Below are positions 1 to 64,000 of a DNA stretch of 64,000 nucleotides, piece after piece (the stretch's first letter is position 1; every line of letters starts with the position of its first letter). The notes below the pieces were generated by a model that saw only the letters and a list, made by a program, of their open reading frames with translations, did not search any database and was not told the DNA's origin. Location of the stretch: the NCBI GenBank assembly GCA_004022145.1, contig RCNU01000003.1. The stretch is one strand, 5' to 3'. The DNA is from Paecilomyces variotii. Taxonomy: Eukaryota. The position numbers were made by a program, and so were the translations under genes.

Positions 1-1339
1 GGAGCGAGAGGACGGCCGTCAAAGTCAGTGGCAGCCCCCGAAGCTATATCGACAGACTACATCCGAACATGACGCGGCTGTTCCTCTACCACCTGCTCCG
101 GACTGGGTCAAAAACAATATCACCTACGCTTGCATGCGGTCTGCACCGCTCCATCCGCCAAATGAGAGGTTCATAGAACAGCTCATCAAGATCCGCAAAG
201 CGAGAGAGTTGACGCTGGATGAGATCGGCGTCCGGGCATACAGTACTTCAATCGCAGCCATAGCAGCCTATCCTTACGAGTTCCGAACTCCAATGGAGGT
301 CCTCTCCCTCCCTGGCTGCGATACTAAAATTGCCAGTCTCTTCGCTGAGTTCAAAGAGAGTCCCGACGGCACTGTAGCCGCGGCACGGGTACTCGATACA
401 GATCCAGTCCTACGCACTCTCCACACATTCTACAACATCTGGGGAGTAGGTGCCAAAACAGCTCGCGATTTCTACTATCTGCGCGAATGGCGCGATTTAG
501 ACGACGTCATCGAGCACGGCTGGGACACGCTCTCGCGCGTGCAGCAGATCGGAGTCAAATACTACGATGAGTTCGGCCAAGGCATTCCGCGCGCTGAGGT
601 TGAAGAAATCGGCCGCATTATCCATCGTCATGCGAACCGCGTCCGTCCAGGATGCGAATACGACGGCCGTGGAGTCGAATGTATCATCGTCGGCGGCTAT
701 CGTCGCGGCAAGGATGTCAGCGGCGACGTCGACCTTGTCCTCAGCCATCGCAACGAGACCGTAACGAAGAACCTGGTCGTCGATGTCGTCCGAAGTCTCG
801 AGGAAGAAGGCTGGATCACACACACCCTATCTCTGCACATGACGACTTCCCATCGCGATCAACAAACCCTCCCTTTCCGCGGCGACGACCCTCCAGGCCA
901 AACATTCGACACTCTCGATAAAGCCCTCGTCGTATGGCAAGATCCCCATTACGACGACAACGACAACGACAACGACAACGACCATAACCCAAACACCGAA
1001 ACTGAAACCGACCTACCACCCGAAGACCAAGCGCGTGCAAAACGACGCCGAAACCCGAACCCCCACCGTCGTGTCGACATCATCATCTCTCCCTGGCGGA
1101 CCGTCGGCTGCGCCGTACTTGGCTGGTCTGGCGATACTACCTTCGAGCGCGACCTACGACGATACGCGAGGAAAGCGCACAGATGGAAGTTTGATTCGAG
1201 CGGTGTTCGGGAACGGACGTCTGGTGGACAGGTCATAGATCTTGAGCGTGGAGGCGCCACGTGGGAAGAGAGGGAGAAGTTGGTCATGGAAGGGTTGGGT
1301 GTGGGATGGAGACCGGCGACGGAGAGGTGTACGAGGTAG
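1..1339 (+). CDS. DNA polymerase X family (Pol4 / pol mu-lambda-like), 5' end outside the window
   Basis: HhH motifs (LPGCDTKIA, IWGVGAKTA), GGYRRGK..SGDVDL nucleotidyltransferase motif, RRVDII, LGWSG..FERDLR; frame is open upstream of the ATG at 134. Confidence 0.9.
   Translation, partial: EREDGRQSQWQPPKLYRQTTSEHDAAVPLPPAPDWVKNNITYACMRSAPLHPPNERFIEQLIKIRKARELTLDEIGVRAYSTSIAAIAAYPYEFRTPMEVLSLPGCDTKIASLFAEFKESPDGTVAAARVLDTDPVLRTLHTFYNIWGVGAKTARDFYYLREWRDLDDVIEHGWDTLSRVQQIGVKYYDEFGQGIPRAEVEEIGRIIHRHANRVRPGCEYDGRGVECIIVGGYRRGKDVSGDVDLVLSHRNETVTKNLVVDVVRSLEEEGWITHTLSLHMTTSHRDQQTLPFRGDDPPGQTFDTLDKALVVWQDPHYDDNDNDNDNDHNPNTETETDLPPEDQARAKRRRNPNPHRRVDIIISPWRTVGCAVLGWSGDTTFERDLRRYARKAHRWKFDSSGVRERTSGGQVIDLERGGATWEEREKLVMEGLGVGWRPATERCTR
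955..982 (+). repeat. (GACAAC)n coding microsatellite giving a DNDNDN tract in Pol X
   Basis: gacaacgacaacgacaacgacaacgac seen directly. Confidence 0.8.
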
Positions 1340-1900
1340 TTAGTTAACATAAGGTAAATATAGTTAACTAAGTATCGATTTTAGTAACTAGCAATCTATA
1401 GATATTTGGGAGCGGATGTGTTGAAACAAGCTAGGGATATATCGTAACCACCATACATATATATACACGCATTAAGCTTGTTTGTTATCAAGATCTATAC
1501 CCCCTTTTATCATCTACACCATTTTTTTCAGTCTATTCTTCAGTTTTCCATAGAGTAAGGATTCTGTTCATTTATCGAAACAACCGCTCGCTATCCCGTA
1601 CATTGTATACATACTAGGAGACTCATTAAGAACACTGAAAACTCATAGAAAACTGCTTTCGAATCCGAACTGATTCGAATCATCGGCAACAACCAAAACA
1701 ACAAAAGGAGAAGAAGAAGAAGACGAAGAAGAAAAGAAAGATGGTGATGAATGCCTAAGATTTTATTGCACATAAATAAATTTCCCCAAGCGCGCTTTCG
1801 ACAAATAATAAGCATACACTATCCCTCCTCCGATTCCACACTCTTCAAGAGTTAGTTTCCCGGTAAGAAAGAAAGAAAGAAGTAAAAAAGTGATCTGGAA

Positions 1901-4900
1901 TCATATGCCCGGCCTTGAGCTGGCCATTTCGCCGTAGCGTCCTCGGGCTCTCGTGGTGTCGTAAGCATTAACTACCCTCATCTGTCCACCTTCGTCGGCC
2001 TGACTGAAAGCATAGCCACGCTGTTTGCGCATGCGCTGTACCTGTCGGACTTTCCTGATGGCCTTCTGGAACTGCTCCATCCGCGGGCGGTAATCTTGAA
2101 CGTTATATTTCTGGATCTCTTGAACGTGATGGTATGCTTGGGGATAGTACATCCGCTTGGCGTACTTCCAGGCGAAATCACGAAGGAGGCAAAGAGGAGG
2201 GAGCACCAGGGCCATTCCCCAAAACACAGGGGAGGTGAAAAGACGGGGAATGATACCGTGGTATTCGTTCGAGAAGCCGATAGCTGGAGCTGCGTAACCG
2301 TAAGCTGGAAGGAAGATCATCCAGATGACCATGGATCCAGGGATAGCGATGAAGGTGTATTTTGTCCAGATGTTTGTCACAAGCGCTGCTTTGCCAAGTA
2401 CCGTGGCCAGAACAGCAGTGTAGAGTGCCGTACCCCACACCCAATGGCCGGCAACTTTGCCGTCATATTGCGGTAGGTCCCACAGGAAGAAGAGCTGCGA
2501 CGCAATGTAGGCAATTAGGGAGTGGTAGAACCCGTTTGCAATCCAAGACCAGAAACTGTGCATCTTAAAGAAAACGCCTTTCTGTCCCAACTGGTAAAGC
2601 TGAGGATACCGATCCAATAGTCTGGCTGAAATGAACTGGTCGAAAATACCCATGGCGAATGGAGGAAGCACCGTGAAAAAGACGTTGTAGAAGGAGAGGG
2701 TCCATGATTCGTAAATGACTTCGCCGGAGAAGGCATTTTGAAAAGCATACTAGACAAAGGGAATTAGCGGACTGGAAGAATTTGTAAGAGCAGAGAGCAT
2801 AGCTTACCCAGAACTGCGTCATGTACAGAGCGATGTTTTTATAGAATGAATAAAGAATAACCTTGCTGATACGTTGATAACTCCAAGCACCATGAACAAG
2901 AAGTAGCTTTCGAAGGAACCGGAACTGAGCAATCGAGACATCGGCAGACCGGGCGGCTTGAAGACCTTCGACACCGCTGATACCGACTCCCACATGAGCG
3001 GCTTGGATCATAGAGACATCGTTTGCACCATCACCAATGGCAAGAAGCAGGGATTTTAGATTCCGTTTGACAAGCTTGACGACAAGAGCTTTCTGCAATG
3101 GTGACACACGGCTTGAGACACAGTCAGTAAGGGGATCTGAGAACATTCTTTTGAGAAGAGTATAACTTACCAACAAACAACCGCCTTACACACGATGGCC
3201 AGATCCAGGAAGAGCTTTTCCATGTCTTTCTCGAGCGCGAAAGTCAAGGATTTACCGTCGATGATAAGAGCAAGTGGTTCCACTTCACCACTACTGGCCT
3301 GGCTCTGAACGGCTTGTATCTTCTTCGTCAAATTTTCTCGCGTCGCCTGAGCTGACTCTTCATTCACGATCAACAGCGTCATGTCCTCTGAGATAAGCTT
3401 GCAAGACATTCCAATGTTGATTGCAGTCTCCTGTCTGTCGCCAGTCAAGACCCAGATCTTAATACCAGCCGTTTGCAACGTGTGGATAGTGTCAGGAACA
3501 CCGTCCTGCAGTCTATCCTCAATAGCAGTCGCTCCCAGAAGATAAAAGTCTTTCTCAATGAGCTCTGACGCCTTATCAAGTTCTTCCGCACGGTTTCCGC
3601 TGACAGTAGTGGCAGCTTTGTCGAAGATCTGGTACCATTGCTGGAACTCGTCCTCTGGAACTTCTCGCATTGCCAAGCAAAGCGTCCGAAGACCCTCTGA
3701 AGCATACTCCTCCAGATGTTGCAAGGTAGCTTCAACGATTGGATTATCCGGGCCGAGACGCTCGAGAATGACGGTATCTGCACCTTTGCAATAAACTCGA
3801 ATTTTGCCATCCGGGCATCTGAAGATTGTCGACATCCTTTTCCTAGTTGAATTGAACTCACAAACTGCCAGCAGTTCGTACTCGTAATCTTGACCGTCCA
3901 CCGTTATGATAACTGACCGCGGTTTCCGATTCGTGAACTCGTACCCCAACATGACAGCACCTTCAACCAGTGCACCCTCATCGGGAGAGGCAGCTTGGTA
4001 CTTGATTTTCCCGGGGTTCTTGTCGTTTCTCTCAGGAATAACAGTGTGGCATGTTGCTAGAAGCGCCAAGAAATGATGGATGGCGTTCCGGGTCGGGTGC
4101 GATTTGAGATTCTCCCGGAGCGTTTTGAAGTCATTAATGCCAGCCTCGACTCCGTCTTCCACAGTGGCTCTTCTGTCTTCAGGGACTTCGTCCGCGTACT
4201 GGATACCGCCGATGCTACACTGCTTGAACTCCATCATGTTGCAAGTCAGTGTACCTGTCTTGTCGGAGAATATGTACTCGATCTGTCCTAGCTCCTCAAC
4301 CAGAGATGATGTCCTGCAAGTGGCCGGAGTGTCCGTCTTGTCGTAGTAAATATCGAGATCGGAGTTTATCAGAAATGCCTGGAAGTATTTGACAATCTCT
4401 ATTGTCACGAAGAGAGAAATTGGGACGAGATTGGAGTACAGCACCCAATACGTGAAAATATCGGAGAAGAACTGCTTTACCACACTGGTAGAGCCATAAT
4501 CGAGATACGCGAGTTGTCCTGGTTTGGCTGTTTTACGGATAACCAAATCTCCGACGGCACTGATGACACTGAGCGCAACCAAAATGAGGACAAGCATCAG
4601 AATCTGCATGTTAACCATGCGCTCGACGGCCGTCCGCTTGATGGGGGTGGCAGTCGCATTTCTCATTAGCTTCGTCTCGTGACCAGTGAAGACAACGATG
4701 CCATGGACCCAGGGAGTATTCCGGAGGGTAGCACCTCGAAGCAGAAGCTGGTCCGGCGCCAGAGAGAGCTCCTTTTCGCCGCCTCCGGCCTGCATCGTCA
4801 ACGTCGCCTCATAGGTGTACAGACTGCTGTTTGGCTGCTCAGACCTAACACGGCCACTCAACCTGCTTAGATCGCTGGGATTGACCAGGTGTGCAGTTTC

Positions 4901-6094
4901 GGGGATTGCCTGCTTGATTTTCAGATTTGTCTCCCCGTCCAGATTCGCAGTTTCAATATAACACAGACCCTCCGGCTCCGAACTTGCCAGCAGGACCAAG
5001 TCCGCAGGGAAAGGCTCCTCTGATTCCACACGCACAATGTCTCCAACGGCCACATCGATCCACTTCACCTCTTGAAATGTTGACCCTTTGAGGACTTTCG
5101 TCTTGGAGTAATTGAGGGACTTATCCGAGCTTTTCCGTTTGAAGTCCTCAACCAACTCCTTGATTGCTGACACTAAAAGCACAATCACCAACGGCCCAAT
5201 AGTAGTATATCGATTTGTTGGTGAAATATTCGGAATCTGTTGCAAGACGGCGGTAAACAGGAAAAACAGGTTGGCATATTTCGAGAACTGTTCGAAGAGG
5301 AATTTCGGTATAAACGTGATGATGTTATATTTGGCAGTTGACACATGGTTGTCGACGTATTTGTTAGCAGCGTTGGCAGGGGGGTTATTGAGCAGGATAA
5401 CCCGTGGCCCCAATGTCGAAGGGTCAGCTTTCCTCCGGCCAAAACCGAATTTGAAATCGCCCGCGCTATATCTCTTTCTCTCTTTACTTTGAGGCCCATC
5501 CTCTTCAGTCGCATCAACCCGCGCATTTCTTGCCCCAGCCTCCGTCAGAGGCAAATCCATCTCGGAGTATTCAGGGGCCATGCCAAGCATGTGCTTCGCC
5601 CTCCCCATGAGTCCACCACCCAGGCTAAGAATGCTGTTCCTTTCCTTTGCCCTTCTGACATGTTCCGCAGACGGGATATGATCGTCATCTCCCTCTAGAT
5701 TGTAGTATCCGCGCCCAGAGCGATCATCTTCAAAGTCCTCAACATCGGAATACCGGTGATAATTGTCCAAGTCCGATGTCTGCGAGTAGGTCCTGGTGGC
5801 TGAGCCAGTCATGTACGAATCGTGCAAATGCGAATCATTCTGGGAAGCATATTGCGCCGAGGCCGCGTGAGCCGCTGAGCCAGGTGGCTGTCTTGCGCCG
5901 ACGAAATCATCGTAGGACACGGACGGTCGTGGCTGGCCTTGATCGGAGGCATCAATATTGAACTGGTGTAGCAAACGGTCATCATTCACCGGCGGTCGCT
6001 GGCCGCTATTGTATATGGGCGTCGTCTCCTCCAGTAGCAGATCCTCATCGCGGCCAGCGGATGGATGGCTCCCCGGAGGCCTACCGCTGGCCAT
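1901..6094 (-). CDS. DRS2: P4-type ATPase phospholipid flippase, Drs2/DnfB type; two short 3' introns (~3112-3170, ~2751-2807)
   Basis: DGETN, DKTGTLT phosphorylation site, ASPDEGALV, LTGDRQETA, AIGDGANDV, C-terminal GYAFS motif; start taken as MASGRPP at 6094. Confidence 0.93.
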
Positions 6095-6981
6095 GGTGTT
6101 TCGGGCGGACAAACACCCTGACTAGCCTAGACTTGCAGTCGAAGGGATGCCCGAGAGGCATTGAAATCGAAAACGAACGTGAAATAACAACTCGCGGGGG
6201 AACGAGAGGAAGCGCGTCAGAGGAATAATTACCTGCGTGGTTGCGTCCAGAAGAAGGAGAACTGGTGGCTTAGCCCTGCGCTGTTCGACGGTTGACAGCT
6301 TTGACACGGGGGATGCTGGCGTAATAAACGTAAACCAATCGTTACCGGCCCGCGTATGGGGCTCGTATGGCCTGATACCAGCCCCTTCGACAACAGACGT
6401 CGCAGCCTCGACACAGCGACACACTCAAACACTGGCGGCAGTTGCTCACTGGTAAATGATGTTTAGAAGAGGGGTCGCTATCCTCAGTCTGGGTAAGACT
6501 CGTCTTGGACTCATCAGACAAAAGGACCAGCGTGCCATGTATGAAAAGTCCAATACCAGACAATCTATCCGGAATGCTGGTCACAATCATACAGTCGTCC
6601 GGGGACACAATATATACTAGATTACGCTAAACGCATAAGAAACGAATTGAATGAATTACTGAACAGCGACGGCATCCACGATCTATCTGTTCTGCCTAGG
6701 CCGTGATAAATTAGGTCTAGGAGTACAAGTTACTCCGTCTTGCACTGTGGATAAGTTCCACGCGGCCGTTTTACCGCCAAGAGTTGATACGAGATTTATT
6801 TATAACGGCACTCCGCAATTTCTCCCACGTGCTGACGATGCTGCAACGGTCTGACTATCTCGATAAGTCATCACTTCATTATTTCTGAATTCCTTCCTTT
6901 TTGAAGTCCGTTGAATGATTATGATACATGGTTTTTCTTTTTGGAAACGAGACAAACCGCCCACTACCGATCATACGACTA

Positions 6982-7968
6982 TCACCGATCGTTCTGCGCA
7001 CTCGATTCAGCTCCACGATTCCTTTTGGCACGCTGCGCCATATCAGCCGCCAGAAGCTTCTCAATAGTTGCATTGATCTCTTTGACCTTTTGCAGCGCAA
7101 GAGATGACTTGACCACAATGTTCATCGCACTAACGGGGAAGCCGGATGACTTGGTCAAGGTGCAGATATCCCCAGTGTTGTTCAAAGCAATCACGATATC
7201 GCCCTCTGCTGCCTGTTCCTCTTTGAGGGTTGCATCCATGAGAAGCGACTTTCCCTCATTGAATGTATGGAAGGTAACTGTAAGCGGCTTGTGGGTGATG
7301 TTAAGCGGGACCGGGACACGCTCATCAATGTCGTAAACGACAACCTGTCCATCTTTCACTACGGCGTCAGGTCGACGGAAGTGCTGGAGGCCTGCCATGA
7401 CAGCGATACAGGATGCATCGATCAGATTGCCGTCGTAGTCAAGAACGTGTACGTCCGCACGGATGCTCCAGCAGCTGACTCCCTTCACAATGCAGAGAGA
7501 TTCTGTGTCCAGAGCATTGGAGTGGCGGATAACTCTGTCAAGGATCCGCGTCACGTAGGGCTCGAGATCGATCTGACTGCATGGATATATTAGCACAATT
7601 CATATCTGTAGAGAACAATCCATTCCCGCACCGTCCGTTCTCCCATGCTGGAGAGCCCATAGCACTCAACTCGAGCGCGATGAGGAAGATGCCATCTGTC
7701 GGACGGTCATCGCGAGGTTTGCTCACCTCTGCAGAAATGCGGACAGCAACGCTGCCAGGAACAAGTCAGTAAAAATTCGGTTTTGCGTCCGGGAGTAGAC
7801 TTACGTTGTCCGTCCTAGCCGCACCGTCACCAGCCCATATTCAGGACCAAAGGAGATGTGCAGAGGACGGAATTCGTCAAAACGACGTCCATCCAAGCGC
7901 ACATCTTCCTGCAGCGCCTCAAGGATAAAATCGCGCTCCGCAATAGAGAGCGGCGCTTCTTTGGACAT
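6982..7968 (-). CDS. RRP45: Exosome core subunit Rrp45 (RNase PH fold), 3 exons
   Basis: MSKEAPLS..RLDGRRFDEFR, ALDTESLCIVKG..WSIRADVHVLDYDGNLIDA, HFRRPD; GT-AG introns near 7751-7805 and 7576-7629. Confidence 0.92.
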
Positions 7969-8254
7969 GCTTGGAGAAAAAGCACTCGCGCGGAGGGGAG
8001 CTTGGCCCCAGCGCCGACTGAGCAAAGAGATCGCCTCGCGCAGGTTAGTAGAGAGAGCGATCTGGTTGGTTCGGTGAAATGTTTTTGCGAGGCGCGTAAA
8101 AAGGTCGAATATATGTACTAATCGGGTAGGCGGTAAGCCCTTCCCGTAAGGACGGCAGGTGACTTCACGGCGTTCCTGGACTGATCCTGAGCGTGATTAT
8201 TACCAGAGAATACTTTCAGTGGTATCTTGCACAGTCGTTCTACAGTGTCTCAAC

Positions 8255-9323
8255 ATGACTACAGGTATGTTACATGTCTTCAGCTATCTCGAATATATGC
8301 TCATCTGTTGCAGCACACAGACCCACGTTTGATCCGGTAAGACGCATTCTCGAACCCGACAGTGAACATTATGGCTTACGGAGCAATAGGCGCAAGGACG
8401 GGAGGCCCTGCGTGGGCCAGCATATCACCAACGCCTGCTGCCTGCGTATATGCACTTGAAAGTTCGGTACGTAGAGAGAAGGTCCCTTGAATCGTTACCA
8501 TATCTTACATGTCCCTACAGGCAACCTGGACAAGGCACAGAAACCGAATCGGAAGTTCGAGACCTTCGTGCGGAGCTGCTGAAGGCAGAGGCTGCCCATT
8601 TTGCGAAGAAGAAGGGTATCAAGCCGGAAGATGATGTTACAGATACAGCTCCCGCAGTTAAGCGACAGCTCGAAGGTGCAGCTGCTGGAGGAGATACCGA
8701 AGAAGAGGATCCTGAAGCGAAACGGCGGCGAATATTAGAGGAAACACGAGCTATAGACGCTGATTCAGAGGCATCTGACAGCGATAGTAGTGAGGAGGAA
8801 AGGTGAGCCTCGGATCTATCTCTGTCTCACGTGAGCTAGACTGATAGCCCCAGTGATGAGGAAGATGAAGCCGCCGAACTCATGCGTGAGCTTGAAAAGA
8901 TCAAGCGGGAGAGGCTCGAGCAGAAGGAAAAAGAGGTAAACACGACTTATCGGGCATGGACACTCAAAGTACCTACTGACCTTTCTCAAAAGGAACGCGA
9001 AAAAGCCGCCCAAGAAGAGGAGAAGCGGGAATACGAAATCGCTAGGGGTAATCCGCTCCTCAATCCCCAAGACTTCAACATAAAGCGGAGATGGGACGAC
9101 GACGTTGTGTTCAAGAACCAGGCCCGTGGGACGGAAGACAAGAGGGACAAGGAATTCGTCAACGTAAGTGGTGTCAATCAGAACGCTAATTATGTCACTC
9201 GCTGATGTACCGCAGGATTTGCTACGATCTGATTTCCACAAACGCTTCATGGTATGATACACATTCTTTCTTGTCCAATGTGTTTGCGGCTGACATCGAT
9301 CACAGTCAAAATATGTACGATGA
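8255..9323 (+). CDS. CWC15: Pre-mRNA splicing factor Cwc15/Cwf15, multi-exon
   Basis: Spliced [47 protein letters not shown]. Confidence 0.92.
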
Positions 9324-9918
9324 TACCATACGGCACGCCATTTGCTGCTCATCCGGGCATACTGGCTCCGCTCACCGCTGTTGGGTGCTATGAAATCACG
9401 CAATTACCGAGCTTTGGATGTGCACGCCTCTGTTTACTGAAGTCCTGTGGGTTAATAGAGAGCCTCCCCATGCCAGACCTTGATGCATGCGAAGCGGCTT
9501 TCTCGGTGGTCACTTCATTGGGTGCGATCAGCTATCGGAGAAGTTAAGTTAACCTCCGCTTTCTTCTCGGCCATTCTTAAAATTGTGCTGTCGCAAAATC
9601 GATAGTATCGAAAGTCAATGACACACTAGAGCTGAGGAGGACCAATCTAGTCTAGTTGTTGTGGCTGTGGATTCGGTGGCTTGTGCGATAGCAGGTTTAG
9701 GCCGAGAACAGGGAACGGTGGGGTTTAGAACCCCCATCATTGTCATCATCAGATGCCGAAAAACACCGCAAGCTCATGCTGCTAATCCGTTTACGCAACC
9801 GCGCTGGGGCGAGCACGCTTCTAAAGCAAATTCTATAGACATAGCTCTGAATCTACCACTATAGCTTGGACTGCGCCACTCCTGGTGTGCTCATTGAGGC
9901 TTGACGGCTTGAGCAGAG

Positions 9919-10061
9919 CCCCTGAATACAATCAATGGTCAATGGAACGGTTCATGGATGGTTCAATTGTGGCGTGTAGAAGCCCCTCACGAGCTGAATC
10001 TACGTATGCAAGCTGGCTGCTGAATAACGACGAAGCCCCTCCCCTGTTCTGAGTATTTAAA
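9919..10061 (+). promoter_or_regulatory. Four CCCCT (STRE-like) elements plus TATTTAAA upstream of the NDSYG-repeat gene
   Basis: CCCCT at 9919, 9983, 10036, 10041 (three as AGCCCCT); TATTTAAA at 10054-10061. Confidence 0.5.
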
Positions 10062-10170
10062 GCAGCCGAGTGTCCCTGTTGTTCTGTTTTCTTTTCATCT
10101 CTGTATCTCGAATCTAATCTTACAAACCCTTATCTACAATCCTTTCACAATCATTATCTGATCAATCACA

Positions 10171-11139
10171 ATGTCTTTCAACCGTGACAGTGACTACGTA
10201 TGCTTCCCTAACACCTATCTATGAACGACATGCATATACTAACTTGAGTAGAGCTCCGGTGGTTCCGGTGGCTACGGTGGTAACGACAGCTTCGGAGTAA
10301 GTCTCTAATGATTGCCCTTTTGCATGTGTATTCAGAGCTGACATCGATTGCTTTAGTCTTCCGGCCGTGGAGGCAATGACTCCTATGGCTCCTCTGGCAA
10401 CGACTCCTACGGATCTGGAGGAGATTCGTACGGCTCCAAGAATGACAACTCCTTCGGCGGCTCTTCCGGCCGTGGAGGCAACGACTCGTACGGTTCTTCT
10501 AACAACGACTCGTATGGATCTGGCCGCGGAGGCAATGACTCGTACGGTTCATCCAACAACGACTCATACGGCTCCTCTAACAACGACTCCTTTGGCGGCT
10601 CCGGCTCTGGCCGTAGAGGCAACGACAACGACTCGTACGGCTCCTCCAACAACGACTCGTACGGCTCCTCTAAGAGCGACTCGTACGGCTCCGGCCGTGG
10701 AGACAATGACTCCTATGGTTCCTCTAACAACGACTCATACGGCTCTGGCCGTAGAGGCAATGACAACGACTCGTACAGTTCCTCCAACAACGACTCGTAC
10801 GGCTCCTCTAAGAACGACTCGTACGGCTCCGGCCGTGGAGACAATGACTCCTATGGCTCCTCTAGCAACGACTCGTACGGCTCTAGCCGTAGAGGCAATG
10901 ACAACGACTCCTACGGTTCCTCTAACAACGATTCGTACGGTTCCTCTAACAACGACTCATACGGCTCTTCTAAGAACGACTCGTACGGTGGCTCTAGCTC
11001 CGGCCGTGGAGGCAATGACTCCTATGGCTCCTCTGGCAACGACTCTTACGGCTCTGGCCGTGGAGGTAATGATTCGTACGGTTCTTCTGGCAATGACTCG
11101 TACGGCTCTGGCTCCGGCTCTAGCGGTAGCCGATGGTAA
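10171..11139 (+). CDS. ~284-aa low-complexity G/S/N/D/Y-rich NDSYG-repeat protein; exons 10171-10197, 10252-10296, 10357-11139
   Basis: ATG in good context (cacaATG), two GT-AG introns with CTRAC branch sites, about 22 exact NDSYG repeats with synonymous third-position variation, which identifies the true frame. Confidence 0.85.
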
Positions 11140-11604
11140 TGATCTTTCCTGGACGCAAACAACATCTGAAGATACCTATGGCATTGATTATGCTAGAATA
11201 TATGGATAGCACCTCAGAATAGTGCTTCTTGAATTGATTTAATTTGAACGTTTAATCGCAACAATAGTTACCATATTGTCTTCTCACTGCGTAGTCACGC
11301 TTCCAGCCAGAATGGAGGGGCACATCATTACTCCAAGCACGGTCTCCAGCTGAGATCCCAACATCTCATATAAGGTTCGACGGCGTCATCTGCTCGGTGG
11401 GGAATCTGGATTGGGCTTCGTGGTTGTGATTGGCCGACAACTGATACGATTTGCGATCAAGATCGAGGCTCTCACCGCCGCTTTTTCCGCCCTTTCCATC
11501 CGGCAGTAACCTTAGATAGCTTCCTCCTGTACCACAATTTCTATCCTTTTACATAGTATCTATCGATCGATCTATGAAGCGCTACGTCGTCAGATCAAAA
11601 GAAT

Positions 11605-12216
11605 ATGGAGTCTCAACCAACGGTCAAGTCATTACATAGTTAGTAACTTCCCAAATAATATGTATATCTTGGTGCGAAAGTGATTGATCGACGGTGCTGA
11701 TGCTCGAAACGTAACCCACGAACAGATCGTATCAATGCCGATATCTCGCAGTTGCTGCAGCGGTTTGAGAATATCATGGCCACGGCCACAGTACGTACTG
11801 TCCTCCTCATCCCTGTCCCTAAGGTTTCCCATGACCTCTACTGCATATCGCACGTCGAAATCTTGACTGATGTTTACCCCACCTCACAGGTAGAGAACAC
11901 TAGCTACACAGCCACCTCCGTCGAGACATATCAGCTTGACGTCGAATCCACGGCTCTAGTAAGTCTGATACACATCACGCCACACACTCCTTCCATGTCT
12001 CGAAAATAGATTACTAACTCGCTCGTTCGCTAGATCCGCGCTGCGGAAGATATCCTCTCACTGACGCGTACGATGAAAGAAACCTGGCTATTCGGAAAGC
12101 TGGATACGCTGGAAGAAGACGAGCGCGACATTAAGCGGAGAGAGCAGTTAGAGAAGGATGCGCTAGCAGTAAAGCAGGCTGTCGAGGAAGGTGGTTTGTT
12201 GAAGGTCGCGGAGTGA
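11605..12216 (+). CDS. MED22: Mediator subunit Med22 (Srb6/Surfeit-5 family), 4 exons
   Basis: Spliced RINADISQLLQRFENI..VESTAL|IRAAEDILSLTRTMKETWLFG is the Med22 signature. Confidence 0.8.
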
Positions 12217-13122
12217 TTTCCTGAGTTTAGACTTGCTGGCGTCTTGGGTTCAGCTGGGCTGAAAATGGAGCTAGGGCGTTTTGTGTTTATCTCCCAGAAC
12301 AGCTTTCTGGGATATTTCTAAGACTTATAGCAGCAGTTATTGAAAAGATGTGCTAATCATCAAGGAACGACAAGGGTCGTAATTCATTCCCCGCAGCAGT
12401 CGTGATATCAAGAACATGTTCAACACCTCGATTGTTCGTTGAGAGATCCCAGCCACAGTTGTTACATGTCCATTTCTTCTGGACATGATAAGGAAGTGGT
12501 ACCATTACCAGCATCGAAGTAAACCACGGAGTGTTCTGCCGTAGACCGTTTCTATATCTTCACTATTTGTCTCTTTCTGGCGCTTGCGATTGGTCTTTTT
12601 GAAAATTTCCCAAGTGAAAAGAAATGCCGATTCTCTCGTCTACCCACGAGGCTGGAACATGGCTGTGGTAATGCGTGTCCAGCGCGTAGCTGTTTCGCAG
12701 ACCCTCAGAGTTCTAATTGGCTCGAGGGTTTCCAGACGGGCATCTTACCGCCAGGCTCCAGCTGCAAATGAACCCATGTATCGTACCTTTGATAATTTGC
12801 CGTCCATCTTTTTTTTTTCTTGTTTTACTGTCCTCTTACATTTTGCAGTTTTCTCTGCATTCATTAGGAGGGTATTTCCCATTTGGCGTTTTCTGGGAAG
12901 TGCCAACCGTTTTACAGTTTACAGGAATACCTCTGTTCCTTGTGGGCATGTATTGTCCAGCATTGTATGTAAATCACTTAGAGCAGGTGAGAGAAAAACA
13001 GAATTCCAGAACCATTCATAATAGCATGGTTTAGTTTATTTGCCGGATTGATATTTTAATCGGCTACAATGCACGGAAGACAATATGGAGAGAAAAAAAA
13101 ATAAATTGCAAAAAGAAACTCA

Positions 13123-13237
13123 TGACAAGAGTGGGATTCGAACCCACGCCAGCTTACGCTGATCAGGAACTTAACTGAGAAGTTGGTATTAAGGTAGACC
13201 TTAACCTGACGCCTTGGACCAACTCGGCCATCTTGCC
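13123..13237 (-). tRNA. tRNA-Leu(AAG) with anticodon-loop intron
   Basis: Reverse complement GGCAAGATGGCCGAGTTGGTCCAAGGCG-TCAGG-TT-AAG-G..intron..CCTGA, long variable arm, GTGGGTTCGAATCCCAC T-arm, acceptor stem GGCAAGA/TCTTGTC+A. Confidence 0.93.
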
Positions 13238-13846
13238 AATTTGTTGGAGTACCTATCGGGTTAATGTACTATCAAACGATTCTTCTTGATTGCTGTATAT
13301 ATGAAATTATTACACTGCTCACAACTTGCTGTGTTTTTGCTATTTTGAGGGAAATACTGTCATACTCGGTTGGGAATTAGGTACGGTGCTAGTGCGCGTC
13401 CTACATGGTTGTCTATGGCTTTGTGCTATTTCCCTTCATGCTGGTGTATGCTGAATAAATATATTTGGGATACTGCGTTTGTATATATGTATGTACTGTA
13501 CTTGTCGCTCCCAGGTAGATTATTGACAATACTGAAGGCACAAAAACGCAAAATAAATATGAACCTGAATCCTAGAAAGACACCTGTGATAATAATTCCC
13601 ACCTCTCCCAGTCCAATACAAAGAAATGATCTGAATGTGTGCTTCACACGCATTTCAACCTTACGCATCTAGTCCGCCCGTTTTATCCTCCCCCGCCAAA
13701 CCACCAAACGCGAGTGACGCGCTCCCTTGTCTTCTCGTCCGTTTACCACACAACTCTCTCCTTCCCCGAGAACGACATCTAAAGAGGCCATTGACGCCTC
13801 TCCATATCCATATCCCAAGAGAGCCTCGAGTCCTCTCTAATCCACA

Positions 13847-14686
13847 ATGTCCAACTCCATCAACCCTCCCACCATACCATCCCCGCGAGAATCCAGTACA
13901 ATGCGCGCCGCCCCAACACAAACTCTCATCCTCGTTGTCGCAACAACACCCGTGCGCACAACATGCCCCTCGACAGGAAAGACAATCACGCGTCTCGGAA
14001 TCGGTCTCAACGGCACCCTTCCCTGGCCGCGGATTAAATCCGACATGAGTTTCTTCGCGCGCGTCACGGCGCGTCCGCCACGAGAGGGAACGACCAATGC
14101 CATCGTGATGGGTCGGAAGACGTATCTTTCTTTACCGGGTCATTTGCGACCGCTAGCGAAGAGGATAAATGTTGTTGTGTCGCGAAATGCGACGGGACCG
14201 GTGCAGAGTATGGTGTTGGCGGATCTGGAGACGCAGCGGGCGAAAAAGGCTGCTGCGGTAGCGTCAGCGCAGAAGGATGGAGAGGAGAAGAGAAAATGGG
14301 AGCCGGTCACGGATGCGATCGTTTGCTCTGGTCTGGACACTGCGTTGGAGACACTACATAGAGATTTCGAGCAGCAGGAAAAATTGGGAAAGGTGTTCGT
14401 TATTGGTGGTGGAGAGATCTATGCTTCTTCATTGCAATTGAGCCGTGAAGGTCTACAAGTAAGAGTGGTCATGACGAAGGTGAAGAGGAGGAACACGCCA
14501 GAAGGCAAAGAACAGGCGTTTGAATGCGATACATTCTTCCCTGTCGACGATATGACGCCGGCGAAGGGCTGGAGAGAAGCCACTACTGACGAGGTCGCAG
14601 ACTGGGTTGGCGAGACGGTCTCCCCGGACTGGAAGGAGGACGGAGATGTTGCTATCCAGATTGTCGGCTATGAGAAGACGTCATAG
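13847..14686 (+). CDS. DFR1: Dihydrofolate reductase
   Basis: GIGLNGTLPWPRIKSDMSFF, IVMGRKTY, RPLAKRINVVVSR, VFVIGGGEIY, FECDTFFP. Confidence 0.92.
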   Translation: MSNSINPPTIPSPRESSTMRAAPTQTLILVVATTPVRTTCPSTGKTITRLGIGLNGTLPWPRIKSDMSFFARVTARPPREGTTNAIVMGRKTYLSLPGHLRPLAKRINVVVSRNATGPVQSMVLADLETQRAKKAAAVASAQKDGEEKRKWEPVTDAIVCSGLDTALETLHRDFEQQEKLGKVFVIGGGEIYASSLQLSREGLQVRVVMTKVKRRNTPEGKEQAFECDTFFPVDDMTPAKGWREATTDEVADWVGETVSPDWKEDGDVAIQIVGYEKTS

Positions 14687-15388
14687 GATAGTCCGGGGGA
14701 AACGAGAAGGGATATAGAGTCTTCCCTGCAGGTTGTGCAGGAGGGTAGCTATTTGACCCGAAAGCGCAGATATAGGCGCTCTTCGTCGAATACCAGCATT
14801 ACATAAAGCGTGAAACAGAAGGAACAGAAGGCACCAATTCAGAGTTGGTCCTATCCGCACTCGAGTCGGAATCACACTCCGGCGACTTCTAGAACTAGAT
14901 GTTTGATAACCATACTCGGGAGTATATAAACAGGTTGTGCTACATCTAAACTAATACAGGAATCCAAACCATGTAACTGGCTGAGCAGATAGGATATCAG
15001 ATGGAAAATGCCATGACAAAATCGCATCGCGCCGCCGCCATGCAACGATGCTAAACCAAACAAGAACACCCCTCTTCTACCATCAAGCTTGTCGTGTATC
15101 GATGGACGATGGACGATGGATCCGCAATCCTGAAACGCAGGCGTATCAAACAAAATTCAATTGTACAGAAAAGCCACTGCAAGTGCCTGTGAAAAGGAAA
15201 TGACCACAGTGGTATGCAATAACAGAAAGACGAGGAAGTTGACCCGATGTATGGCAAATGATTCATCATTCATAATGTCGATGAGCAAGAAAATGACACG
15301 CTAGCAGTAACAGAAACTAGCCCCCCAAAAAGCAACAGTTGCAAGATTCACATGTTGCACGTTTCTAGACCGAATGAGTTAAATGCAG

Positions 15389-18326
15389 TTAAGACTCTTC
15401 GTGTTCCTTCATGAATTTGACGAATGTCTTCTTATGGACGAGCCCGGCGTACTGTCCATCCTGGAGGACGCATAAGTAGCGCAGGCCCAATTTGACAAAG
15501 CACTGGTAAACCAAGTCGACGGGGGAATGTATATCGAGAGCAATAGGAGCCTGGAGGTTTTAGTATGTATTTCCGCATAGAAACAGAAGGAATAGGATAG
15601 CATACCGGATCAATATAGGGCGTGAAATCGGCAGGGCCGGGCCTGTTGTCATCGTCACTGTCGAATGCCGCCCACGAAGTATCTGCCGACATGATACACA
15701 TGGCACTTTCCTCGTCCTTTAGCTTGTCGAGTGCAAACTCAAGATCGGGGACAGGTATCAATCCGACTAGCACGTCATTTCGGACTATGGGCAGACCGCT
15801 GTCAAGTTCGCCAACCACTAACAGATGGTCGAGCTTCTCTCTCAGTTCCCGAGCGGGCACCAGAGGAGATTTCGAGATGTCGATGATACGACTCTGTCGC
15901 ACTGGAGGCACGATATCTCCCAGTTCGGCATCACACAAGGGATGCATCTTGTTGTCCAGGAAAGGGTAGTCGTTCATATCGGTTAATAAATCCTAGCAAG
16001 GTCAGCAGAGAAACCAGAATAGTACATCGGGGATCTTACATAGATGCTCATCGGTTCAATAGCGTCCGCAGTCCATTTTGCGCAGAGGACTGCAATCGAG
16101 AAAGGAAGCACATGGTCCAGGCTGCCTGTCAATTCAAACAGAATAACAGCCAAGGTGACCGATAGCCGTGTTACACCACACATGGTTGCACCAGCAGCTA
16201 TGAGAGCATAAACGCCTGGTGTCACACAAGATTCCATCCCCGGACCATTCGGACAGTCTCCAAAAAGGAAAAAGGTTGGATATTTGACAACGAAGTATTG
16301 TGCAATATGGCCAACGATACGGCCCATAAGACCACCGACAACCATGGACGGCACATAGATACCTGCTGGGACTTTGATACCAAATGTGACTGTAGTCAAC
16401 AGGCTCTTTATGACAAATGCAACCAGTAGATATCGTACGACCTCCATGATGCCGTCCTCGTCAGGGCACAGCCCCGTCCGCGCTTCTTCATTCTTGCCGC
16501 ATGGACTTGCGAGTTCCAAGAGCAGCTCAGCCACGGCTAATTTGGTATAACGATTCCAGAAGCTGGTAATACCCGTGATCAGAGCAACGAGGGCAACCTC
16601 GAGGACGGGCCACTTCTTGATAATGGGTATGCGTCTGAAAGAACGCGCCCACAGACTGGAAGCTTTGATAAAAAGTGCCCCCAAGGCACCGCCTAAGATA
16701 CCAAGAACAATGAAGAGTATCATCTCGAACATCTCCCAGTCTGACACATACCGCACTTGAAACAGAACGATCTTACCCGTGCCGTAGGGGTTAAGGAACT
16801 TCAGAGACAGAGCAGCGGCCTATAGTTTCATTAGCGTCAACAGAACGAGGAACGCGGAATTCATCGACATACTATGCAGCAGAAGAATGTTCTGAACAAT
16901 GTCTTTGGGGGGAAGTAATAGCTATAACATCCTGTGAGTATAGAGCCGGGGAACAGATGACAAGAAAAGCATACCTGACTTCCTCCAAGCTGAAAAGGAC
17001 ACCCCCAATTGGTGCACCAAAGGCAACAGCGACACCGCTGGCAGCGCTGGCACTCAGTACCTCGCGTCTCTTCCCGTCATTCTGATGGTACTTCGAGAAC
17101 ATGCGACAGCAGATGTTGCCCACACACGTGGCGATATGGACGTAAGGGCCTTCCTTTCCTAAGCTGAGACCCGATGAGACACTCAGGATAAGGGCCAGCG
17201 TCTTGAGGATCAAAGTCTTTAATCCCAGATAGCCATGCAGAACGAAGCCACTCAATATGACTTTCACTTCCGCGACCCCACTGCCGGCCGCGGAATAGTA
17301 GACCATGTCTGGACGCCCTTGTATGGCAGTTAATGCTCTGGTCGGACTGTTGTTTGACTTGGGGTCGTCGATTGTTTCGCCGTTCTTTGCCCGACGGGAG
17401 TCAGCTCCCAAATTCTCATCAAGCGTCGTCAGCGCGACAGAAGAAGGAACAACGGTCTTGGTGAGTAGCGTCAAGCAGCATGATGCCGTTGCAAGTACAG
17501 TGGCCCAAAATACGAACATCACGAAGTCCACTCGTTGGTCCTCTACCCCCGACGGCGTTAGAATCTGGGACCAAGACCGCCATGCGTGACATTGTTCCTC
17601 GCCCTTGCAACAGTTGGCCTTGCTAAGAAACCATGTTGACGTACAGAAGCCTTCTTTGAGGCTATGAATGGAATTCTCATTCACATCCACAAAGTATGCA
17701 ATAGCGGCAGTAATGCATCCCGTCACTGCGACAAGTATCCAACCCTGCGCACTATCGAACAAGGCCAGTAATCGTCCACGGACATCTCTCCTGCTTCTGA
17801 GCTCTCGGAGACGAATACCGTCGGAGATACTGTCGTGGACCCAGTCCGTCGAAGTAAACTGATCGTACCATGCCCGTTCATCCAGGAAAGAGGAACTCAT
17901 CATGGGGTCCTTCGAGTTATCTGCGGTACTTTGCCGCCTCGTCATCACTGGACTGCCACTCCGACTGAACCGTATCGCCTGAGAGTTCGTACGGCTGTGG
18001 TTCCTCGATCGACGAACGCTGCCCACAGCACTGTTATGTCTGAAAAAGGAACCCGGGCGAGGAGCTTGCGGGAGACCGGTATACGATCGCTGCGTGTGTC
18101 CCCGGGGATTTAGACGTCCGCTCCCAAGAAGACTGGTCGTCTCATCCACATCCTCCCGTATGGCTGTAGAACGACTGCCAGCATCATCGAAGTCTGCAAA
18201 TCGACTGTACAACCTCCGCTCCAAGGAAGGAGACGGAGGGGCTGTCATCGGTCCTCGTGTCGGCTCTCCATTATAATCGTTCTCTTCATCGTCTGTCTGG
18301 GGAACAGAGGTAGTAGATCGCGGCAT
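15389..18326 (-). CDS. CLC family chloride channel/antiporter with C-terminal CBS domains, multi-exon
   Basis: GSGVAE, GKEGPYVH, AFGAPIGGVLFSLEE, PAGIYVPSM, GVTRLSVTLAVILFELTG; CBS-like tail. Confidence 0.9.
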
Positions 18327-20861
18327 CTTGTAAGAGGGATTCAACCACAAACAAAGCTCCGGTGAGCCCGTAGCTACTCTAGATCACTAGCATGAGTTAG
18401 TTAGCAACGACAGTAGATAGTTAACTAGGTGGTCATGGACCACCGCCGGAGAAGCTGAAGAGGCAACGCAGGTGCTTCCAGGCAGACATGCCCCTCCAGA
18501 ATAGTGCAGGAGATGGAGTAATATCTAATTACCTCGACAAAAGAGAGCGTCTGCGGACCGCTGCAAATAATAAAAGGATGGGGATACGCGGTGCTCTTCC
18601 GGATCCTCCGCCTAAACACCTCCAGACGGGGCAACCCTACTAGGATCAATCCCAGACCAGCGCGACTAGATAACGACACAGTTAACCAAGAGGATGATCT
18701 CTAAGCGGATGGATGGAAAAGGCAGTTATTTACCTTGCCCGATGACCATACGCACCTAAGACAAGCAGCGCGGGTTGGCGTCATCTGACCGCGATTGTCC
18801 ACACGGCGAAGTCGCTGGACCTTTTGGCGGACCCGCGATTGCCCTTAAACTCGGACAGGCAACGAGCTACTAGAACTACTATCCGATCGTTTGAACCCTG
18901 ACTTGCACGCTTGGTCCAACCCCGCGTTGCATCTACCATACGGCTGCCATCGTTGCGCATCCACGGCTACGATGATGAAGGGATGGAGGCTTTCTGTTGG
19001 TTTCTATTGCGCGCGGACGGCTGCCATCAGGGTCGACGTGAGTGTGTGGGAGCATATTATTATTACCAATCGGCCAACTAGCTAAGTTATCTACAGTCCA
19101 TGCCGTCTCAGAGACCCAGATCAACCGGACGGCCCGTCTCTTAGGCGTCATGCTAGTCGTTTCGAGTCCTATCGCGTCGCGCATTCAGATGTATGGCTTG
19201 CTTCGAAAGCGGAATCGCGAGATCCTCTGCAGATGTTGCCGACTTTTAGGGTCCACTGCATGCACACCCAGATGACAGAGAGAAATAAAATTCCTCGGTA
19301 CGGAGTACTCTATGCTAATAAGTGCGCGGCTTGAAAACAGCAGAGACAACTTGATGCAAGGACTAGTCTAAAAAGAATATTCGCGAGATCTTGGAATGAC
19401 ACCGAACAGAGGAAGCTGCCAATCAATTGAGCATGCTGCTCTGTTAGCTAACTTAGCTGAGACCAGCAGCACTGTTCGCTTGGTGGCCGTTAACAATATC
19501 TCGAGCCTCACTCAGGCGTTGAAAGACCGCTTGGCGGAGTTATTATTATTTGGCAGCGACCATCAAGTGGTCTTTGATCCGGCTAAACTGTGGGTCACTG
19601 CTTGTCGCTTGATCTACGGAGTACGGAGTACACGTGTAAGGGCAAAAAGCTATATCGATTCGTACGCTGTCTCGCGATAGATCCGTGTGAAAATCTCCTA
19701 TAAAGGGCATGCAGGAGTTTCCTGGACCGTTCCTCGTCTAGATATCTGGTTATAGTGCTTCTACGGACTATGCATAGTAATACATTGCATAGACGCACCA
19801 GGGATCGCCATATTTCTCCGAAAACCTCTTCTCCGGGAAACCCCCCAACAATACTATTGAGAATAATAGGGGCATCGATTATCTGAACTTCCTGAAGTGA
19901 CTGCACTGGCGTGCTAATCCCGGTACAGAATTGCTGCTATATGTGACATAGTATCCAGAAAACAGAAACCCAACACATTACAGCATCTCAGGGACATGAC
20001 ACGAAGGGCCATTGATGCGAAAGCCAGTTCATGAACAGCTGGAATCAATTACCCCAAATTGTCTGATGTGTATTACTTTTGTGCCTAGTGTATACCTCGG
20101 ATCAAACGTAGTAGAAAAGAGAGCAATGGATTCTCGAGGACATGCGATCATGCAGTTACCATGCGATAGTTCCTCTACCTGGAGTAGCAATCTACAGGGG
20201 CAATATGCAGGTAGCCCAGAACTAGCCTAATTTTACATTGCAGACAATAGCACTTCAATGTCAAGTTGATAAGGAGTAATGATTGTCAATGCAGCCCATT
20301 TCAATAATAGTAATAGGCAGCTTTCAGCATAGGAAAAAGGGAAAAAAAGCTAGATGTGGATCAAAAATTGTTATAGTCGCTTCCCACCTGCACCAGTTTG
20401 GAAAACAACGGACCGGCACAACGGACACTAATGACAGGCCCAGTGGGAACCCCCGAAGAAAAGCCATGGAGAACTCCTGAAAGAGGACCGCTTCTTCGGT
20501 TGATGTTGGACAAGAAAACATATTGTATTTCGAACAAAGGAGCAGCAACTGGCCGAACGCGTGACAGATTCGGGGCAACGGCACGAGCCTCTTGTTGACC
20601 AGTAATGAGTCTAACGACCGTAGCCACAAAAGAAAAAAAAAACCTTGGGACGAAAGAGCCCCCCACTCCAACAATTGGGAAGTTGGAGAGAGCTCAGGCA
20701 TCTGATGTAAGACTCCCGTCCCTGGGGAAATTCAATATATTAATCCGCGCGGGGGACGGGCTATCGTATAATCGAATTTTCTGTATAGATTGTTCTTGCT
20801 ATCATTTCCTTTTTTTCTCAGAGAGATTTTTTGGGACGCTAGCACATCTTCTGCAGAGAGG

Positions 20862-21992
20862 ATGTCGACCGACGAGCCCGTCCTAGGTGATTTGGAGAAG
20901 TCTGTGTCGTGTCTTCCTTACGACCAGTTTATCCTCTTTGGGGACTCCCTGACTGAGTTCTCTTGTAATCAGGAGCAGGGGTTTGGATTCCACCCAGCCT
21001 TGCAAAATTGTAAGTACGAATGCAGGGAATCTGCGTCGTCATGTCTTAGCCCCCCCAATGCCCTTTTTCTCCGAGTATGAACATGCATGCGATCTTGAAA
21101 GAAAGCTATATACTATCCCTTTTTGATTACCCTTTCCAGATGTGAATATGTGCGCTGAGGCTAATACCTACAAAAGCCTATAGCAGACGCCTCGATGTCG
21201 TCAACCGAGGGTTCAGGTATACCTTTCTCTATCCCCGTCGTGTTTTTACCATCATCAGACTGACTCTACTCAAGAGGATACACTACCGCGCATGCCATCA
21301 AAGTCTTTCCTAAATTCTTCCCAGCACCCCAGATAGTGCGCGTTCGACTTATGGTAAACCCCATCCTTGCACTCTTTGTAGTGTAATCTGAGCGTACACT
21401 GACTGGCCCAGACAATTTTCTTTGGTGCCAATGATGCGGTTTTGCCAAACTTCGCTCAACATGTGCCACTTGAAAAGTACAAGGAAAATCTGAAGGCGAT
21501 CATAAAGCATCCTGCGACCGTAGCTCAGGCCCCAAAGATCTTGCTGCTCACAGCACCGCCTATTAATGAACACCAACTGGTAGGCTTCGATGCGCGGAAA
21601 GGATTCTCGAGCCCGAGCAGAACTGCGGGAAATACAAAACTCTACGCAGATGCTTGTCGTGAAGTCGGTTCCTCTCTTGGTATACCAGTGGTCGATATTT
21701 GGACCGCATTCATGAAAGCTGCTGGTTGGCAGGAAGGACAACCGTTAGTTGGATCCAGGGATCTCCCGAATAACGAAATCCTCGCAAGTTTGCTATCAGA
21801 TGGTTGGTCCTGATCCGACGGGTTATCTCTTGCACAGCTAACTCATATTACTTGACAGGCTTGCATTTCACACCGGAAGGTTACAAAATCATGTATAATG
21901 AGGTGCTAAATGTTATTCGGACGGCATACCCCGATCAGGATCCGGAGCAACTCCCCATGGTTTTCCCTGGATGGGAACAGGCCCCAAAATGA
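20862..21992 (+). CDS. SGNH/GDSL esterase, Iah1-like, multi-exon
   Basis: ILFGDSLTE block I, VVNRGF.GY block II, FFGANDA block III, DGLHF block V across introns. Confidence 0.88.
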
Positions 21993-23017
21993 GGAGCCTT
22001 ATGGGGACATTTTGGGAGGCTTTCTTCGTTTGGCGGGGACGGATGGCGGTAACCTGGGACTTTAGGGGCGTAAGTAAAAGCTGGGGAAAAGCCTTTGGGT
22101 TTTTTGAAAAAAAGGCCACCGCAGGTGTAAATTAGCCATATAAGTATCTAAATAAGGGGGCCGGAAAGTTGTTAAAGCCTCTTTCTTTTGCTTGTAACTT
22201 ATGTCGTGGGTTGAACAGGTACCAGTGGCAAGCGGTCTAGATCCGAATGAGACAAAGACCCCAAGCTCAAACTCTCCCCTCCGCAACCCCAGGTCTCTCG
22301 ACGGCTTGGCTAACTTGAAGTCTCGCAATTATAATCACCACCTCTGCCCTTTCCCGCAAACACTTGAACACTTGGATCCGTCCTTCACACTGCTTTTAAA
22401 CCTCTCAGCGAGTCACCAAACGAACTCCCGGGTAATTAGGATCGGTCGCCACTTCGCGTCTCCCCGGAACAGCTCGTACTATCAGTCAGTTCTGTACACA
22501 AAAGTCGTCGATCTAGTACCATCCCTTTGAGCAGAGTTCTTCTAGTGTCTGCTACGTACGATTACCGTATCATCCATATCGACAATCAGCCAACGGTATC
22601 ACTGGTTTACAAATCGAAACACATCGGACTGCACACCGGGCGACTTCCACCCCTTCCGCTCACTCGCTACACTCCTCTTCGACCTTAGCTGCCACCGGGC
22701 ACCTATTTGTGTTTAATAAGTGCATAGGACACGTTTTATGTTAAACATCGATTTGGATACTTGAGAATCAGTACGGGATTGGGTGGACGGCCGTGAGGCC
22801 GTCTCGCAGAGAAGGTGGGAGGAGGATATCAGGGACGCACGGGATTGCAAGGATAGGACCGCGGGGCCATTCCAGGTATACTACAGGCTGTTGGGAACAG
22901 GTCTGAAGCTCATCACTTCTTCCTAACACGGCAACTTCTGAGTCCTGACTGCGTGGCTGTGCCTGGCAGAAAGCTGTCTGCCGTGAGGGGAAGATTTGTT
23001 GTTGGCTGTTACCCGCT

Positions 23018-24791
23018 ATGGATGCTCAGTACCCTTTTGCGTCGCGGGAAGACATCTGGCGCGTATTTGAGGAAGTCAAGGATCTCTACGCTACGCAAAT
23101 CGAACACGGGGAGCGGATTGCCAGATTGGAACGCCGCAAGGAGGACGATGCGAGATTGAAAAGTGTCTGGGGTCCTTTGTCTCCTTTCCCGAGCAGCGTT
23201 GCGGGCGTCATACCTCCCGGTAAGCACTTCTTTCAACTTACTTCAAGGCCGCAGGACTCTGGCTAACGGAATAAAAGTTGAAACTCCTTTCAACCCAGCT
23301 GCTGAAGCGTTTCGCGGCTTCGATCAAGGACACCAGCCAGGTCTCGTCAGCGCTATGGCATTGGATGGGGAGGATGAACCTAGAAGAGGAGCCTCAAGAG
23401 CGAACAGTGTTCGATTCGATGAGAGTGCCATACATGGATACTATGGGCAGGTGAATCGATCGAGTAGCGAGCTTCCCTTGAGGACGAGCAGTGGCATGAG
23501 CGGCCATCCTCTGACCGAACGATCCTTATCGCATAGGTCAGACGGCAGACAGAGCTCATCTGGTCAGTCACATCATTCAGCCAGAACCAACAGTCTTGGC
23601 CTCGATACCAGCAGGCTGATGGGTTCCGCAAGCGGGTCCCCTTCGACTGCTATGACACCTCCCCCCGGGCTTTTCATACTGGGCCCTGTGCCTTGCATCA
23701 TCCGCTGCTGGCTAACAACAAACTTTTCCAATGATTCTCTGCTCTATGCCGCTGTTTGCTCTGGATCATATACTTCCTTTCTTTGTTATCCCATGATCGA
23801 GAGGCTCGGCCTGGAGGATCTCATCATCCAAGATGGCGACCTACGTTGCATAAAACTGCCAGTATATCTTCCGGAAGCCAGTGTTCATCAGACATCCTCT
23901 CGTGCTGGTAGCCCTACTCCGCAGCTTCCATCCTTGACAATTCGCTTCCTTATCCGCGAGATCGACCCCACCGACAAAGGAATCCAGATCTTTCTCGGAA
24001 GCGACATCCTTCGTTCCCACAATGCTGATATCATGTTCTCTCAGGACAAGATCCTCATGGTGGATGACGAAAGGAACAAGATATCTATCCCTCTTGTTAG
24101 GCCTGAGAATGATTCAGTTTTCAATTGTTTGACAACTGTCGCGGACAAATCTTGGCATGAGGGCGCAGGACGACGTGACACGAATGGGCACTACCATGCC
24201 AATGGGAGTGTAGTGGGAGCGGTTAGCCGTCCTGCTTCGGCTACACTGCAGGAGAACTTGTCTGAAGCAGCAATAGCACCGGTTTCGAAAGAGACCTATG
24301 AGGTTGGCCCCAAATCTAGTTCTTCACATTCGCATGAGCCGCCAGAAGACGCAAGCCTGCAACAGACGCATCCAAAGTCTGCCGCAGGGAATGACTCCTC
24401 GCTCGATGCGCAGTGCAGACCAGAGAATACAAGCGTCTGGAGTTCTTGGAGACGTGACTCAAAGACAGACGCTAATGCTATCGGAATGTCCAAGTCAACG
24501 CGTGGCCGCGCAATGAAAGTTCTGCGGCCTTCTAAATCTTCTTCTTCGAACCGTGCTGTATCCACGCCTACCGCGGGCTCTAGCTCTGAGAATACGAATC
24601 CCAATCCTCCTGAAAATCGTCGACCAAGCCAGCCGGCATCTGCTGGCTCGCCCGAGATTTTCCAACCGACCCCGAGTCGGTCGGCCAGTACCAAGTCCGG
24701 AGATGGACCATGGCCGACGAAAACTCGATCTCTTAACCCAGTTGGAGGCGCTTCTGCGTTCGGATGGCTTAATTCCCAGCAACCCAAGTAG
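23018..24791 (+). CDS. Conserved-looking fungal protein with a central retropepsin-like domain and disordered flanks (1 intron ~23220-23277)
   Basis: MDAQYPFASREDIWRV exon then long ORF; YAAVCSGSYTSFL...RLGL and IFLGSDILRSHNADI motifs. Confidence 0.7.
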
Positions 24792-25326
24792 GCACTAAGA
24801 TGCCAACCTGCACGTCTCAGCGGATCTATGTATGCGATGCCTCTGCGTAGTCTCTTGCTTTTTACGACTGTATCCTATTTCCGAAAGGGGCGTGAAGCTC
24901 TTGGAATCGGACGATGGCCCTGTCTATGCTGGAAACAGCTAATGGCCATGTCCGGGTACCTGCGTGAATTCCTTGTTTGACAGATTCTTTCTACTTTATT
25001 CAGCTCGACATCGATGGAGCGGTGATGTGTGTCTTAGTAGTAGTGATGCAGTTGATCGGTCACTTCCACGTTGATCACGACGACCTAGCCAATGTCTGTG
25101 TAGCAATGGAACTATTCCAAGTAAAACGTGACCCGTCAAAATTCCGTCCACACTCTAAGGTGACGATAATACGATGTAGGGAGTCAGTATACTGAGTGAG
25201 TGAAAAAAGAAAGCATGCTTGTAGCCTTTTCGTACTTGGTATCCTTCTGCAGCCCAGTACTTAGTAAACTAACCGATCCTCATTATCCAAAAAAGGATCC
25301 CGAAGACAAAGTATACCATCGCAATG

Positions 25327-27096
25327 CTAATTAATAATCTGACCCTGCGGTGTATACGTCCAATTACTAACAGCAACACTAAACTCCCCATTAACACTCC
25401 CATTCCTCCCATTCGTAGTGGCATACGGCCCCACGAGCGTCCCCGTAAACCCCCAACTCATCTGCGAACCTCTCGCGTATCCATACGTCTGCATGAGATG
25501 TCTCTGATCGCGAGGCCCCGCGGAGAAGGAATAGTGCGTCCAATTAAAAGCTTTGATTTCCATTGTTATAGCCGTGTCGAGAGACATGTATGATGGGAAA
25601 GGGACGATGGTGTCTGGAATAGAAGTGTTGGATATTCCACGGAAGCGGAAGTGAGGCGTTGGGATTGTTGAATTCTTCGACGACGACGACGACGAAGAAG
25701 AAGAAGAAGAAGAGAGAAGGACAATTCCCAACTCGAAATGATAGCGCTGCACTAGGAATACAGATACGCCTACTTCGTCTTCTTCTTCGCGGAGGCTAGA
25801 TGCGTTCACGTCTAATGTGTACGTGAATAGATTATCTGTTTGACGTCGTCCGATGAAAGTTTGACCTAGTCCCCCGGTATAGTACCCATCATAGGCTGTT
25901 AGGTTCAAGATAGAGGAGCGTAGAACGAGTGAATTGTCATACCCGGGTGGAGAGACAAGATAAGTATCTGGTGTTGGGAGGCGCCAGTGTACCAGATGTT
26001 CTGGGATCGAAGAGCCTGGAGGGAAAGTGAGATGATCGGGAGAATCAACATATGGGCCTTCACCATGTGGGACCAGTGCCCGTGGTGGAAGATCCCATCC
26101 ATTCTCTATTCCACTGACATTGGTGAATATTGGCCATTCACCTCGATCCCAAGTGACAGGAGTCAAGACAGTTTCTCTCCCCATCGGGTAATTCAGAAAC
26201 TCGGGTCCCGAACGAGTGGATAATGCAACAGCCCACCAGTTTCCACGAACATCTTGAAACAGGTCCGCATGGCCAACGGTCTGGAAGAAAGATCTCGTGT
26301 TTGCGTTGGTCAAAAGAGGATTGTGCGGTGCGGGTACATATGGACCTTGAATTCCATGCTGGGAACGCGCCATAGTAACCATATGACCAAGTCCAGTTCC
26401 GCCTTCTGCTAGCATGAGATAGTAGAAGCCATCTTTCTTGTAGATATGTGGCCCTTCTGGCGCGAGTGCACCAGTGCCATTCCATGGGTTCGACCATGGG
26501 CCTGTTTTGCCGTTCTGTAGATCTATCGTCGCGAGTTGGATACCCGGCCAGACACTGTACTCGTGGCTTCCTACGACGTATACTTGCCCATCATCATCAT
26601 CATCCCAGAAGAGGGATGTGTCGTACCCGCCAAATTCGAAATGTACTGGATCCGTCCAGCTAGTCGAGTTATAAGGATTATCGGTGGCGATCACGAAGTT
26701 ATCCCATCTTGAAACATTGTCCTTTGGCAAATCATCAAATACTAGAGTCGTACTGATACAAAATCTCCCTTGGCCCTTCTCTTCACGATACCGTAGAGTT
26801 GGCGCCCAGATTCCGCTTGTACTCCGATTTGTTGTGGCCAATGCAGGCAGCATTTCTGGGCGAGAGATGGCATTACCGATGAGTTTCCAATTTTGCAGGT
26901 CCCGCGAGGCATGGATCGGTATCCCTGGGAAGGCATTGAAACTGCTCGAAGCGCAGAAGTAAGTCTTGTCCCATGATGGCACGAAGATACAACTGGGGTC
27001 AGGATGGAAGCCCGGTAGGATGGGATTGATGTAAGTGCTGTTAGCCCCCAGTGCAGTGGCACTGACGGCGAGCATTGTGAGAATTGCAGAGATCAT
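25327..27096 (-). CDS. Secreted GH43 beta-xylosidase/alpha-L-arabinofuranosidase with C-terminal beta-sandwich
   Basis: Signal peptide; NPILPGFHPDPS, SGIWAPTLRY, YDTSLFWDDD, APEGPHIYKKDGFYYLMLAEGGT, TVGHADL; poly-Ser linker. Confidence 0.92.
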   Translation of the reverse strand: MISAILTMLAVSATALGANSTYINPILPGFHPDPSCIFVPSWDKTYFCASSSFNAFPGIPIHASRDLQNWKLIGNAISRPEMLPALATTNRSTSGIWAPTLRYREEKGQGRFCISTTLVFDDLPKDNVSRWDNFVIATDNPYNSTSWTDPVHFEFGGYDTSLFWDDDDDGQVYVVGSHEYSVWPGIQLATIDLQNGKTGPWSNPWNGTGALAPEGPHIYKKDGFYYLMLAEGGTGLGHMVTMARSQHGIQGPYVPAPHNPLLTNANTRSFFQTVGHADLFQDVRGNWWAVALSTRSGPEFLNYPMGRETVLTPVTWDRGEWPIFTNVSGIENGWDLPPRALVPHGEGPYVDSPDHLTFPPGSSIPEHLVHWRLPTPDTYLVSPPGYDNSLVLRSSILNLTAYDGYYTGGLGQTFIGRRQTDNLFTYTLDVNASSLREEEDEVGVSVFLVQRYHFELGIVLLSSSSSSSSSSSSKNSTIPTPHFRFRGISNTSIPDTIVPFPSYMSLDTAITMEIKAFNWTHYSFSAGPRDQRHLMQTYGYARGSQMSWGFTGTLVGPYATTNGRNGSVNGEFSVAVSNWTYTPQGQIIN

Positions 27097-27669
27097 TTCT
27101 CAGGAACAGATTAACATACCAAATGAGTGGCTCACGTTACTTAGAGCTGCGATGCATGTGGTTATCTATCACTTTTCTTCCGGATAAATAGAAATATACT
27201 CTAGTCAAGTACTTCGGGAAAATTCGAGATCTGATCCCGGAGAATTTTTTGGACTGTACGAAGCGGGGACTGGGGTCTCCAAACTACAACACGATGAATG
27301 AGGGGCCTCATATCTCACGGAATAATTTGTTCCCGGCCTAAGAAGCGGTATTTTCGAGTTAAGAGGCACCCTTACTATAAGGTGGTGGTCGCTACTTGCT
27401 TGCTATATACCACTACGTATTGTTTGGATCTTTGTCCTTACCGACAATCTCAATGACGGGCTAGCTCGAGTCCCCCGAGACAGTAGTTGCATTTTTGTGA
27501 TGATGGATGCCGATTGCACGAGTACAGAAAGCTGAATAACGTGGTGCCCGTGTATTTCAGATCTCTCTCTATATAAACATTGCCACTAGACTTGGGTCCA
27601 TAGTTGAATATACGAAGTGATATTGGCTTTTTAAATAGGAAGTGAGTACAACTCCTCTCCTGTTTGGCC

Positions 27670-27950
27670 ACTTAAAAAAGGTCGCACCCTTCTGCGTGGC
27701 TTCCTCGCCAGCATCAAAGATCACACCTTGTGGTTTCTCGCTACTGAAGCATCTGGTGTACAGCAAAATACTGGGCTTAAACAGTGCGGGCAAAAGATTA
27801 CAGGTAATCTTTCCGTCTTGCAATAGTGGCTCGAGACGTTGCTAGACGGGTGTAGAAGCCTCTTCAATGTAATCAATCAGCAGTTGGAGGAGTTCGACTT
27901 GTCTGGAGCCGATTGCTGTGAGATTTCGCGGATTGTCTGCAGGAGACCTA
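27670..27950 (-). pseudogene. Fragment of a fungal AAA+ ATPase gene (pre-AAA region, DUF7025-associated family) with an in-frame stop
   Basis: Translates LLQLLIDYIEEASTPV*QRLEPLLQDGKITCNLLPALFKPSILLYTRC..GEE, resembling the LL..GEITFDLLWALFKP..LVYT motif; TAG at 27844-27842; no Walker motifs follow. Confidence 0.55.
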
Positions 27951-28083
27951 GTCACAGATATTGCCAGATTAGCGTTGGTCAATGGATCCGTGAAAGATCA
28001 ATTTGAAGGGATAGAGGGAAAAAAGATCAGAAGGAGAAAATATAGTAATTAGAATCCATGAGACGTCCGGTCTTGTGACAAAA

Positions 28084-29718
28084 CTAGTCTTCAAATGCTT
28101 CCCGGAGCTCGTCATCATACTGTTTCTTGTCACAGATTTTGCTTCGAACAACATAAGCAATATCTTTCTCCCAAAGGAATGGCATGACTAGATTGAATTC
28201 TTCGCCGTATTTGGAGCAAAACAGAGGTCGAATATGCTCGTCAAAAATTCTGAAAAGCCCAGAAGGGCTAGAAAGCGCAAGCGTGTACCAAAAAGTACCT
28301 GTCTCCCAAGTTCGGTTCATTATATCTGAAAGATACAGAGATAGTTCTGCATTATGAGATTCTCTCGATGTAGCGAGTTCGAGTTTATGCTCCTTTTCTT
28401 CCTCGGTGAGTATGTCCATAAACTCTGTCCGGATAGAATCGTATTCTGACGTCTCCAGCTGATCTATACCCTTGTTTGTCAGCCAGTGAGGGGGCATCAG
28501 CATTTCGATTGGTCTGGAGCAAGCCCACTCCAAATCAACGAGACAAGTTATATTCCATTCAGAATCCACGAATATGTTACTCTGGTGAAGGTCCGTCAGG
28601 TGAAATGTGAACGGGCCGCGACGAAAATCTCTCCTGAAAAATGGTGGGAAGACTGTTCGCATTGCACTTAGTGCGGCAAGTTGATAGGCGCAGTCTCCCA
28701 GGTCATTCACGGCGTTGGGTTGATTTCGAAATCGACTGTCATGAATTGATAGCTCGTCCAGAACGTAGGAATCAACAGTCGAATATGTGTAGTTGCGAGG
28801 CATTTCTGTCGGGATGTTCTCATTCTCCAGCTGATGGATCTCAGCCGAAAGTGGTCGATTCGATAGACATAAGAATCCATTGCTATCGATTATGAAAGAA
28901 CCGATTTTGGGCAAGGGAATCCGGGAAATGCTTAAAAGGATTCGAGAAAGGCCACGGAAGAAGTTTGCTCGCAGCTTGGCATTATGATAGCCATCTATCC
29001 ATGTTTCTGAGAGCATTTTCCCTTGGGTCTCCTCAATATACTCCAACAGAAGATAGCCAGTACCTCCTACATCACTTGAAAGCTGATCAGTGTACTGGTG
29101 ACGTACGTAGCTCGAAGGTGTCGGATATCCTAGCCACGACAGAAGCCGGCAACGTAAGATATGAAAATATCGAGCAAATCTTGGTAAGTATTCGAATCGA
29201 GTGAACTGGACGCAGTTAGCACGAGATAACGAGACAACGGGGTGCTTTCGGTTCCCCACAGTTTCGCCAGAAGACAATGCGAAGCCATACAATTTCGCAA
29301 TTGGCACATCTGAACAGTTCTCTTGAAGCCACGCATAGGCCCCTGCCTCGCATCGAATTTTCTCATCGCTATTGCCAGGGTTAAAAGCTTCACCCACGCG
29401 GTATGGAAGAGGAAACCGGACGAGGACACGACTTCCATTCCAATCATCCACTATCACGGGGATACAGACATTAAAGCTGCCATGTCGCCAGTCTTGCATT
29501 TCTCCTACATGACATTTGGCAGATGATTTTAGACCCAGATGGTGAGCAACAATGGTTCTTATCCATTCGCGCCGTTCGCTAAGATGAGTAAAGAAACGGT
29601 TCTGCTGTTCATAGTATGTCAATCGATGAAGAACATTTGATTCTAGTTCCTTGGCAACAGAGTAAGTTATCTCTTGGCCTCTAAGGAGTCGTCGTGTCTT
29701 GGGCATATCGACGGGCAT
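28084..29718 (-). CDS. Aminoglycoside-phosphotransferase/choline-kinase-like protein (probable in-frame intron ~29208-29261)
   Basis: HGSFNVC glycine loop, RFPLPY, EKIRCEAGAY, LTDLHQSNIFVD (Brenner-like), LVDLEWA. Confidence 0.85.
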   Translation of the reverse strand: MPVDMPKTRRLLRGQEITYSVAKELESNVLHRLTYYEQQNRFFTHLSERREWIRTIVAHHLGLKSSAKCHVGEMQDWRHGSFNVCIPVIVDDWNGSRVLVRFPLPYRVGEAFNPGNSDEKIRCEAGAYAWLQENCSDVPIAKLYGFALSSGETVGNRKHPVVSLSRANCVQFTRFEYLPRFARYFHILRCRLLSWLGYPTPSSYVRHQYTDQLSSDVGGTGYLLLEYIEETQGKMLSETWIDGYHNAKLRANFFRGLSRILLSISRIPLPKIGSFIIDSNGFLCLSNRPLSAEIHQLENENIPTEMPRNYTYSTVDSYVLDELSIHDSRFRNQPNAVNDLGDCAYQLAALSAMRTVFPPFFRRDFRRGPFTFHLTDLHQSNIFVDSEWNITCLVDLEWACSRPIEMLMPPHWLTNKGIDQLETSEYDSIRTEFMDILTEEEKEHKLELATSRESHNAELSLYLSDIMNRTWETGTFWYTLALSSPSGLFRIFDEHIRPLFCSKYGEEFNLVMPFLWEKDIAYVVRSKICDKKQYDDELREAFED

Positions 29719-30702
29719 GTGTTCTCATCAGGGGATCTAGCGATCTGTTGCTTTGAGAGTAATTGGGAAAGGGTCACGTGATTCAACCCCTGTCCCTGAC
29801 AGAGCAATCATAAAACGAATTTGGCCAATCAGAAATAGGATAGCTGTGCATAATAATAGGCAGGATTATGGTAGAATTCCGCATCTCGATGTCCATAGCC
29901 ACCTGTCTTCTGCGGGGCGGGCCCCAAGCACCATGGCGATGTGTCAAGAAGACTAGTATTTGGATTAGAGGAAGAGCCTTGATAACGAGCCTTTCTTCTC
30001 CGGTTTCTCCCAAGTCTCTAAATAACCATACCCCGCGTGTACTTACTGGCGCGTCAGTTATAAGCACTATTAACTTATAAGCTGCAGCCAGGGTTACAAT
30101 ACTGTGTCGCAGTGTTCCAAAGGAGTGAGCTGAGAATAGTCTAGCAACCTGCAGGTAAAAAAAGCCCTTCTTTTGAAGCCAGCATTTTCTTATCTCGCCT
30201 CTGTCAGCTTATTAACGGCAGTGCTTCTAACTATCAGTTAGTTAAGTTGGTTTCCATCTGCATCACCGCCTACTAACTAATCCTAGCTAAGTACCTGGTT
30301 ATCTAGGTAGTCAACAAATTATTAACTGCCAACTTGACCTATCTTGAAATCTAACATGCAGTATAAAACTTCAGACGTCGAAGGTATCACAGAAAGAGCT
30401 GGCATTTCTATGTACTAAGTCGAGGGAGGAAAGGTCGGCAGATAGACGCATGGTATAGAGAGACGCAGGGGGGGAGGGGCGCTGGTTGTTGATAGATCGT
30501 TTCGAGACCATATGGGCCCTGGGGGTCATATTAACTGCGTGTTGGAAGACCACCCCTGGTCTGGCAGGTAATCTGATAAGGTCAGGGTGAGAGTACTACT
30601 CTAATCACATATATATAACTATGAAGCTTACGCAGTTGGATATGTGGTCCATTTGGATGCTTAGTTCCCTTCCTCTTTATATTTGCCCTTTCACTACCTA
30701 TC

Positions 30703-32148
30703 ATGTCCACATCTCTAGAGATTGAGCAGAAATATGCTCTGGTGACCCGTCGGCTGGAGGTTCAAACTGAGACGACTGTACAGCAGTTGCATGCTGTCCT
30801 CAGCAGGCGAGAAGTAGTCAAATATCAATGGAGTATATTGAGAGCCCCCAGGCCCGACTTCTCCCTAGGTATCTATGTCACTGACCACTGTGCCACATGA
30901 ATCAGTCACGGCGCCAACAGGAAAGCGTGAGTGTCCGCGGGTGTCGATATGGATTCCAGTCTGAGAGTTGACTTGACGAACGATAGCACACATTGGATAC
31001 TTGATCCCATTGCTCAAGTTTGCTGATTTCATTCGAGCGGGTGGCGAGGTAAATCCCCTCCTCCAACTCAAGGCCGCGAGGAGCTGACCCTTTCCAGGTC
31101 ATCGTGGAACTCACCGACACGTACGCGTTCCTTGTGAACTACAAAATTCCCTGGGAACAAGTCCTTCACCGCACTGCGTACTATCAGGCTTTGATCACGG
31201 CTGCCTTGAAAGTAGTGGGGATTCCCCTGTCGAAGGTTCAAATTGTGCAAGCGTCCACATATCAGGGAACCTATTCATTTTCGGTGGACTTCTGGAAGCT
31301 TTGCGCCTTGTCTTCCCTGCATGATGTTCGGAGAACAGGCGCGGAGGTCGGATCTTCGACCATGCTAAGCCCCCTCCTCACGCCAATCCTTCAAGAATTG
31401 GCCGAGGTGCACTCAGCAGTGGATGTGCAGCTGGGCGGAAAGGACCAGGTAGGTAGCCTGACTTGGAAATTGGACAATGGCTAGCTAACTGATGCCAAAA
31501 CCACAGCGCGGCATCTTTGAGTTCGGCGAGGAGTTTCTTCCTCGGCTTGGGTATCCCAAACGGGCCCATGTCCTGAATGAAATGTTACCTGGTCTGACTG
31601 GGGACAAAATGTCCTCATCCTATGCGGCTCATACGAAAATCATGTTCCTCGATGATGCGAATACGATCCAAGAAAAGATCGCTGGAGCTGCATGCCCCAT
31701 CGGCGTAGTCGAGGGCAACGCTATCCTACCCATTGTGCAACATATTTTGATGCCGCTCAGGGAGCTACATCTGGCGGATTTCCCTCAGGCTCTTTCCGGT
31801 GAATTGGACACGGCTGATGAGGTGAGCGGCCACCGTGAAGGTGGACAGGCCCCCTTCAATGGTCTGGACGTTCAACCCGGAACCCTTTTCAGTGTCTCCG
31901 TTCGACGAGATGGAGACGGTGGCTGTGAGGAGCATCAGCACTACCGGTCGTATGAAGACCTCGAGCAGGACTATAGGGCGCACCGCATTCCTCCTGACTC
32001 ATTGAAGGCCGCCGTGGCATCTGGCCTTATCGAGGTGCTGGAGCCTTTGCGGCAGATCTATGAAAGCAGCCCGGAGTGGCGCGAGTCAGACCTGCGCGGA
32101 TACCCTGAAGATTGGCCTGTTCCAGCAGCCACTGTAGAACAGGCCTGA
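30703..32148 (+). CDS. Tyrosyl-tRNA synthetase-like paralog (class Ic fold), 401 aa; exons 30703-30832, 30906-30926, 30987-31048, 31098-31448, 31507-32148
   Basis: Spliced TAPTGKPHIGY (HIGH), LKFADFIRAG, GGKDQRGIF, LPRLGYPKRAH, PGLTGDKMSSS (KMSKS); exon lengths sum to 1206 nt in frame. Confidence 0.88.
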
Positions 32149-32716
32149 TCAACATGCTGTCTGATATACTGGTGGTAACATGGTGTTCTTTGTGACAGAC
32201 CCGCTACTTTCTCATGGATTTACGTTTCGAAAGGATCCTCTGATACTGGACCATAGCTAGTCGACCAATATAACCCCTAGCCATTTGACGGCTGAGGATA
32301 CATTATCTAGACCCATGAAGAGTGTTCTGGACAGGCCGTTCAAACGCGCAATCTGCGTATACCAGTCGCTAAAATAGCTGCATGACGGAGCTGACGAAGA
32401 CTAGACTGCGCCATACACACCTTTGTTCTATTTTACTCATCCTACTCTATGATTGTATTATATTTTGCTTCTTAGTACTTCTTTAGTCTGTCATTTCAGA
32501 TGAGGGGAAGTATTACTTCGTAGCGTGCAAATGAAAATGCCAGCCAATACGGTCCTAGAGGAGTGTATAGTCTGTGAAACCGCGTACTTATATCTCCATC
32601 AAGCCGGAGGGCCTGTCTCATCCTCCTGCACAGAAATCCTTTCCATTCATCTGTAGGTTTCAAACCTTACTACATAGACGAGATACACACCTCGAACCAG
32701 GTCGTTTGGCCCCAAG

Positions 32717-33690
32717 ATGACTCGAACAGACGACGACCGGTCGACCCCCCCTGTGACCATTGATCTGGAGCGGCTCAATACGAAGGACCACGCTGAAGCG
32801 CAGAGGCTCCTGCAAGCCGCGCAATCTCCAGGATTCTTCTATCTCGATTTTCGCAATCACGCAGCTACGAATAACCTGGCGGCGCAAACTGAGGACATCT
32901 ATCAGCTGGCGCGCCGCTATTTCGCGCAACCGAGGGAAATGAAGGTGAAGGATGTCCGAAAGGATCAGCCGGCCTCCTGTGATCGAGGGTATTGCCCTGC
33001 TATCTTCTGTTTCGCCAACCGGATTTGTAGGATGATAGGTTAACCGACATGAAATCATTAGGTATAAATTCTGCGAGAGCGACGAGTCGTTTGAGGTATA
33101 TTGTTCCTTCCAGATCGGAGCGATGGAGTCCAAGGGCTAACGAGAATGAGAATTAGATATCATACGATGAAATGAAGCAAGGAACTCTCCACCTGCCTGA
33201 GCTGCTGGGGGAAGAGGCATCCCTGCTGAACACATTTCACAATGAATGCCACTCCGCAGCGCATACGCTTTTGTCATGTCTTGCAGACATGCTTACCCTT
33301 CCCCTGGAGGACTACCATCAGGACGGGGAGCCGAGTGAGACTGGATTCAAACTCGTCGCGGAGCCATCACTAGAAAGGGCCAGTGAGGTGCAAGAAAACA
33401 AACACACCGATAGTGGCACCTTGACGATTCTGTTCTATGACAAATGGGGCCTACAGATCTGTCTCCCCACGCCTGAGAACGAATGGGTGTTTATCCCGCC
33501 TCCCCAACCTGGCTGCGCTTTGGTGCACGGGGGCAACTCGCTGCAGCGCCTATCGAACTATCAACTGCAGTCTCCGTTGCATCGTGTTACTCAGCCTCAG
33601 GATGGAGCGGCGGAGAGGTATTTTCTCTCATACTTTTTGCGACCAGCAAAGACAGTAGCGCGCCATGGCGTCGGGGATTTGCCTGATTAG
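32717..33690 (+). CDS. Fe(II)/2-oxoglutarate-dependent oxygenase (IPNS/DIOX family) #1, 3 exons
   Basis: PVTIDLERL, AAQSPGFFYL (DIOX_N); HTDSGTLTIL (HxD), SPLHRV (distal His), RYFLSYFLRP. Confidence 0.88.
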
Positions 33691-34759
33691 ATTATGTAGT
33701 TAGTTAATGATGGCTTTCTGCCAGTCGATCAAAAAGGAGAACTCCTACTTAGTCTAGACTCTACCTGGATCTTTAACAGTTAACTAAAGACAATTGGTGT
33801 ATGGATCTCGGACTCACCTGTGTTGGTCACTGACTCACGGCACAGTCAGCACTGTTCATGGTTGTTGTCAGTCTTGTGTAACGTCCGGAATAATAATCGA
33901 ATGAATTTGACGGATTCATGTGCTCTCAGGGATCTAGCGTACAATGAAAATTCAAAGCTGAAGAAGAAGAATCGACGAGAGATCTCCGACGAGGAAGTAA
34001 GTTATGCTCGGTGATTCTGCAACGCGGAGTAAACTATTCCAATTTTGTAAATTTTCAAGGCAAATAAACACCAATGATAAATAAGCTAGCGATAGAATTT
34101 CTGAGGATGAGGTTGATAAAACTGACGATATCTAAGTATGATCCAGTGAGAATTCCCCGGAGTAATGAAGTAGTTACTGGGACCTTCAGAAACTCGACCA
34201 ATAGTGTCAACAATAGACTTGATGTCTAGCAGTCCTGCTCCAGCACCACTAAGCTTACGATCATTTGCTGATCCCCCTCCTAACTCCAACCCTATCCCTT
34301 GTCGATGTCTATTATTCCGAAGGCGAAGCCTCGTCCGCGGCCATCCACCAGTCGCACAAGTTGATTTGAGCTCTGGCCAATGTTGGCGCTCCATTGGACA
34401 TGTACTACTTAGGCCTGGACACTTACACATACTCTAGGATCTTGGCTAACGTGCAGAAGTTAATCTGACGTGCAGAATTAGTCGCTCTCAACCACGCGTC
34501 CTTTATCAAACCCTATCGAATGCAGGTGCACCGAAGTAGTATTGCCCGTAGTATTCCATATGCATGATTCAAGCGGATGAAACTGTCGTGGTGGCTAACT
34601 AGGTCTGAAGAAAGCTCCTGTATCGATAGTGATATGTACAGTACTTAATTACATGATATATCTATCCTACTAGAAGAAACCACCGTGTTTCGATCACCCC
34701 CTTTGGGTGTTCCAAGTGTCATTAGTATTCCAGAAAGTGCCACAGAGGTTGATGTGAAG

Positions 34760-35958
34760 ATGTCCGACTTCAAGTTCGTGCCCACCATCGATCTCGCGAT
34801 GTTAGACAACCCGAGCTCCAGGACGCAGCTAGTGCAGCAGCTTCGTCAAGCACTGCTAGACGTGGGCATGTTTTATGTGGCCAACCCTCCATTGAGTCCC
34901 ACGGTAGTTGCGGAGGCCAAAACACAATCCGAGGCCTTTTTTGCACTCCCTTTTGCAGAGAAAACGAAGCTGGACATTGCCAATAGCCCTAGCTTTCTAG
35001 GATACGCGATGGTAAGAGCAGCATTGGACTAGATAAGATCATGGATTTATCACTGATGGCCTGGATAACTGAAGCTAGGGGCAGAGCGAACCAACAATCA
35101 GGTCGATTGGCGGGAGCATCTAACGCTCGCATCGCCTGGTCCTGAATCCATCTCCGGGCCTGTCTACCGGCGCCTTCTAGGGTCTGGTCAATGGCCGTCC
35201 GCCTCGTTGCTTCCCCGGTTTACTCCCGTTTTGCAGACACTCTTGGCCGAGTCAACGGCACTGGTAACGACTCTCCGGCGGTTGATTGCTGAGGCAATCG
35301 GGGTGGACAGTGACAAGCTGGAGTCGTTGTTTGATGCTCACCACCAGCAGTACCGAATCCGACTGATCCGCTATCCGGAGGTAGCAGCCTCCGCCGAGGA
35401 AACCCAGTCGCTAGGTGCCCATCAGGATACGTCCTTTAATACCTTAATCTTTCAGATCGGGGCACAGCACTGCCTGCAAGCGCGCAACAACCACGGCGAG
35501 TGGGTGGACTGTCCTCCGATCCCAGACCAGCCCATCTTTGTCGTCGGTCGAGGCTGCCAGGCGGCAACACATGGTCTTTGCCGGGCCCCATTCCACCGAG
35601 TGATTCCTCCTGCCCCTGGCAGCGGGAGTCGCCTCAGTATTGTGGTCACCACAGGCATCGGATATGATACCCCGCTGAAATCGCCGAAGACCAGTGAAGT
35701 GCTGTCCACGATGCGTACCCAGATTGTAGCCAATAACCCTGGGCATGAGGTGAGTCTGAATGAGGGCCTGGAGGAGGATGACGAATTCGAGACCGTGGGC
35801 ATGAAGGTCTTGCATAAGCTGGCTAAGAGTTATCCCGAGGTGACAAGACGTTGGGTAAGTAATTTGGTGGTTTGGGGATCGAAAACCGGATTAGTTTCAC
35901 GCTGACATGTCTCTATATATACCAGTACCCCGAACTGTTGGTTGAACCCTCCCATTGA
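34760..35958 (+). CDS. Fe(II)/2-oxoglutarate-dependent oxygenase (IPNS/DIOX family) #2, 3 exons
   Basis: VPTIDL, DVGMFYVAN, NSPSFLGY, DWRE; GAHQDTS (HxD), APFHRV, SRLS (RxS); ends WYPELLVEPSH*. Confidence 0.88.
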
Positions 35959-36921
35959 TCATTGACCGTGATGTTTTAAAACTCAGAATGCATAAAGATG
36001 TCACATTCGAGTACAGTCTGCACGCTAGACGTGCCACAGAATATCGCCCTAAGTGATAATTAACGCGAGCAAGCTGGAGCACACTTAACTAGTTAAAATT
36101 ATGTAACTTACATAAGAATTGCAGACGAGGTCACCTCCAAGTTAATCTTATGAGCTACTAATTAAGCTTGGGGGGTCTCTATCTACGTGCAATATGTTAT
36201 GTTGGGAGATCTGTTGGAATTATTTAGTGTCCTTCCAATCTAACAGGAGAGTGAGGTTGTCTTCCACAATAATCATCCTGATCCGCGGCTTCCTGTACAT
36301 AGTCAGGTGTCGGAATCTGGGGGCAGGTGGCATAGCGGTATAAGCGTCACGGTGGCAGGCTTTTAGCCCTCTTCCTCCTGCTTCATTCCGTGGTGCCTCT
36401 TGAGATCTAGAGGGAAAGAGGATTGAAGATCACGGGTTTGAATCCCATTAGCTGGCAACAATAACGCTATCTGTAACAAGACTTAGCTAGACTGGGTAGG
36501 GATGTCTAGGCAAGGTTTACTACAGGCGGTGGCTGGGGAATCACCAATCTACCATGCAACGACATGCTTGGAAGATCTATCGTACAACACTAAAGCCTAT
36601 CACGCTTACTTTGCATCACACCGTCCTGTGAAGAGGTAGCTAGATCGGGGCCATTTCATAATACAACCGTTACTACTCCGTTACTTCACGCATAGAGATA
36701 ACCCCAGCGAGCTGTGAGGGGAAGTGCATGCCCTTCTCAGCTTTGTTCAATTGTTGCCTCGCATGGACTAGTTGGATCTTACGAGGCGGGGAGTTGAATA
36801 TCTTCTGCGCTTCAAGGGCAACTCATCCCCATTATTGCTTGGTACCTAAATGGTTATAAAAGTTAGCTGAATCTGTAGCCTGATCCAGCTTTTGCACCCT
36901 GAGCTCCTAGTAGTTTGCGCC

Positions 36922-37955
36922 ATGATGTGGACAATTCAGGATTCACCGCGCCCTCCTCCGCTACTTGTCCTTGGCCTGAGTCGTACAGGCGGCACGTGTG
37001 AGTCTCCATCCTTAAGCCTTTGACAGACCTACTGATAGCATGCGTCGACAATAGCTCTAGCAACCGCGCTGGGTCTGCTCGGCTACCAAAGATTGTACGA
37101 TCTTGATGATGTCGCCCACGGAGGTCCAGAACACGCCGACTTCTGGCTTCAAGCCGTCCAAAAGAAACTATCCGGAAAGGAGGAATTCAGCTATGATTTC
37201 GACCAGCTCTTACATGGATATGATGTAGGTCTCGTGTCCCCTATTCCCTGGATCCCTGATCATTCTTCTCAGCCATGGGTTTGCTCTTATGACGATGGTT
37301 TATTGGGCGATCTAATATACACAGGGCGTCCGGAACATCCCCTTCGCAGCTTTCGCAGCTGAGCTGATTGCCCACTATCCATCCAGCAAGGTGATTCTTC
37401 CCACTCGGGATGTCGACAGCTGGCACATGTGAGTGATGTCTGCACCGCTCGCAAGTTTTAAAGCACCATGGCGCGATATGTCAAGACTTACAGGGAACCA
37501 AATACAGCTCCTGTCTTACAACTGTCTACCAGCGCTCTAGAGACCCGATCTTACAGTTCCTGGCCCTGTTCGATACCAATTCGCGAGTGTATGCCAATCT
37601 CCTTCGGGGCCTCCAGCAGATCCTGTACAAGGGCGACTTTCCGAACTATGGGAAGACGGCGTTTTACGAACACAATGAATATATTCGGCGCAACGTAAAG
37701 CCAGGAAATCTTCTTGAGTACAATGTGGAGCAAGGTTGGGAGCCCTTATGTGACTTCCTTGAAAAGGAAGTACCAATGTGTGCCTTTCCGCGAAACAATG
37801 ATCGGAACATCTTCTGGCAAGGGTGTCGGAAAAGGGATAAACGGGTGGCGAAAAAGGTGCTGATTCGTGCTCTCCCACTCTGTAGTATGCTCCTTATTGG
37901 TCTGGTGAGCTGGCTGTTACTGGGGGCAGGAGATCCAATTGACAGGGTCAAATGA
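36922..37955 (+). CDS. Sulfotransferase-family (Sulfotransfer_4-like) P-loop protein, multi-exon
   Basis: LVLGLSRTGG motif, FDQLLHGYD, ELIAHYPSSKVILPTRDVDSW, NLLEYNVEQGWEPLCDFLEKEVP..FPRNN, C-terminal hydrophobic helix. Confidence 0.8.
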
Positions 37956-38806
37956 ATCTCCCAGATAAGCTGTCGGATCCTGCCTACAGGCAGACCTCCT
38001 GTCGGGTTTCTCCCACGCCTTCTAGCTCCACTCACAGAGACAAATAGGCTGAGATAGTTGCTAGAGAATCCAAGCTCAGCGAGCTTCGCTCCAGATAAGC
38101 TTCTTGGGCAAGAACATCATTTTCCCAAGTATTAGTTATCCAAATAACTTTTTTGAGAAGATTAGCTTGACAAATCGCAAGCTATCATGCTGCGAGAACA
38201 ATGCACATTACATAAAACCAAGATATAGTTATGTTTCTTTGTATAATACATACGCGGCCCTTGGTATGTGGTTCCTGCCAGCTGGCTCTGATATTTAGCC
38301 AGTGTCCTTTGTTATTTTTCTCTTCCCCCGTTCTTCCTTTCTATACATATATGTCCGCTTGATCGAATCAATTGCGTTCGGCCCTTTACACCTTACCTAA
38401 GCTGGAGAAAATCTAGCATAAAGCTAGGAGCGTGAGATATATAATCACGTTCCCCAGTTAGCATGTGACATAATAGCGCTCAGTATAGGAGACTAGCGAT
38501 TAGTCTTAATACCATACTCCTGCTTACCATACTATTTGAATATGATCTATTGTTCAAGTTTGCCAATTTAATATATTGTACATATATTCATACTATCACG
38601 GACCCATATTGTTCCGCCCCCGATCTCCCAAAGTACCTACCCAAAACAAACCCCTCTTTCCCTTCCCTCCTTCTAAATTTAATGTACTCGTAGAGTGGCC
38701 TATCTACTTCGATAAACTACCTTGAGACTGTTATAGAAGACCACTAAGGTATTATTGTGGCCTATCCCCCGTCCGCTTTCTTCCATCCATATCGTCAGCG
38801 GTGGAA

Positions 38807-39894
38807 ATGGATGCATCCCGAGATACTGCGGTCGAGGCATCGGCCTATTCGACAGATCAAATCATTGCCTGGCTCAAACATATCCGCCTCCCGAATTCAT
38901 ATACAGCGTATATTGACGACCCGGGGAGCTTCCCGAAGACTTATGAATCGCTCCAGACAGTGATGAGATGTCAGATTTCTCGATTTCCATATGAGAATCT
39001 CTCCGTGCATTATTCACCGACCCATATCGTTGATATTCGCCCCGAGGTCCTCTATGAGAAACTGATGGGTCACAATGGGGCCAAAGGACGAGGCGGCTAC
39101 TGTATGGAACTCAGCATTTTTTTCCATCACATGCTCCGTGGCCTGGGATTCCACGTATACATGACCGCCGTCCGAATCCGCCCCCGGACTGACGGGGTGC
39201 CTGGGGGAGAATATGGAGGATTGTACGTCCTTCTATTATACGATCTTCCTTATCTACCCACCTGACAAAAGATTCCCGGACAGCTAATGTGCATGATAGT
39301 ACCCATATCAACAACATTGTGCATCTGCCTTCCGGAAAGAGATTCTCCGTTGATGTTGGGTTTGGTGGAGATGGCCCTATCAGCCCACTTCCCTTGGACG
39401 AACCAGGGCGAGCCATTCCAAATATCGGCCGGCAGGAAGTTCGACTCATCCAAGACTACATCCCCAGACAGAGATTCCCGGAACCGAAGCTCTGGATTTA
39501 CCAGTACCGTAACGGGCCTGAGCAGGAATGGAACTCGTTCTATAGCTTTGCCGAAATGGAATTTTTTCAGGATGATTTTGAGGTGATGAATTGGTTTACC
39601 AGTGCAAAGAGCTTACACCGCTGGACCGTGCTAGTGGTGCGATTTCTACGGATGGCCGAAGACGTACTTTTTTCAGCTCGTTCTGACTTACCGCTAGACC
39701 AGGACATCACTATTACTGGTAAAGTCATGTTGGTGGACAATGCCATCAAAGTCAACCTGGGCGGCAAGACGCGCGTCGTGCACACGCTGAGCTCAGAAAA
39801 GGATCGACGCCAGGCACTCAAAGATTACTTTGGCATTTCTTTAACAGATGAAGAAGCGCGGGGTATCATAGGGTGGGATCAGGCACTCAGTTGA
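38807..39894 (+). CDS. Arylamine N-acetyltransferase (Cys-His-Asp triad), 1 intron
   Basis: FPYENL, GRGGYCMEL (Cys), THINNIV (His), VDVGFGG (Asp). Confidence 0.92.
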
Positions 39895-40661
39895 TCCGAT
39901 AGTTATCTACCATGAACAATTTCTTATGTAAGAATTCAGGGGCAAAGTGTTGTTAGAGTGAATACTAGACTTATTTGATTTCTCTCTCTCTCTCTTCAGT
40001 TTCCATAACTCATTGACAGTTCTATATTCAGCTTGGTCAGGCTTGAGGTAAAAGTATATTGTGCAACCCCATTAATACTAATTATCTGGTGACCAGGGTT
40101 CTGATTTCATCGGCGCGGCTGGAACCGAAGGCCTATTATTATTACAAAGAAACACCAGGAGTCTACCAAGCGATACAGCTTGATGAATAAGGCGAGTTGC
40201 AACTGTTGTGACATTCTCTCACTTATTGTGGCGCACCGTCTCCTGCATCAGGAAGGTCAGCGGATGCAAGTTGTCAGACCAACACACTGCCCCCCATGTA
40301 TTAATTGCAGCATGGGTTCTTATCCTCATTAGGTGGGCTGCTTCTTCGGGTCGTCGTGCTAGACATTCTGGACCTCGTAGGATCGTTAGCTCTCTGGGGT
40401 TCCCATCCCATCTAATTCTGATTGGAATAACATATCAGCAACTCCTGTCCTAGTATCTTTCTGTAATTCTAGGGGATCCCTCCCCATCATTCGGGACGCC
40501 CTAGTAACAGTATGGGGAAACCAGTTCGGGTACAGTACAACTGAAATGTACTCCTGGTCTTGTCAGGATTGCATGAAGTGAGGTGAATACATATTGAGAC
40601 CAGGGTGCGTGGCACGATTTATCTCATCTGCTCCCGACAGATCGACGGCCAACCGACCTCA

Positions 40662-42259
40662 ATGTCGCTTTCACCTCATTCAGTGACGAGAAGAGTGTAT
40701 ATGGAGTCCAAAGGCGAGCCGTTAGTTGTTGATCGGATCATCCCAATGGAACCAGATGACAAGACAACACCTGGACACCCTCTCGACAGCGTTGTGGAAA
40801 CAACACCGGTCGTGATAATCGACTTCGATGAGTCCATCCAACACCCTCACAATTGGCCGAATGTCCAACGATGGTCCATCCTGATCCTCAACACTCTGAT
40901 CAGCCTCCTGGTGAACCTGTCCACAACGATTGTAGCTCCCCTGCTGGAGACTATCTCAGCAGAATTTCACATGGACCCCCAGGTGGAAGGACCGCTGGTG
41001 ATGTCGAGCTATGTGCTGACCCTCGCACTCGGGCCCTTGCTCCTGGCGCCCTTCGGGGAGCTATATGGGCGCGTGGTCCTGATACAGTGCGGCCTGCTAG
41101 TATATCTGGTGTTCAATCTGGCATGCGGATTTGCAACGACCAAGGCCCAGCTCATCGCCTTCCGCGTGTTGGCGGGGATTGGGAGCGGAGCGGCCCCCGT
41201 GGTAAGTCTTGGATCGCTTCCTCACTATTATTCTATGTTTTCCTGCTCAGAGACTCGGTGCAGGTGGGCATCGCCATGATTAGCGACTGCTTCCGCAATG
41301 ATGAACGAGGGACCGCCTTGGGGGTCTTGAACATGGCTTTTATTCTGGCTGCTCCCCTGGGGGCCATCGTGGGAGGATTGGCCGCCCAATCTACGTCCTG
41401 GCGATTCATTTTCTTCGCACCCTCCATCGCGGCGGGATTGCTCGTCCTCGTTGGGCTCTTTGTGTACCACGAATCCTATCCACCGGTCATCCTCTCACGC
41501 AAGAAAAGACAATTCCAGCACGACGGCCATCTCGTGTGCAAAACGCCCTATGACGATCGGCACCCGACCATCGCAGACCTCTACTATAAGACCATCATCC
41601 GACCCGTATACTTCCTCACCACGCAGCCCATCATTCAGGTCCTCTCGCTCTACACGGGCTATATTTACGGCTTGACGTATCTCATCTTCTCCACCTTTAC
41701 CAGCTTGTGGGAACAGCAATACCACGAAACAGCCTCGATCGCTTCATTGCACTACATCGCCGCAGGGATCGGTTATTTCATCGGGATTGTCGCCTGCATC
41801 CTGTTCGCGGATCGAATTTACCGTGGGCTGAAAGGGAAAAACAATGATATCGGGCGACCAGAGTTCCGGATCCCGATGATGTCTGTGAGTGCTATCCTCA
41901 TCCCGACGAGCCTCTTCTGGTATGGCTGGACGGCACAAGAGCACATCCAGTGGGTGGTGCCAAATCTGGCGATTGTCCTCACCATGTGTGGCTGTACCAT
42001 TGTCTTTCAATGTACGACGGCCTACTGTATCGAAGCCTACCCACTGTATGCGGCGAGTGCCTCCGCAGCGTCCTTTTTATGCCGGGGGCTCTGTGCTTTT
42101 GGGTTTCCCTTATTTGCACCCAGCCTGTATGCACGGCTGGGGTATGGCTGGGGCGATAGCATACTAGGGTTTGTGGCGCTGATAATTAGCGGGCTGGTGC
42201 CCGTGGTGCTGTGGAAATTTGGGGTTCGACTGCGGAAAATAAGTAGCTATGCCATCTAG
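40662..42259 (+). CDS. MFS drug:H+ antiporter (DHA1-like), 1 intron; start uncertain (40662/40701/40746)
   Basis: HPHNWP, GPLLLAPFGELYGR, AFRVLAGIG, ISDCFRNDERG, WRFIF, ESYPPVIL, PEFRIP, LYARLGYGWG. Confidence 0.9.
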
Positions 42260-42387
42260 ATAGAATTGTCGGGTTGCTTCTTCTTTCTCCCTTGATAAAC
42301 CATGTACGTATCTGGCTCGAACAGCGCAGATGGTGCGTAGATGATTAAAGAGCTCTACAACGCCTAATAATACTGGTAGACAACCGA

Positions 42388-42389
<2 letters not shown>

Positions 42390-42418
<29 letters not shown>
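42390..42418 (+). repeat. Poly(A)29 tract about 130 nt downstream of the MFS stop codon
   Basis: Run of A seen directly. Confidence 0.9.
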
Positions 42419-42420
<2 letters not shown>

Positions 42421-44334
42421 ATGATAGATGTATCAAGGGCATCATATGATATTCAAAACATTATCTAGTTTACATTCCATTTCAGTTGATTTTGGAAATA
42501 CAGTGGATTCATCCTTGTGGGCGTGGCAATTAGTTAACTAGGTAACTACTTCCTATGGACATGCTGATTTGTAACCTAGCCCAGACCAAATTGGTTCACA
42601 GAAAAGATAAGACAGCAAAATATTCCATCCTCAGACTACAGCCAAAATATTTTCTTGTTGCCTTTGCTGATCTATCAAAGTGGTTTAACCGGATATTGAG
42701 GTTAGGAAGATCGGATCTTACTCCAACGACTTACTTCTCGTTTCTAGCAATGCCCGATCATGCTGAAGATGGTGATTTTAAGCAGCCCCTGTTGGGAAAG
42801 GTTGATGATAATAATAATAATAATAATAATGGTTTGGTGGGCGCCAACAATAGAGAAAATCGGAGAGATTAAGGTGACAAGCGTCATCTCGGACTATTCT
42901 CCACCGCTCTTCTCCTGTAAGTTGTTTCTTAGACATGTTACTTTCCTATTCCTGAGTTTCTCTTTTTGTTTTTTTTTTTTTCCCTTTCTCGAAATAGCTT
43001 ACATCCGACCATATCTCACGACCTTGTTTTCTTTCGGTGCCCCTAGGGGCTCCAGTAGTGGTCGCCCGCGCCAGCAGCCAGCTTAGTCAGCAGAGTAGTG
43101 GCCAGATAGATCAGTTCAGCTCGATTGAGCCCCTAGATAGTTCCTCAATCAAGCATCTTCGTCAGCTCCAAGATTTTCCTTTTACATGGTCTTCAGCTTC
43201 ACTGCCAAGCTGTTAATCTTTCCGTACCTCCTATTTGAGTGGGAGGCATAAAAGCGATAATTTTGGGTAAGTTCTTGACAAGACTAATTACTTTGCGGCT
43301 CATCTTGTATCATATATATATATATACAGTCATAGCTGACTAGGCAGAAGTAGCTTAGAGTCGAGGTCATGGCGAGTACCTAAGCCGAATAGGGAATTTC
43401 TATAGTTATAGTAGGTACCTACTTTAACAATAACGAGAAGGATTGAAGACTACTTAGTACGTACATTGAACCTGCTGGGTTCCAGAGAGCTGCTATTCCA
43501 ATTGTAGTGGCAAAGTTTCAAGCTGGGAATTATGTCGGCGCCTAGAGCTTACCTTGCATAGTGTGATTGCGTATGCATGCCTCAGAGAGGCCAAGAAAGA
43601 CACCTAGAGAATAGGTGTTTTAGTCGAGTGGTAAGGTATATCAGATTCAGCCATTTAAATAGTCTTGAGGTCCCTGACAGACAGTGTTTTCAACAAGTGG
43701 TAGAGAACGCACCGGAGACCCCGGCCTGTTACCTGACTGTCACCTGCTGGAAATCAGCCACTAGGGCTGACAGATGCAGAATACGAATCCTACTGTTGTT
43801 AGCTGTGAGGGATACCTTGCTTGAAAGCTTAATACTAAATGCAACTGTCATGAAAGATGTTGTCGACTCCATCTGACGTGCATCAGCCCCTGGCTTTGGA
43901 GGGTCATATGGTTATTATCAAAAGTTAGCATAGCATAGAACTTTGGCTGGGGGAGAGGAGGGGGCGGAGCAAAATCGTGAGTATATTAAGAAGGCTGAGA
44001 TATTTGTATCTCAGCTCTGGTCTAGTTTAGCCATGGACCCGTTTGGAGATAAAGCACATAAGGGAAGTTAGTGGACTACTGTAATAGCTTTACAAGAAAG
44101 GTTGATAACCAATGGATGACAGGCAATGGTGGTCTTGCTCTTAGCCCTTGCAAGCACTTCAAGCTCAATAAATCAGGTCTCTGGTTTGGAACATGTACAG
44201 ATAGATAGATGGCCCCATGTCTTTTGCCATTGGCCCACATATATAACAGGACTGATTGCAACATTCTGGCGCAATCTGAGCAGTTTCTTTTGTGATTCCC
44301 TCCACACTGGGGTGCAGCAAGAATTTGCTTCTAG

Positions 44335-46515
44335 ATGGATATCGCGATCTGTATCCCCCTAGCTCTTCTCTATGGAGCGTGCGCGCTTCTCCTTATCCAC
44401 GGCCTAGGCTTCCAACTGCATATGCGGACCATAAAGAACAGTGAATCCTTCACATCCCCAATCGATATCCAGGATGGTCGTTCAGGTCCCTCAGGACAGG
44501 GATCGAATGCAGACCGCCTGACTATATCTCAGCAATATGATGAGTATAAGGAGATGTATTTCAAACTCCAGAATGTGGAACGGCATCCGGAAGTGATGCC
44601 GCGCGCCAAACATCTTCTACTTGCGTTCCTGTCTGAAGCAATTCTTTGCGCCCATGCGCAGCATAGTGCAATCCTCGCCATTGAGCGATTTTCCCCCAGC
44701 GCGATCGCCGCATTTATGCGCCGCGAGCTGGATCACATCACGCATCAATGGCAACAGTATCTTCAGCGGCGAAAAGAGGGCCACGCCCGGGAGTTGTTTT
44801 CAGATGCGGATGCCGCAAAACGGTGGCTCGTAAAAAAGGCCCCAGTCAAGCTGGTGGACGGCGCGTGGCTTGGTCAAGTCCACACCGTGGGGATTCCATT
44901 TGCATACCGTTCCATTACCAAGGACGCCTGGCAGGTGCTCTCGGAGGAGCTTGGGGACGGCTATCTGGAGAAGAACCATGTCCACGTGTATCAGAAGCTA
45001 ATGCGTCAAATTGGCGTGGATCTCCCGGCTGCCGACTCGGCGGAGTTTATACAAGCCATGGACAATGATCCTTGCATTTGGAAAGGTGCAATTGCGCAAC
45101 TTCTCATAGCCTTGTTTCCAAGTGAATTCCTGCCGGAGACTCTGGGATTCAATATGCATTTCGAGATGTTGACCCTGGAAACCATGGTGGCCGCTACGGA
45201 GCTGCGCGAGGTTCACCTCGATCCCTCCTATTTCAATTTGCACATTTCAATCGACAACGCCGATTCGGGACATATGGCTATGGCGAGTCACATTGTCATG
45301 AAATACCTGTCGACCGTGCAGGCGGTCGAGGGAGCAGATGCCGCCCAGCAGGCCTGGAAGCGCGTCCAGGCGGGATTTGTGCTCTCCAAGCATCTCCCGT
45401 CCCACCAGCGCAGTTTCCCCAACCAAGGTCCCCTTGCCATAGATCTTATGAGGATCTTTCAAGCTAAATCCGTTGCATGCCATCGACTGCATGACAACTG
45501 CCGAGTGAGATTGGGCGGCCGGTCACTGAGCACCTGGCTCAACCCGGACCATTTCCAGCGGGAGCGATGGCAGACGGATTTTCTGGACTGTCTCAGCAAC
45601 GATAGGCTGTGGGTGCGAAAAGGTGACAGTGCAAGCAGCCGACTAGTCCAGCAATGTGTCTGGGGTGGACCCATGTTTGGTGCGTTCACCGATTCTGAAG
45701 TGGCCACGATCAAGAACTGGATCGATAGTTTGGCACCCGATAGTCCAATGACATATTGGCATTTCATCGGATGGTCTTGCAGCTCTGATGAATCCCAAGT
45801 CAGCGCCAGTGGCCCAGTCAATCTCGAAACCGTTTTCCGAGACGCGAGGATTTCTCCTAGTCACCTTCCTCCCCCAGTCCGGAGCATCGATCTCAGCTTT
45901 GTCCCAATCCTCCATAAATTGATCCCACTTTGGTTCGTCCACCCATGTCTGCTCGAGTCGTGTCTACGGGTTCCAGTTAGGACCACCAACTCGATCGGCT
46001 GTTCGGTGGTTCGTCTTCTTCGCGCCCAGTATGGCTTTGATGAAACCACTGGGATCGCCGGAATGGATGAGATACGCCGGGCAGGATGGGTCGATTTGAC
46101 TGAGATTGGCATGGAGATTATCTCTCATGTCGAGGACATGCCTTCCAAACCCAAGGATGTCGCGGATGTCCTAGAGCGGTGGCCGTCGGCATTTGCAGAG
46201 ACGATGCTCGCTTTGGCAATGCGACCCCAGCAGTGTTTCTGGTCCCTGCTGGGTCTCACCCAAGCATTCGTTCATCTGCACCACTGGCTTGCCCTGTCAC
46301 CGTTGCTTTCGCGGAGGACGAGAGCTATCGTCCACCGTATTGCACTGCAGGAACAAGTGAGTTTGGATACGTGTATGAAGGGACTTCAGGAGCAGGATCT
46401 GGCATATGAGGATTTTTGGAAAGGGTATGAGCTTGGCCGGGTTGAAATTGACGGTTGTTTTGAGAAACGCAAATCAATCTCTTCGCTTCAATCCACTATG
46501 AGAAAAGGAGCCTGA
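44335..46515 (+). CDS. Heme-oxygenase-like diiron oxidase (HDO; 'iron-containing redox enzyme' family), intronless, 726 aa
   Basis: APVKLVDGAWLG, WQVLSEELGDG..KNHVHVY (E..H), LGFNMHFE, YFNLHISIDNADSGH (H..D..H), WGGPMFGAF. Confidence 0.8.
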   Translation: MDIAICIPLALLYGACALLLIHGLGFQLHMRTIKNSESFTSPIDIQDGRSGPSGQGSNADRLTISQQYDEYKEMYFKLQNVERHPEVMPRAKHLLLAFLSEAILCAHAQHSAILAIERFSPSAIAAFMRRELDHITHQWQQYLQRRKEGHARELFSDADAAKRWLVKKAPVKLVDGAWLGQVHTVGIPFAYRSITKDAWQVLSEELGDGYLEKNHVHVYQKLMRQIGVDLPAADSAEFIQAMDNDPCIWKGAIAQLLIALFPSEFLPETLGFNMHFEMLTLETMVAATELREVHLDPSYFNLHISIDNADSGHMAMASHIVMKYLSTVQAVEGADAAQQAWKRVQAGFVLSKHLPSHQRSFPNQGPLAIDLMRIFQAKSVACHRLHDNCRVRLGGRSLSTWLNPDHFQRERWQTDFLDCLSNDRLWVRKGDSASSRLVQQCVWGGPMFGAFTDSEVATIKNWIDSLAPDSPMTYWHFIGWSCSSDESQVSASGPVNLETVFRDARISPSHLPPPVRSIDLSFVPILHKLIPLWFVHPCLLESCLRVPVRTTNSIGCSVVRLLRAQYGFDETTGIAGMDEIRRAGWVDLTEIGMEIISHVEDMPSKPKDVADVLERWPSAFAETMLALAMRPQQCFWSLLGLTQAFVHLHHWLALSPLLSRRTRAIVHRIALQEQVSLDTCMKGLQEQDLAYEDFWKGYELGRVEIDGCFEKRKSISSLQSTMRKGA

Positions 46516-47857
46516 AGTCATGGCCGGTTTGTTATTAGGCAAATACTACAGGAGCATTTGAAACCTCGGAAATGAGATAACTAATCATAGCAAGAAATTG
46601 TGGTAACCCTGAATATCATCACTCTACCACAGTTAGTAGTTGTCGTTGGCGAAACGATATAAAATGAAGATAACAGTTCATTTTACGCTACTCACTCGCG
46701 CCTTCATCTGATTGGACGTCGTCATCTGGATCTCACGTGCTCTTTACTGCCTTCCTTTTTCGTCTGATCAGGTGATCTTCCCTCCCTAATAATCAAAACA
46801 AACAACTATTTTCTACCTGTCTAACCTATTATTTTACTACCTCTACTAATCTGCCAGCTTTATGGGATTTCCTAATCGATATACCCCATTCGCTCTACTA
46901 GTTATCTATTATACGTCGATTTAACCCAATAGGGGAGACTATAGGCGATCACTTACAGGTTCCTGTAAGGTTAAGATATGATGAATTCGAAGGTTTAGGC
47001 ACACAATACAGTACGATCATTTCATTAATGTATACCGGAGCCTGAATCCAGGCCTCTGAATACCCAGATGAAGTATTGGATTGTCCACCCTTTCCCTTTC
47101 CAGCCTCTCTGCCAAGCTCCCAGCACCTGCGGTACTTCTTGCATCGGGCATCAGACCTGCGGCAGCATTCAAACCACCCATGGGGTTGTTGGCGCTGGAA
47201 CCGTTGGAAGAACGGACCCGCGAGTACTGATACGTAATCAGTATACCATCCCAAAAGGCACAACGACGAAACCCTCTTTCCGGATTTCTTCCGACCTGAT
47301 CCGCAGCGATGGCTTGGCCAGCCGCTGGAGCACTATTGTTGGCTTTTGTGAGGGGTCCTAGGTGAGTAAGTTAATTGCTGCCCGGCAAGCTGCATAATCA
47401 GTATTTACTTATCTAGAGGAGGGGTAGGGTTTAGCGTCATTGCAATCAACAAGGATTGAATCAGGATTTCCAGATGAAAAATTGGCCCACTGAATATGTA
47501 ACGGGTTATTGCAGCAGACACGGGAGAAAATTGAATTGAGAAGTAGAATAAACTTCATGTTCACTTAGTTTCCAAAGCCTTGGACTAAATTCATGGTCGA
47601 TGTCGGAAAAGGTCAACTGAAATAATAAAATGACGGCTCCTTAGAGGTCTGGCCCCTAAGTCTGATATAAAATCATTCCATATTCGCGCTGGTATGTGCA
47701 TATGGAATAGCCATTTAGATCATTTCCAAGGAACTCACACAAAACCGAGTATACAGGTCACTTGACCCTTCGCGTAGGGTCTTAAATATCGTATCGTTCG
47801 CCCTTGCCTTACGCTATTTTCATCATTGCTTCCGTCCCATCCCAATGTACCGATACA

Positions 47858-49363
47858 ATGGGGTTCTATCTATCGAAGCCCCAGCTTCAAAAACGGCACT
47901 CTGGTCCCATTGATACGGCCACTAGAGACCGAAAGACTTATCAGCAGAGCTGCAGCGGATTATCTGTTTTCGATAGTCTATATTCGACACAGTCCCTCAT
48001 GCCTGTTACCCATGCTCATGACCCCTTAGCCCGCGAAAAGGAAGATGAACACCCCACATTCCCTTTGTTGTCTTTCATCTGGGACCCTGAATCCCCTCCC
48101 GAGTACCCAGAAGATGAGGATGCGATCAAATTTCTTCCCTTGGAGAGGGGTTTCCAATGGGTGAGCCAATTACCCGGCTGTCGTCAATCAAAGCATTGGG
48201 GAAGCACAAAGAAGGTGACCATGCAGTTTCTGGATGAAATTCACACAAGTATGAAAAATAGTGTGTCAAAATTACCAGAGGAGTTGCAGCAGAGATCCGA
48301 TAATATTGAACGTGCAAAAAAGGAGCAAGATCTTATAGAAACAGCAGTAAGATCAATAACACACATGATGCCCGATGCAAGCGCGGTCAGGTCAGGAATC
48401 ATTGCACAGTCTATGTTAATCATTTTCCTCCACAATGGTATGTAATACTTTTAGGTATTTTGTTACATATTTCTATAACTCTAATAACTAACTTCTTAGC
48501 AGATGTGGTTGAACTAGATCCTTCGCAAGCAGTACGTCTTCACCATGAATGGAGTAGAGTCTCTCAATTTAATCATGAGGCATCCATAGGGCCACACAGT
48601 CGCAGATGAAATTATGCATCTCTGGAGAGAAAGCACCGATGGGGAGCTGCAGATTCCGGAAGCAACACTTCAGGGGGGGAATTTCCTTCACAGTTTCACA
48701 AAGCGTGTTCTGGAAGAAGACCCAATCAGCGGCAAGGAGCTCTTGAAAGGCGCTTACCGATGGGTGGTCTTCACTCGAGGATATAAGACTATCCCGCCGA
48801 GCACTTTTGAGAGCCTGCGGAGCTATCTAGATTACCGCGATATTGACATTGGGAATGAGTCAGTTCATCTGATTAACTCTTTATACAATGATATACCCAT
48901 TGAGTAATGTGAACGCTAACCACATTGAATTATCAGTCTCCTCCTAGGACAAGTGGCCTTTGCTTGTGACGTCCGGTTTTGTGAAGAGGACAAAGCTATA
49001 TTGAAAAACCTGATCCGGCTCTGGGAAGACCACATTTCTCTTGTCAATGATCTATACTCCTTTCACAAAGAATACGAAAAGTCAAAATCTGGCTGGCTGA
49101 TACTGAATGCCATTGATGTGATCCGGAAGACGAATGGGGTTTCGACCTTCACCGCGAAGAAAATAGCCCGAGAAATTATATTCGACCTGGAAATCCAGTT
49201 TTACAAAGAATTTAAGAGACTCCTGGATCATAGCTTGCTGAACTCTTGTCAGGAAAAGTTGGCGAAAGGAATCGCGAAATGTATGGCAGGGCATGTCTAT
49301 TACTCTGTCACCAACCCTCGTTATAGTGGACCAGGAACAACAGTATTCAATAGCACAGATTAG
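47858..49363 (+). CDS. Class I terpene synthase (sesqui-/diterpene cyclase fold), 4 exons
   Basis: Spliced FLHN|DVVE (DDxxE-like), YLDYRDID effector Arg, NDLYSFHKE NSE motif, C-terminal PRY. Confidence 0.82.
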
Positions 49364-50212
49364 AGGAGAGATTAAGCTTAAGGATTCAGCATGCTAATTT
49401 ACCTAGATACTCCCAAAACAGTAAATATTTCACGATATTCGACATATCTTGACTTTTGAGATTCCAACAAAATAACTGGAATGTAAACCACCCTCTTTCA
49501 GTAATACAGATAAAATGCTCTCAACTGAAAGGGATCCTCTGGCACTTCCAGCCTGCTCATTTCTCTGAGATCGAGCTCTAAAGCTCTGGGCTATCTAAGC
49601 TATCTGGCCTAAAGCGGAAGGAGGCAGGCGATATCCGCCTGGTCCTAGGGACCCAAAATGATTCATATTTAGCGGCGTACGACGGATCTCTCATTATGTC
49701 TGCTGCTAGGAGCTGTAAACTCGATTCTCATGATGGCACGCATCGAATAATCAAATACTCCAGTCAACCAGGCCGGCTCCGCAGATGAGATGTCTCGTCG
49801 AATGAAGTATCCATCGGCTGAGGTCCAGCACACCCATCCGCAGGCCATGAGGGCGCTCGCTAGAGCTAAGATATTTAAAAATATGAGAGGAATAAGGATG
49901 CATTTGAGGGTAATTTACGCTTCCCTGTCTGCATGCTGGAATATACGCATTGTCTCTTTCCGCTTTCCCCGCACGGCGTCTTTTCTCCCCGCCGAGTTCC
50001 TCTTCCTCCGCAGCGCAATCCGAAGCGCTCCATTTCCCCGCTCATCATATTCCGCCCATCATATCATCGCCATTGTTTCTTGATCAATTGCGGCGAGTTG
50101 CTCGCACACATCGGTTCTGGACCCTAAGCAGGAATTGGAAGCAGGAATTGGATTGCAAGTCCTTAGACAAACAACATTAACCGAAATACAGGAGAGGCGG
50201 TCACTAGACACG

Positions 50213-51157
50213 ATGGTGGCAGTTACAAAGGCTATGCGGATCAGTATGTTTTCTTCTTGATAGATAGAACTATGTTCTGTATTTCGCATCGTGTGTACTT
50301 CTGGATATATTGGGGCCACATGCTAACATCGTTTGATGAATATTTAGGGAATCCGGCTCTCTTGTATGTCTACGATCGAGTCCCACGACTTCATCACTTT
50401 TCTTCGATTGCTTTTGGGGAGGGTTCTATGATGGAGTAAACACTGTTATATCTCAACTGACAAGCTGGCTATGAAACAGCATCTGCGATGTTCAAGAGAA
50501 GTTCAGAACTGCTATTTATGAATACCCCAAGTTGTGAGTTTCTTTCAACCCCCCCTCCTTTTCTTTTCTCAACCTGACATGAAAAAAACGCTCTTTAGGA
50601 TCGCTACATCTGAGAAACTCCTTAAAGCCTCCGCCCCGCTTCAAATTCCTGTCTTCGTAACGACGCAAAACCGCGCTCGTCTAGGGGAAACTGTCTCCGA
50701 ACTACAGCCATACCTCACCGGCCCAAACCTGCGCGCCGACGTGGACAAGACTTTATTCTCGATGATCACGCCTAAGATTCGCGCTCTGCTCCCGGAGACA
50801 TCCCCTACTACCAGCAACGGTAGCTCTGCGGCTGCTTCTGGAAACAATACGCCGCTTGACGTTATCATTGTGGGCATCGAGACGCACATCTGCGTCACCC
50901 AGACGACCTTGGATCTGCTGGCTCTTGGACACAGAGTATATGTTGTTGCCGATGGAGTGAGTAGTTGCAATGAGGGAGAGAGGGGGATTGCATTGGCGCG
51001 GTTGCGAGATGCAGGCGCGATCGTTACGACCAGTGAGAGTCTTCTCTTTGAGATTCTAGGAGATGCAAAGAGGGGAGAGTTCAAGGCTGTTAGTGGACTG
51101 GTGAAGGATACGAAGGAGCAGACGAAGGGGGCTTTGGAGGTTTTCTGTAAGATCTGA
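50213..51157 (+). CDS. Isochorismatase-family hydrolase (ISOC1/YcaC-like), with microexons
   Basis: ICDVQEKFR, TTQNRARLGETV, DKTLFSM, GIETHICVTQT, VADGVSS, TTSESLLFE. Confidence 0.88.
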
Positions 51158-51424
51158 ACGAGTACACAATGAAGTTAATAGGAAGACAGGAAATATACAA
51201 ATCGTTAGAGCTATCTTGCGATTGAACCTTATCTATGCTATCTCTTTTTTATCCCTTCTCCGGGGACAGATGGTGACGTAAATCCAAAAGGAAAAGGGGC
51301 TCGGTAGATTTTCATATCTCGTGAGAAACTAGGAGAGGGCGGCTTCCACGTGAGGAAAGACACGAAGTGGCACTCAAGGGATCGTCATGATGCATTCACA
51401 GTTGTTGTTCCATGTGAATACTAA

Positions 51425-53363
51425 CTATAGATGGATCTCCTGAACCTTGGCACGGCCCGTAAACCAGCTGTTGTCGCCTCGAACGGCGGCCTGGCGGATA
51501 GCGTAGAGCTCATCCAAGAAAGCAGGCGTGAAACTACCGGGGCCGCGCACGTATTCCTTCGCAGCTGCGTTTTCAGCTGCAATCTCAAACATCAATAGTC
51601 CAGAGAGAACAGCGTGGAGTTTGTCGGTACGGTGGACGGACAGGAAGGCGCCGGTGACGGTCCCCAGGGAACAGCCAGTCTGTAAATAAGTTCGTCGTCA
51701 GCGAGGATGGTCCATATATTGGGTTGCTCCACTGTGATATAAACTGTAAGAAAGGTTTTGAGACATACGCCAGTGATTTGTCCCAAGAATTCGTGGCCAT
51801 TGCCAATGGCAAAGACCCGGTTTCCATCACTGAGATAGTCGATATCACCGGTCAAAAGGACGCAGTTACCTATATTAAAGAGAGTGTCAGTCGAGGATAG
51901 AAAGTTTTTGAGGATTTAGACGGCTCACGTTCACGGCGGGCAAGGTCTCTGGCAAGAGTAGCCTTTTCGCGGTTGTTGAGGGTGCTTGGTCCGCTGTCGA
52001 CTCCTCGCTGCATACCCGCACTGTTGCCAAAGACCTCCCTGATTTCCCCTTCGTTGCCCTTGATCAGGTCAAAATAGCCTCCAGCCATGAGCTGCTTGAC
52101 GGCAGCCTTTCGAATCTTAGTAGCCCCTGCTCCGACGGGATCGTAAATAACGGGGTTTCCGCCCTTATTGTACGCTAGCATGGCTTTGAGGTAGTTCGAT
52201 ACGCTCTCGCTGTTAAGAGTTCCCATGTTGATAAGAAGAGCCCCCCCGAAAGTAGAGAGATCGTTGGCTTCGTCTCCATAAGGGGACATGATTGGCGAAG
52301 CACCACTGGTGTTGTGTTGTCAACTTTGATCCTATAACGACAATAGGCAACTGTCCAACTTACATGGAGAGAGCGACATTGGCAGCAAAGTTTGCGACGA
52401 CGAAGTTGATCATGTTGTGAACAAGGGGACGGCTAGTAGCCACTTTAGCGACGATGGATGGCACATCATTCAACAATAATGCCGCCTCGTTCTCGCGTGG
52501 AGTTGGTGGAATGCTTGCGAATGGGGGAAGAGAGCTGATGCGCTTGGACAACTGCGAAGCTGCTGCTCGGGGGTCTTCTGCGGCGATGATGGCACTCACC
52601 ACCGCCACGCCGTCTAGGCCCTTCTTGGTACCTTGCGATTGATAGATCACGCGTTGTACATTGGATTCATTGATTCCACCGATAGAAACAGTTCCAACCG
52701 GGCGGCCCATGTCGGCGAGAGCATTGAGGATTTCTTTAGTGCCTGCAGTTCCGATTATGGATTTTGTATCCTTCTTCCTGTTCGATAAGATTAGATTTTG
52801 GAGTCGTTGTGGCATGGATTCTAAGCCGTATTACTTACGTAGGTGTTGCAAACATGGTTCCAATACCCAGGTAATCAGCCCCCTGCTCGACCGCTCGCTT
52901 CGCTTCTGCGACTGATGCGACAGTGACTCCAATAATGGCGTCCTCTGGAAGCAGCTTCTTTGCATCATCAACATCTACCGTTTGCCAGTCCGTCAGTCAG
53001 TGGTCATGACTTAGTAGGTTGGCGTCCTACTCATATCGTCCTGTCCTAGATGGACACCCTCTGCTCCGACCGCCACAGCAACATCGACCCGGTCATTGAT
53101 GATCAATGGCACATTGTAAGCCTTCGTGATCTGGTGGAGTTTCTTCGCAGTCTCAATCATCACCCCTGTGTCGCTATGCTTCTCTCTGTACTGGACAACC
53201 GTGACTCCTGATTGCAGTTAGCGGCATCCAACCGGATCATGGCTTCCAACGGGTTGAACTCACCTCCTTTAAGAGACTCCTCCACGACATTGCAGAGATC
53301 TCGTCCCTTGAGGATAGCGGGCGTTGAGTCTGTGACTAGATAGAGAGACAGGTTGACTGCCAT
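51425..53363 (-). CDS. THI6: Bifunctional thiamine-phosphate synthase / hydroxyethylthiazole kinase, multi-exon
   Basis: LSLYLVTDS, VQYREK, INDRVDVA, GVHLGQDD, IGGINESN; PLVHNMINFV, INMGTL, DPVGAGAT, IKGNEGEI, ITGTGC. Confidence 0.93.
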
Positions 53364-54708
53364 CGTGAACGGAGTTCCTCAGAAGTAGAGGAGACGGGAC
53401 ACAAGACAGTACGGTTCTGGAGTACAGCTCAGGATATCTATATGAATCAAGAAATAATAGTTAATAGCCCGAGCCAACTACTGAAATGGACTGTAAAGAT
53501 TGAGATAGGGGAAGGGCTCTCCAGAGGTTCTTATGTAGAAATTGCCGGGATCTATGCGGAGAGGAAAAGCTTTATACAAGGGCTGATGGTTAGGGGACAA
53601 AGAGAAGTAGGACGAAGTACATCAGTGAGAACAGAGCATCGCACAGCTGCACCTAACGAAGCATAACGATAGCGTCTGGATCAGAAAGGGTCCGTTATCG
53701 GTGAGATATATTCCACAGAAAGAGAGTGCGATGGCGGGGCAAGACATGGTTGGAAGAGGTCGAAGGAAGGAAGGGGATTGAATCTTACCAGCAAAGACAA
53801 GGAAAATGATTGTAAGTATATATATTACGCAAAACTCTCAAGATAATATAATATATACAACAAAAACCCTGCCAACTCTCCTGGACTCTTCGTCCGCATC
53901 GCCATCTGCCAAGAGTTTCCTCTTCATCCCCGCGAGAGCTCCGGGGAGCACGTGCCACAATTCGCCCAAATAGGATAGGCAAGCGAAGCCACCATTCCCG
54001 AAGCCACCACCGGAGGCACGTGCCCGGGCTGAGTCAGCCAGCCGCCGAGGGCCAACCAGGATCGCGTCTCGAGGCAGGCGGAGGCAGGCTCTCGCTATAA
54101 ACTCCGGCGTCTTCCTTTCCCTACCGGCAAATTTCTTCTTCTTCCACACAACGTGTCTTTTGCCATCGACGTTCTTCACCGTCGACTTCACTATCATCTC
54201 AACACTTGGCGCTTCTGAATTTATCACTGGCACCTCAGCTGCCGCGCTCACAGTTCATTGCAGCCAAGTCCGGCCTTCATAGCTTTCCACGCCGCCACCG
54301 TGTCCGTGAGTGACGGACATCAAGAACCATCCGTTGGTTTCTCTTCCCTTGCCAGAGAAAGCCACAGATCGACGTTGAGCAACCTGTCTATGTATTCGTC
54401 CTGCGTGAACGATTTCGAACACCATCTGCCGCCTAAGCTGCAAACTTTTCGCTTCGTGCGGAAACCTTGTAGTATACATTCGAGATCCTGTGGTTGAAAC
54501 CTCCTGGGCTGCCCATTTCCGCAGTGTCAACCGACACTAGTCTCTATTCACGACGATTCTTTAACCTAGAAGAACGAGGCAATCTGTGACGCATGTCTTG
54601 TTCCAATAACGCCGTCTTGGTTCAGATTCCTTTTGCCCGCTCCGCCACAACGCCAGCTTCCTCAGTACACTGAAAACGATCAGACCACGCGATCAGACCA
54701 CCGCAATC

Positions 54709-55980
54709 ATGGCCACCGTCAATATCCGTCGGGATATCACCGATCCCTTCTACCGTTACAAGATGGAGAAGCTCCAGTCCAAGATCGAAGGTAAAGGCAA
54801 CGGTATCAAGACTGTTGTCGTCAACCTGAACTCGGTCGCCCAGTCTCTCAGCCGGCCCCCATCTTACGTTATCAAGTATTTCGGATTCGAGCTGGGTGCT
54901 CAGGCGAACGCCAAGCCTACTGACGATCGCTGGATCATCAACGGTGCCCATGACGCCCCAAAGCTCCAGGACTACCTGGACGGATTCATTTCCAAGTTTG
55001 TACTTTGCAAGAAGTGCAAGAATCCGGAAACTGATGTGGTCATCAAAGACGGTCGGATCCTGCTTGACTGCAAGGCCTGTGGTCAGCGCTCCGAGGTTGA
55101 CCCTCGTCTGAAGCTGAGCACTTTCATCATCAGGAACCAACCTACTAAGGGCAAGAAGGACAAATCCTCCAAGAAGAGCCGCCGTGACCGGAACAAGGAT
55201 AAGAGTGATGCGACAGAAAACGGAGATAAATATGGCAGCCCAGGCGACAGCAACAACTCAGAAGACGGAGAAGCGGAAGACCTGGCCATCGAGGCAAACA
55301 GCGACGATGAGCTTACTCGTCGTATCAATGCGGAGGCCGAGAATCTTGATAAGGACGATGATATTGACGATGACAACTGGGCCGTTGATGTCTCGGAAGA
55401 GGCCGTCAAAGCCCGTGCCCAGGAGCTTCCTTCGGATCTCAAGCGTGCGCTTGTCATTGAGGATGCTGATGATGAAGAAGGCGATGGTGCCAGCGCCTAT
55501 GACCAGCTTGGAAGCTGGATCATCAGCACCGCCGAAGGCAAGGAAGGTGGTGTTGCTGACGTCAGCGACATCGACATCTACATGAAGGCGAAGGAACTTG
55601 GCATCGAGAGCAAGCACAAGACCTTGACAGTGTTGGCGCAGACTATCTTCGACGAGAAGATTGTTAAGCAGATTCCCAACCGCGCCTCCATGCTTAAGAA
55701 GATGATCACCTCCGAGCGCCACGAGAAGGCTTTCCTCGGTGGTACCGAGCGTTTCGTCGGCAAGGATCACCCTGACCTTATCCCTCAGGTTCCTGCTATC
55801 CTGCTCCAGTACTACCAGCATGACCTAGTCTCTGAGGACGTGCTCAAGGCCTGGGGTTCCAAGGCTAGCAAGAAGTATGTCGACAGTGCGACCAGCAGGA
55901 AGGTCCGCAAGGCTGCTGAGCCCTTCCTCGAATGGCTCGAGAATGCCGAGAGTGATGAAGAGAGCGAGGAAGAGGAATAG
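54709..55980 (+). CDS. TIF5: Eukaryotic translation initiation factor 5
   Basis: DPFYRYKM..EGKGNGIKT, YFGFELGAQ, CKKCKNPET..CKACG zinc ribbon, W2 domain FLEWLENAESDEE. Confidence 0.96.
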   Translation: MATVNIRRDITDPFYRYKMEKLQSKIEGKGNGIKTVVVNLNSVAQSLSRPPSYVIKYFGFELGAQANAKPTDDRWIINGAHDAPKLQDYLDGFISKFVLCKKCKNPETDVVIKDGRILLDCKACGQRSEVDPRLKLSTFIIRNQPTKGKKDKSSKKSRRDRNKDKSDATENGDKYGSPGDSNNSEDGEAEDLAIEANSDDELTRRINAEAENLDKDDDIDDDNWAVDVSEEAVKARAQELPSDLKRALVIEDADDEEGDGASAYDQLGSWIISTAEGKEGGVADVSDIDIYMKAKELGIESKHKTLTVLAQTIFDEKIVKQIPNRASMLKKMITSERHEKAFLGGTERFVGKDHPDLIPQVPAILLQYYQHDLVSEDVLKAWGSKASKKYVDSATSRKVRKAAEPFLEWLENAESDEESEEEE

Positions 55981-56848
55981 ATTTGACGTGAAACTCAGAA
56001 ATTTTCTCTGGCTCTTTTACCGCTTTCCGGATACTGTTCTTGGGCGCGTCATTCCATGGGATCACTTCCGCTCAGAAAATACTAAACTGTCTTTACCGAG
56101 AGACTTAGTGCTTGATTCCTGACTATTGTTTATTTTCAAAACTCGAGTTCTTTAGTTCGAAGTAATAGGATCAGCAAACAATATCAATGCAATCCCTTCT
56201 CATCTAACGATTCTCACCACGTAGTAATACTTCCGCTTCAATAACTATATTTACGGGATGCCTGTATAGAAGCAAGACCATAGCTGTCTTTCCCACCGTC
56301 TTACTGTGCTGCGCAAGATATAGTGGGATACGGACTATATACCGAAGACTGCGGAATGACGCCCGCATGGAATGGTGGGCCAAGGCTTTCCAGATAGTAT
56401 AAATGCTGGGACGAGGTCAAGTCCCTCCTGGAGCTCGATCTGCATTGCCCTTGAATTGCTTTCTAAAGTCGCACTTATATAATTCTATAGCTAATTCCTA
56501 TACCCATAGGAGGTCACCAGCCTGTGCGCCGCTGAACGTTGATGAATACTACTACTACTTTAGGTAATGTACCCACGATGAAGTGTGAAAACTGTTCAAA
56601 TATACTGATAGTGACATGGGACAAGCACGACTAATAGGATAGACGGGCGCACTAGCTACAGCATGCTAGGATGGGAGAGTAGTAGGGGAGTAATGTCACA
56701 AAACTAGCAAGAGGTGTCCATTCTGTATGCTAAACCGAAGCGTGTCACGAACGTGTTGAACGTAAGTGCGTCTCTTGTACATGAAGATGTGTTGAGCAGT
56801 ACCCCATGACAATAGAAAGAATAAGAAGAGAGAAGTAAATGAAGTAGG

Positions 56849-56939
56849 GAGAGACCGAGAGAGAGAGACCGAGAGAGAGAGACCGAGAGAGAGAGACCGA
56901 GAGAGAGAGACCGAGAGAGAGAGACCGAGAGAGAGAGAG
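56849..56939. repeat. Compound microsatellite, six 14-bp units CC(GA)6
   Basis: CC at 56855, 56869, 56883, 56897, 56911, 56925 with exact 14-bp period. Confidence 0.9.
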
Positions 56940-56952
56940 TGTGTGTGAAAGA

Positions 56953-58425
56953 TCACTCTTCTGGATCGTATTCCGCATCTTCCTCCATGTCCTCCTCCTC
57001 GTCAGAACCCTCCTTCATATTCTCTTCATGGGCACTATCCATTTTGGCGTCGATCTGAACCGAAAGCGCGTAACTAAGAGTTTCTTCCTCCGTGGCACTC
57101 CGTGAAGGTGACTCGTTGACCTCTTCAAATACTCCGTTCCAAAATGCCTCTGGTGCATAATGGTCAGATGCACGACGCGCCAATGCTATAAGCATGGATT
57201 TCCGAAGATATGGACCTGGTGTGGCCCATAAAGTGCCTTTGGCCTCAACTTGTGCCACCCACTCCAGGTTCGACGCGCGGCGCTTGTGGTAGAGGTACGT
57301 GACTATGAAGCGAAAATAGAGGTATCTTTTGGCAGGGCGGTTATTCGATAGGAATTCTAGGGGCTTGTTATGCACATCCTTTTGTATTATCAGCAGTAGC
57401 AAAAAGAAAGGAAGCTATATTCCTCAGTATACCTTAAATAAGACTGTATCCCCCAAGCCGAGGGTTATGATTGGCTTCTCCATGATTTCTTGGTCAATAA
57501 CGATGCACTTCCACCGAGTTGCTCCATCCTGTGGCTGAGGACGCATTGGTACAATTACCAACTGACCGGCATCGAGGGATTTCTCGAGTTGTGCAGCCAG
57601 GGTTAGGCCTTATAGAAACGTGAATCAGCACTAGCGTATAATGCAGGATAAAAAAGCATGCTCACCGTTACGCCTATCCATAGACACCCGCAGGTCGCTT
57701 GCTCCGAAGAGATAGGACAGCTGTTCAGACTCTAGAGACTTGGGGACAATATGGGCAGCTATGGTAAGGCGGCTTGGAATATGGCGTCCGAGGATGTGAC
57801 ACCATACGAGGCCCTCGTGTGGTTTAGCGGACAGGTATTTGATGACGGCTTGTCTGTACTTCGATTGGTTGTGCTTCGGGCCTTGTGTTGACAGATTGCT
57901 CGCCGCCATTACCTTGTCTGTTACTAGAGAGCTGTAGGCGATCTCCATGATCTTGTCCAATTCTCCATGACTGGCGCCAATATTAGCCGAGATCTCATCG
58001 TCGATGTCTTCTTCCAGAATCTTGCGTTGTCGTTTAAGCACGAGATTTTCTTTGTCGAGCTGTCTTTTCCTATTTTCGACCTCCCTGAAAGTCTTGTCGT
58101 ATTCGCCAATGTCGATCTTTTTAGTCGTTTTCAAATCCGACAATCCGTCACGGTACGCTTTAAGAAGTTCAAGGTCGGCCTCGAGTACCTTGGCCTTCTG
58201 ATCCACAAACTGAGAGATAGAGCTCGTCGCCGAAATGGTAGAGGCTGCAGAAACTCGTCGAGAATAACTGATAGTTGTCCTATGAAGAATGGCGTTCTGG
58301 TGACCAGGGGACATGAGAGAAGAGTGTCTCTCTGGAACGACCAGAGGAGGATCTGTCGAAGGAGGGATCTGGTCAGACGGGATGAGGGATGAGGTGCGCA
58401 CTGGTATTGCAAACTTGGGAGGCAT
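56953..58425 (-). CDS. HNH-endonuclease-like protein (fungal HNH_2 type) with N-terminal coiled coil, 3 exons
   Basis: VWCHILG..AAHIVPKSL..RRNG|LTL...LEKSLDAGQLVIVP; later RPAKRYLYFRF and WATPGPYLRKSML; acidic tail. Confidence 0.7.
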
Positions 58426-59425
58426 TGTGGCCAGAGATGGCAAGCGACTGGATAGCAAACTGTCAAATCGTAAAGGGCACGGAAGCAACGATGTGATTTG
58501 AAGCTCCTAGCTAGTAGCTTGCTTGCTTCTAGATCTGGCGGGGAACTTGGTCCCATATATGTCTCCTATATCATACAAAGAATCCAGATCCGAGTGATCT
58601 AGTAAGCTCTATCCTATAACCAGGATAGCAAAGAACCTGCTGCAAACGGATGATAGCACTTCTTTGTGCGCCGACACAAAGAGGGAAGATTCAAAATTAG
58701 CCCAGGCTGTCTGTCTAACTTGAAGCAGAATCAGGGAGAAGGCACCTAGGTGCCTACCTTAGGTAGGTAGTAATGATATAGGCAGCCTTTGACCCTCATT
58801 GGTTCCTCTAGGGAATAATATCTCTACTAGACCAATCTAGGCAGCTAAGCAATTCTACCTATCTTTCACTTATGAGCGGTGTATATTAGCATACAAAGAA
58901 TGTAAGATACGCGAATACTAGATAAGAGAAGTAGTGAGAAAAGTAGTAACAGTCTGGAACATCGATAGAACCGTAATTTTCGGGCTATCCGGATGGATTA
59001 TATTGCACAGTAGTAATAGTATCAATTAACATCCGGCGAGGAAGCTTCTGCTCCTGGTAACCTCCCATGGGGTATCTACTCAGGTCGTTTTTAGTAGCTG
59101 CAGATTTTGGCATAGAATTCTGTACTGTTAAGTAACTTAGCTTTACAAATTCGCTGGGGCTGACAGACTAGAGGTAGTTATGCGCCTCCTATATGCCTGC
59201 GAGGGATAGGAGCATTGTAGCCACTGCTACAAGCTGTGCTAAGTTCTAGAGCAGAAAGGCGAGGTGCTCTGGACTCTGTTGCGTCCGCATAAGGAGGTAA
59301 ATTGAGATCGACATGTTATCTTCCCGCAATAATGGCCATATATGAACCACTTATCCATACATTCTTCATACGTAGACCTTGACATAATAGTCTGCTCCCA
59401 GTCATCCAACCATAGCGCATTAACT

Positions 59426-59713
59426 CTAATAATAAGCATATCTATAATCCGGCTTCCCTACCGAACTCGGCCTCGTTGCACTCTTAGACCGCGACCGACT
59501 CAGTCTTTTTGCTGCCGATCCACCCCCTCCCGTATGCTTGTTCGCCGTAGGCGCGCGACGAGGCTGGTTCTTAGCTCGCTTTCGTCCTTTCCGGTCGTGT
59601 CCAACATGAGGATCCTCGCGGCTTTTTTCGGGGTCTTCTTCGCGTAGGACATCGGAGACTTCTTCGCGGGGAATGTTGTAGTCACCGAGGCGGGACTTGG
59701 AGGATTCAGACAT
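59426..59713 (-). CDS. Possible small basic hypothetical protein (95 aa)
   Basis: ATG in strong context (accaccATG), GC-rich ORF in AT-rich surroundings; no recognisable domain. Confidence 0.3.
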   Translation of the reverse strand: MSESSKSRLGDYNIPREEVSDVLREEDPEKSREDPHVGHDRKGRKRAKNQPRRAPTANKHTGGGGSAAKRLSRSRSKSATRPSSVGKPDYRYAYY

Positions 59714-60606
59714 GGTGGTTTTTGCTTCTTTGTTGGAACAGGATCGTAGATCTTTATCTCGAGTAAACGAAGGAGAAGAACAAAAGTGGTGGTTGGAGAA
59801 TTACACGGGCCTCGCTGTCGCTCCTGCTTTTTTGAGGACGGTGCGGTTTATCTGTTTATCTCTCGTGTCTGTTTATCTCTCGTGCGAAAAGCAGACAGAT
59901 TAAATAGTTTAAGAACTAGAGAGATCTCTATACTGTCTCTAGAGGGGTTCCAGTGATCCGGTTCACCCTCTTATATCAGCATTAAACTTTGGAAACATCC
60001 CCTGACGTCAAAAGAACGCCTCCCGAGCGCATCATGATGCAAATCTTCTAACATGTCAGCGTGGACATAGATATATGATGAACGGATCTGAGTCCGGAGA
60101 TATGGATTGTCGAGGATCGTATTTTGAGGATGGCATTCTTGTTTTGTTGTTCTTGTTCCTTGTAGAAGTGCAAGTTTCTTTTTCTTCACAGCGGTTCAAA
60201 ATGTTTTGGAATACTTTAGCTTTCAGTTGTGATCGGCGTTATGATTTGATGTGGCGAGGAATAACGGATGGGGTATATGGAAATGAGTGTCTAGTGATTT
60301 AGCCAAATGTCAGGATGGTGATTGAAAATTGGCTGAGGACATATCTCATATTGCAAATATGGAGGTTTTGTGGCGACATGTCGTTGCAGCAGACTCTTGG
60401 AGTACTCCTGGGGAAATAGGAATATGCTGGAATGCATGGTTCCAGTCATTGGCAACAGTACAGCGTGAAGTGTCACATGAAACTTTTCTTCGGCCTCCAT
60501 GGAACTGGACATGAGCCTGAAGTTCTGGTTCATAAGCCGCAGAGGTTGTTGGTTTGGCAAGTTGTGAAAAGGAAGACCGTGTAAGACGAGATGGTCTGCT
60601 CTCTTT

Positions 60607-62994
60607 CTATTCGACGAGATTGGCGTGTATGGCGTTATCAACACGAGAAGAGAGTTTAAAAGTCTCGTCGAGTCCGATCCAGTGCATTGCGTCCAGCCGC
60701 AGCATACCCAAGTTCATCTGTTCATGATACCGGCTCTGTAGGCGTAAGACCTTTCTCCATCTGTCCACAAGCCTGCGAGCCTTGGCTGCGCGGGCTTCTG
60801 TCGGAGCCTGGATGAGCAGTAGCACGACGAAATTCGACATGACTGCAAAGCCAACTCGTGACCCTGAACATTGTTAGTTGCTGTCTTACATATATTAAAG
60901 GCATGCAAGTGGATGCTTACACGAATACCAGAACCCGCAGAAATCAGACGAGTTAAGATTCGTAACGAATTCAATCACTACTTCAGCGCACCTCTCGGCT
61001 GCATCAATGACTGCCTCTGCACCAGCACGAATGTCTGGGTCTATAGCGAAATCGTCTTGCGTTGCTGAATTGTCCAACGCAACGCATTGAGGGCCTGTTG
61101 GTCCGCTCCTCGCCAGCGGACGTAGCACGGCACGGTAGAGATATAACTCTAGGGTCAAATAGGCGAAGTGCACGGGGGCTGTTAGTCCTACCTCTTCAAT
61201 TGAAGGCTCAGACTCAAATATCTTGCGTAACCGTAGTGACTCTGGAAGAGACGCATACCAGCGGCTCAGTTGTCCACGGAGAGGGCGGACTGTCTCTAAT
61301 GAGCCACGGATATTCGTAGATAATTCTCCAATAGTGCGCACAGTACTGTATTCAAGTTAGCGTCACATTGTAGCAATGGAAGTAGGAAATCCTTTCGAAT
61401 GAAGTGAACTCACTAGAAAGCTTTATAGACATCTTCCGCGATCTGTGCCAGACTGCAAATAAGACGGAAGGGAAGCGCTTGCTGTACCTCGTTGCTAGAT
61501 ACATTAAGAATGGTGTCGAGATTTGATGGCACGGTATCCATTTCGAAGTCGTCATCTGTGAGCTCCGACACTTGCCAGTCGTCTCTATTGATAAACGAGG
61601 GACGGCCAGAGGAAAGGCTGCGCCATTTATCTTCCGAAAACGTTATCCACCATAATCTCCTGCGCAAACGTTTCTCCCACCATGGAATACGCCAGGCCTG
61701 ACAGTCTAGATGTAATCCTAGAGAAGTTGCAAGGCCAACGACACTCCCCATGAAGGATGAATGGAAAGGGGTATCTGCAACAGCACTTGTGGATCCTGAT
61801 CGAGGTTTGTGCTGATAGAGAAGTGCTGCCTGAAGTACCGAAAGCCGCGGATTGTGCATGTGTATCTGGATGTCGCGATAGGCAATTCTCCATATCTGGT
61901 CCGCTGGCGGCTTCCTGTAGACATTTGAAACACACAAGTAACTGTCGTATGGCACAAATGGTATAGCAGAAGCATAAACAGCTGCCAGCAAATGCGTGGG
62001 GATCTTTTGAAGCTCTGAAACATCTGGCAGTAAAGACGGCGCCATGACTCGTAGCTGTGAGCGTGACACGACAGGAAACAATGGAAATACATGTGTTAAG
62101 AACCTAACAAGTTTTAGTAAACGAAAAACTGATCAGGAACTGCATTAACAATCGGTTCACATACAGTTTGAACAATCTGCGACCATCTTCCGTAGGAATG
62201 AGATTTTCCAGTTCAGTCCTCAGATCGTTTTCTGAAGAAGATGGTGCGGTGTCACTCTTAAATCCCTCTACAAGGTCATTTGAAGCAATCATGAAATGAA
62301 CAGGGACCTGCTCTGGTTCGCTGATATCAGCTACATTCCGAAAATGCACCTTGTAGAATCTGCGAAGGCCGTGCTCATCAAATCGACAGTGTCGTAGCAG
62401 CCATGGATCTGACTCTGCAGATATTCCGAACAACTTCGCAGTGAAGTCTTGCATTTCATCAAGCGAATGATTTGTTGATGCATGATCCTCTCTCTGATAA
62501 GTCTCGGAACCGACACCCTGCGGCGACGAGTTCTGATTGATCGAGGATGCAGGAGATAGATCCGGGGCACCCCCGATATCTACGCTATGAATGCCATTAA
62601 TAGGTTTATCCTCTGTTGTGGGATCTTCTTCATGGTAGACCTGTGGCGATAGCACATCTTCCATGGCATCTTCGCCTGCTGATGTTTTCGGCGTAAAGTC
62701 GCCATACCGATCCAGCGAGCTGTCTGGGAAGCCTTCAGATGCCGCTATAGCATCCCAATTGAGCATCTCTCTCCCCAAGTCGAGATCCTGCCTCTTCACT
62801 TTATTGGATCGAGGTTCAACGGCCAGGACGAAAGTGCAGTCCACCCGTGCTGCTTTGCAACGTTCGCACGGGGGTTCATGATCGATCCGGCAGCCCAGCT
62901 TGCGATGGCGACAGCGATCACATGGGCGACGTCGTTTAGATCGATATGGACGCGGACTGCCAGGAATGCAATTCGGGGAAGAGTTACTCGCCAT
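60607..62994 (-). CDS. Zn(II)2Cys6 transcription factor with Fungal_trans domain, multi-exon
   Basis: CDRCRHRKLGC..CERCKAARVDC; LFGISAESDPWLL; LGLHLDC..WWEKRLRRRLWW..EDKW...GRPS. Confidence 0.9.
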
Positions 62995-63692
62995 CGAACA
63001 AAGGAGTCCTTGCTTGTTGAATGTCGGAGTTGTCGCTCTGATCCATCACCCCATTCTATCGGGGAGAAAGCCGTACTCTAAATTCTTAGTCTTTGGATTG
63101 ACTAATAATTCGAGCTAATAGTTAATACGGGGTTATAATCATCGCGCTAGAGCTAAAAGTGTATAACCGGCTAACGGGGTCACAAAGCTGGGCCAGAGCG
63201 ATGTTCGCTCATTTTATTATCTGCGATACTTAAATACATCTGGGCAGATCTCCCCACTTTTGATTTCTTGATGCGGGGTTCACTGCGACATTGATAATCC
63301 CGAGTCGAGACTGGATGCCGCGGAGATTCTATTATATTTCTGAAGTATTTTGGGTTTATTCAAACAACACCGAGATCAACCTATGGCTTCCTATGATTGG
63401 AATGTGTTGCTCCCTTGTGATGATCTCGTATACAAGTCCCATACCGATAAATGTCGATGCACCTCCAACTGCAGACCCCAAGATCACCCCCGGACGCACT
63501 GTTACTGAGGAGCTGCGATGCTGATCAACGGTATATTTGATTTTTTTTTCCCTCCATGTGGCTAAAGAATGCCTCCTAGAACAGAACACACAGTGAATCG
63601 TTGACAGTTGCCGCGACAATGATCGCAAGAAGAAAGGCCAAGGCCACCCATCAATCGACTGACCCATATCATATCTAAATCCGGGAAATGAG

Positions 63693-63979
63693 TCATTGCT
63701 GGCAATATTTACTTCCAATACCGCGCTGGACTGCTGGTCGCGCGGCAATCCGGTCAATCCACTGCAGGAGATGCGGGAACTGCGACACTTCTTCCTTGGT
63801 GAAGCCGCTACGCTCCCAGTTCTTAACCCACGGCCACGTCTTGATGTCAGCCACGCTGTATTTGCCCTTTCCTTTTCCAGCCAGATACTCTCTTGGCTGA
63901 CCGGTAAATTTGCCGGAGAGTTGGATCTCGAGGACGCCGAACACGCGAAGGGTTTCGTTTCTGAATCTCGTGATTGCAT
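63693..63979 (-). CDS. Glutathione S-transferase (Ure2/GST-N family), last exon; the rest lies beyond the window
   Basis: RFRNETLRVFGVLE..YLAG..KYSVADIKTWPWV..FPHLLQWIDRIAARPAVQRG. Confidence 0.85.
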
Positions 63980-64000
63980 CTAGAAAACCATAGAGTTAGG

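Follow-up and report, generated by a model that had tools for sequence, protein, structure and literature searches.

The locus examined here raises the question of whether seven neighboring fungal genes with no NRPS or PKS core form a biosynthetic unit, and of what such a unit might do. It lies in a 64,000-nucleotide stretch of the Paecilomyces variotii genome (contig RCNU01000003.1), referred to below as the window. An earlier, sequence-only reading had proposed seven consecutive plus-strand genes at 30703-46515, and all seven were found, with the two ends falling exactly on the start codon (ATG) of the TyrRS-like gene and the stop codon of the gene for a heme-oxygenase-like diiron oxygenase (HDO). 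By Pfam assignment, the set comprises the TyrRS-like protein, two Fe/2OG oxygenases (2OG1 and 2OG2), a Sulfotransfer_4 protein (ST), a NAT-fold acyltransferase, an MFS transporter and the HDO (Table 1); for the transporter, which the earlier reading had called DHA1, the assignment is to MFS_1. As had been described, housekeeping genes border the run on both sides, namely DNA polymerase lambda-like, P4-ATPase, RNase PH, DHFR, CLC channel and GH43 genes upstream and isochorismatase and eIF5 genes downstream, and neither an NRPS nor a PKS domain was present in any ORF scanned within the window. The same reading had placed an APH kinase and a terpene synthase at the flanks. The terpene synthase is clear and the APH match is marginal, just below the PF01636 cut-off, and membership in the cluster is unsupported for both, as ORF clustering placed neither of them beside the HDO in any of 80 metagenome loci. 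No tRNA gene was detected in the 28-50 kb region of the window, no cluster-specific transcription factor or other shared regulator was found within the window, and none of the seven genes matched in Pfam a known family of aminoacyl-tRNA-dependent transferases (Fem/GNAT, CDPS, LanB-like). The literature searched contained no published account of this cluster.

Table 1. Features of the P. variotii locus, in positions of the window
Feature	Position	Strand	Product and domain evidence
Flanking APH-like ORF	28084..29724	-	PF01636, 22.7 bits vs cut-off 23.2
TyrRS-like paralogue	30703..32148	+	401 aa; PF00579 tRNA-synt_1b, E 5e-9 and 7e-11 on two exons
TyrRS-like exons	30703-30832, 30906-30926, 30987-31048, 31098-31448, 31507-32148	+	
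Fe/2OG oxygenase 1 (2OG1)	32717..33690	+	279 aa, three exons; DIOX_N + 2OG-FeII_Oxy
Fe/2OG oxygenase 2 (2OG2)	34760..35958	+	354 aa, three exons; DIOX_N + 2OG-FeII_Oxy
Sulfotransfer_4 protein (ST)	36922..37955	+	265 aa, four exons; PF17784, E 3e-22
NAT-fold acyltransferase	38807..39894	+	336 aa, two exons; PF00797 Acetyltransf_2, E 1e-13 and 3e-11
MFS transporter	40662..42259	+	511 aa, two exons; MFS_1, E 3e-28
HDO protein	44335..46515	+	726 aa, single exon; PF14518 Haem_oxygenas_2, E 9e-31
Flanking terpene synthase	47786..49363	+	PF19086, E 6e-9

Spliced RNA contigs with 100% identity were recovered for all six intron-bearing genes from two RNA runs of one study (X17 and X18), and exon structures were taken from the GT..AG joints in these contigs together with three inferred 5' introns of the TyrRS-like gene. 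Joints present in both runs cover the TyrRS-like intron at 31449-31506, the 2OG2 introns at 35012-35074 and 35855-35925, the three ST introns, the MFS intron at 41202-41263 and the three introns of the flanking terpene synthase, and X18 supplied those of 2OG1 (32989-33061 and 33096-33156) and NAT (39223-39299). The three 5' introns of the TyrRS-like gene were inferred from GT..AG sites, and the resulting product agrees in length and N-terminus with the annotated P. variotii protein P0121, which is 99% identical to a 213-aa query from the last exon. The HxD...H and RxS motifs are readable in the 2OG1 translation, the 2OG2 transcript has a loose poly(A) end at 36010, and the C-terminal tail of the ST protein is hydrophobic. 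The RNA contigs attest that transcripts are present and say nothing of co-regulation.

The claim that the genes act as one unit was examined in other named fungi. In P. variotii, the locus tags run from _5297 (TyrRS) to _5303 (HDO), and subsets of the genes lie side by side in five other named species, as judged from accession order and from mis-merged gene models. By accession order, Aspergillus avenaceus carries ST (KAE8153819), TyrRS-like (..821), HDO (..822) and NAT (..823) genes; Arthroderma uncinatum carries HDO (KAF3483848), TyrRS-like (..849) and NAT (..851) genes; Nannizzia gypsea pairs HDO (EFQ99677) with NAT (EFQ99681), and Ophiocordyceps camponoti-saundersi pairs ST (CP533_2288) with HDO (CP533_2291). 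The mis-merged models of Purpureocillium lilacinum show the order TyrRS-like, 2OG1, ST, NAT found in P. variotii, at 58-65% identity. The HDO of P. lilacinum (OAQ93982) lies apart from this block (OAQ92604-92608), and the Ophiocordyceps NAT is about 20 genes away from the HDO. Viewed by gene, ST orthologues with 57-62% identity occur near an HDO or TyrRS-like gene in A. avenaceus, O. camponoti-saundersi and P. lilacinum, and NAT orthologues adjoin cluster genes in A. avenaceus, A. uncinatum, N. gypsea and P. lilacinum. Synteny thus spans three orders, and the one-unit claim is supported by it and by a recurrent HDO, 2OG and synthetase-paralogue cassette in metagenomes.

The metagenome set consisted of 80 loci found with the HDO, representing 54 distinct groups. 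A 2OG1 homologue stands beside the HDO in 13 of the 54 groups and a synthetase paralogue in eight, four TyrRS-like and four AspRS-like; restricting the count to the 17 groups whose sequence extends 4 kb or more on both sides of the HDO leaves six with a synthetase paralogue. In the four distinct TyrRS-like groups, no more than 10 kb separates the synthetase gene from the HDO. A tree of the HDO gathers all five rows with an AspRS-like neighbor into one eight-row clade (support 96); the contigs behind the other three rows end too soon to reveal neighbors. Homologues of ST, NAT, MFS and 2OG2 occur in none of the 80 loci, so the extended gene set appears lineage-specific. On our best reading, the evolutionary core is a three-gene cassette of a membrane-anchored HDO, 2OG1 and an aminoacyl-tRNA-synthetase paralogue, which in the P. 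variotii lineage was extended by the ST, the NAT-fold acyltransferase, 2OG2 and the MFS exporter. The lack of accessory genes in the metagenome loci, the lack of a shared regulator within the window and RNA contigs that speak to presence rather than co-regulation would all fit seven functionally unrelated genes that are merely neighbors. Such chance juxtaposition is contradicted by the synteny, with adjacent subsets in five other species of three orders and a shared order in P. lilacinum, and four TyrRS-family and four AspRS-like groups beside the HDO are far above expectation for few-copy families; we regard it as very improbable.

The earlier reading had called the synthetase paralogue a repurposed aminoacyl-tRNA synthetase. 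Its PHIGY (HIGH) and KMSSS motifs are intact, and its C-terminal domain can be aligned with the yeast and human TyrRS counterparts. Of the 11 coding variants listed for the gene within the species, nine are synonymous. In the alignment, human TyrRS residues Y39, H77, Y166 and D173 are replaced by Q, Y, T and A. Position 166 is T in all six ascomycete paralogues of alignment A1, none of which has D at position 173, and is C in the four metagenome paralogues; between species, position 39 is Q, H or L and position 173 is A, G, S, L or, once, D. The P. variotii protein scored 159.8 and 78.1 bits against NCBIfam TyrRS equivalog cut-offs of 220 and 113.8, and the paralogues overall (152-160 and 78-93 bits) fell below both, which a canonical control, P0127, passed with 269.9 and 187.9 bits. 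Because the pocket residues are changed and the scores lie under these cut-offs, the enzyme can be described as repurposed or at least diverged. To our knowledge, the residues contacting the phenol hydroxyl are universally conserved in TyrRS. Laboratory variants of Methanocaldococcus jannaschii TyrRS for para-substituted phenylalanines are changed at Y32 and D158, which we take to correspond to human Y39 and D173, and the variant for O-methyl-tyrosine presumably carries Y32Q and D158A, the same replacements as in the P. variotii protein. Many engineered M. jannaschii variants were among the solved relatives of the TyrRS-like protein; unlike these, the natural paralogues are also altered at Y166 and H77 (human numbering).

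The same features bear on a second reading, in which the paralogue duplicates a self-resistance target and the HDO, 2OG1 and tailoring enzymes convert tyrosine (or, in the sister cassettes, aspartate) into a toxic analogue or a synthetase inhibitor. The cluster synthetase would then reject the analogue and sustain the producer's translation, and it could also be biosynthetic, as proposed for SbzA. The intact ATP motifs and the C-terminal domain alignable with yeast and human TyrRS speak for this reading, which the retained tRNA-binding domain fits equally well; the retained N-terminal OB-fold region of the AspRS-like paralogues and the mostly synonymous within-species variation of the TyrRS-like gene also favor it. 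The synthetase type also shifts with the HDO clade, as target-matched resistance would. PMC13149037 describes translation-quality-control genes as marking amino-acid-analogue clusters, and PMC13518217 describes SbzA, from the altemicidin/SB-203208 cluster, as an IleRS that passes Ile on within the pathway, has normal IleRS activity and is also viewed as a resistance protein. As portrayed there, the SbzA cluster resembles that of P. variotii in having no recognizable core (PMC13518217); SbzA differs in being bacterial and in its typical IleRS activity, in contrast to fungal paralogues that are without the tyrosine-hydroxyl-binding residues and score under the TyrRS equivalog cut-offs. A tyrosine-charging TyrRS would be expected to keep its phenol-hydroxyl residues, but Y39 and D173 are replaced, variably between species, and the paralogues fall well under cut-offs that canonical eukaryotic TyrRS passes. 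We consider self-resistance a possible but rather doubtful account of the synthetase.

The HDO comprises an N-terminal helix (residues 3-34), the HDO domain (about 58-359) and a family-specific C-terminal helical domain (about 400-726). In agreement with the earlier assignment, its AlphaFold model (pLDDT 84.9) lies nearest to the N-oxygenases RohS, SznF and HrmI, with VIA Z values for residues 58-359 of 18.2, 17.7 and 17.3, respectively, and rmsd values of 3.3-3.5 Å over 250-258 aligned residues; the next family reached a Z of 14.0. The modeled fold is thus closest to the N-oxygenase clade, and the same fold does not show the same activity. RohS is reported to convert 2-aminoimidazole to the nitro compound and HrmI/BelK to N-oxygenate lysine. 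All 50 of 50 homologues share nine residues without change (E204, E205, D208, H215, E268, E277, H303, D307 and H313), and 49 of them keep D310. Neither phmmer nor the family profile retrieved a solved relative by sequence. Identity to RohS, the SznF central domain and HrmI (BelK) is only 10-16%, and the 726-aa protein differs from them in its added N-terminal helix and ascomycete-only C-terminal domain, the latter (about 330 aa) having Atlas matches only within the same ascomycete family. In the passages searched, a 2026 HDO review makes no mention of fungal members. In some P. variotii strains, a 326-bp deletion truncates the protein to 596 aa.

The tailoring enzymes allow a third reading, a catabolic or detoxification cluster in which NAT, ST, the 2OGs and the MFS protein oxidize, conjugate and export an environmental arylamine or an aromatic amino-acid-like xenobiotic. 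Conjugation is a classic role of NAT-fold enzymes and sulfotransferases, which suits this reading. The Cys, His and Asp motifs of the NAT align with fungal NAT 7qi3 (E 1e-30), a weak match to N-hydroxyarylamine O-acetyltransferase was obtained, and orthologues sharing 55-77% identity with it occur widely across Aspergillus, Trichoderma and Penicillium, as for a general detoxification enzyme; the lack of a cluster-specific transcription factor and of a canonical core is also compatible. The NAT matches included the bacterial NAT-fold amide synthase GdmF (E 4e-12), and the best solved relatives of ST by sequence were 9kf1 (E 5e-9) and SgdX2 8y9p (E 1e-7). Fungal arylamine NATs and the amide synthases GdmF and RifF share PF00797 with the cluster NAT, which differs from them in that its gene belongs to a conserved block also holding a synthetase paralogue. 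Detoxification would leave unexplained this pocket-remodeled paralogue and the recurrence of the HDO, 2OG and synthetase cassette in metagenome loci without NAT or ST, where it adjoins genes of biosynthesis type (a PSD-like decarboxylase, an Asn_synthase domain and a P450). Such a function seems improbable to us.

With moderate confidence, we favor a genuine, conserved and transcribed non-canonical specialized-metabolism cluster with an HDO, 2OG and repurposed-synthetase core. The overall sequence-only interpretation is thereby retained for the conserved unit, the diverged synthetase and the N-oxygenase-like HDO, and finds no support for the membership of the APH-like ORF and the terpene synthase. 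Counting against the favored reading are the lack of a known aminoacyl-tRNA-dependent transferase family among the seven genes and of a tRNA gene at 28-50 kb, the accessory genes missing from all 80 metagenome loci, the detached HDO of P. lilacinum and NAT of Ophiocordyceps, and the truncated HDO of some P. variotii strains. The seven genes probably make a small molecule, by a route that would fall outside standard genome-mining rules. The synthetase paralogue would still use ATP, since HIGH and KMSSS are kept, and probably still binds tRNA, since the C-terminal domain is kept; because the tyrosine pocket is remodeled, it would activate an amino acid other than tyrosine, perhaps an aromatic analogue that the pathway itself supplies. 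The HDO may N-oxygenate the amino group of an amino-acid-derived substrate, which 2OG1 may hydroxylate or desaturate. NAT and ST could then acylate and sulfonate an amine or N-hydroxy group, either to cap it or to create a leaving group, and the MFS protein would export the product.

A close parallel is valanimycin, whose vlm cluster reportedly encodes its own SerRS, VlmL. Passages of PMC11705231 describe its biosynthesis in Streptomyces viridifaciens from seryl-tRNA with the diiron enzyme VlmB, and thus a likeness in which a non-NRPS/PKS cluster pairs a tRNA-activated amino acid with an N-acting heme-oxygenase-like diiron oxygenase. In contrast, the P. variotii cluster is fungal and its synthetase is of the TyrRS type (class I) with a remodeled pocket, and sister cassettes carry an AspRS-type (class II) enzyme. 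Unlike the valanimycin pathway, the seven genes include no VlmA-like transferase, VlmO-like membrane N-N enzyme or flavin N-hydroxylase, and the constant third partner in the cassette is a 2OG oxygenase.

Stop-to-stop open reading frames of the window, which is intron-bearing fungal DNA, were scanned against Pfam, and the scan reproduced the seven-gene list of the sequence-only reading. These genes encode a tyrosyl-tRNA synthetase (TyrRS)-like protein, two Fe/2OG oxygenases (2OG1 and 2OG2), a sulfotransferase-type protein (ST), an N-acyltransferase (NAT), an MFS protein and a heme-oxygenase-like diiron protein (HDO). The borders claimed in that reading proved exact, and the ordinary housekeeping genes it had placed beyond the flanks were confirmed on both sides. 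Of the two flanking genes, the APH on the opposite strand to the left is a marginal match, its 22.7 bits falling just below the cut-off of 23.2, and a terpene synthase (PF19086) lies to the right; relatives of neither were found beside any HDO upon open reading frame clustering of 80 metagenome loci. Pfam identified no recognised core synthase (NRPS, PKS, terpene, DMATS or RiPP) among the seven genes, which also include no aminoacyl-tRNA-dependent transferase of known family, and no tRNA genes or Rfam families were found at window positions 28-50 kb. Fungal genome mining looks for core enzymes (NRPS, PKS and terpene synthases, for example), leaving core-less clusters largely invisible. No regulator was found within the cluster, the closest fungal-specific transcription-factor domain lying 15 kb downstream of it, past eIF5. 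The 2-kb gap between the MFS and HDO genes is AT-rich, with low-complexity runs and no annotated gene, and locus tags are consecutive across it.

Coordinates and family assignments of the cluster, its surroundings and related metagenome loci
Feature	Sequence	Coordinates	Strand	Family	Product (aa)	Remark
Seven-gene cluster	window	30703-46515	+			first ATG to last stop
TyrRS-like	window		+	PF00579	401	
2OG1	window		+	DIOX_N/2OG-FeII_Oxy	279	
2OG2	window		+	DIOX_N/2OG-FeII_Oxy	354	
ST	window		+	PF17784 (Sulfotransfer_4)	265	
NAT	window		+	PF00797	336	
MFS	window		+	MFS_1	511	
HDO	window		+	PF14518 (Haem_oxygenas_2), E 9e-31	726	single ORF
MFS-HDO gap	window	42300-44330				
Segment skipped in HDO gene	window	46123-46448				
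Contig-break patches	window	33708-33747; 38045-38098; 43032-43173; 47637-47667				short, intergenic
Transcription-factor domain	window	61413-62129	-	PF04082		
AspRS-like gene (example)	L069	5801-6613	-			
Other cassette neighbour	L021	5188-6648	-			
Other cassette neighbour	L038	18446-19354	+			
Other cassette neighbours	L073	2324-3760; 17564-18814	-			

Four RNA sequencing runs (X15-X18), all food-fermentation metatranscriptomes, were compared with window positions 29000-48999. X17 and X18, two runs of one study, yielded contigs that are 100% identical to the window and show GT..AG joints. Among the joints listed, spliced introns number at least one in the TyrRS-like gene, at least two each in 2OG1 (X18 only) and 2OG2, at least three in ST, at least one each in NAT (X18 only) and MFS, and at least three in the terpene synthase. 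The contigs of X15 and X16 are all unspliced, at ~98.8% identity; they are taken as DNA or pre-mRNA from another strain and were not counted as expression. The same samples contain spliced transcripts of all six intron-bearing genes of the cluster, which shows presence, co-regulation being a separate matter; the evidence comes from one study, in which contig depth cannot rank genes. Once the RNA joints and three small inferred 5' introns of the TyrRS-like gene are applied, none of the seven translations contains a stop, the TyrRS-like model agreeing with the annotated P. variotii protein (P0121) and the NAT model having the same length as the database protein P0178. Contigs of several runs break at four short intergenic patches, where loose ends are unrelated and depth goes up. 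These patches, which are not repeated elsewhere in the window, may be small genome-dispersed elements or sequence common to other organisms in the samples.

The TyrRS-like protein matches the class I W/Y catalytic domain, with PHIGY (the HIGH motif) and KMSSS invariant in all seven aligned sequences, and among solved structures human and yeast TyrRS come closest to it (E 3e-70). Nevertheless, P0121 falls below both NCBIfam TyrRS equivalog cut-offs, scoring 159.8 bits against 220 for NF006330 and 78.1 against 113.8 for TIGR00234. The proteins P0122 and P0125 behaved similarly, the tested paralogues spanning 152-160 and 78-93 bits, respectively, and the canonical basidiomycete TyrRS used as control (P0127) passed both models with 269.9 and 187.9 bits. 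Compared to human TyrRS (1n3l numbering), the window's protein shows the changes Y39 to Q, L72 to E, A74 to T, H77 to Y, D81 to V, Y166 to T and D173 to A, and keeps Q170 and Q188. We take Y39 and D173 of the human enzyme to bind the phenol hydroxyl and Y166 and Q170 to bind the amino group, with Q188 presumably also among the tyrosine-binding residues. In the alignment of TyrRS-like proteins (A1), position 166 is Thr in all six ascomycete paralogues and position 173 is Asp in none of them, P0127 having Tyr and Asp; in the four metagenome paralogues position 166 is Cys and position 173 is S, D, A and A. In its C-terminal stretch, the window's protein aligns with yeast TyrRS (domain 2, 28.9 bits) and human TyrRS and has invariant columns in common with P0127, and nine of the 11 strain-to-strain coding differences listed for the gene are synonymous. 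On the basis of sequence, we conclude that the paralogue is most likely a maintained, ATP-using enzyme distinct from canonical TyrRS, and that it can probably still bind tRNA.

The main alternative is that the synthetase paralogue is a resistance copy, which we regard as rather unlikely. A resistance enzyme that did nothing but charge tyrosine is made less likely by the loss of the hydroxyl-binding residues. SbzA shows that biosynthetic and resistance roles can coexist (PMC13518217). A cyclodipeptide synthase, an enzyme with a class Ic-like fold without ATP motifs, was also considered and was rejected since the HIGH and KMSKS motifs are both present.

Sequence searches for solved relatives of the HDO gave no phmmer hits up to E 1 and only chance-level matches with the family profile (best E 0.12), and Foldseek against the PDB returned nothing at E <= 0.001, with HDO rows at E 0.05-0.1 and probability ~1. 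The structural model, built from 50 homologues, has a mean pLDDT of 84.9; its N-terminal helix spans residues 3-34 and its body is helical throughout. VIA-align comparison of residues 58-359 with 48,161 chains placed RohS (Z 18.2), SznF (17.7) and HrmI (17.3) first, with FlcD (14.0), CADD (11.2) and BesC (10.7) below them and Z at 5.9 among unrelated rows by rank 50. The modeled fold is closest to that of RohS, SznF and HrmI, all of them N-oxygenases; N-oxygenation of an amino-acid-derived amine would be our best guess for the chemistry. Candidate metal ligands that are invariant or nearly so in the 50 homologues are E204/E205, H215, E268/E277, H303, D307, D310 and H313. By VIA, the similarity of the C-terminal ~330 residues to heme-oxygenase-like bundles is weak, at Z 8-9, within helical-bundle noise; an Atlas search with this domain by structure returned the same ascomycete family only, and an Atlas search by features gave no usable match. 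Inside the HDO gene, a stretch of 326 bases is missing from the contigs of X17 and X18, with the joint at codon 596. The skipped segment has non-intron ends (TC..AT), and some P. variotii strains have an annotated 596-aa HDO (P0167) ending exactly at this joint, indicating not a splice but an allele whose deletion cuts the C-terminal domain short. In another strain the protein is 685 aa (P0171).

In order to examine which genes accompany the HDO elsewhere, metagenome contigs were scanned with the HDO alignment, giving 80 loci. A tblastn search with the seven models found 2OG1 in 17 and the TyrRS-like protein in five of the 80, and 2OG2, ST, NAT and MFS in none. All-against-all clustering of six-frame open reading frames raised the 2OG1 count to 20 loci and identified two further neighbors, a class II synthetase (PF00152) in six loci, with yeast AspRS as best solved relative (E 1e-27, the alignment taking in the N-terminal OB-fold region), and a divergently transcribed methyltransferase (PF05175) in 19. 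After collapsing the HDOs at >=95% identity, eight of 54 groups have a synthetase paralogue (four Tyr-type and four Asp-type), and six of these eight also have 2OG1. In seven groups 2OG1 occurs alone and in 15 the methyltransferase is present, and the 24 without synthetase, 2OG1 or methyltransferase are mostly on short contigs; where at least 4 kb is present on both sides of the HDO, a synthetase paralogue was found in six of 17 groups. The HDO tree (FastTree, local supports only) comprises 78 rows: the window, 14 named proteins and the 63 loci left after dropping those 17 of the 80 whose longest HDO open reading frame is below 550 aa. One clade (support 99) unites the methyltransferase-linked HDOs, and all five rows with an AspRS-like neighbor fall in one eight-row clade (support 96), the other three rows being on contigs too short for neighbors. 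The window HDO groups with those of Arthroderma uncinatum, Nannizzia gypsea, Aspergillus avenaceus, Ophiocordyceps and Purpureocillium (support 98).

Six loci (L045, L052, L053, L069, L072 and L073) combine the AspRS-like gene with a 2OG1 homologue and the HDO, which is the window's cassette of HDO, 2OG1 and synthetase paralogue with the other synthetase class. A separate HDO clade has an MTS-type methyltransferase (PF05175) directly upstream and divergent, without a synthetase or 2OG gene (L002-L004, L022, L027, L031, L033-L037, L040, L041, L043, L048, L051, L057, L067, L070 and L071), and several of these loci have a GH62 gene downstream. Other neighbors of the cassette are a phosphatidylserine-decarboxylase-like protein, which sits between 2OG1 and the TyrRS-like gene, an Asn_synthase domain, a P450, an MFS transporter and an EF-Tu/eEF1A-like GTPase that could be a simple housekeeping gene.

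The cluster genes were also found to be kept together across species: in six genomes of five other named species, Purpureocillium accounting for two of the genomes, and in the eight metagenome HDO groups with a synthetase paralogue. Searching with the TyrRS-like protein identified eight proteins at E <= 1e-5 among 1048 candidates, the best of which, from P. variotii, is 99% identical. Locus tags of the TyrRS-like and HDO genes are exactly six apart in several P. variotii strains (e.g., _5297 and _5303), indicating seven consecutive genes. Adjacency in other genera was read from consecutive accession numbers: in A. avenaceus ST is KAE8153819, followed by the TyrRS-like protein (..821), the HDO (..822) and NAT (..823); in A. 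uncinatum the HDO is KAF3483848, with the TyrRS-like protein at ..849 and NAT at ..851; in N. gypsea the HDO and NAT are EFQ99677 and EFQ99681; and in Ophiocordyceps camponoti-saundersi ST and the HDO are CP533_2288 and CP533_2291. The HDO P0002 and the TyrRS-like protein P0126 come from Logan contigs of equal length, 15,599 bp. Two mis-merged Purpureocillium lilacinum models, one joining the TyrRS-like protein to the 2OG1 N-terminus and the other the 2OG1 C-terminus to ST and NAT, at 58-65% identity, indicate the same gene order as in the window. However, two cases speak against a fixed unit, as the P. lilacinum HDO is elsewhere (OAQ93982, compared to OAQ92604-92608) and the Ophiocordyceps NAT is ~20 genes away from the HDO.

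The HxD...H triad and RxS are legible in the translations of both 2OG enzymes, which match PF03171 and PF14226 and whose relatives among solved structures, ACC oxidase and thymine dioxygenase, are generic. In NAT, RGGYCME, THIN and VDVGFG align with RGGRCME, NHML and VDVGMG of 7qi3, corresponding to the Cys-His-Asp triad. The ST match is spread over two exons (E 2e-6 and 3e-22), with a legible N-terminal GLSRTGGTS loop that is presumably the PAPS loop. In the literature searched, no description was found of SgdX2 (8y9p), one of the best solved relatives of ST by sequence. In the proposed pathway, the HDO, by N-oxygenation, and 2OG1 would oxidize an amino-acid-derived substrate, the synthetase paralogue would activate a modified or alternative amino acid, NAT and ST would acylate and sulfonate an amine or N-hydroxy group, and the MFS protein would export the product.

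By analogy, the nearest known logic is that of valanimycin, whose pathway uses seryl-tRNA and the diiron enzyme VlmB (PMC11705231). The window cluster likewise encodes a synthetase and a diiron HDO together. However, compared by Pfam with the components listed in that source, its seven genes include no VlmA-like aminoacyl-tRNA transferase, VlmO-like membrane N-N enzyme or VlmH-type flavin N-hydroxylase, and the cluster is therefore not a member of the valanimycin system. Neither a fungal HDO nor a fungal HDO pathway or cluster of this kind was found in the searched literature, which covers few subscription journals, and a term search of a March 2026 HDO review found no fungal HDO pathway. Given these absences, the window cluster is regarded as a fungal variation on synthetase-paralogue/HDO clusters, with a 2OG partner that stays constant and a synthetase module that can be exchanged.

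We tentatively propose, as a possibility well short of an even chance, that the HDO, the 2OG oxygenase and the synthetase paralogue define a class of fungal clusters that can be mined for and has so far gone unrecognised. The pocket-remodelled synthetase would be a natural 'orthogonal' synthetase, dedicated to charging tRNA or another acceptor with a non-proteinogenic amino acid modified by the oxygenases, from which a small molecule is assembled, being TyrRS-type or AspRS-type by lineage and switching with its HDO. If true, this would be the first fungal pathway that is both tRNA-synthetase-driven and HDO-dependent. A naturally re-specified TyrRS would be of interest to genetic-code engineers, and since the producer is found in food fermentations, the putative N-oxygenated metabolite is worth identifying. 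The searchable signature is a 700-750-aa ascomycete HDO adjoining a 2OG oxygenase and a synthetase paralogue with D-x-Y-A-F-L-V-N, in which Thr or Cys replaces Tyr166; this combination of HDO, 2OG oxygenase and synthetase was found repeatedly across Pezizomycotina.

Finally, a second paralogue-type TyrRS-like gene is present in A. avenaceus on a different contig, where it is annotated as cytoplasmic TyrRS (proteins noted are P0124 from A. avenaceus and P0123 from P. lilacinum). In public annotations the TyrRS-like paralogues are all named tyrosyl-tRNA synthetase and several HDOs are named 'ABC transporter', and both names are misleading.

Follow-up and report, generated by a model that had tools for sequence, protein, structure and literature searches.

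A tyrosyl-tRNA synthetase-like gene of Paecilomyces variotii with altered tyrosine- and tRNA-recognition positions, linked to oxygenase genes

We describe a tyrosyl-tRNA synthetase (TyrRS)-like gene in the fungus Paecilomyces variotii that is very probably not a housekeeping TyrRS. The gene appears to be a full-length descendant of the cytosolic enzyme that would have been retired from translation, and its product probably builds a small metabolite rather than serving protein synthesis. The reading that we favour, and that we put as a whole mechanism at slightly better than even, is that it encodes an ATP-dependent activating enzyme with a substrate other than tyrosine, acting in an oxidative pathway. 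The changes at the tRNA-reading positions and the conserved oxygenase partners tell more about function than does the amino-acid pocket alone.

Gene structure and amino-acid pocket

The gene lies in a 64-kb window, the whole stretch of DNA that was analysed, together with the neighbours listed in Table 1. Reading the DNA for GT..AG splicing gives exons at 30703-30832, 30906-30926, 30987-31048, 31098-31448 and 31507-32148, separated by introns of 73, 60, 49 and 58 nt. RNA-library contigs from two studies, placed on the window, carry all four joints (X2 four of the four, X3 three and X7 one) and bear out the splicing claimed for this interval in the earlier note. Spliced contigs of this gene and of six neighbours are present in the same runs, in which contig depth gives no basis for ranking gene expression. 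The X1 contig over the gene is unspliced and DNA-like.

The spliced product is letter-identical to P0012 (XP_028486263.1), which carries the source name 'tyrosyl-tRNA synthetase [Paecilomyces variotii]'. It matches the class Ic catalytic domain of Trp and Tyr synthetases (PF00579, tRNA-synt_1b) at 125.3 bits against a cut-off of 21.1, with each of the two large exons matching by itself, and it has in addition a C-terminal domain of the anticodon-binding type and a disordered insertion at residues 280-303. The fold of its AF2 model (pLDDT 82.1) matches yeast and human TyrRS with a TM of 0.90 by target, and a Protein Atlas look-up with the protein returned 'Tyrosine--tRNA ligase' clusters only.

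Table 1. Genes at and downstream of the TyrRS-like gene in the 64-kb window
Feature	Position	Strand	Product and structure	Basis
TyrRS-like gene	30703..32148	+	401 aa, five exons	Splice model, RNA joints, PF00579
2OG-Fe(II) oxygenase A	32717..33690	+	279 aa, three exons, directly downstream of TyrRS-like gene	PF03171, RNA joints 32987>33061 and 33093>33155
2OG-Fe(II) oxygenase B	34760..35958	+	354 aa	PF03171, RNA joints
Sulfotransfer_4-domain protein	36922..37955	+	About 265 aa, four exons, hydrophobic C-terminal stretch	PF17784, three RNA joints
Arylamine N-acetyltransferase (NAT) homolog	38807..39894	+	336 aa	PF00797, RNA joint 39222>39300
MFS transporter	40662..42259	+	511 aa	PF07690, RNA joint 41200>41263
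Heme-oxygenase-like putative diiron protein	44335..46515	+	726 aa, single exon	PF14518
Terpene-synthase-like gene	47786..49363	+		PF19086 on 48929-49363

Both class I ATP motifs, which the earlier note had reported as intact, are found in the spliced protein as H52-I-G-Y55 and K222-M-S-S-S226, and so are the three stretches that it had singled out as rewired, QWITAPTG (starting at residue 42), ELTDTYAFLVN (75) and TPILQELA (166); GGKDQ starts at residue 184. When the protein is aligned to 1n3l and 2dlc, the three rewired stretches pair with YWGTA(T/P)TG, L(F/L)ADLHA(Y/F)LDN and YP(G/L)(L/M)QALD, respectively. According to the available text of PMC1934993, yeast TyrRS holds the tyrosine hydroxyl through Tyr43 and Asp177 and the alpha-amino group through Tyr170, Gln174 and Gln192. 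These residues align with Q42, A173, T166, Q170 and Q188, and the alignment agrees with the positions proposed before for the hydroxyl-binding Tyr and Asp and for the alpha-amino-binding Tyr. Both hydroxyl ligands are replaced (Tyr by Q42 and Asp by A173), and in the alpha-amino triad Tyr is replaced by T166 and two of the three ligands, Q170 and Q188, are kept. The tyrosines of the Mg/phosphate site, Y55 and Y100, are also kept, and further pocket positions are replaced at E75, T77 and Y80. From the shared LLADLH motif we take E75 and Y80 to be the equivalents of M. jannaschii L65 and H70. Judged by the alignment, the protein lacks the hydroxyl pair and the full alpha-amino triad by which a canonical TyrRS would bind tyrosine. 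The replacements do not reflect chance drift, because the replaced residues are near-invariant in 99 canonical representatives (Y42 0.91, G44 0.93, L75 0.96, A77 0.99, H80 1.00, D84 0.97, Y166 1.00 and D173 1.00).

A divergent clade and its tRNA-reading positions

The protein belongs to a clade that spans seven named classes of filamentous ascomycetes and is represented by about 22 sequences. In a tree of 122 rows, 20 rewired and two divergent rows group on a single branch (SH-aLRT 99), apart from 99 canonical rows. When 80 metagenome loci were scanned with the clade alignment, 79 scored as canonical or archaeal TyrRS and a single locus, L011, held a clade member. The pocket varies widely within the clade, with at least seven residue types at position 42, seven at 75, eight at 77 and five at 173, and this variation fits what would be expected if substrates had diversified. 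Glu or Asp occupies position 75 in only six of the 22 representatives, and the idea that Glu75 favours a basic substrate would therefore fit at most one subclade.

The catalytic residues show a different pattern. HIGH is present in 21 of the 22 members; KMS(S/A)S is interrupted in a single member, where Pro replaces its first Ser, and Y55, Y100, D78, Q170 and Q188 are conserved across the clade. Since the members are only 35-60% identical to the P. variotii protein, such conservation would hardly be expected unless ATP and amino-acid chemistry were under selection, and it speaks against a pseudo-enzyme in which the TyrRS fold would serve an oxygenase as a regulatory, substrate-presenting or scaffolding subunit without adenylation. 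HisZ is a comparable aaRS paralog, and a role of this kind would accord with the linkage of the gene to oxygenases and with Trp379 in the C-terminal domain, which all 22 clade members share with only 6 of the 99 canonical rows and which may mark a new binding surface; given the conserved catalytic residues, however, we regard it as quite improbable. The retention of HIGY, KMSSS, Y55, Y100, Q170 and Q188 leads us to infer that the enzyme would still form an acyl-adenylate, presumably from an amino acid other than tyrosine.

The positions that read tRNA-Tyr were defined from the yeast and M. jannaschii complexes, as given in the available text of PMC1934993. At position 190 (M. jannaschii Lys175, which reads G72), 93 of the 99 canonical rows have Lys, whereas 20 of the 22 clade rows have Gly. 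A basic residue occupies position 150 (yeast Arg151) in 94 of the canonical rows but in only two of the clade rows, 14 of which have an acidic residue there. Asp at position 353 (yeast Asp321, which reads G34) is found in 61 of the canonical rows and is missing from all 22 of the clade. Arg189 (yeast Arg193, which reads C1 and A73) is retained in 15 of the 22 members and in the P. variotii protein, which also keeps R150 and has G190 in place of Lys and S353 in place of Asp. On this comparison the protein carries only part of the reader set formed by yeast Arg151, Arg193 and Asp321 and M. jannaschii Lys175.

Because Arg189, Arg150 and the whole C-terminal domain are kept, some tRNA could still be bound, and we have considered that the enzyme charges some tRNA with a non-proteinogenic amino acid and that a tRNA-dependent transferase, for example one of the GNAT fold, uses the product. 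The amino acid would perhaps be made by the neighbouring oxygenases, and such an enzyme would be nature's equivalent of the orthogonal TyrRS variants made by engineering. The full two-domain architecture with its confident model is in line with this explanation, as are Arg189 in 15 of the 22 members and Arg150 in the P. variotii protein, the fusion of a C-terminal GNAT domain (PF13302) to two relatives in the clade (P0167 and P0179), and the pocket changes at positions that are mutated in M. jannaschii TyrRS specific for non-canonical amino acids (PMC9499402). In addition, GNAT-fold transferases that use aminoacyl-tRNA and fusions of synthetases with transferases are described in the available text of PMC12945691 and PMC9437257. 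We nevertheless consider it unlikely, since the G34-reading Asp is missing in all 22 members, Lys190 has become Gly in 20 of them and position 150 is acidic in 14. Furthermore, the cluster contains no dedicated tRNA gene, the sole ARAGORN call in the 64-kb window lying 21 kb away, and the window holds no obvious tRNA-dependent transferase; ARAGORN found no tRNA gene on L011 either. The call in the window, at 9711-9804, looks atypical by eye.

The database name and the TyrRS fold would agree with a housekeeping TyrRS, or a drug-resistant spare copy, in which tyrosine activation persists, but we hold this reading to be highly improbable. Neither of the hydroxyl ligands, whose conservation in the 99 canonical representatives is complete or nearly complete, is present, the residues that read tRNA-Tyr differ, and the clade is patchily distributed, Aspergillus avenaceus having two copies. 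No fungal cluster with TyrRS as its resistance gene was found among the literature matches listed. A housekeeping or self-resistance TyrRS needs its tyrosine ligands, and such a role is disfavoured because these are lost here; a self-resistance synthetase would keep the residues for its cognate amino acid, and in the alignment the ligands of the tyrosine hydroxyl are gone. The earlier proposal of a biosynthetic ligase, rather than a housekeeping or self-resistance copy, is thus partly supported: the missing tyrosine ligands, the changed tRNA readers and the oxygenase linkage point in its direction.

Oxygenase genes linked to the TyrRS-like gene

Two neighbours are candidates for conserved partners of the TyrRS-like gene. 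The first is oxygenase A. A single X2 RNA contig spans the TyrRS-like gene into this oxygenase, which is 51% identical to the one adjoining the distant TyrRS-like gene in L011, and a 2OG oxygenase adjoins the TyrRS-like gene in both loci that were read (the P. variotii window and L011). The second candidate is the heme-oxygenase-like gene, which is found close to the TyrRS-like gene in five of the eight organisms examined. The two genes lie 12 kb apart in the P. variotii window, they have consecutive accessions in Arthroderma uncinatum and Aspergillus avenaceus, they are SS1G_07963 and SS1G_07965 in Sclerotinia, and in one further organism contigs of 15599 and 6940 nt are listed for either protein. 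Together these neighbours amount to a conserved linkage, across fungal classes, to biosynthetic genes, as is seen for biosynthetic ligases derived from synthetases.

The heme-oxygenase-like gene is absent from beside the TyrRS-like gene in the other three (Purpureocillium lilacinum, Geoglossum simile and L011), and 120 queries gave no homolog in the 10 kb on either side in L011. Two queries likewise found none in the 80 metagenome loci (E <= 1e-5), which is a weak control, many of the contigs being short. The family has at least 486 matches and is far larger than the TyrRS-like clade, and the coupling is therefore not obligatory. The protein has a hydrophobic N-terminus and about 380 aa of C-terminal sequence without assignment, and E204/E205, H215, E277, H303, D307, D310 and H313 are invariant in 14 homologs. 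An unspliced X2 contig extends over the gene (43562-46590). A complex prediction for residues 1-394 of the TyrRS-like protein with residues 125-726 of the heme-oxygenase-like protein scored 0.00, which is neutral on binding.

The Sclerotinia genes belong to the SsOxy1/SsOxy2 locus of S. sclerotiorum (SS1G_07964 and SS1G_07963). SS1G_07963 is 44% identical to the heme-oxygenase-like protein of the window, and SS1G_07965, the next by locus-tag order after SS1G_07964, encodes a member of the TyrRS-like clade, although its subclade has a pocket unlike that of P. variotii (F42, S75, L77 and C166). In the available text of the paper on this locus (PMC13608281), SS1G_07964 is a PF03171 protein, knock-outs of SsOxy1 or SsOxy2 impair infection cushions, stress tolerance and virulence, and an NRPS-driven cluster is proposed; the terms 'tRNA' and 'tyrosyl' do not occur in that text. 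If our reading is correct, this locus for virulence and development would acquire the candidate core enzyme that it lacked, along with a pathway that can be tested.

The remaining genes of the window are less widely shared. Oxygenase B was rejected as a conserved partner, since no close homolog was found in other species that carry the TyrRS-like gene (the best named match is 33% identical); it appears to be lineage-specific, and the wider cluster would therefore be lineage-specific as well. Stretches in the translation of the NAT homolog resemble what we take to be the Cys/His/Asp motifs of NAT. The terpene-synthase-like gene may or may not be part of this cluster. An ORF of 543 aa that matches no Pfam family (23160-24791) was considered as an arginine-cyclodipeptide synthase and rejected, the ORF being serine-rich and of low complexity; the arginine-cyclodipeptide synthases are a different, domain-less family (PMC11610942).

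Proposed pathway and known systems

We infer adenylation, a substrate other than tyrosine, an acceptor other than tRNA and a pathway shared with the neighbouring genes. The acyl group would not go to tRNA-Tyr; its acceptor would most likely be an amine or hydroxyl of a small molecule that the linked 2OG oxygenase and the heme-oxygenase-like protein make or process. This reading also draws support from the C-terminal GNAT domains of two clade members, from the spliced RNA contigs that the gene and six neighbours share in the same runs, and from the engineered variant 1u7x scoring best among M. jannaschii chains. In P. variotii the product may be further tailored by the second 2OG oxygenase, the sulfotransferase-like protein and the NAT, and the MFS transporter would export it. 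An adenylating enzyme working with a heme-oxygenase-like protein and a 2OG oxygenase would, if this is true, point to amino-acid oxidation and ligation chemistry so far undescribed in fungi.

Metabolism is known to have recruited synthetase paralogs, mainly in bacteria, and those that serve as biosynthetic ligases include MshC, the cupin/methionyl-tRNA synthetase (MetRS)-like enzymes and the SbzA type. The P. variotii protein resembles them in that its ATP site is kept and the determinants for the cognate tRNA are degraded. The bacterial cupin/MetRS-like hydrazine synthetases use a module derived from a class I synthetase in secondary metabolism, beside N-oxygenating enzymes, and they adenylate an amino acid and then transfer it to an N-hydroxy amine. 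They are derived from MetRS, fused to a cupin and bacterial, whereas the TyrRS-like proteins are derived from TyrRS, free-standing or fused to GNAT, and fungal. Cyclodipeptide synthases are single-domain proteins that use ready-made aminoacyl-tRNAs and are not known to carry the ATP motifs. They bring a Rossmann fold like that of TyrRS and TrpRS into natural-product synthesis, as stated in the available text of PMC3105412 and PMC12945691, but the TyrRS-like protein differs from them in having HIGH, KMSSS and a C-terminal domain. The fungal ErdS is an AspRS fused to a DUF2156 transferase, according to the available text of PMC9437257, and as a fungal synthetase with an acyl-transfer domain it is comparable to the GNAT fusions P0167 and P0179. 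ErdS keeps a normal AspRS that charges tRNA-Asp, however, whereas the pocket and tRNA readers of the TyrRS-like protein are altered and the P. variotii protein is unfused.

A published fungal family of biosynthetic enzymes derived from TyrRS was not found in the literature searched, and the available text of reviews on synthetase duplication and on aminoacyl-tRNA-dependent biosynthesis includes no such family. If our reading is correct, genome mining by known core enzymes overlooks an entire class of clusters in fungi, since their core enzyme is annotated in databases as a synthetase with a housekeeping role.

Compared with yeast Tys1 (2dlc) and human YARS1 (1n3l, 1q11), to which it is 34-35% identical with the same two-domain fold, the TyrRS-like protein keeps HIGH, KMSSS, the Mg/phosphate tyrosines and two of the three alpha-amino ligands. 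It differs from them in Q42, A173, T166, E75, T77, Y80, G190 and S353, in a 3-residue deletion near 157 and in the disordered insertion. Several of these replacements coincide with Tyr32, Leu65, His70 and Asp158, the positions mutated in engineered M. jannaschii TyrRS (PMC9499402). The clade would, if our reading is correct, be a natural experiment in reprogramming the TyrRS pocket at the very positions that genetic-code expansion targets. In the engineered enzymes, Tyr151 and recognition of the tRNA-Tyr type are retained, whereas the natural clade has changed both. It is conceivable, though we think it highly doubtful, that the clade consists of natural 'orthogonal' synthetases whose subclades charge different oxygenase-made non-proteinogenic amino acids onto a tRNA recognised by other means than the usual tRNA-Tyr determinants, with dedicated transferases consuming the product; if so, fungi would have independently evolved the laboratory-style reprogramming of Tyr32, Leu65, His70 and Asp158. 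In some species these transferases would be the fused GNAT domains. Among M. jannaschii chains, the best match to the P. variotii protein by sequence is the engineered, O-methyl-tyrosine-specific 1u7x (93.6 bits, against 89.9 for the wild-type 1j1u), whose presumed mutations Y32Q and D158A match Q42 and A173 of the TyrRS-like protein.

Splicing, motifs and fold of the TyrRS-like protein

The TyrRS-like gene follows a five-exon splice model with four GT..AG introns of 73, 60, 49 and 58 nt, and fungal introns are typically of such sizes. We mapped contigs of public RNA libraries on window positions 28000-47000, and the four predicted joints were matched exactly by contigs of run X2 (4/4), run X3 (3/4), which comes from a separate study, and run X7 (1/4). 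The splicing on which the earlier note relied is thus borne out at the cDNA level, by RNA-library contigs and not by RT-PCR. The metatranscriptome run X1 holds a single unspliced contig over 30292-33747 with 40 differences, and this contig is therefore likely to be DNA from another strain inside an RNA library. The spliced product is letter-identical to database protein P0012 (XP_028486263.1), named 'tyrosyl-tRNA synthetase [Paecilomyces variotii]' by its source, and belongs to Pfam family PF00579.

The four motif readings of the earlier note all agree with the alignment and the spliced translation, and its description of a TyrRS paralog with kept ATP motifs and a rewired amino-acid pocket was confirmed by splicing, alignment and motif check. 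HIGY (residues 52-55) and KMSSS (222-226) are unaltered, and canonical YWGTAPTG is replaced by Q42-W-I44-TAPTG, LLADLHAFLDN by E75-L-T77-D-T79-Y80-AFL-V84-N, and YPxxQALD by T166-P-I-L-Q170-E-L-A173. In the yeast TyrRS complex, Tyr43 and Asp177 grip the tyrosine hydroxyl, and Tyr170, Gln174 and Gln192 grip the alpha-amino group (PMC1934993); in the HMMER alignment these residues pair with Q42, A173, T166, Q170 and Q188, respectively. The replaced residues are near-invariant in 99 rows of ordinary (canonical) TyrRS (Y42 0.91, G44 0.93, L75 0.96, A77 0.99, H80 1.00, D84 0.97, Y166 1.00, D173 1.00), indicating that the changes are not ordinary drift. That a protein with intact ATP motifs and both hydroxyl ligands replaced serves as a spare or resistant TyrRS seems to us very improbable. 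An AlphaFold model built from 12 aligned sequences has high confidence (pLDDT 82.1, pTM 0.83) and is weak only at the KMSSS loop, the insertion 280-303 and the C-terminal tail, and both of its domains match yeast and human TyrRS (TM 0.90 by target).

The TyrRS-like branch and its tRNA-Tyr determinants

Word-based and exhaustive searches turned up similarly rewired relatives in Arthroderma uncinatum, Purpureocillium lilacinum, Aspergillus avenaceus (two copies), Hirsutella rhossiliensis, Macrophomina phaseolina, Xylona heveae, Sclerotinia sclerotiorum, S. nivalis, Phlyctema vagabunda, Drechslerella stenobrocha, Rhypophila decipiens and Geoglossum simile, which we take to span seven classes of filamentous ascomycetes. 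The alignment (n = 157) comprised this protein, seven first matches and 149 library representatives, and 122 rows entered the tree after removal of the near-duplicate P0001 and of 34 rows with <90% catalytic-core coverage. A branch with SH-aLRT 99 separates all 20 rows carrying the signature of Y80 with a residue other than Tyr at 166 from the 99 canonical rows and one further row. The divergent proteins P0159 and P0232 group with the 20, giving the 22 rows that we call the clade. Because the tree is unrooted, it shows a single branch rather than a proven clade.

Within the clade the ATP-site residues are fixed (H52 21/22, Y55 22/22, K222 22/22, M223 22/22, S226 22/22, Q188 21/22), and a role as a non-catalytic subunit is, in our estimation, quite unlikely. 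Judging from the alignment, the pocket positions vary widely: position 42 is Q4 L4 F4 Y3 A2 I2 H1, position 75 is L5 E4 Y3 C3 D2 G1 S1, position 77 takes eight states and position 173 is A7 D5 G4 S4 L1 among the 22 rows. At position 75, whose Glu the earlier note had stressed, Glu or Asp occurs in just 6 of the 22. The two A. avenaceus copies, P0004 and P0005, are both clade members with different pockets (L42/G75/L173 and H42/E75/G173, respectively).

Residues that read tRNA-Tyr have been described for yeast and M. jannaschii (Mj) TyrRS, where yeast Arg193 (Mj Arg174) reads C1 and A73, yeast Arg151 (Mj Arg132) reads G72 or C1, Mj Lys175 reads G72 and yeast Asp321 reads G34 (PMC1934993). In our alignment, canonical rows have Arg at position 189 in 92/99 and the clade in 15/22; position 190 is Lys in 93/99 canonical rows against Gly in 20/22 of the clade. 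Position 150 is basic in 94/99 canonical rows, and in the clade it is acidic in 14/22 and basic in 2/22, this protein being one of the two; at position 353 canonical rows have Asp (61/99) or Glu (9/99), and the clade has no Asp (0/22) and Glu in 3/22. The most clade-specific residues are G190, Y80 and W379. We read this pattern as suggesting that tRNA-Tyr recognition was lost or changed at the base of the family. The clade may have a new tRNA partner, and a synthetase that loads some tRNA with a non-proteinogenic amino acid is an explanation that we regard as rather unlikely.

Two clade members carry a C-terminal GNAT domain (PF13302), P0167 of Phlyctema vagabunda (610 aa) and P0179 of Drechslerella stenobrocha (632 aa). 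P0179 has Y42 and D173 together with Y80, C166, V189 and G190, so that it retains the ligands of the tyrosine hydroxyl and lacks the Arg and Lys that read the acceptor stem, and loss of tyrosine binding as such is therefore not the mark of the family. On the aligned sequences, that mark is the set H80Y, Y166(T/C) and K190G, and the pocket changes were added to it in subclades, including that of the window's protein. A fused acyl-transfer domain fits an enzyme that activates an amino acid and hands it to a small acceptor, and it fits an ErdS-type relay through tRNA (PMC9437257) equally well.

Neighbouring genes and linkage in other fungi

Features of the window around the TyrRS-like gene
Feature	Position	Strand	Remarks
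tRNA-Arg	9711-9804	-	anticodon GCG, 94 nt; ARAGORN call
Open frame, 543 aa	23160-24791	+	serine-rich, low-complexity; without Pfam match
APH-like phosphotransferase ORF	28084-29724	-	PF01636, below curated cut-off; upstream of TyrRS-like gene
TyrRS-like gene	30703-32148	+	401 aa; exons 30703-30832, 30906-30926, 30987-31048, 31098-31448, 31507-32148
2OG-Fe(II) oxygenase A	32717-33690	+	downstream of TyrRS-like gene
2OG-Fe(II) oxygenase B	34760-35958	+	downstream
Sulfotransfer_4 protein	36922-37955	+	downstream
Arylamine-N-acetyltransferase homolog	38807-39894	+	downstream
MFS transporter	40662-42259	+	downstream
Heme-oxygenase-like protein (putative diiron)	44335-46515	+	726 aa; PF14518, residues 163-347 only
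Terpene-synthase-like gene	47786-49363	+	PF19086 on last exon; just 3' of heme-oxygenase-like gene

Six neighbours, oxygenase A to the heme-oxygenase-like gene, lie downstream on the same strand, and all six are represented by spliced or full-length RNA contigs in runs holding the TyrRS-like transcript; contig depth cannot rank the genes. One X2 contig spans the TyrRS-like gene into oxygenase A, but a two-gene contig does not show a single transcript. The terpene-synthase-like gene just downstream hints that the locus may adjoin or include a terpenoid pathway. For oxygenase B, a close homolog was not found in the other species with a TyrRS-like gene. An RNA joint at the APH-like ORF (29205>29260) has CT..AC borders on the plus strand, equivalent to GT..AG borders on the minus strand. 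The called tRNA-Arg has a plausible T arm and a long insert and looks atypical by eye; an intron, degeneration or a false call may explain this.

In 14 homologs of the heme-oxygenase-like protein the candidate metal ligands are invariant. Beyond the Pfam match, a conserved C-terminal part of about 380 residues, in which many Trp and Gly are invariant, has no assigned domain. The source label 'ABC transporter' on some homologs seems misplaced, since PF14518 is their sole recorded domain. The best homologs of the heme-oxygenase-like protein occur in organisms that also supplied the TyrRS-like proteins. The two accessions are consecutive in A. uncinatum (KAF3483848, KAF3483849) and A. avenaceus (KAE8153821, KAE8153822; of the latter's two copies only P0005 has the adjoining accession), both genes are listed for one further organism on contigs of 15599 and 6940 nt, and S. 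sclerotiorum has SS1G_07963 (heme-oxygenase-like) and SS1G_07965 (TyrRS-like). In Xylona heveae the evidence extends only to a shared 3.3-Mb contig. Adjacency is absent in P. lilacinum and Geoglossum simile, and no heme-oxygenase-like homolog was found within 10 kb either side of the TyrRS-like gene on L011, the sole clade member recovered with flanks from metagenomes; close linkage therefore holds in five of the eight organisms examined, P. variotii included. The heme-oxygenase-like family (at least 486 matches) is far larger than the TyrRS-like clade. On L011 the TyrRS-like gene adjoins a 2OG oxygenase that shares 51% identity with oxygenase A, the TyrRS-like proteins of window and contig being only about 37-44% identical. 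A PLP-dependent decarboxylase, a PNPOx-like flavoprotein, a PhyH dioxygenase and a Zn2Cys6 regulator flank this pair (L011 1-21118).

The S. sclerotiorum neighbours SsOxy1 (SS1G_07964, PF03171) and SsOxy2 (SS1G_07963, PF14518) were characterised in a 2026 paper, where deletion of either impaired infection cushions, oxidative-stress tolerance and virulence, the mutants showed convergent metabolome shifts, and an unidentified NRPS-driven cluster was proposed (PMC13608281). The words tRNA and tyrosyl are absent from the text of that paper, and the neighbouring SS1G_07965 therefore evidently went unconsidered.

Proposed reaction

The earlier note's proposal of a biosynthetic ligase is supported in part and substantially widened here: sequence, transcription and linkage are observed directly, and adenylation, substrate and acceptor are inferred. 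On the reading that we favour, the protein would still make an aminoacyl-adenylate, because the ATP motifs, two Gln ligands and D78 are retained. Its substrate would be an alpha-amino acid other than tyrosine, because the pocket is without both hydroxyl ligands and Q42, E75, T77 and Y80 were gained in its subclade; more speculatively, Y80 may stand in for the lost Tyr166. The acyl group would go to an acceptor other than tRNA-Tyr, in a pathway common to oxygenase A and the heme-oxygenase-like protein.

We found no published account of a TyrRS-derived biosynthetic family in fungi among open-access papers, preprints and reviews, and one may exist in a subscription journal. The family falls within a known kind, synthetase paralogs recruited to metabolism, and the closest working analogies are bacterial ligases derived from aminoacyl-tRNA synthetases, namely the cupin/MetRS-like hydrazine synthetases, MshC and SbzA.

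Follow-up and report, generated by a model that had tools for sequence, protein, structure and literature searches.

A tyrosyl-tRNA synthetase paralog in a biosynthetic-looking gene cluster of Paecilomyces variotii: a candidate amino-acid-activating ligase with altered tyrosine and tRNA-Tyr contacts

The stretch of DNA analysed here (the window) comprises 64,000 nucleotides of Paecilomyces variotii contig RCNU01000003.1 (assembly GCA_004022145.1). As listed in Table 1, it carries a gene for a paralog of tyrosyl-tRNA synthetase (TyrRS), with exons at 30703-30832, 30906-30926, 30987-31048, 31098-31448 and 31507-32148 (stop included). The product differs from the P. variotii database protein P0003 at 3 residues (99% identity). 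All four introns are of the GT..AG type, and each was spliced in RNA contigs from runs X2 and/or X3, which belong to two studies; the depth of these contigs permits no ranking of expression. Together with its flanking split codons, the micro-exon encodes ITAPTGKP directly upstream of the HIGH motif (HIGY). A model reading through the intron gave a false SILRAPRPDFSL before HIGY and was ruled out by P0003 and the RNA joints. Strain differences were 10 synonymous and 4 non-synonymous (pN/pS 0.13), and the polymorphism looks purifying. Three of the four non-synonymous differences are in the C-terminal part, and the polymorphism R348H adjoins the IPPDSLK motif. With its introns spliced, a pN/pS of 0.13 and, in the predicted model, an intact fold, the gene is functional.

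Table 1. Features of the TyrRS paralog and its neighbours (positions in the window).
Feature	Position	Strand	Basis or remark
TyrRS-paralog gene	30703..32148	+	five exons, 401 aa; Pfam PF00579, spliced model compared with P0003
Codon 42, Gln, at tyrosine-OH ligand position (human Tyr39, yeast Tyr43)	30826..30828	+	HMMER alignment to 1n3l, 2dlc
21-nt micro-exon	30906..30926	+	joints 30832>30906 and 30926>30987, GT..AG, RNA contigs
Codons 166-173, TPILQELA	31381..31404	+	alignment; yeast Tyr170 to Thr166, Gln174 kept as Gln170, Asp177 to Ala173
Codons 188-190, Gln-Arg-Gly, across last intron	31446..31512	+	yeast Gln192, Arg193 kept; Lys194 to Gly
KMSSS (class I KMSKS motif), kept	31606..31620	+	motif and alignment
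RRDGDGG, residues 321-327, for RPEK[F/Y/H/W]GG	31903..31923	+	hairpin loop without G34-stacking aromatic
IPPDSLK, residues 349-355, for HPxDLK	31987..32007	+	Ser353 at yeast-Asp321 column, Asp352 one residue earlier
2OG-Fe(II) oxygenase A	32717..33690	+	Pfam DIOX_N and 2OG-FeII_Oxy; introns 32988-33060, 33094-33154 spliced
2OG-Fe(II) oxygenase B	34649..35905	+	Pfam; spliced RNA contigs
Sulfotransfer_4-family gene (sulfotransferase-like)	37039..37955	+	Pfam PF17784; three introns spliced
Arylamine N-acetyltransferase family gene (NAT)	38726..39894	+	PF00797; intron 39223-39299 spliced
MFS transporter	40587..42259	+	Pfam; intron 41201-41262 spliced
Haem-oxygenase-like 'iron-containing redox enzyme'	44335..46515	+	PF14518, E 9e-31; 726-aa open frame; RNA contig 43562-46590
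Terpene-synthase-like gene	47786..49363	+	Terpene_syn_C_2 E 6e-9 on 48929-49360; intron 48437-48501 spliced
Isochorismatase-family hydrolase	50522..51157	+	Pfam PF00857

The TyrRS paralog heads a same-strand run of genes, and nine further secondary-metabolism-type genes are transcribed in the same RNA runs. Genes were assigned to the cluster by their strand, the type of their family and the presence of contigs in the same runs. The haem-oxygenase-like frame found no sequence match among solved structures, where oxygenase B matched generic 2OG oxygenases only. Among the scanned frames of the window, Pfam detected neither NRPS or PKS domains nor adenylation or ATP-grasp domains, and no known family of transferases that depend on aminoacyl-tRNA (CDPS, Fem/DUF2156 type) turned up in it. 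Two tRNA genes were found, one by ARAGORN at 9711-9804 and one by Rfam, with a long variable arm, at 13123-13237. Both are more than 17 kb away, and no dedicated tRNA was found in the cluster.

For comparison, 165 of 203 compared rows were selected as standard TyrRS by the presence of human Tyr39 and Asp173; 119 of them are basidiomycete, and the rest are from zygomycetes or other eukaryotes or are of archaeal type. The window protein has the class I motifs HIGY (residues 52-55) and KMSSS (222-226), and alignment A1 shows no variation at K222, M223, S224 and S226. HIGH and KMSSS are retained in every full-length paralog. Among 55 sites with at least 90% conservation in 136 standard TyrRS, 33 are retained in 36 paralogs, including His52, KMSSS, Lys232, Gln170, Gln188 and Arg189.

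The amino-acid pocket has changed. According to excerpts of PMC1934993, yeast Tyr43 and Asp177 form hydrogen bonds with the phenolic hydroxyl, and Tyr170 is an alpha-amino ligand. Both hydroxyl ligands are absent from the window protein, which has Gln42 and Ala173, and two of the three alpha-amino ligands (yeast Tyr170, Gln174 and Gln192; here Thr166, Gln170 and Gln188), which bind the amino and carbonyl groups of an alpha-amino acid, are kept. The Tyr and Asp ligands occur in 165/165 standard rows by the selection rule of that set; the hydroxyl-ligand Tyr is also present in the Pezizomycotina TyrRS rows with a complete N-terminus, pocket residues having been checked in five rows (alignment A2). 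In the paralogs, Tyr39 is replaced by Gln, Leu, Phe and others, Asp173 by Ala, Gly and others, and Tyr166 by Thr or Cys, and the pocket residues vary from subclade to subclade. His80 is replaced by Tyr in 35/35 paralogs with a residue at that column, and Tyr80, Gly190 and Trp379 are the paralog-specific invariant residues.

The acceptor-stem contacts were altered in part. The Lys194 column holds Gly in 36/36 paralogs and Lys in 126 of the 133 standard rows with a residue there; the equivalent M. jannaschii Lys175, beside Arg174, contacts G72 in the source excerpt. At the Arg151 column the paralogs have mostly Asp, Ala or Glu (Lys or Arg in 6%), and the window protein is the sole paralog with Arg (Arg150); at the acceptor-stem contacts it has Arg150, Arg189 and, in place of Lys, Gly190. 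Yeast Arg193 is retained in 29/38 paralogs and Lys323 in 28/38. Standard TyrRS have 21 conserved basic columns, of which the paralogs have lost only 4: Arg151, Lys194, a Lys within a deletion of 3 residues, and the Lys next to the aromatic residue of the hairpin.

The C-terminal domain had been described from the DNA as retained, and the AlphaFold2 model (mean pLDDT 91.3) agrees: Foldseek matched it best to yeast TyrRS 2dlc_X, at a target-normalised TM of 0.92 over 388 columns. In the model, strands 316-321 and 329-334 flank the hairpin loop, and a very acidic, partly disordered insert is predicted at 285-312. The domain is conserved within the subclade, with a mean majority fraction of 0.65 vs 0.73 for the catalytic domain. 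Its mean net charge is -7.6 in the paralogs vs -3.7 in standard TyrRS, and -14 in the window protein.

The sequence-only reading had reported RRDGDGG in place of RPEKFGG and IPPDSLK in place of HPxDLK within 31880-32010, and both replacements were found there. It took a Phe/His/Asp set (M. jannaschii F261, H283 and D286) to read G34. Excerpts of PMC1934993 bear this out for yeast Phe296, which stacks on G34, for yeast Asp321, which forms a hydrogen bond with it, and for M. jannaschii His283, which also stacks on G34. At these contacts the window protein has Asp325 (hairpin aromatic, Phe296), Asp352 (Pro320 or His283) and Ser353 (Asp321). In standard rows, Phe, Tyr, His or Trp directly precedes G[GVAS] in 159/165, the hairpin is 15 residues long in 160/165 and the yeast-Asp321 column is Asp in 162/165; the His column is His in only 151/165, and yeast has Ser. 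Paralog hairpins lack the motif and vary in length (10-33 residues). In the subclade of the window protein, 0/17 rows are acidic at the Asp321 column, and Asp or Glu stands one position earlier in 10/17 rows vs 1/165 standard rows.

An early regular-expression count of the two motifs gave 19/36 and 23/36 matches among 36 diverse standard rows, and following up these low counts exposed a distinct Pezizomycotina type of TyrRS. The remaining misses were, as a group, long multi-domain or divergent eukaryotic proteins. The Pezizomycotina TyrRS, with intact active sites, come from Teloschistales lichens, Fusarium avenaceum, Cadophora gregata, Discula destructiva and two further clusters, with no Eurotiomycete among them. 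In the hairpin they have ERRAAEDVEPLIY, ERRDGESPVY or DRTRDELPELVY, and at the second motif TPQ[LVMI][LI]K. The aromatic hairpin was found in 0/17 and the Asp in 0/15 of them, so the contact residues do vary among true fungal TyrRS, in this group at least. Judged from these alignments, the G34-contact triad does not define TyrRS in Pezizomycotina. Since true TyrRS there share the absence, loss of the triad alone does not prove uncoupling from tRNA-Tyr. That uncoupling had been proposed from the anticodon residues, which are weak evidence for it; the remodelled pocket, Gly for Lys194 in 36/36 paralogs and the mostly Asp, Ala or Glu residues at Arg151 speak for it instead.

The paralogs form one clade (100/100), every named member of which is from Pezizomycotina. 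Orthologues of the window protein include P0004 (Arthroderma uncinatum), P0005 (Purpureocillium lilacinum), P0006 and P0007 (Aspergillus avenaceus) and P0011-P0016. In free trees they group with basidiomycete TyrRS, and the Pezizomycotina housekeeping-type TyrRS form a separate clade (100/100). An insertion of ~25-30 residues is common to the paralogs and basidiomycete TyrRS and is absent from Pezizomycotina TyrRS. An AU test did not reject paralogs and Pezizomycotina TyrRS as one clade (p 0.0565, for a group named after the tree had been seen). The suggested basidiomycete origin rests on just the free trees and the shared insertion. Because basidiomycete TyrRS carry the triad, the G34-contact substitutions in the paralogs are, on this placement, derived. 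The terminal branch of the window protein is 0.43-0.50, vs 0.15-0.20 for its nearest relative. A GNAT domain is fused in 4 paralogs among the 11 long family members scanned. An ESM Atlas search returned generic TyrRS clusters only.

We give somewhat less than even chances to the reading that this neofunctionalised TyrRS paralog is an amino-acid-activating ligase of the adjacent cluster that does not charge tRNA-Tyr. The enzyme would still form an aminoacyl-adenylate, with an amino acid other than tyrosine: neither tyrosine-hydroxyl ligand is left, and adjacent residues of the pocket differ too. The most likely substrate would be an aromatic amino acid that is modified or lacks the hydroxyl. 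The loss of tRNA-Tyr identity residues (Lys194, the Asp and the aromatic residue of the G34 hairpin, with Arg151 lost as well across the family) would fit the avoidance of a foreign amino acid on tRNA-Tyr. We lean towards direct transfer of the aminoacyl group to a pathway intermediate, at an alcohol, amine or N-hydroxy group that the terpene synthase and oxygenases may provide, which would form an ester or amide bond in a cluster without an NRPS. The acetyltransferase, the sulfotransferase-like enzyme and the hydrolase might next act as tailoring enzymes on the product, which the MFS pump might export. A broader version is tentative: a basidiomycete-type TyrRS may have entered, or stayed in, Pezizomycotina and radiated into tRNA-independent ligases with subclade-specific pockets that make ester, amide, N-O or N-N linkages in clusters without an NRPS, here aminoacylating an oxygenated terpenoid or an intermediate N-hydroxylated by the haem-oxygenase-like oxidase.

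It is also possible, if rather unlikely, that the enzyme charges tRNA without anticodon readout, placing a non-tyrosine amino acid on a tRNA recognised by its acceptor arm and backbone, from which a pathway transferase would take it. Aminoacyl-tRNA is a stable, diffusible carrier and an adenylate is not, which counts for this route. The kept and conserved C-terminal domain, the mostly retained Arg193 and Lys323, Arg150 of the window protein and the acidic shift near Asp321 would also be compatible with continued RNA binding. In Pezizomycotina, true TyrRS apparently function without the G34 triad, and tRNA-Tyr identity depends more strongly on C1-G72 and A73 of the acceptor stem (PMC1934993, excerpts). 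A transferase might be sought in the GNAT fusions of 4/11 long family members or in the acyltransferase-family NAT gene of the cluster; however, the window has no known aminoacyl-tRNA-dependent transferase family, and the nearest tRNA genes are >17 kb off. Also against it are the Gly for Lys194 in 36/36 paralogs, the Asp, Ala or Glu that most paralogs have at Arg151 and the greater acidity of the C-terminal domain; a foreign amino acid on tRNA-Tyr would cause mistranslation.

Two further explanations are improbable. A decaying duplicate kept only for binding, either a non-catalytic remnant or a regulatory, ligand-sensing pseudo-enzyme, could account for the long terminal branch (0.43-0.50), the acidic, partly disordered insert and the concentration of non-synonymous differences (3/4) in the C-terminal part. 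We consider it very improbable, given HIGH and KMSSS in every full-length paralog, the pN/pS of 0.13, a spliced and transcribed gene, and an old, diversified family with invariant Tyr80, Gly190 and Trp379. An aaRS duplicate with intact ATP motifs within a biosynthetic-looking cluster could also be a back-up or self-resistance TyrRS, insensitive to the drug, that sustains translation while the cluster makes a TyrRS inhibitor; cladosporin and LysRS (PMC10320164) and the indolmycin-resistant TrpRS (PMC9437257) are precedents, as far as the excerpts go. Such a copy should bind one conserved substrate, but the pocket varies between subclades, and both tyrosine-hydroxyl ligands are replaced, as are Tyr170 and Lys194, which leaves self-resistance with hardly any likelihood.

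Synthetase derivatives that build metabolites are known of the CysRS (MshC), MetRS-like and SerRS-like kinds, and the far-diverged CDPS are another case. A search of openly accessible full texts found no description of a fungal TyrRS-like biosynthetic enzyme family. A term search of PMC12616698 and PMC10320164 gave no mention of TyrRS. In a table of synthetase duplications in a 2022 review (PMC9437257), the TyrRS entries are only tRNA-charging enzymes (TyrZ, fused TyrRS), with no synthetase-like offshoot in that table. If the paralog is a ligase, it would mark fungal clusters without NRPS or PKS that mining tools miss or file as resistance genes, and the pockets that occur naturally in the family would amount to a catalogue of changed TyrRS specificities. 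The variation falls at two positions that are also mutated in protein engineering. Should the radiation prove true, the family would provide the first full-length derivative of a class Ic synthetase to work without tRNA, as well as a new handle for genome mining. The side result may matter as much as the paralog itself: Pezizomycotina housekeeping-type TyrRS appear to lack the G34-reading residues of yeast and archaea, which bears on tRNA-Tyr identity in the largest fungal group.

Compared with yeast TYS1 (2DLC) and human YARS1 (1N3L), the window protein is alike in its two-domain fold, PF00579, HIGH, KMSSS, Gln174, Gln192 and Arg193 (~40% identity). In contrast to TYS1, it lacks Tyr43, Asp177, Tyr170, Lys194 and the G34 contacts Phe296, Pro320 and Asp321, and unlike cytoplasmic TyrRS it has an extra acidic loop and a secondary-metabolism gene setting. 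The Pezizomycotina TyrRS (P0240, P0252, P0363, P0367 and relatives) resemble it in having neither the aromatic-Gly-Gly hairpin nor the HPxDLK Asp; Fusarium TyrRS has ERRDGE at the place of its VRRDGD. They differ in keeping Tyr39, Tyr166, Asp173, the Arg-Lys pair and a Lys-rich tail. Self-resistance aaRS duplicates likewise lie inside biosynthetic gene clusters, but here the substrate-binding and tRNA-identity residues are replaced.

CDPS (AlbC family) have a catalytic domain related to TyrRS and TrpRS and act in secondary metabolism; according to excerpts of PMC3105412 and PMC9437257, they consume ready-made aminoacyl-tRNAs, with no ATP activation and no C-terminal tRNA-binding domain. The parallel with CDPS drawn by the sequence-only reading is weak, since the ATP motifs absent there are present here: unlike these single Rossmann domains, the window protein has HIGH, KMSSS and a full C-terminal domain. 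MshC, the mycothiol cysteine ligase and a bacterial relative of CysRS, keeps its cognate amino acid and transfers the adenylate to a small-molecule amine. Its mechanism is the one favoured for the fungal paralog, whose tRNA independence is a proposal with indirect evidence: identity contacts are gone at either end of the tRNA site, the C-terminal domain is more acidic, and an aminoacyl-tRNA transferase family is absent from the window. In hydrazine synthetases of the Spb40/Tri28 type, a bacterial cupin-fused MetRS-like domain activates an amino acid as the adenylate and, independently of tRNA, links it through an ester bond to a partner that is N-hydroxylated. The window cluster is similar in its haem-oxygenase-like oxidase and its member of an arylamine/hydrazine-type acetyltransferase family, although N-N chemistry would be conjectural here. 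Valanimycin VlmL/VlmA pairs an in-cluster synthetase with a transferase that it feeds with aminoacyl-tRNA. The fungal ErdS (AspRS-DUF2156) is one of the known aaRS-transferase fusions, which use tRNA as the carrier (PMC9437257, excerpt). Both of these systems have a synthetase dedicated to a non-translational aminoacyl transfer, as may the TyrRS-paralog family, with its GNAT-fused subclade; however, ErdS and VlmL/VlmA keep the cognate amino acid and tRNA recognition, and the TyrRS paralog has changed both.

The TyrRS-paralog gene was resolved by comparison with P0003, a 401-residue Paecilomyces variotii protein which is 99% identical to the window protein (three residues differ), and by a search for GT/AG-bounded exons. 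Exon 2 is a 21-nt micro-exon, which restores the conserved W-x-TAPTGKPH stretch preceding the HIGH motif. It rules out an intron read-through model at this place, which places a credible-looking yet spurious peptide, SILRAPRPDFSL, immediately ahead of HIGH and could make a sequence-only reader see an extra catalytic-site loss. RNA contigs from X2 (a run labelled with the organism) and X3 (a food-fermentation metatranscriptome) showed all four introns spliced out at GT..AG. They also revealed at least 10 synonymous and at least 4 non-synonymous strain differences (E6G, L284H, F305I, R348H); pN/pS was ~0.13 from the differences listed, these counts being lower bounds (20-kb stretch). Spliced transcripts in two studies and the polymorphism pattern indicate that the gene is functional. 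One X2 contig ran from the last exon through a 568-nt spacer into oxygenase A, with the oxygenase introns removed; the two transcripts overlap or read through, a contig of this kind being unable to prove a single transcript.

Features of the TyrRS paralog and its surroundings in the window
Feature	Position	Strand	Remarks
TyrRS-paralog gene, five exons	30703-30832, 30906-30926, 30987-31048, 31098-31448, 31507-32148	+	401 aa
Insertion before hairpin	31795-31887	+	residues ~285-315
RRDGDGG	31903-31923	+	residues 321-327
Cys328 to His333	31924-31941	+	Cys328, His331, His333
IPPDSLK	31987-32007	+	residues 349-355
X2 RNA contig	31504-33155		paralog last exon to oxygenase A
Downstream neighbours of paralog		+	two 2OG-Fe(II) oxygenases, Sulfotransfer_4 gene, arylamine-N-acetyltransferase-family gene, MFS transporter
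Further neighbours		+	haem-oxygenase-like iron-containing redox enzyme, terpene-synthase-like gene, isochorismatase-family hydrolase
Transcribed stretch between MFS gene and oxidase	42546-43876	+	spliced intron 43266-43349
546-aa intron-less frame directly upstream	28084-29724	-	weak APH (phosphotransferase) match
tRNA-Arg(GCG), doubtful	9711-9804	-	ARAGORN, no Rfam call
tRNA, long variable arm	13123-13237	-	Rfam, no ARAGORN call; ~35-nt anticodon-loop insert

As the sequence-only reading had stated, RRDGDGG replaces the hairpin motif and IPPDSLK replaces HPxDLK, both inside 31880-32010 in the last exon. According to the paper on the yeast TyrRS-tRNA structure (PMC1934993), Phe296 of yeast TyrRS stacks with G34 and Asp321 hydrogen-bonds it; the other face of G34 is contacted by Pro320 in yeast and stacks on His283 instead in M. 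jannaschii. Among 203 family proteins compared, 165 keep human Tyr39 and Asp173 and served as the standard set (119 basidiomycete, together with zygomycete, other eukaryotic and archaeal-type rows). The Asp321 column holds Asp in 162/165 of these, the preceding residue is Pro in 163/165, Lys323 is present in 165/165, and the His283 column is His in only 151/165, being Ser in yeast. F/Y/H/W immediately before Gly-Gly/x, at a fixed hairpin length, was found in 159/165. The Asp321 column is acidic in none of the 17 rows of the window protein's subclade, and Asp or Glu lies one residue earlier in 10/17 of them versus 1/165 standard rows. Paralog hairpins are 10 to 33 residues long and lack the aromatic-Gly motif. 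Variable positions in the subclade are 320-332 and 350-353; the C-terminal scaffold residues are conserved. In six close relatives (P0005, P0006, P0013, P0018, P0019, P0027) the remodelled hairpin carries Cys-x-Cys followed by His/Tyr, and Cys and His residues also occur there in the window protein. Such residues could form a small metal or redox site at the former position of the anticodon base.

The C-terminal domain is indeed retained, as that reading held: the AlphaFold2 model (pLDDT 91.3) matches yeast TyrRS over both domains, with a TM of 0.92 normalised to the yeast structure 2dlc_X. Mean net charge of the C-terminal region is -7.6 in paralogs versus -3.7 in standard TyrRS, and -14 in the window protein.

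PMC1934993 also gives yeast Tyr43 and Asp177 as the two tyrosine-hydroxyl ligands, and states that C1-G72 and A73 outweigh the anticodon in tRNA-Tyr identity. In the window protein Tyr43 is replaced by Gln42, Asp177 by Ala173 and Tyr170 by Thr166, with Gln174 and Gln192 kept; it belongs to the TyrRS family by fold and Pfam and lacks the tyrosine-ligand feature of TyrRS. Conservation of 90% or more across 136 standard rows defined 55 sites; the 36 paralogs keep 33 of these, including the HIGH His, KMSSS, Lys232, Gln170, Gln188 and Arg189, and have lost 22, including Tyr39, Gly41, Tyr166 and Asp173. Across all paralogs compared His80 is Tyr and Lys190 (yeast Lys194) is Gly (n = 36 for the latter). 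Standard TyrRS have 21 conserved basic columns, and the paralogs lack only four of them: yeast Arg151, which contacts G72; a Lys lying in a deletion of three residues; Lys194, which corresponds to the G72-contacting Lys175 of M. jannaschii; and a Lys adjoining the hairpin aromatic. The window protein alone among the paralogs compared has Arg at the Arg151 column. Pocket positions 42 (Q/L/H/F/V/I/A) and 173 (A/G/L/M/S/C) differ between subclades, which suggests that the subclades use different substrates. A changed pocket together with tRNA-Tyr recognition would mistranslate Tyr codons, and contact loss at both ends of the tRNA site would fit counter-selection.

When the motifs were counted in a more diverse sample of standard rows, misses were more frequent than expected, among them a distinct Pezizomycotina group. 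It comprises 17 proteins of three classes, without any Eurotiomycete: nine from Teloschistales (lichen fungi), two from Fusarium avenaceum, two from a Cadophora gregata cluster, two from a Discula destructiva cluster, and two further clusters (database handles P0240, P0350-P0357, P0252, P0362, P0276, P0363, P0266, P0367, P0288, P0307). They keep Tyr39 and KMS[AS]S, DQRK is present in 16/17, and all but one with a complete N-terminus have the yeast-like HCGY; Tyr166, Gln170, Asp173 and Gln188 are also kept in the five rows included in alignment A2, and the Cadophora gregata member is annotated as cytoplasmic Tyr-tRNA ligase. Judged by the active site, these are real TyrRS. Their hairpins read ERRAAEDVEPLIY, ERRDGESPVY or DRTRDELPELVY, and their second motif is TPQ[LVMI][LI]K. 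The hairpin aromatic is found in 0/17 and the Asp of the second motif in 0/15, the other two having a broken gene model there. Yeast, basidiomycete, zygomycete and archaeal TyrRS keep both residues. The sequence-only reading had named variation among true fungal TyrRS as telling against its view; such variation was found in Pezizomycotina of three classes, Eurotiomycetes not being among them. Since true Pezizomycotina TyrRS also lack the hairpin aromatic and the Asp, loss of the G34-reading triad is weaker evidence for uncoupling from tRNA-Tyr than that reading held. These sequences suggest that tRNA-Tyr identity in the sampled Pezizomycotina does not use the G34 anticodon contact.

The 38 paralog rows of an 85-row tree formed one clade (SH-aLRT 100). 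In a careful 60-row tree with an archaeal-type root, 26 paralogs were monophyletic (100/100) and grouped with Basidiomycota TyrRS (100/100), lying nearer to Agaricomycetes than Tilletia does (99/95); Pezizomycotina TyrRS formed a separate clade (100/100). An insertion of ~25-30 residues before the hairpin is common to paralogs and basidiomycete TyrRS. The length from Asn259 to Tyr334 had a median of 61 in 43 paralogs, 67 in 121 basidiomycete TyrRS, 37 in six Pezizomycotina TyrRS and 36 in 109 other standard TyrRS, and the motif G[TS][LVW][FL][ST] occurred in 30/43, 98/121, 0/6 and 4/109, respectively. An AU test did not reject grouping of paralogs with Pezizomycotina TyrRS (delta lnL 35.7, p 0.0565; the group was named after the tree was seen). 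A basidiomycete-type origin is suggested by these comparisons; the grouping may reflect an ancient gene transfer from a basidiomycete, or an early duplication with subsequent loss. Whichever origin applies, the triad is present in the closest standard TyrRS, so the paralogs have lost it secondarily; given a true affinity to basidiomycetes, this loss would be independent of the one in Pezizomycotina TyrRS. All named paralogs come from Pezizomycotina. A C-terminal GNAT domain (PF13302) is present in 4/11 long members scanned (P0047, P0048, P0054, P0213), a subclade with Orbilia, Drechslerella, Arthrobotrys and one more; the fusion echoes the separate N-acetyltransferase-family gene in the window's cluster.

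Housekeeping genes (thiamine synthesis, eIF5) lie beyond the run of neighbouring genes. X2 and X3 contigs, spliced or covering, were found for the neighbours too, contig depth being unable to rank expression. The APH match upstream scored 22.7 bits, just under the Pfam cut-off of 23.2, and open frames of the transcribed stretch beyond the MFS gene gave no Pfam match. No adenylation, ATP-grasp, NRPS, PKS, CDPS or Fem/DUF2156 domain was found in the window frames scanned, which leaves the paralog as the one enzyme among them that can be recognised as carboxylate-activating. Both tRNA calls lie far from the cluster, and the Rfam one is likely an intron-containing tRNA of the Leu or Ser type.

The paralog thus retains the ATP motifs and the backbone ligands but has lost residues specific for tyrosine and for tRNA-Tyr; its gene is expressed and has biosynthetic neighbours. 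We propose that the paralog would be the amino-acid-activating ligase of the cluster, not serving tRNA-Tyr. It would form an adenylate from a substrate other than tyrosine, with a pathway intermediate as acceptor; that the aminoacyl group is passed directly to this intermediate is given slightly less than an even chance. The paralog may instead charge a tRNA without anticodon readout, after which a transferase takes over. The conserved C-terminal domain, retention of Arg193 and Lys323, GNAT fusions in the family and true Pezizomycotina TyrRS that manage without the triad all favour this course, which we nevertheless consider rather unlikely. The changed pocket residues make a resistance copy of TyrRS highly improbable. 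Scarcely more credit is given to a dead remnant, against which stand the conserved motifs, the expression and the polymorphism pattern.

Taken by itself, the anticodon observation is a modest one; of greater interest are the paralog family, the cluster around the gene and the housekeeping TyrRS without the triad. A search of openly accessible full-text literature found no description of a synthetase-like TyrRS offshoot, and none is listed in the table of a 2022 review of synthetase duplications (PMC9437257). The paralog is not a CDPS. If tRNA-free, it would work like MshC or the MetRS-like hydrazine-synthetase domain; if tRNA-dependent, it would work like ErdS or VlmL-type systems.
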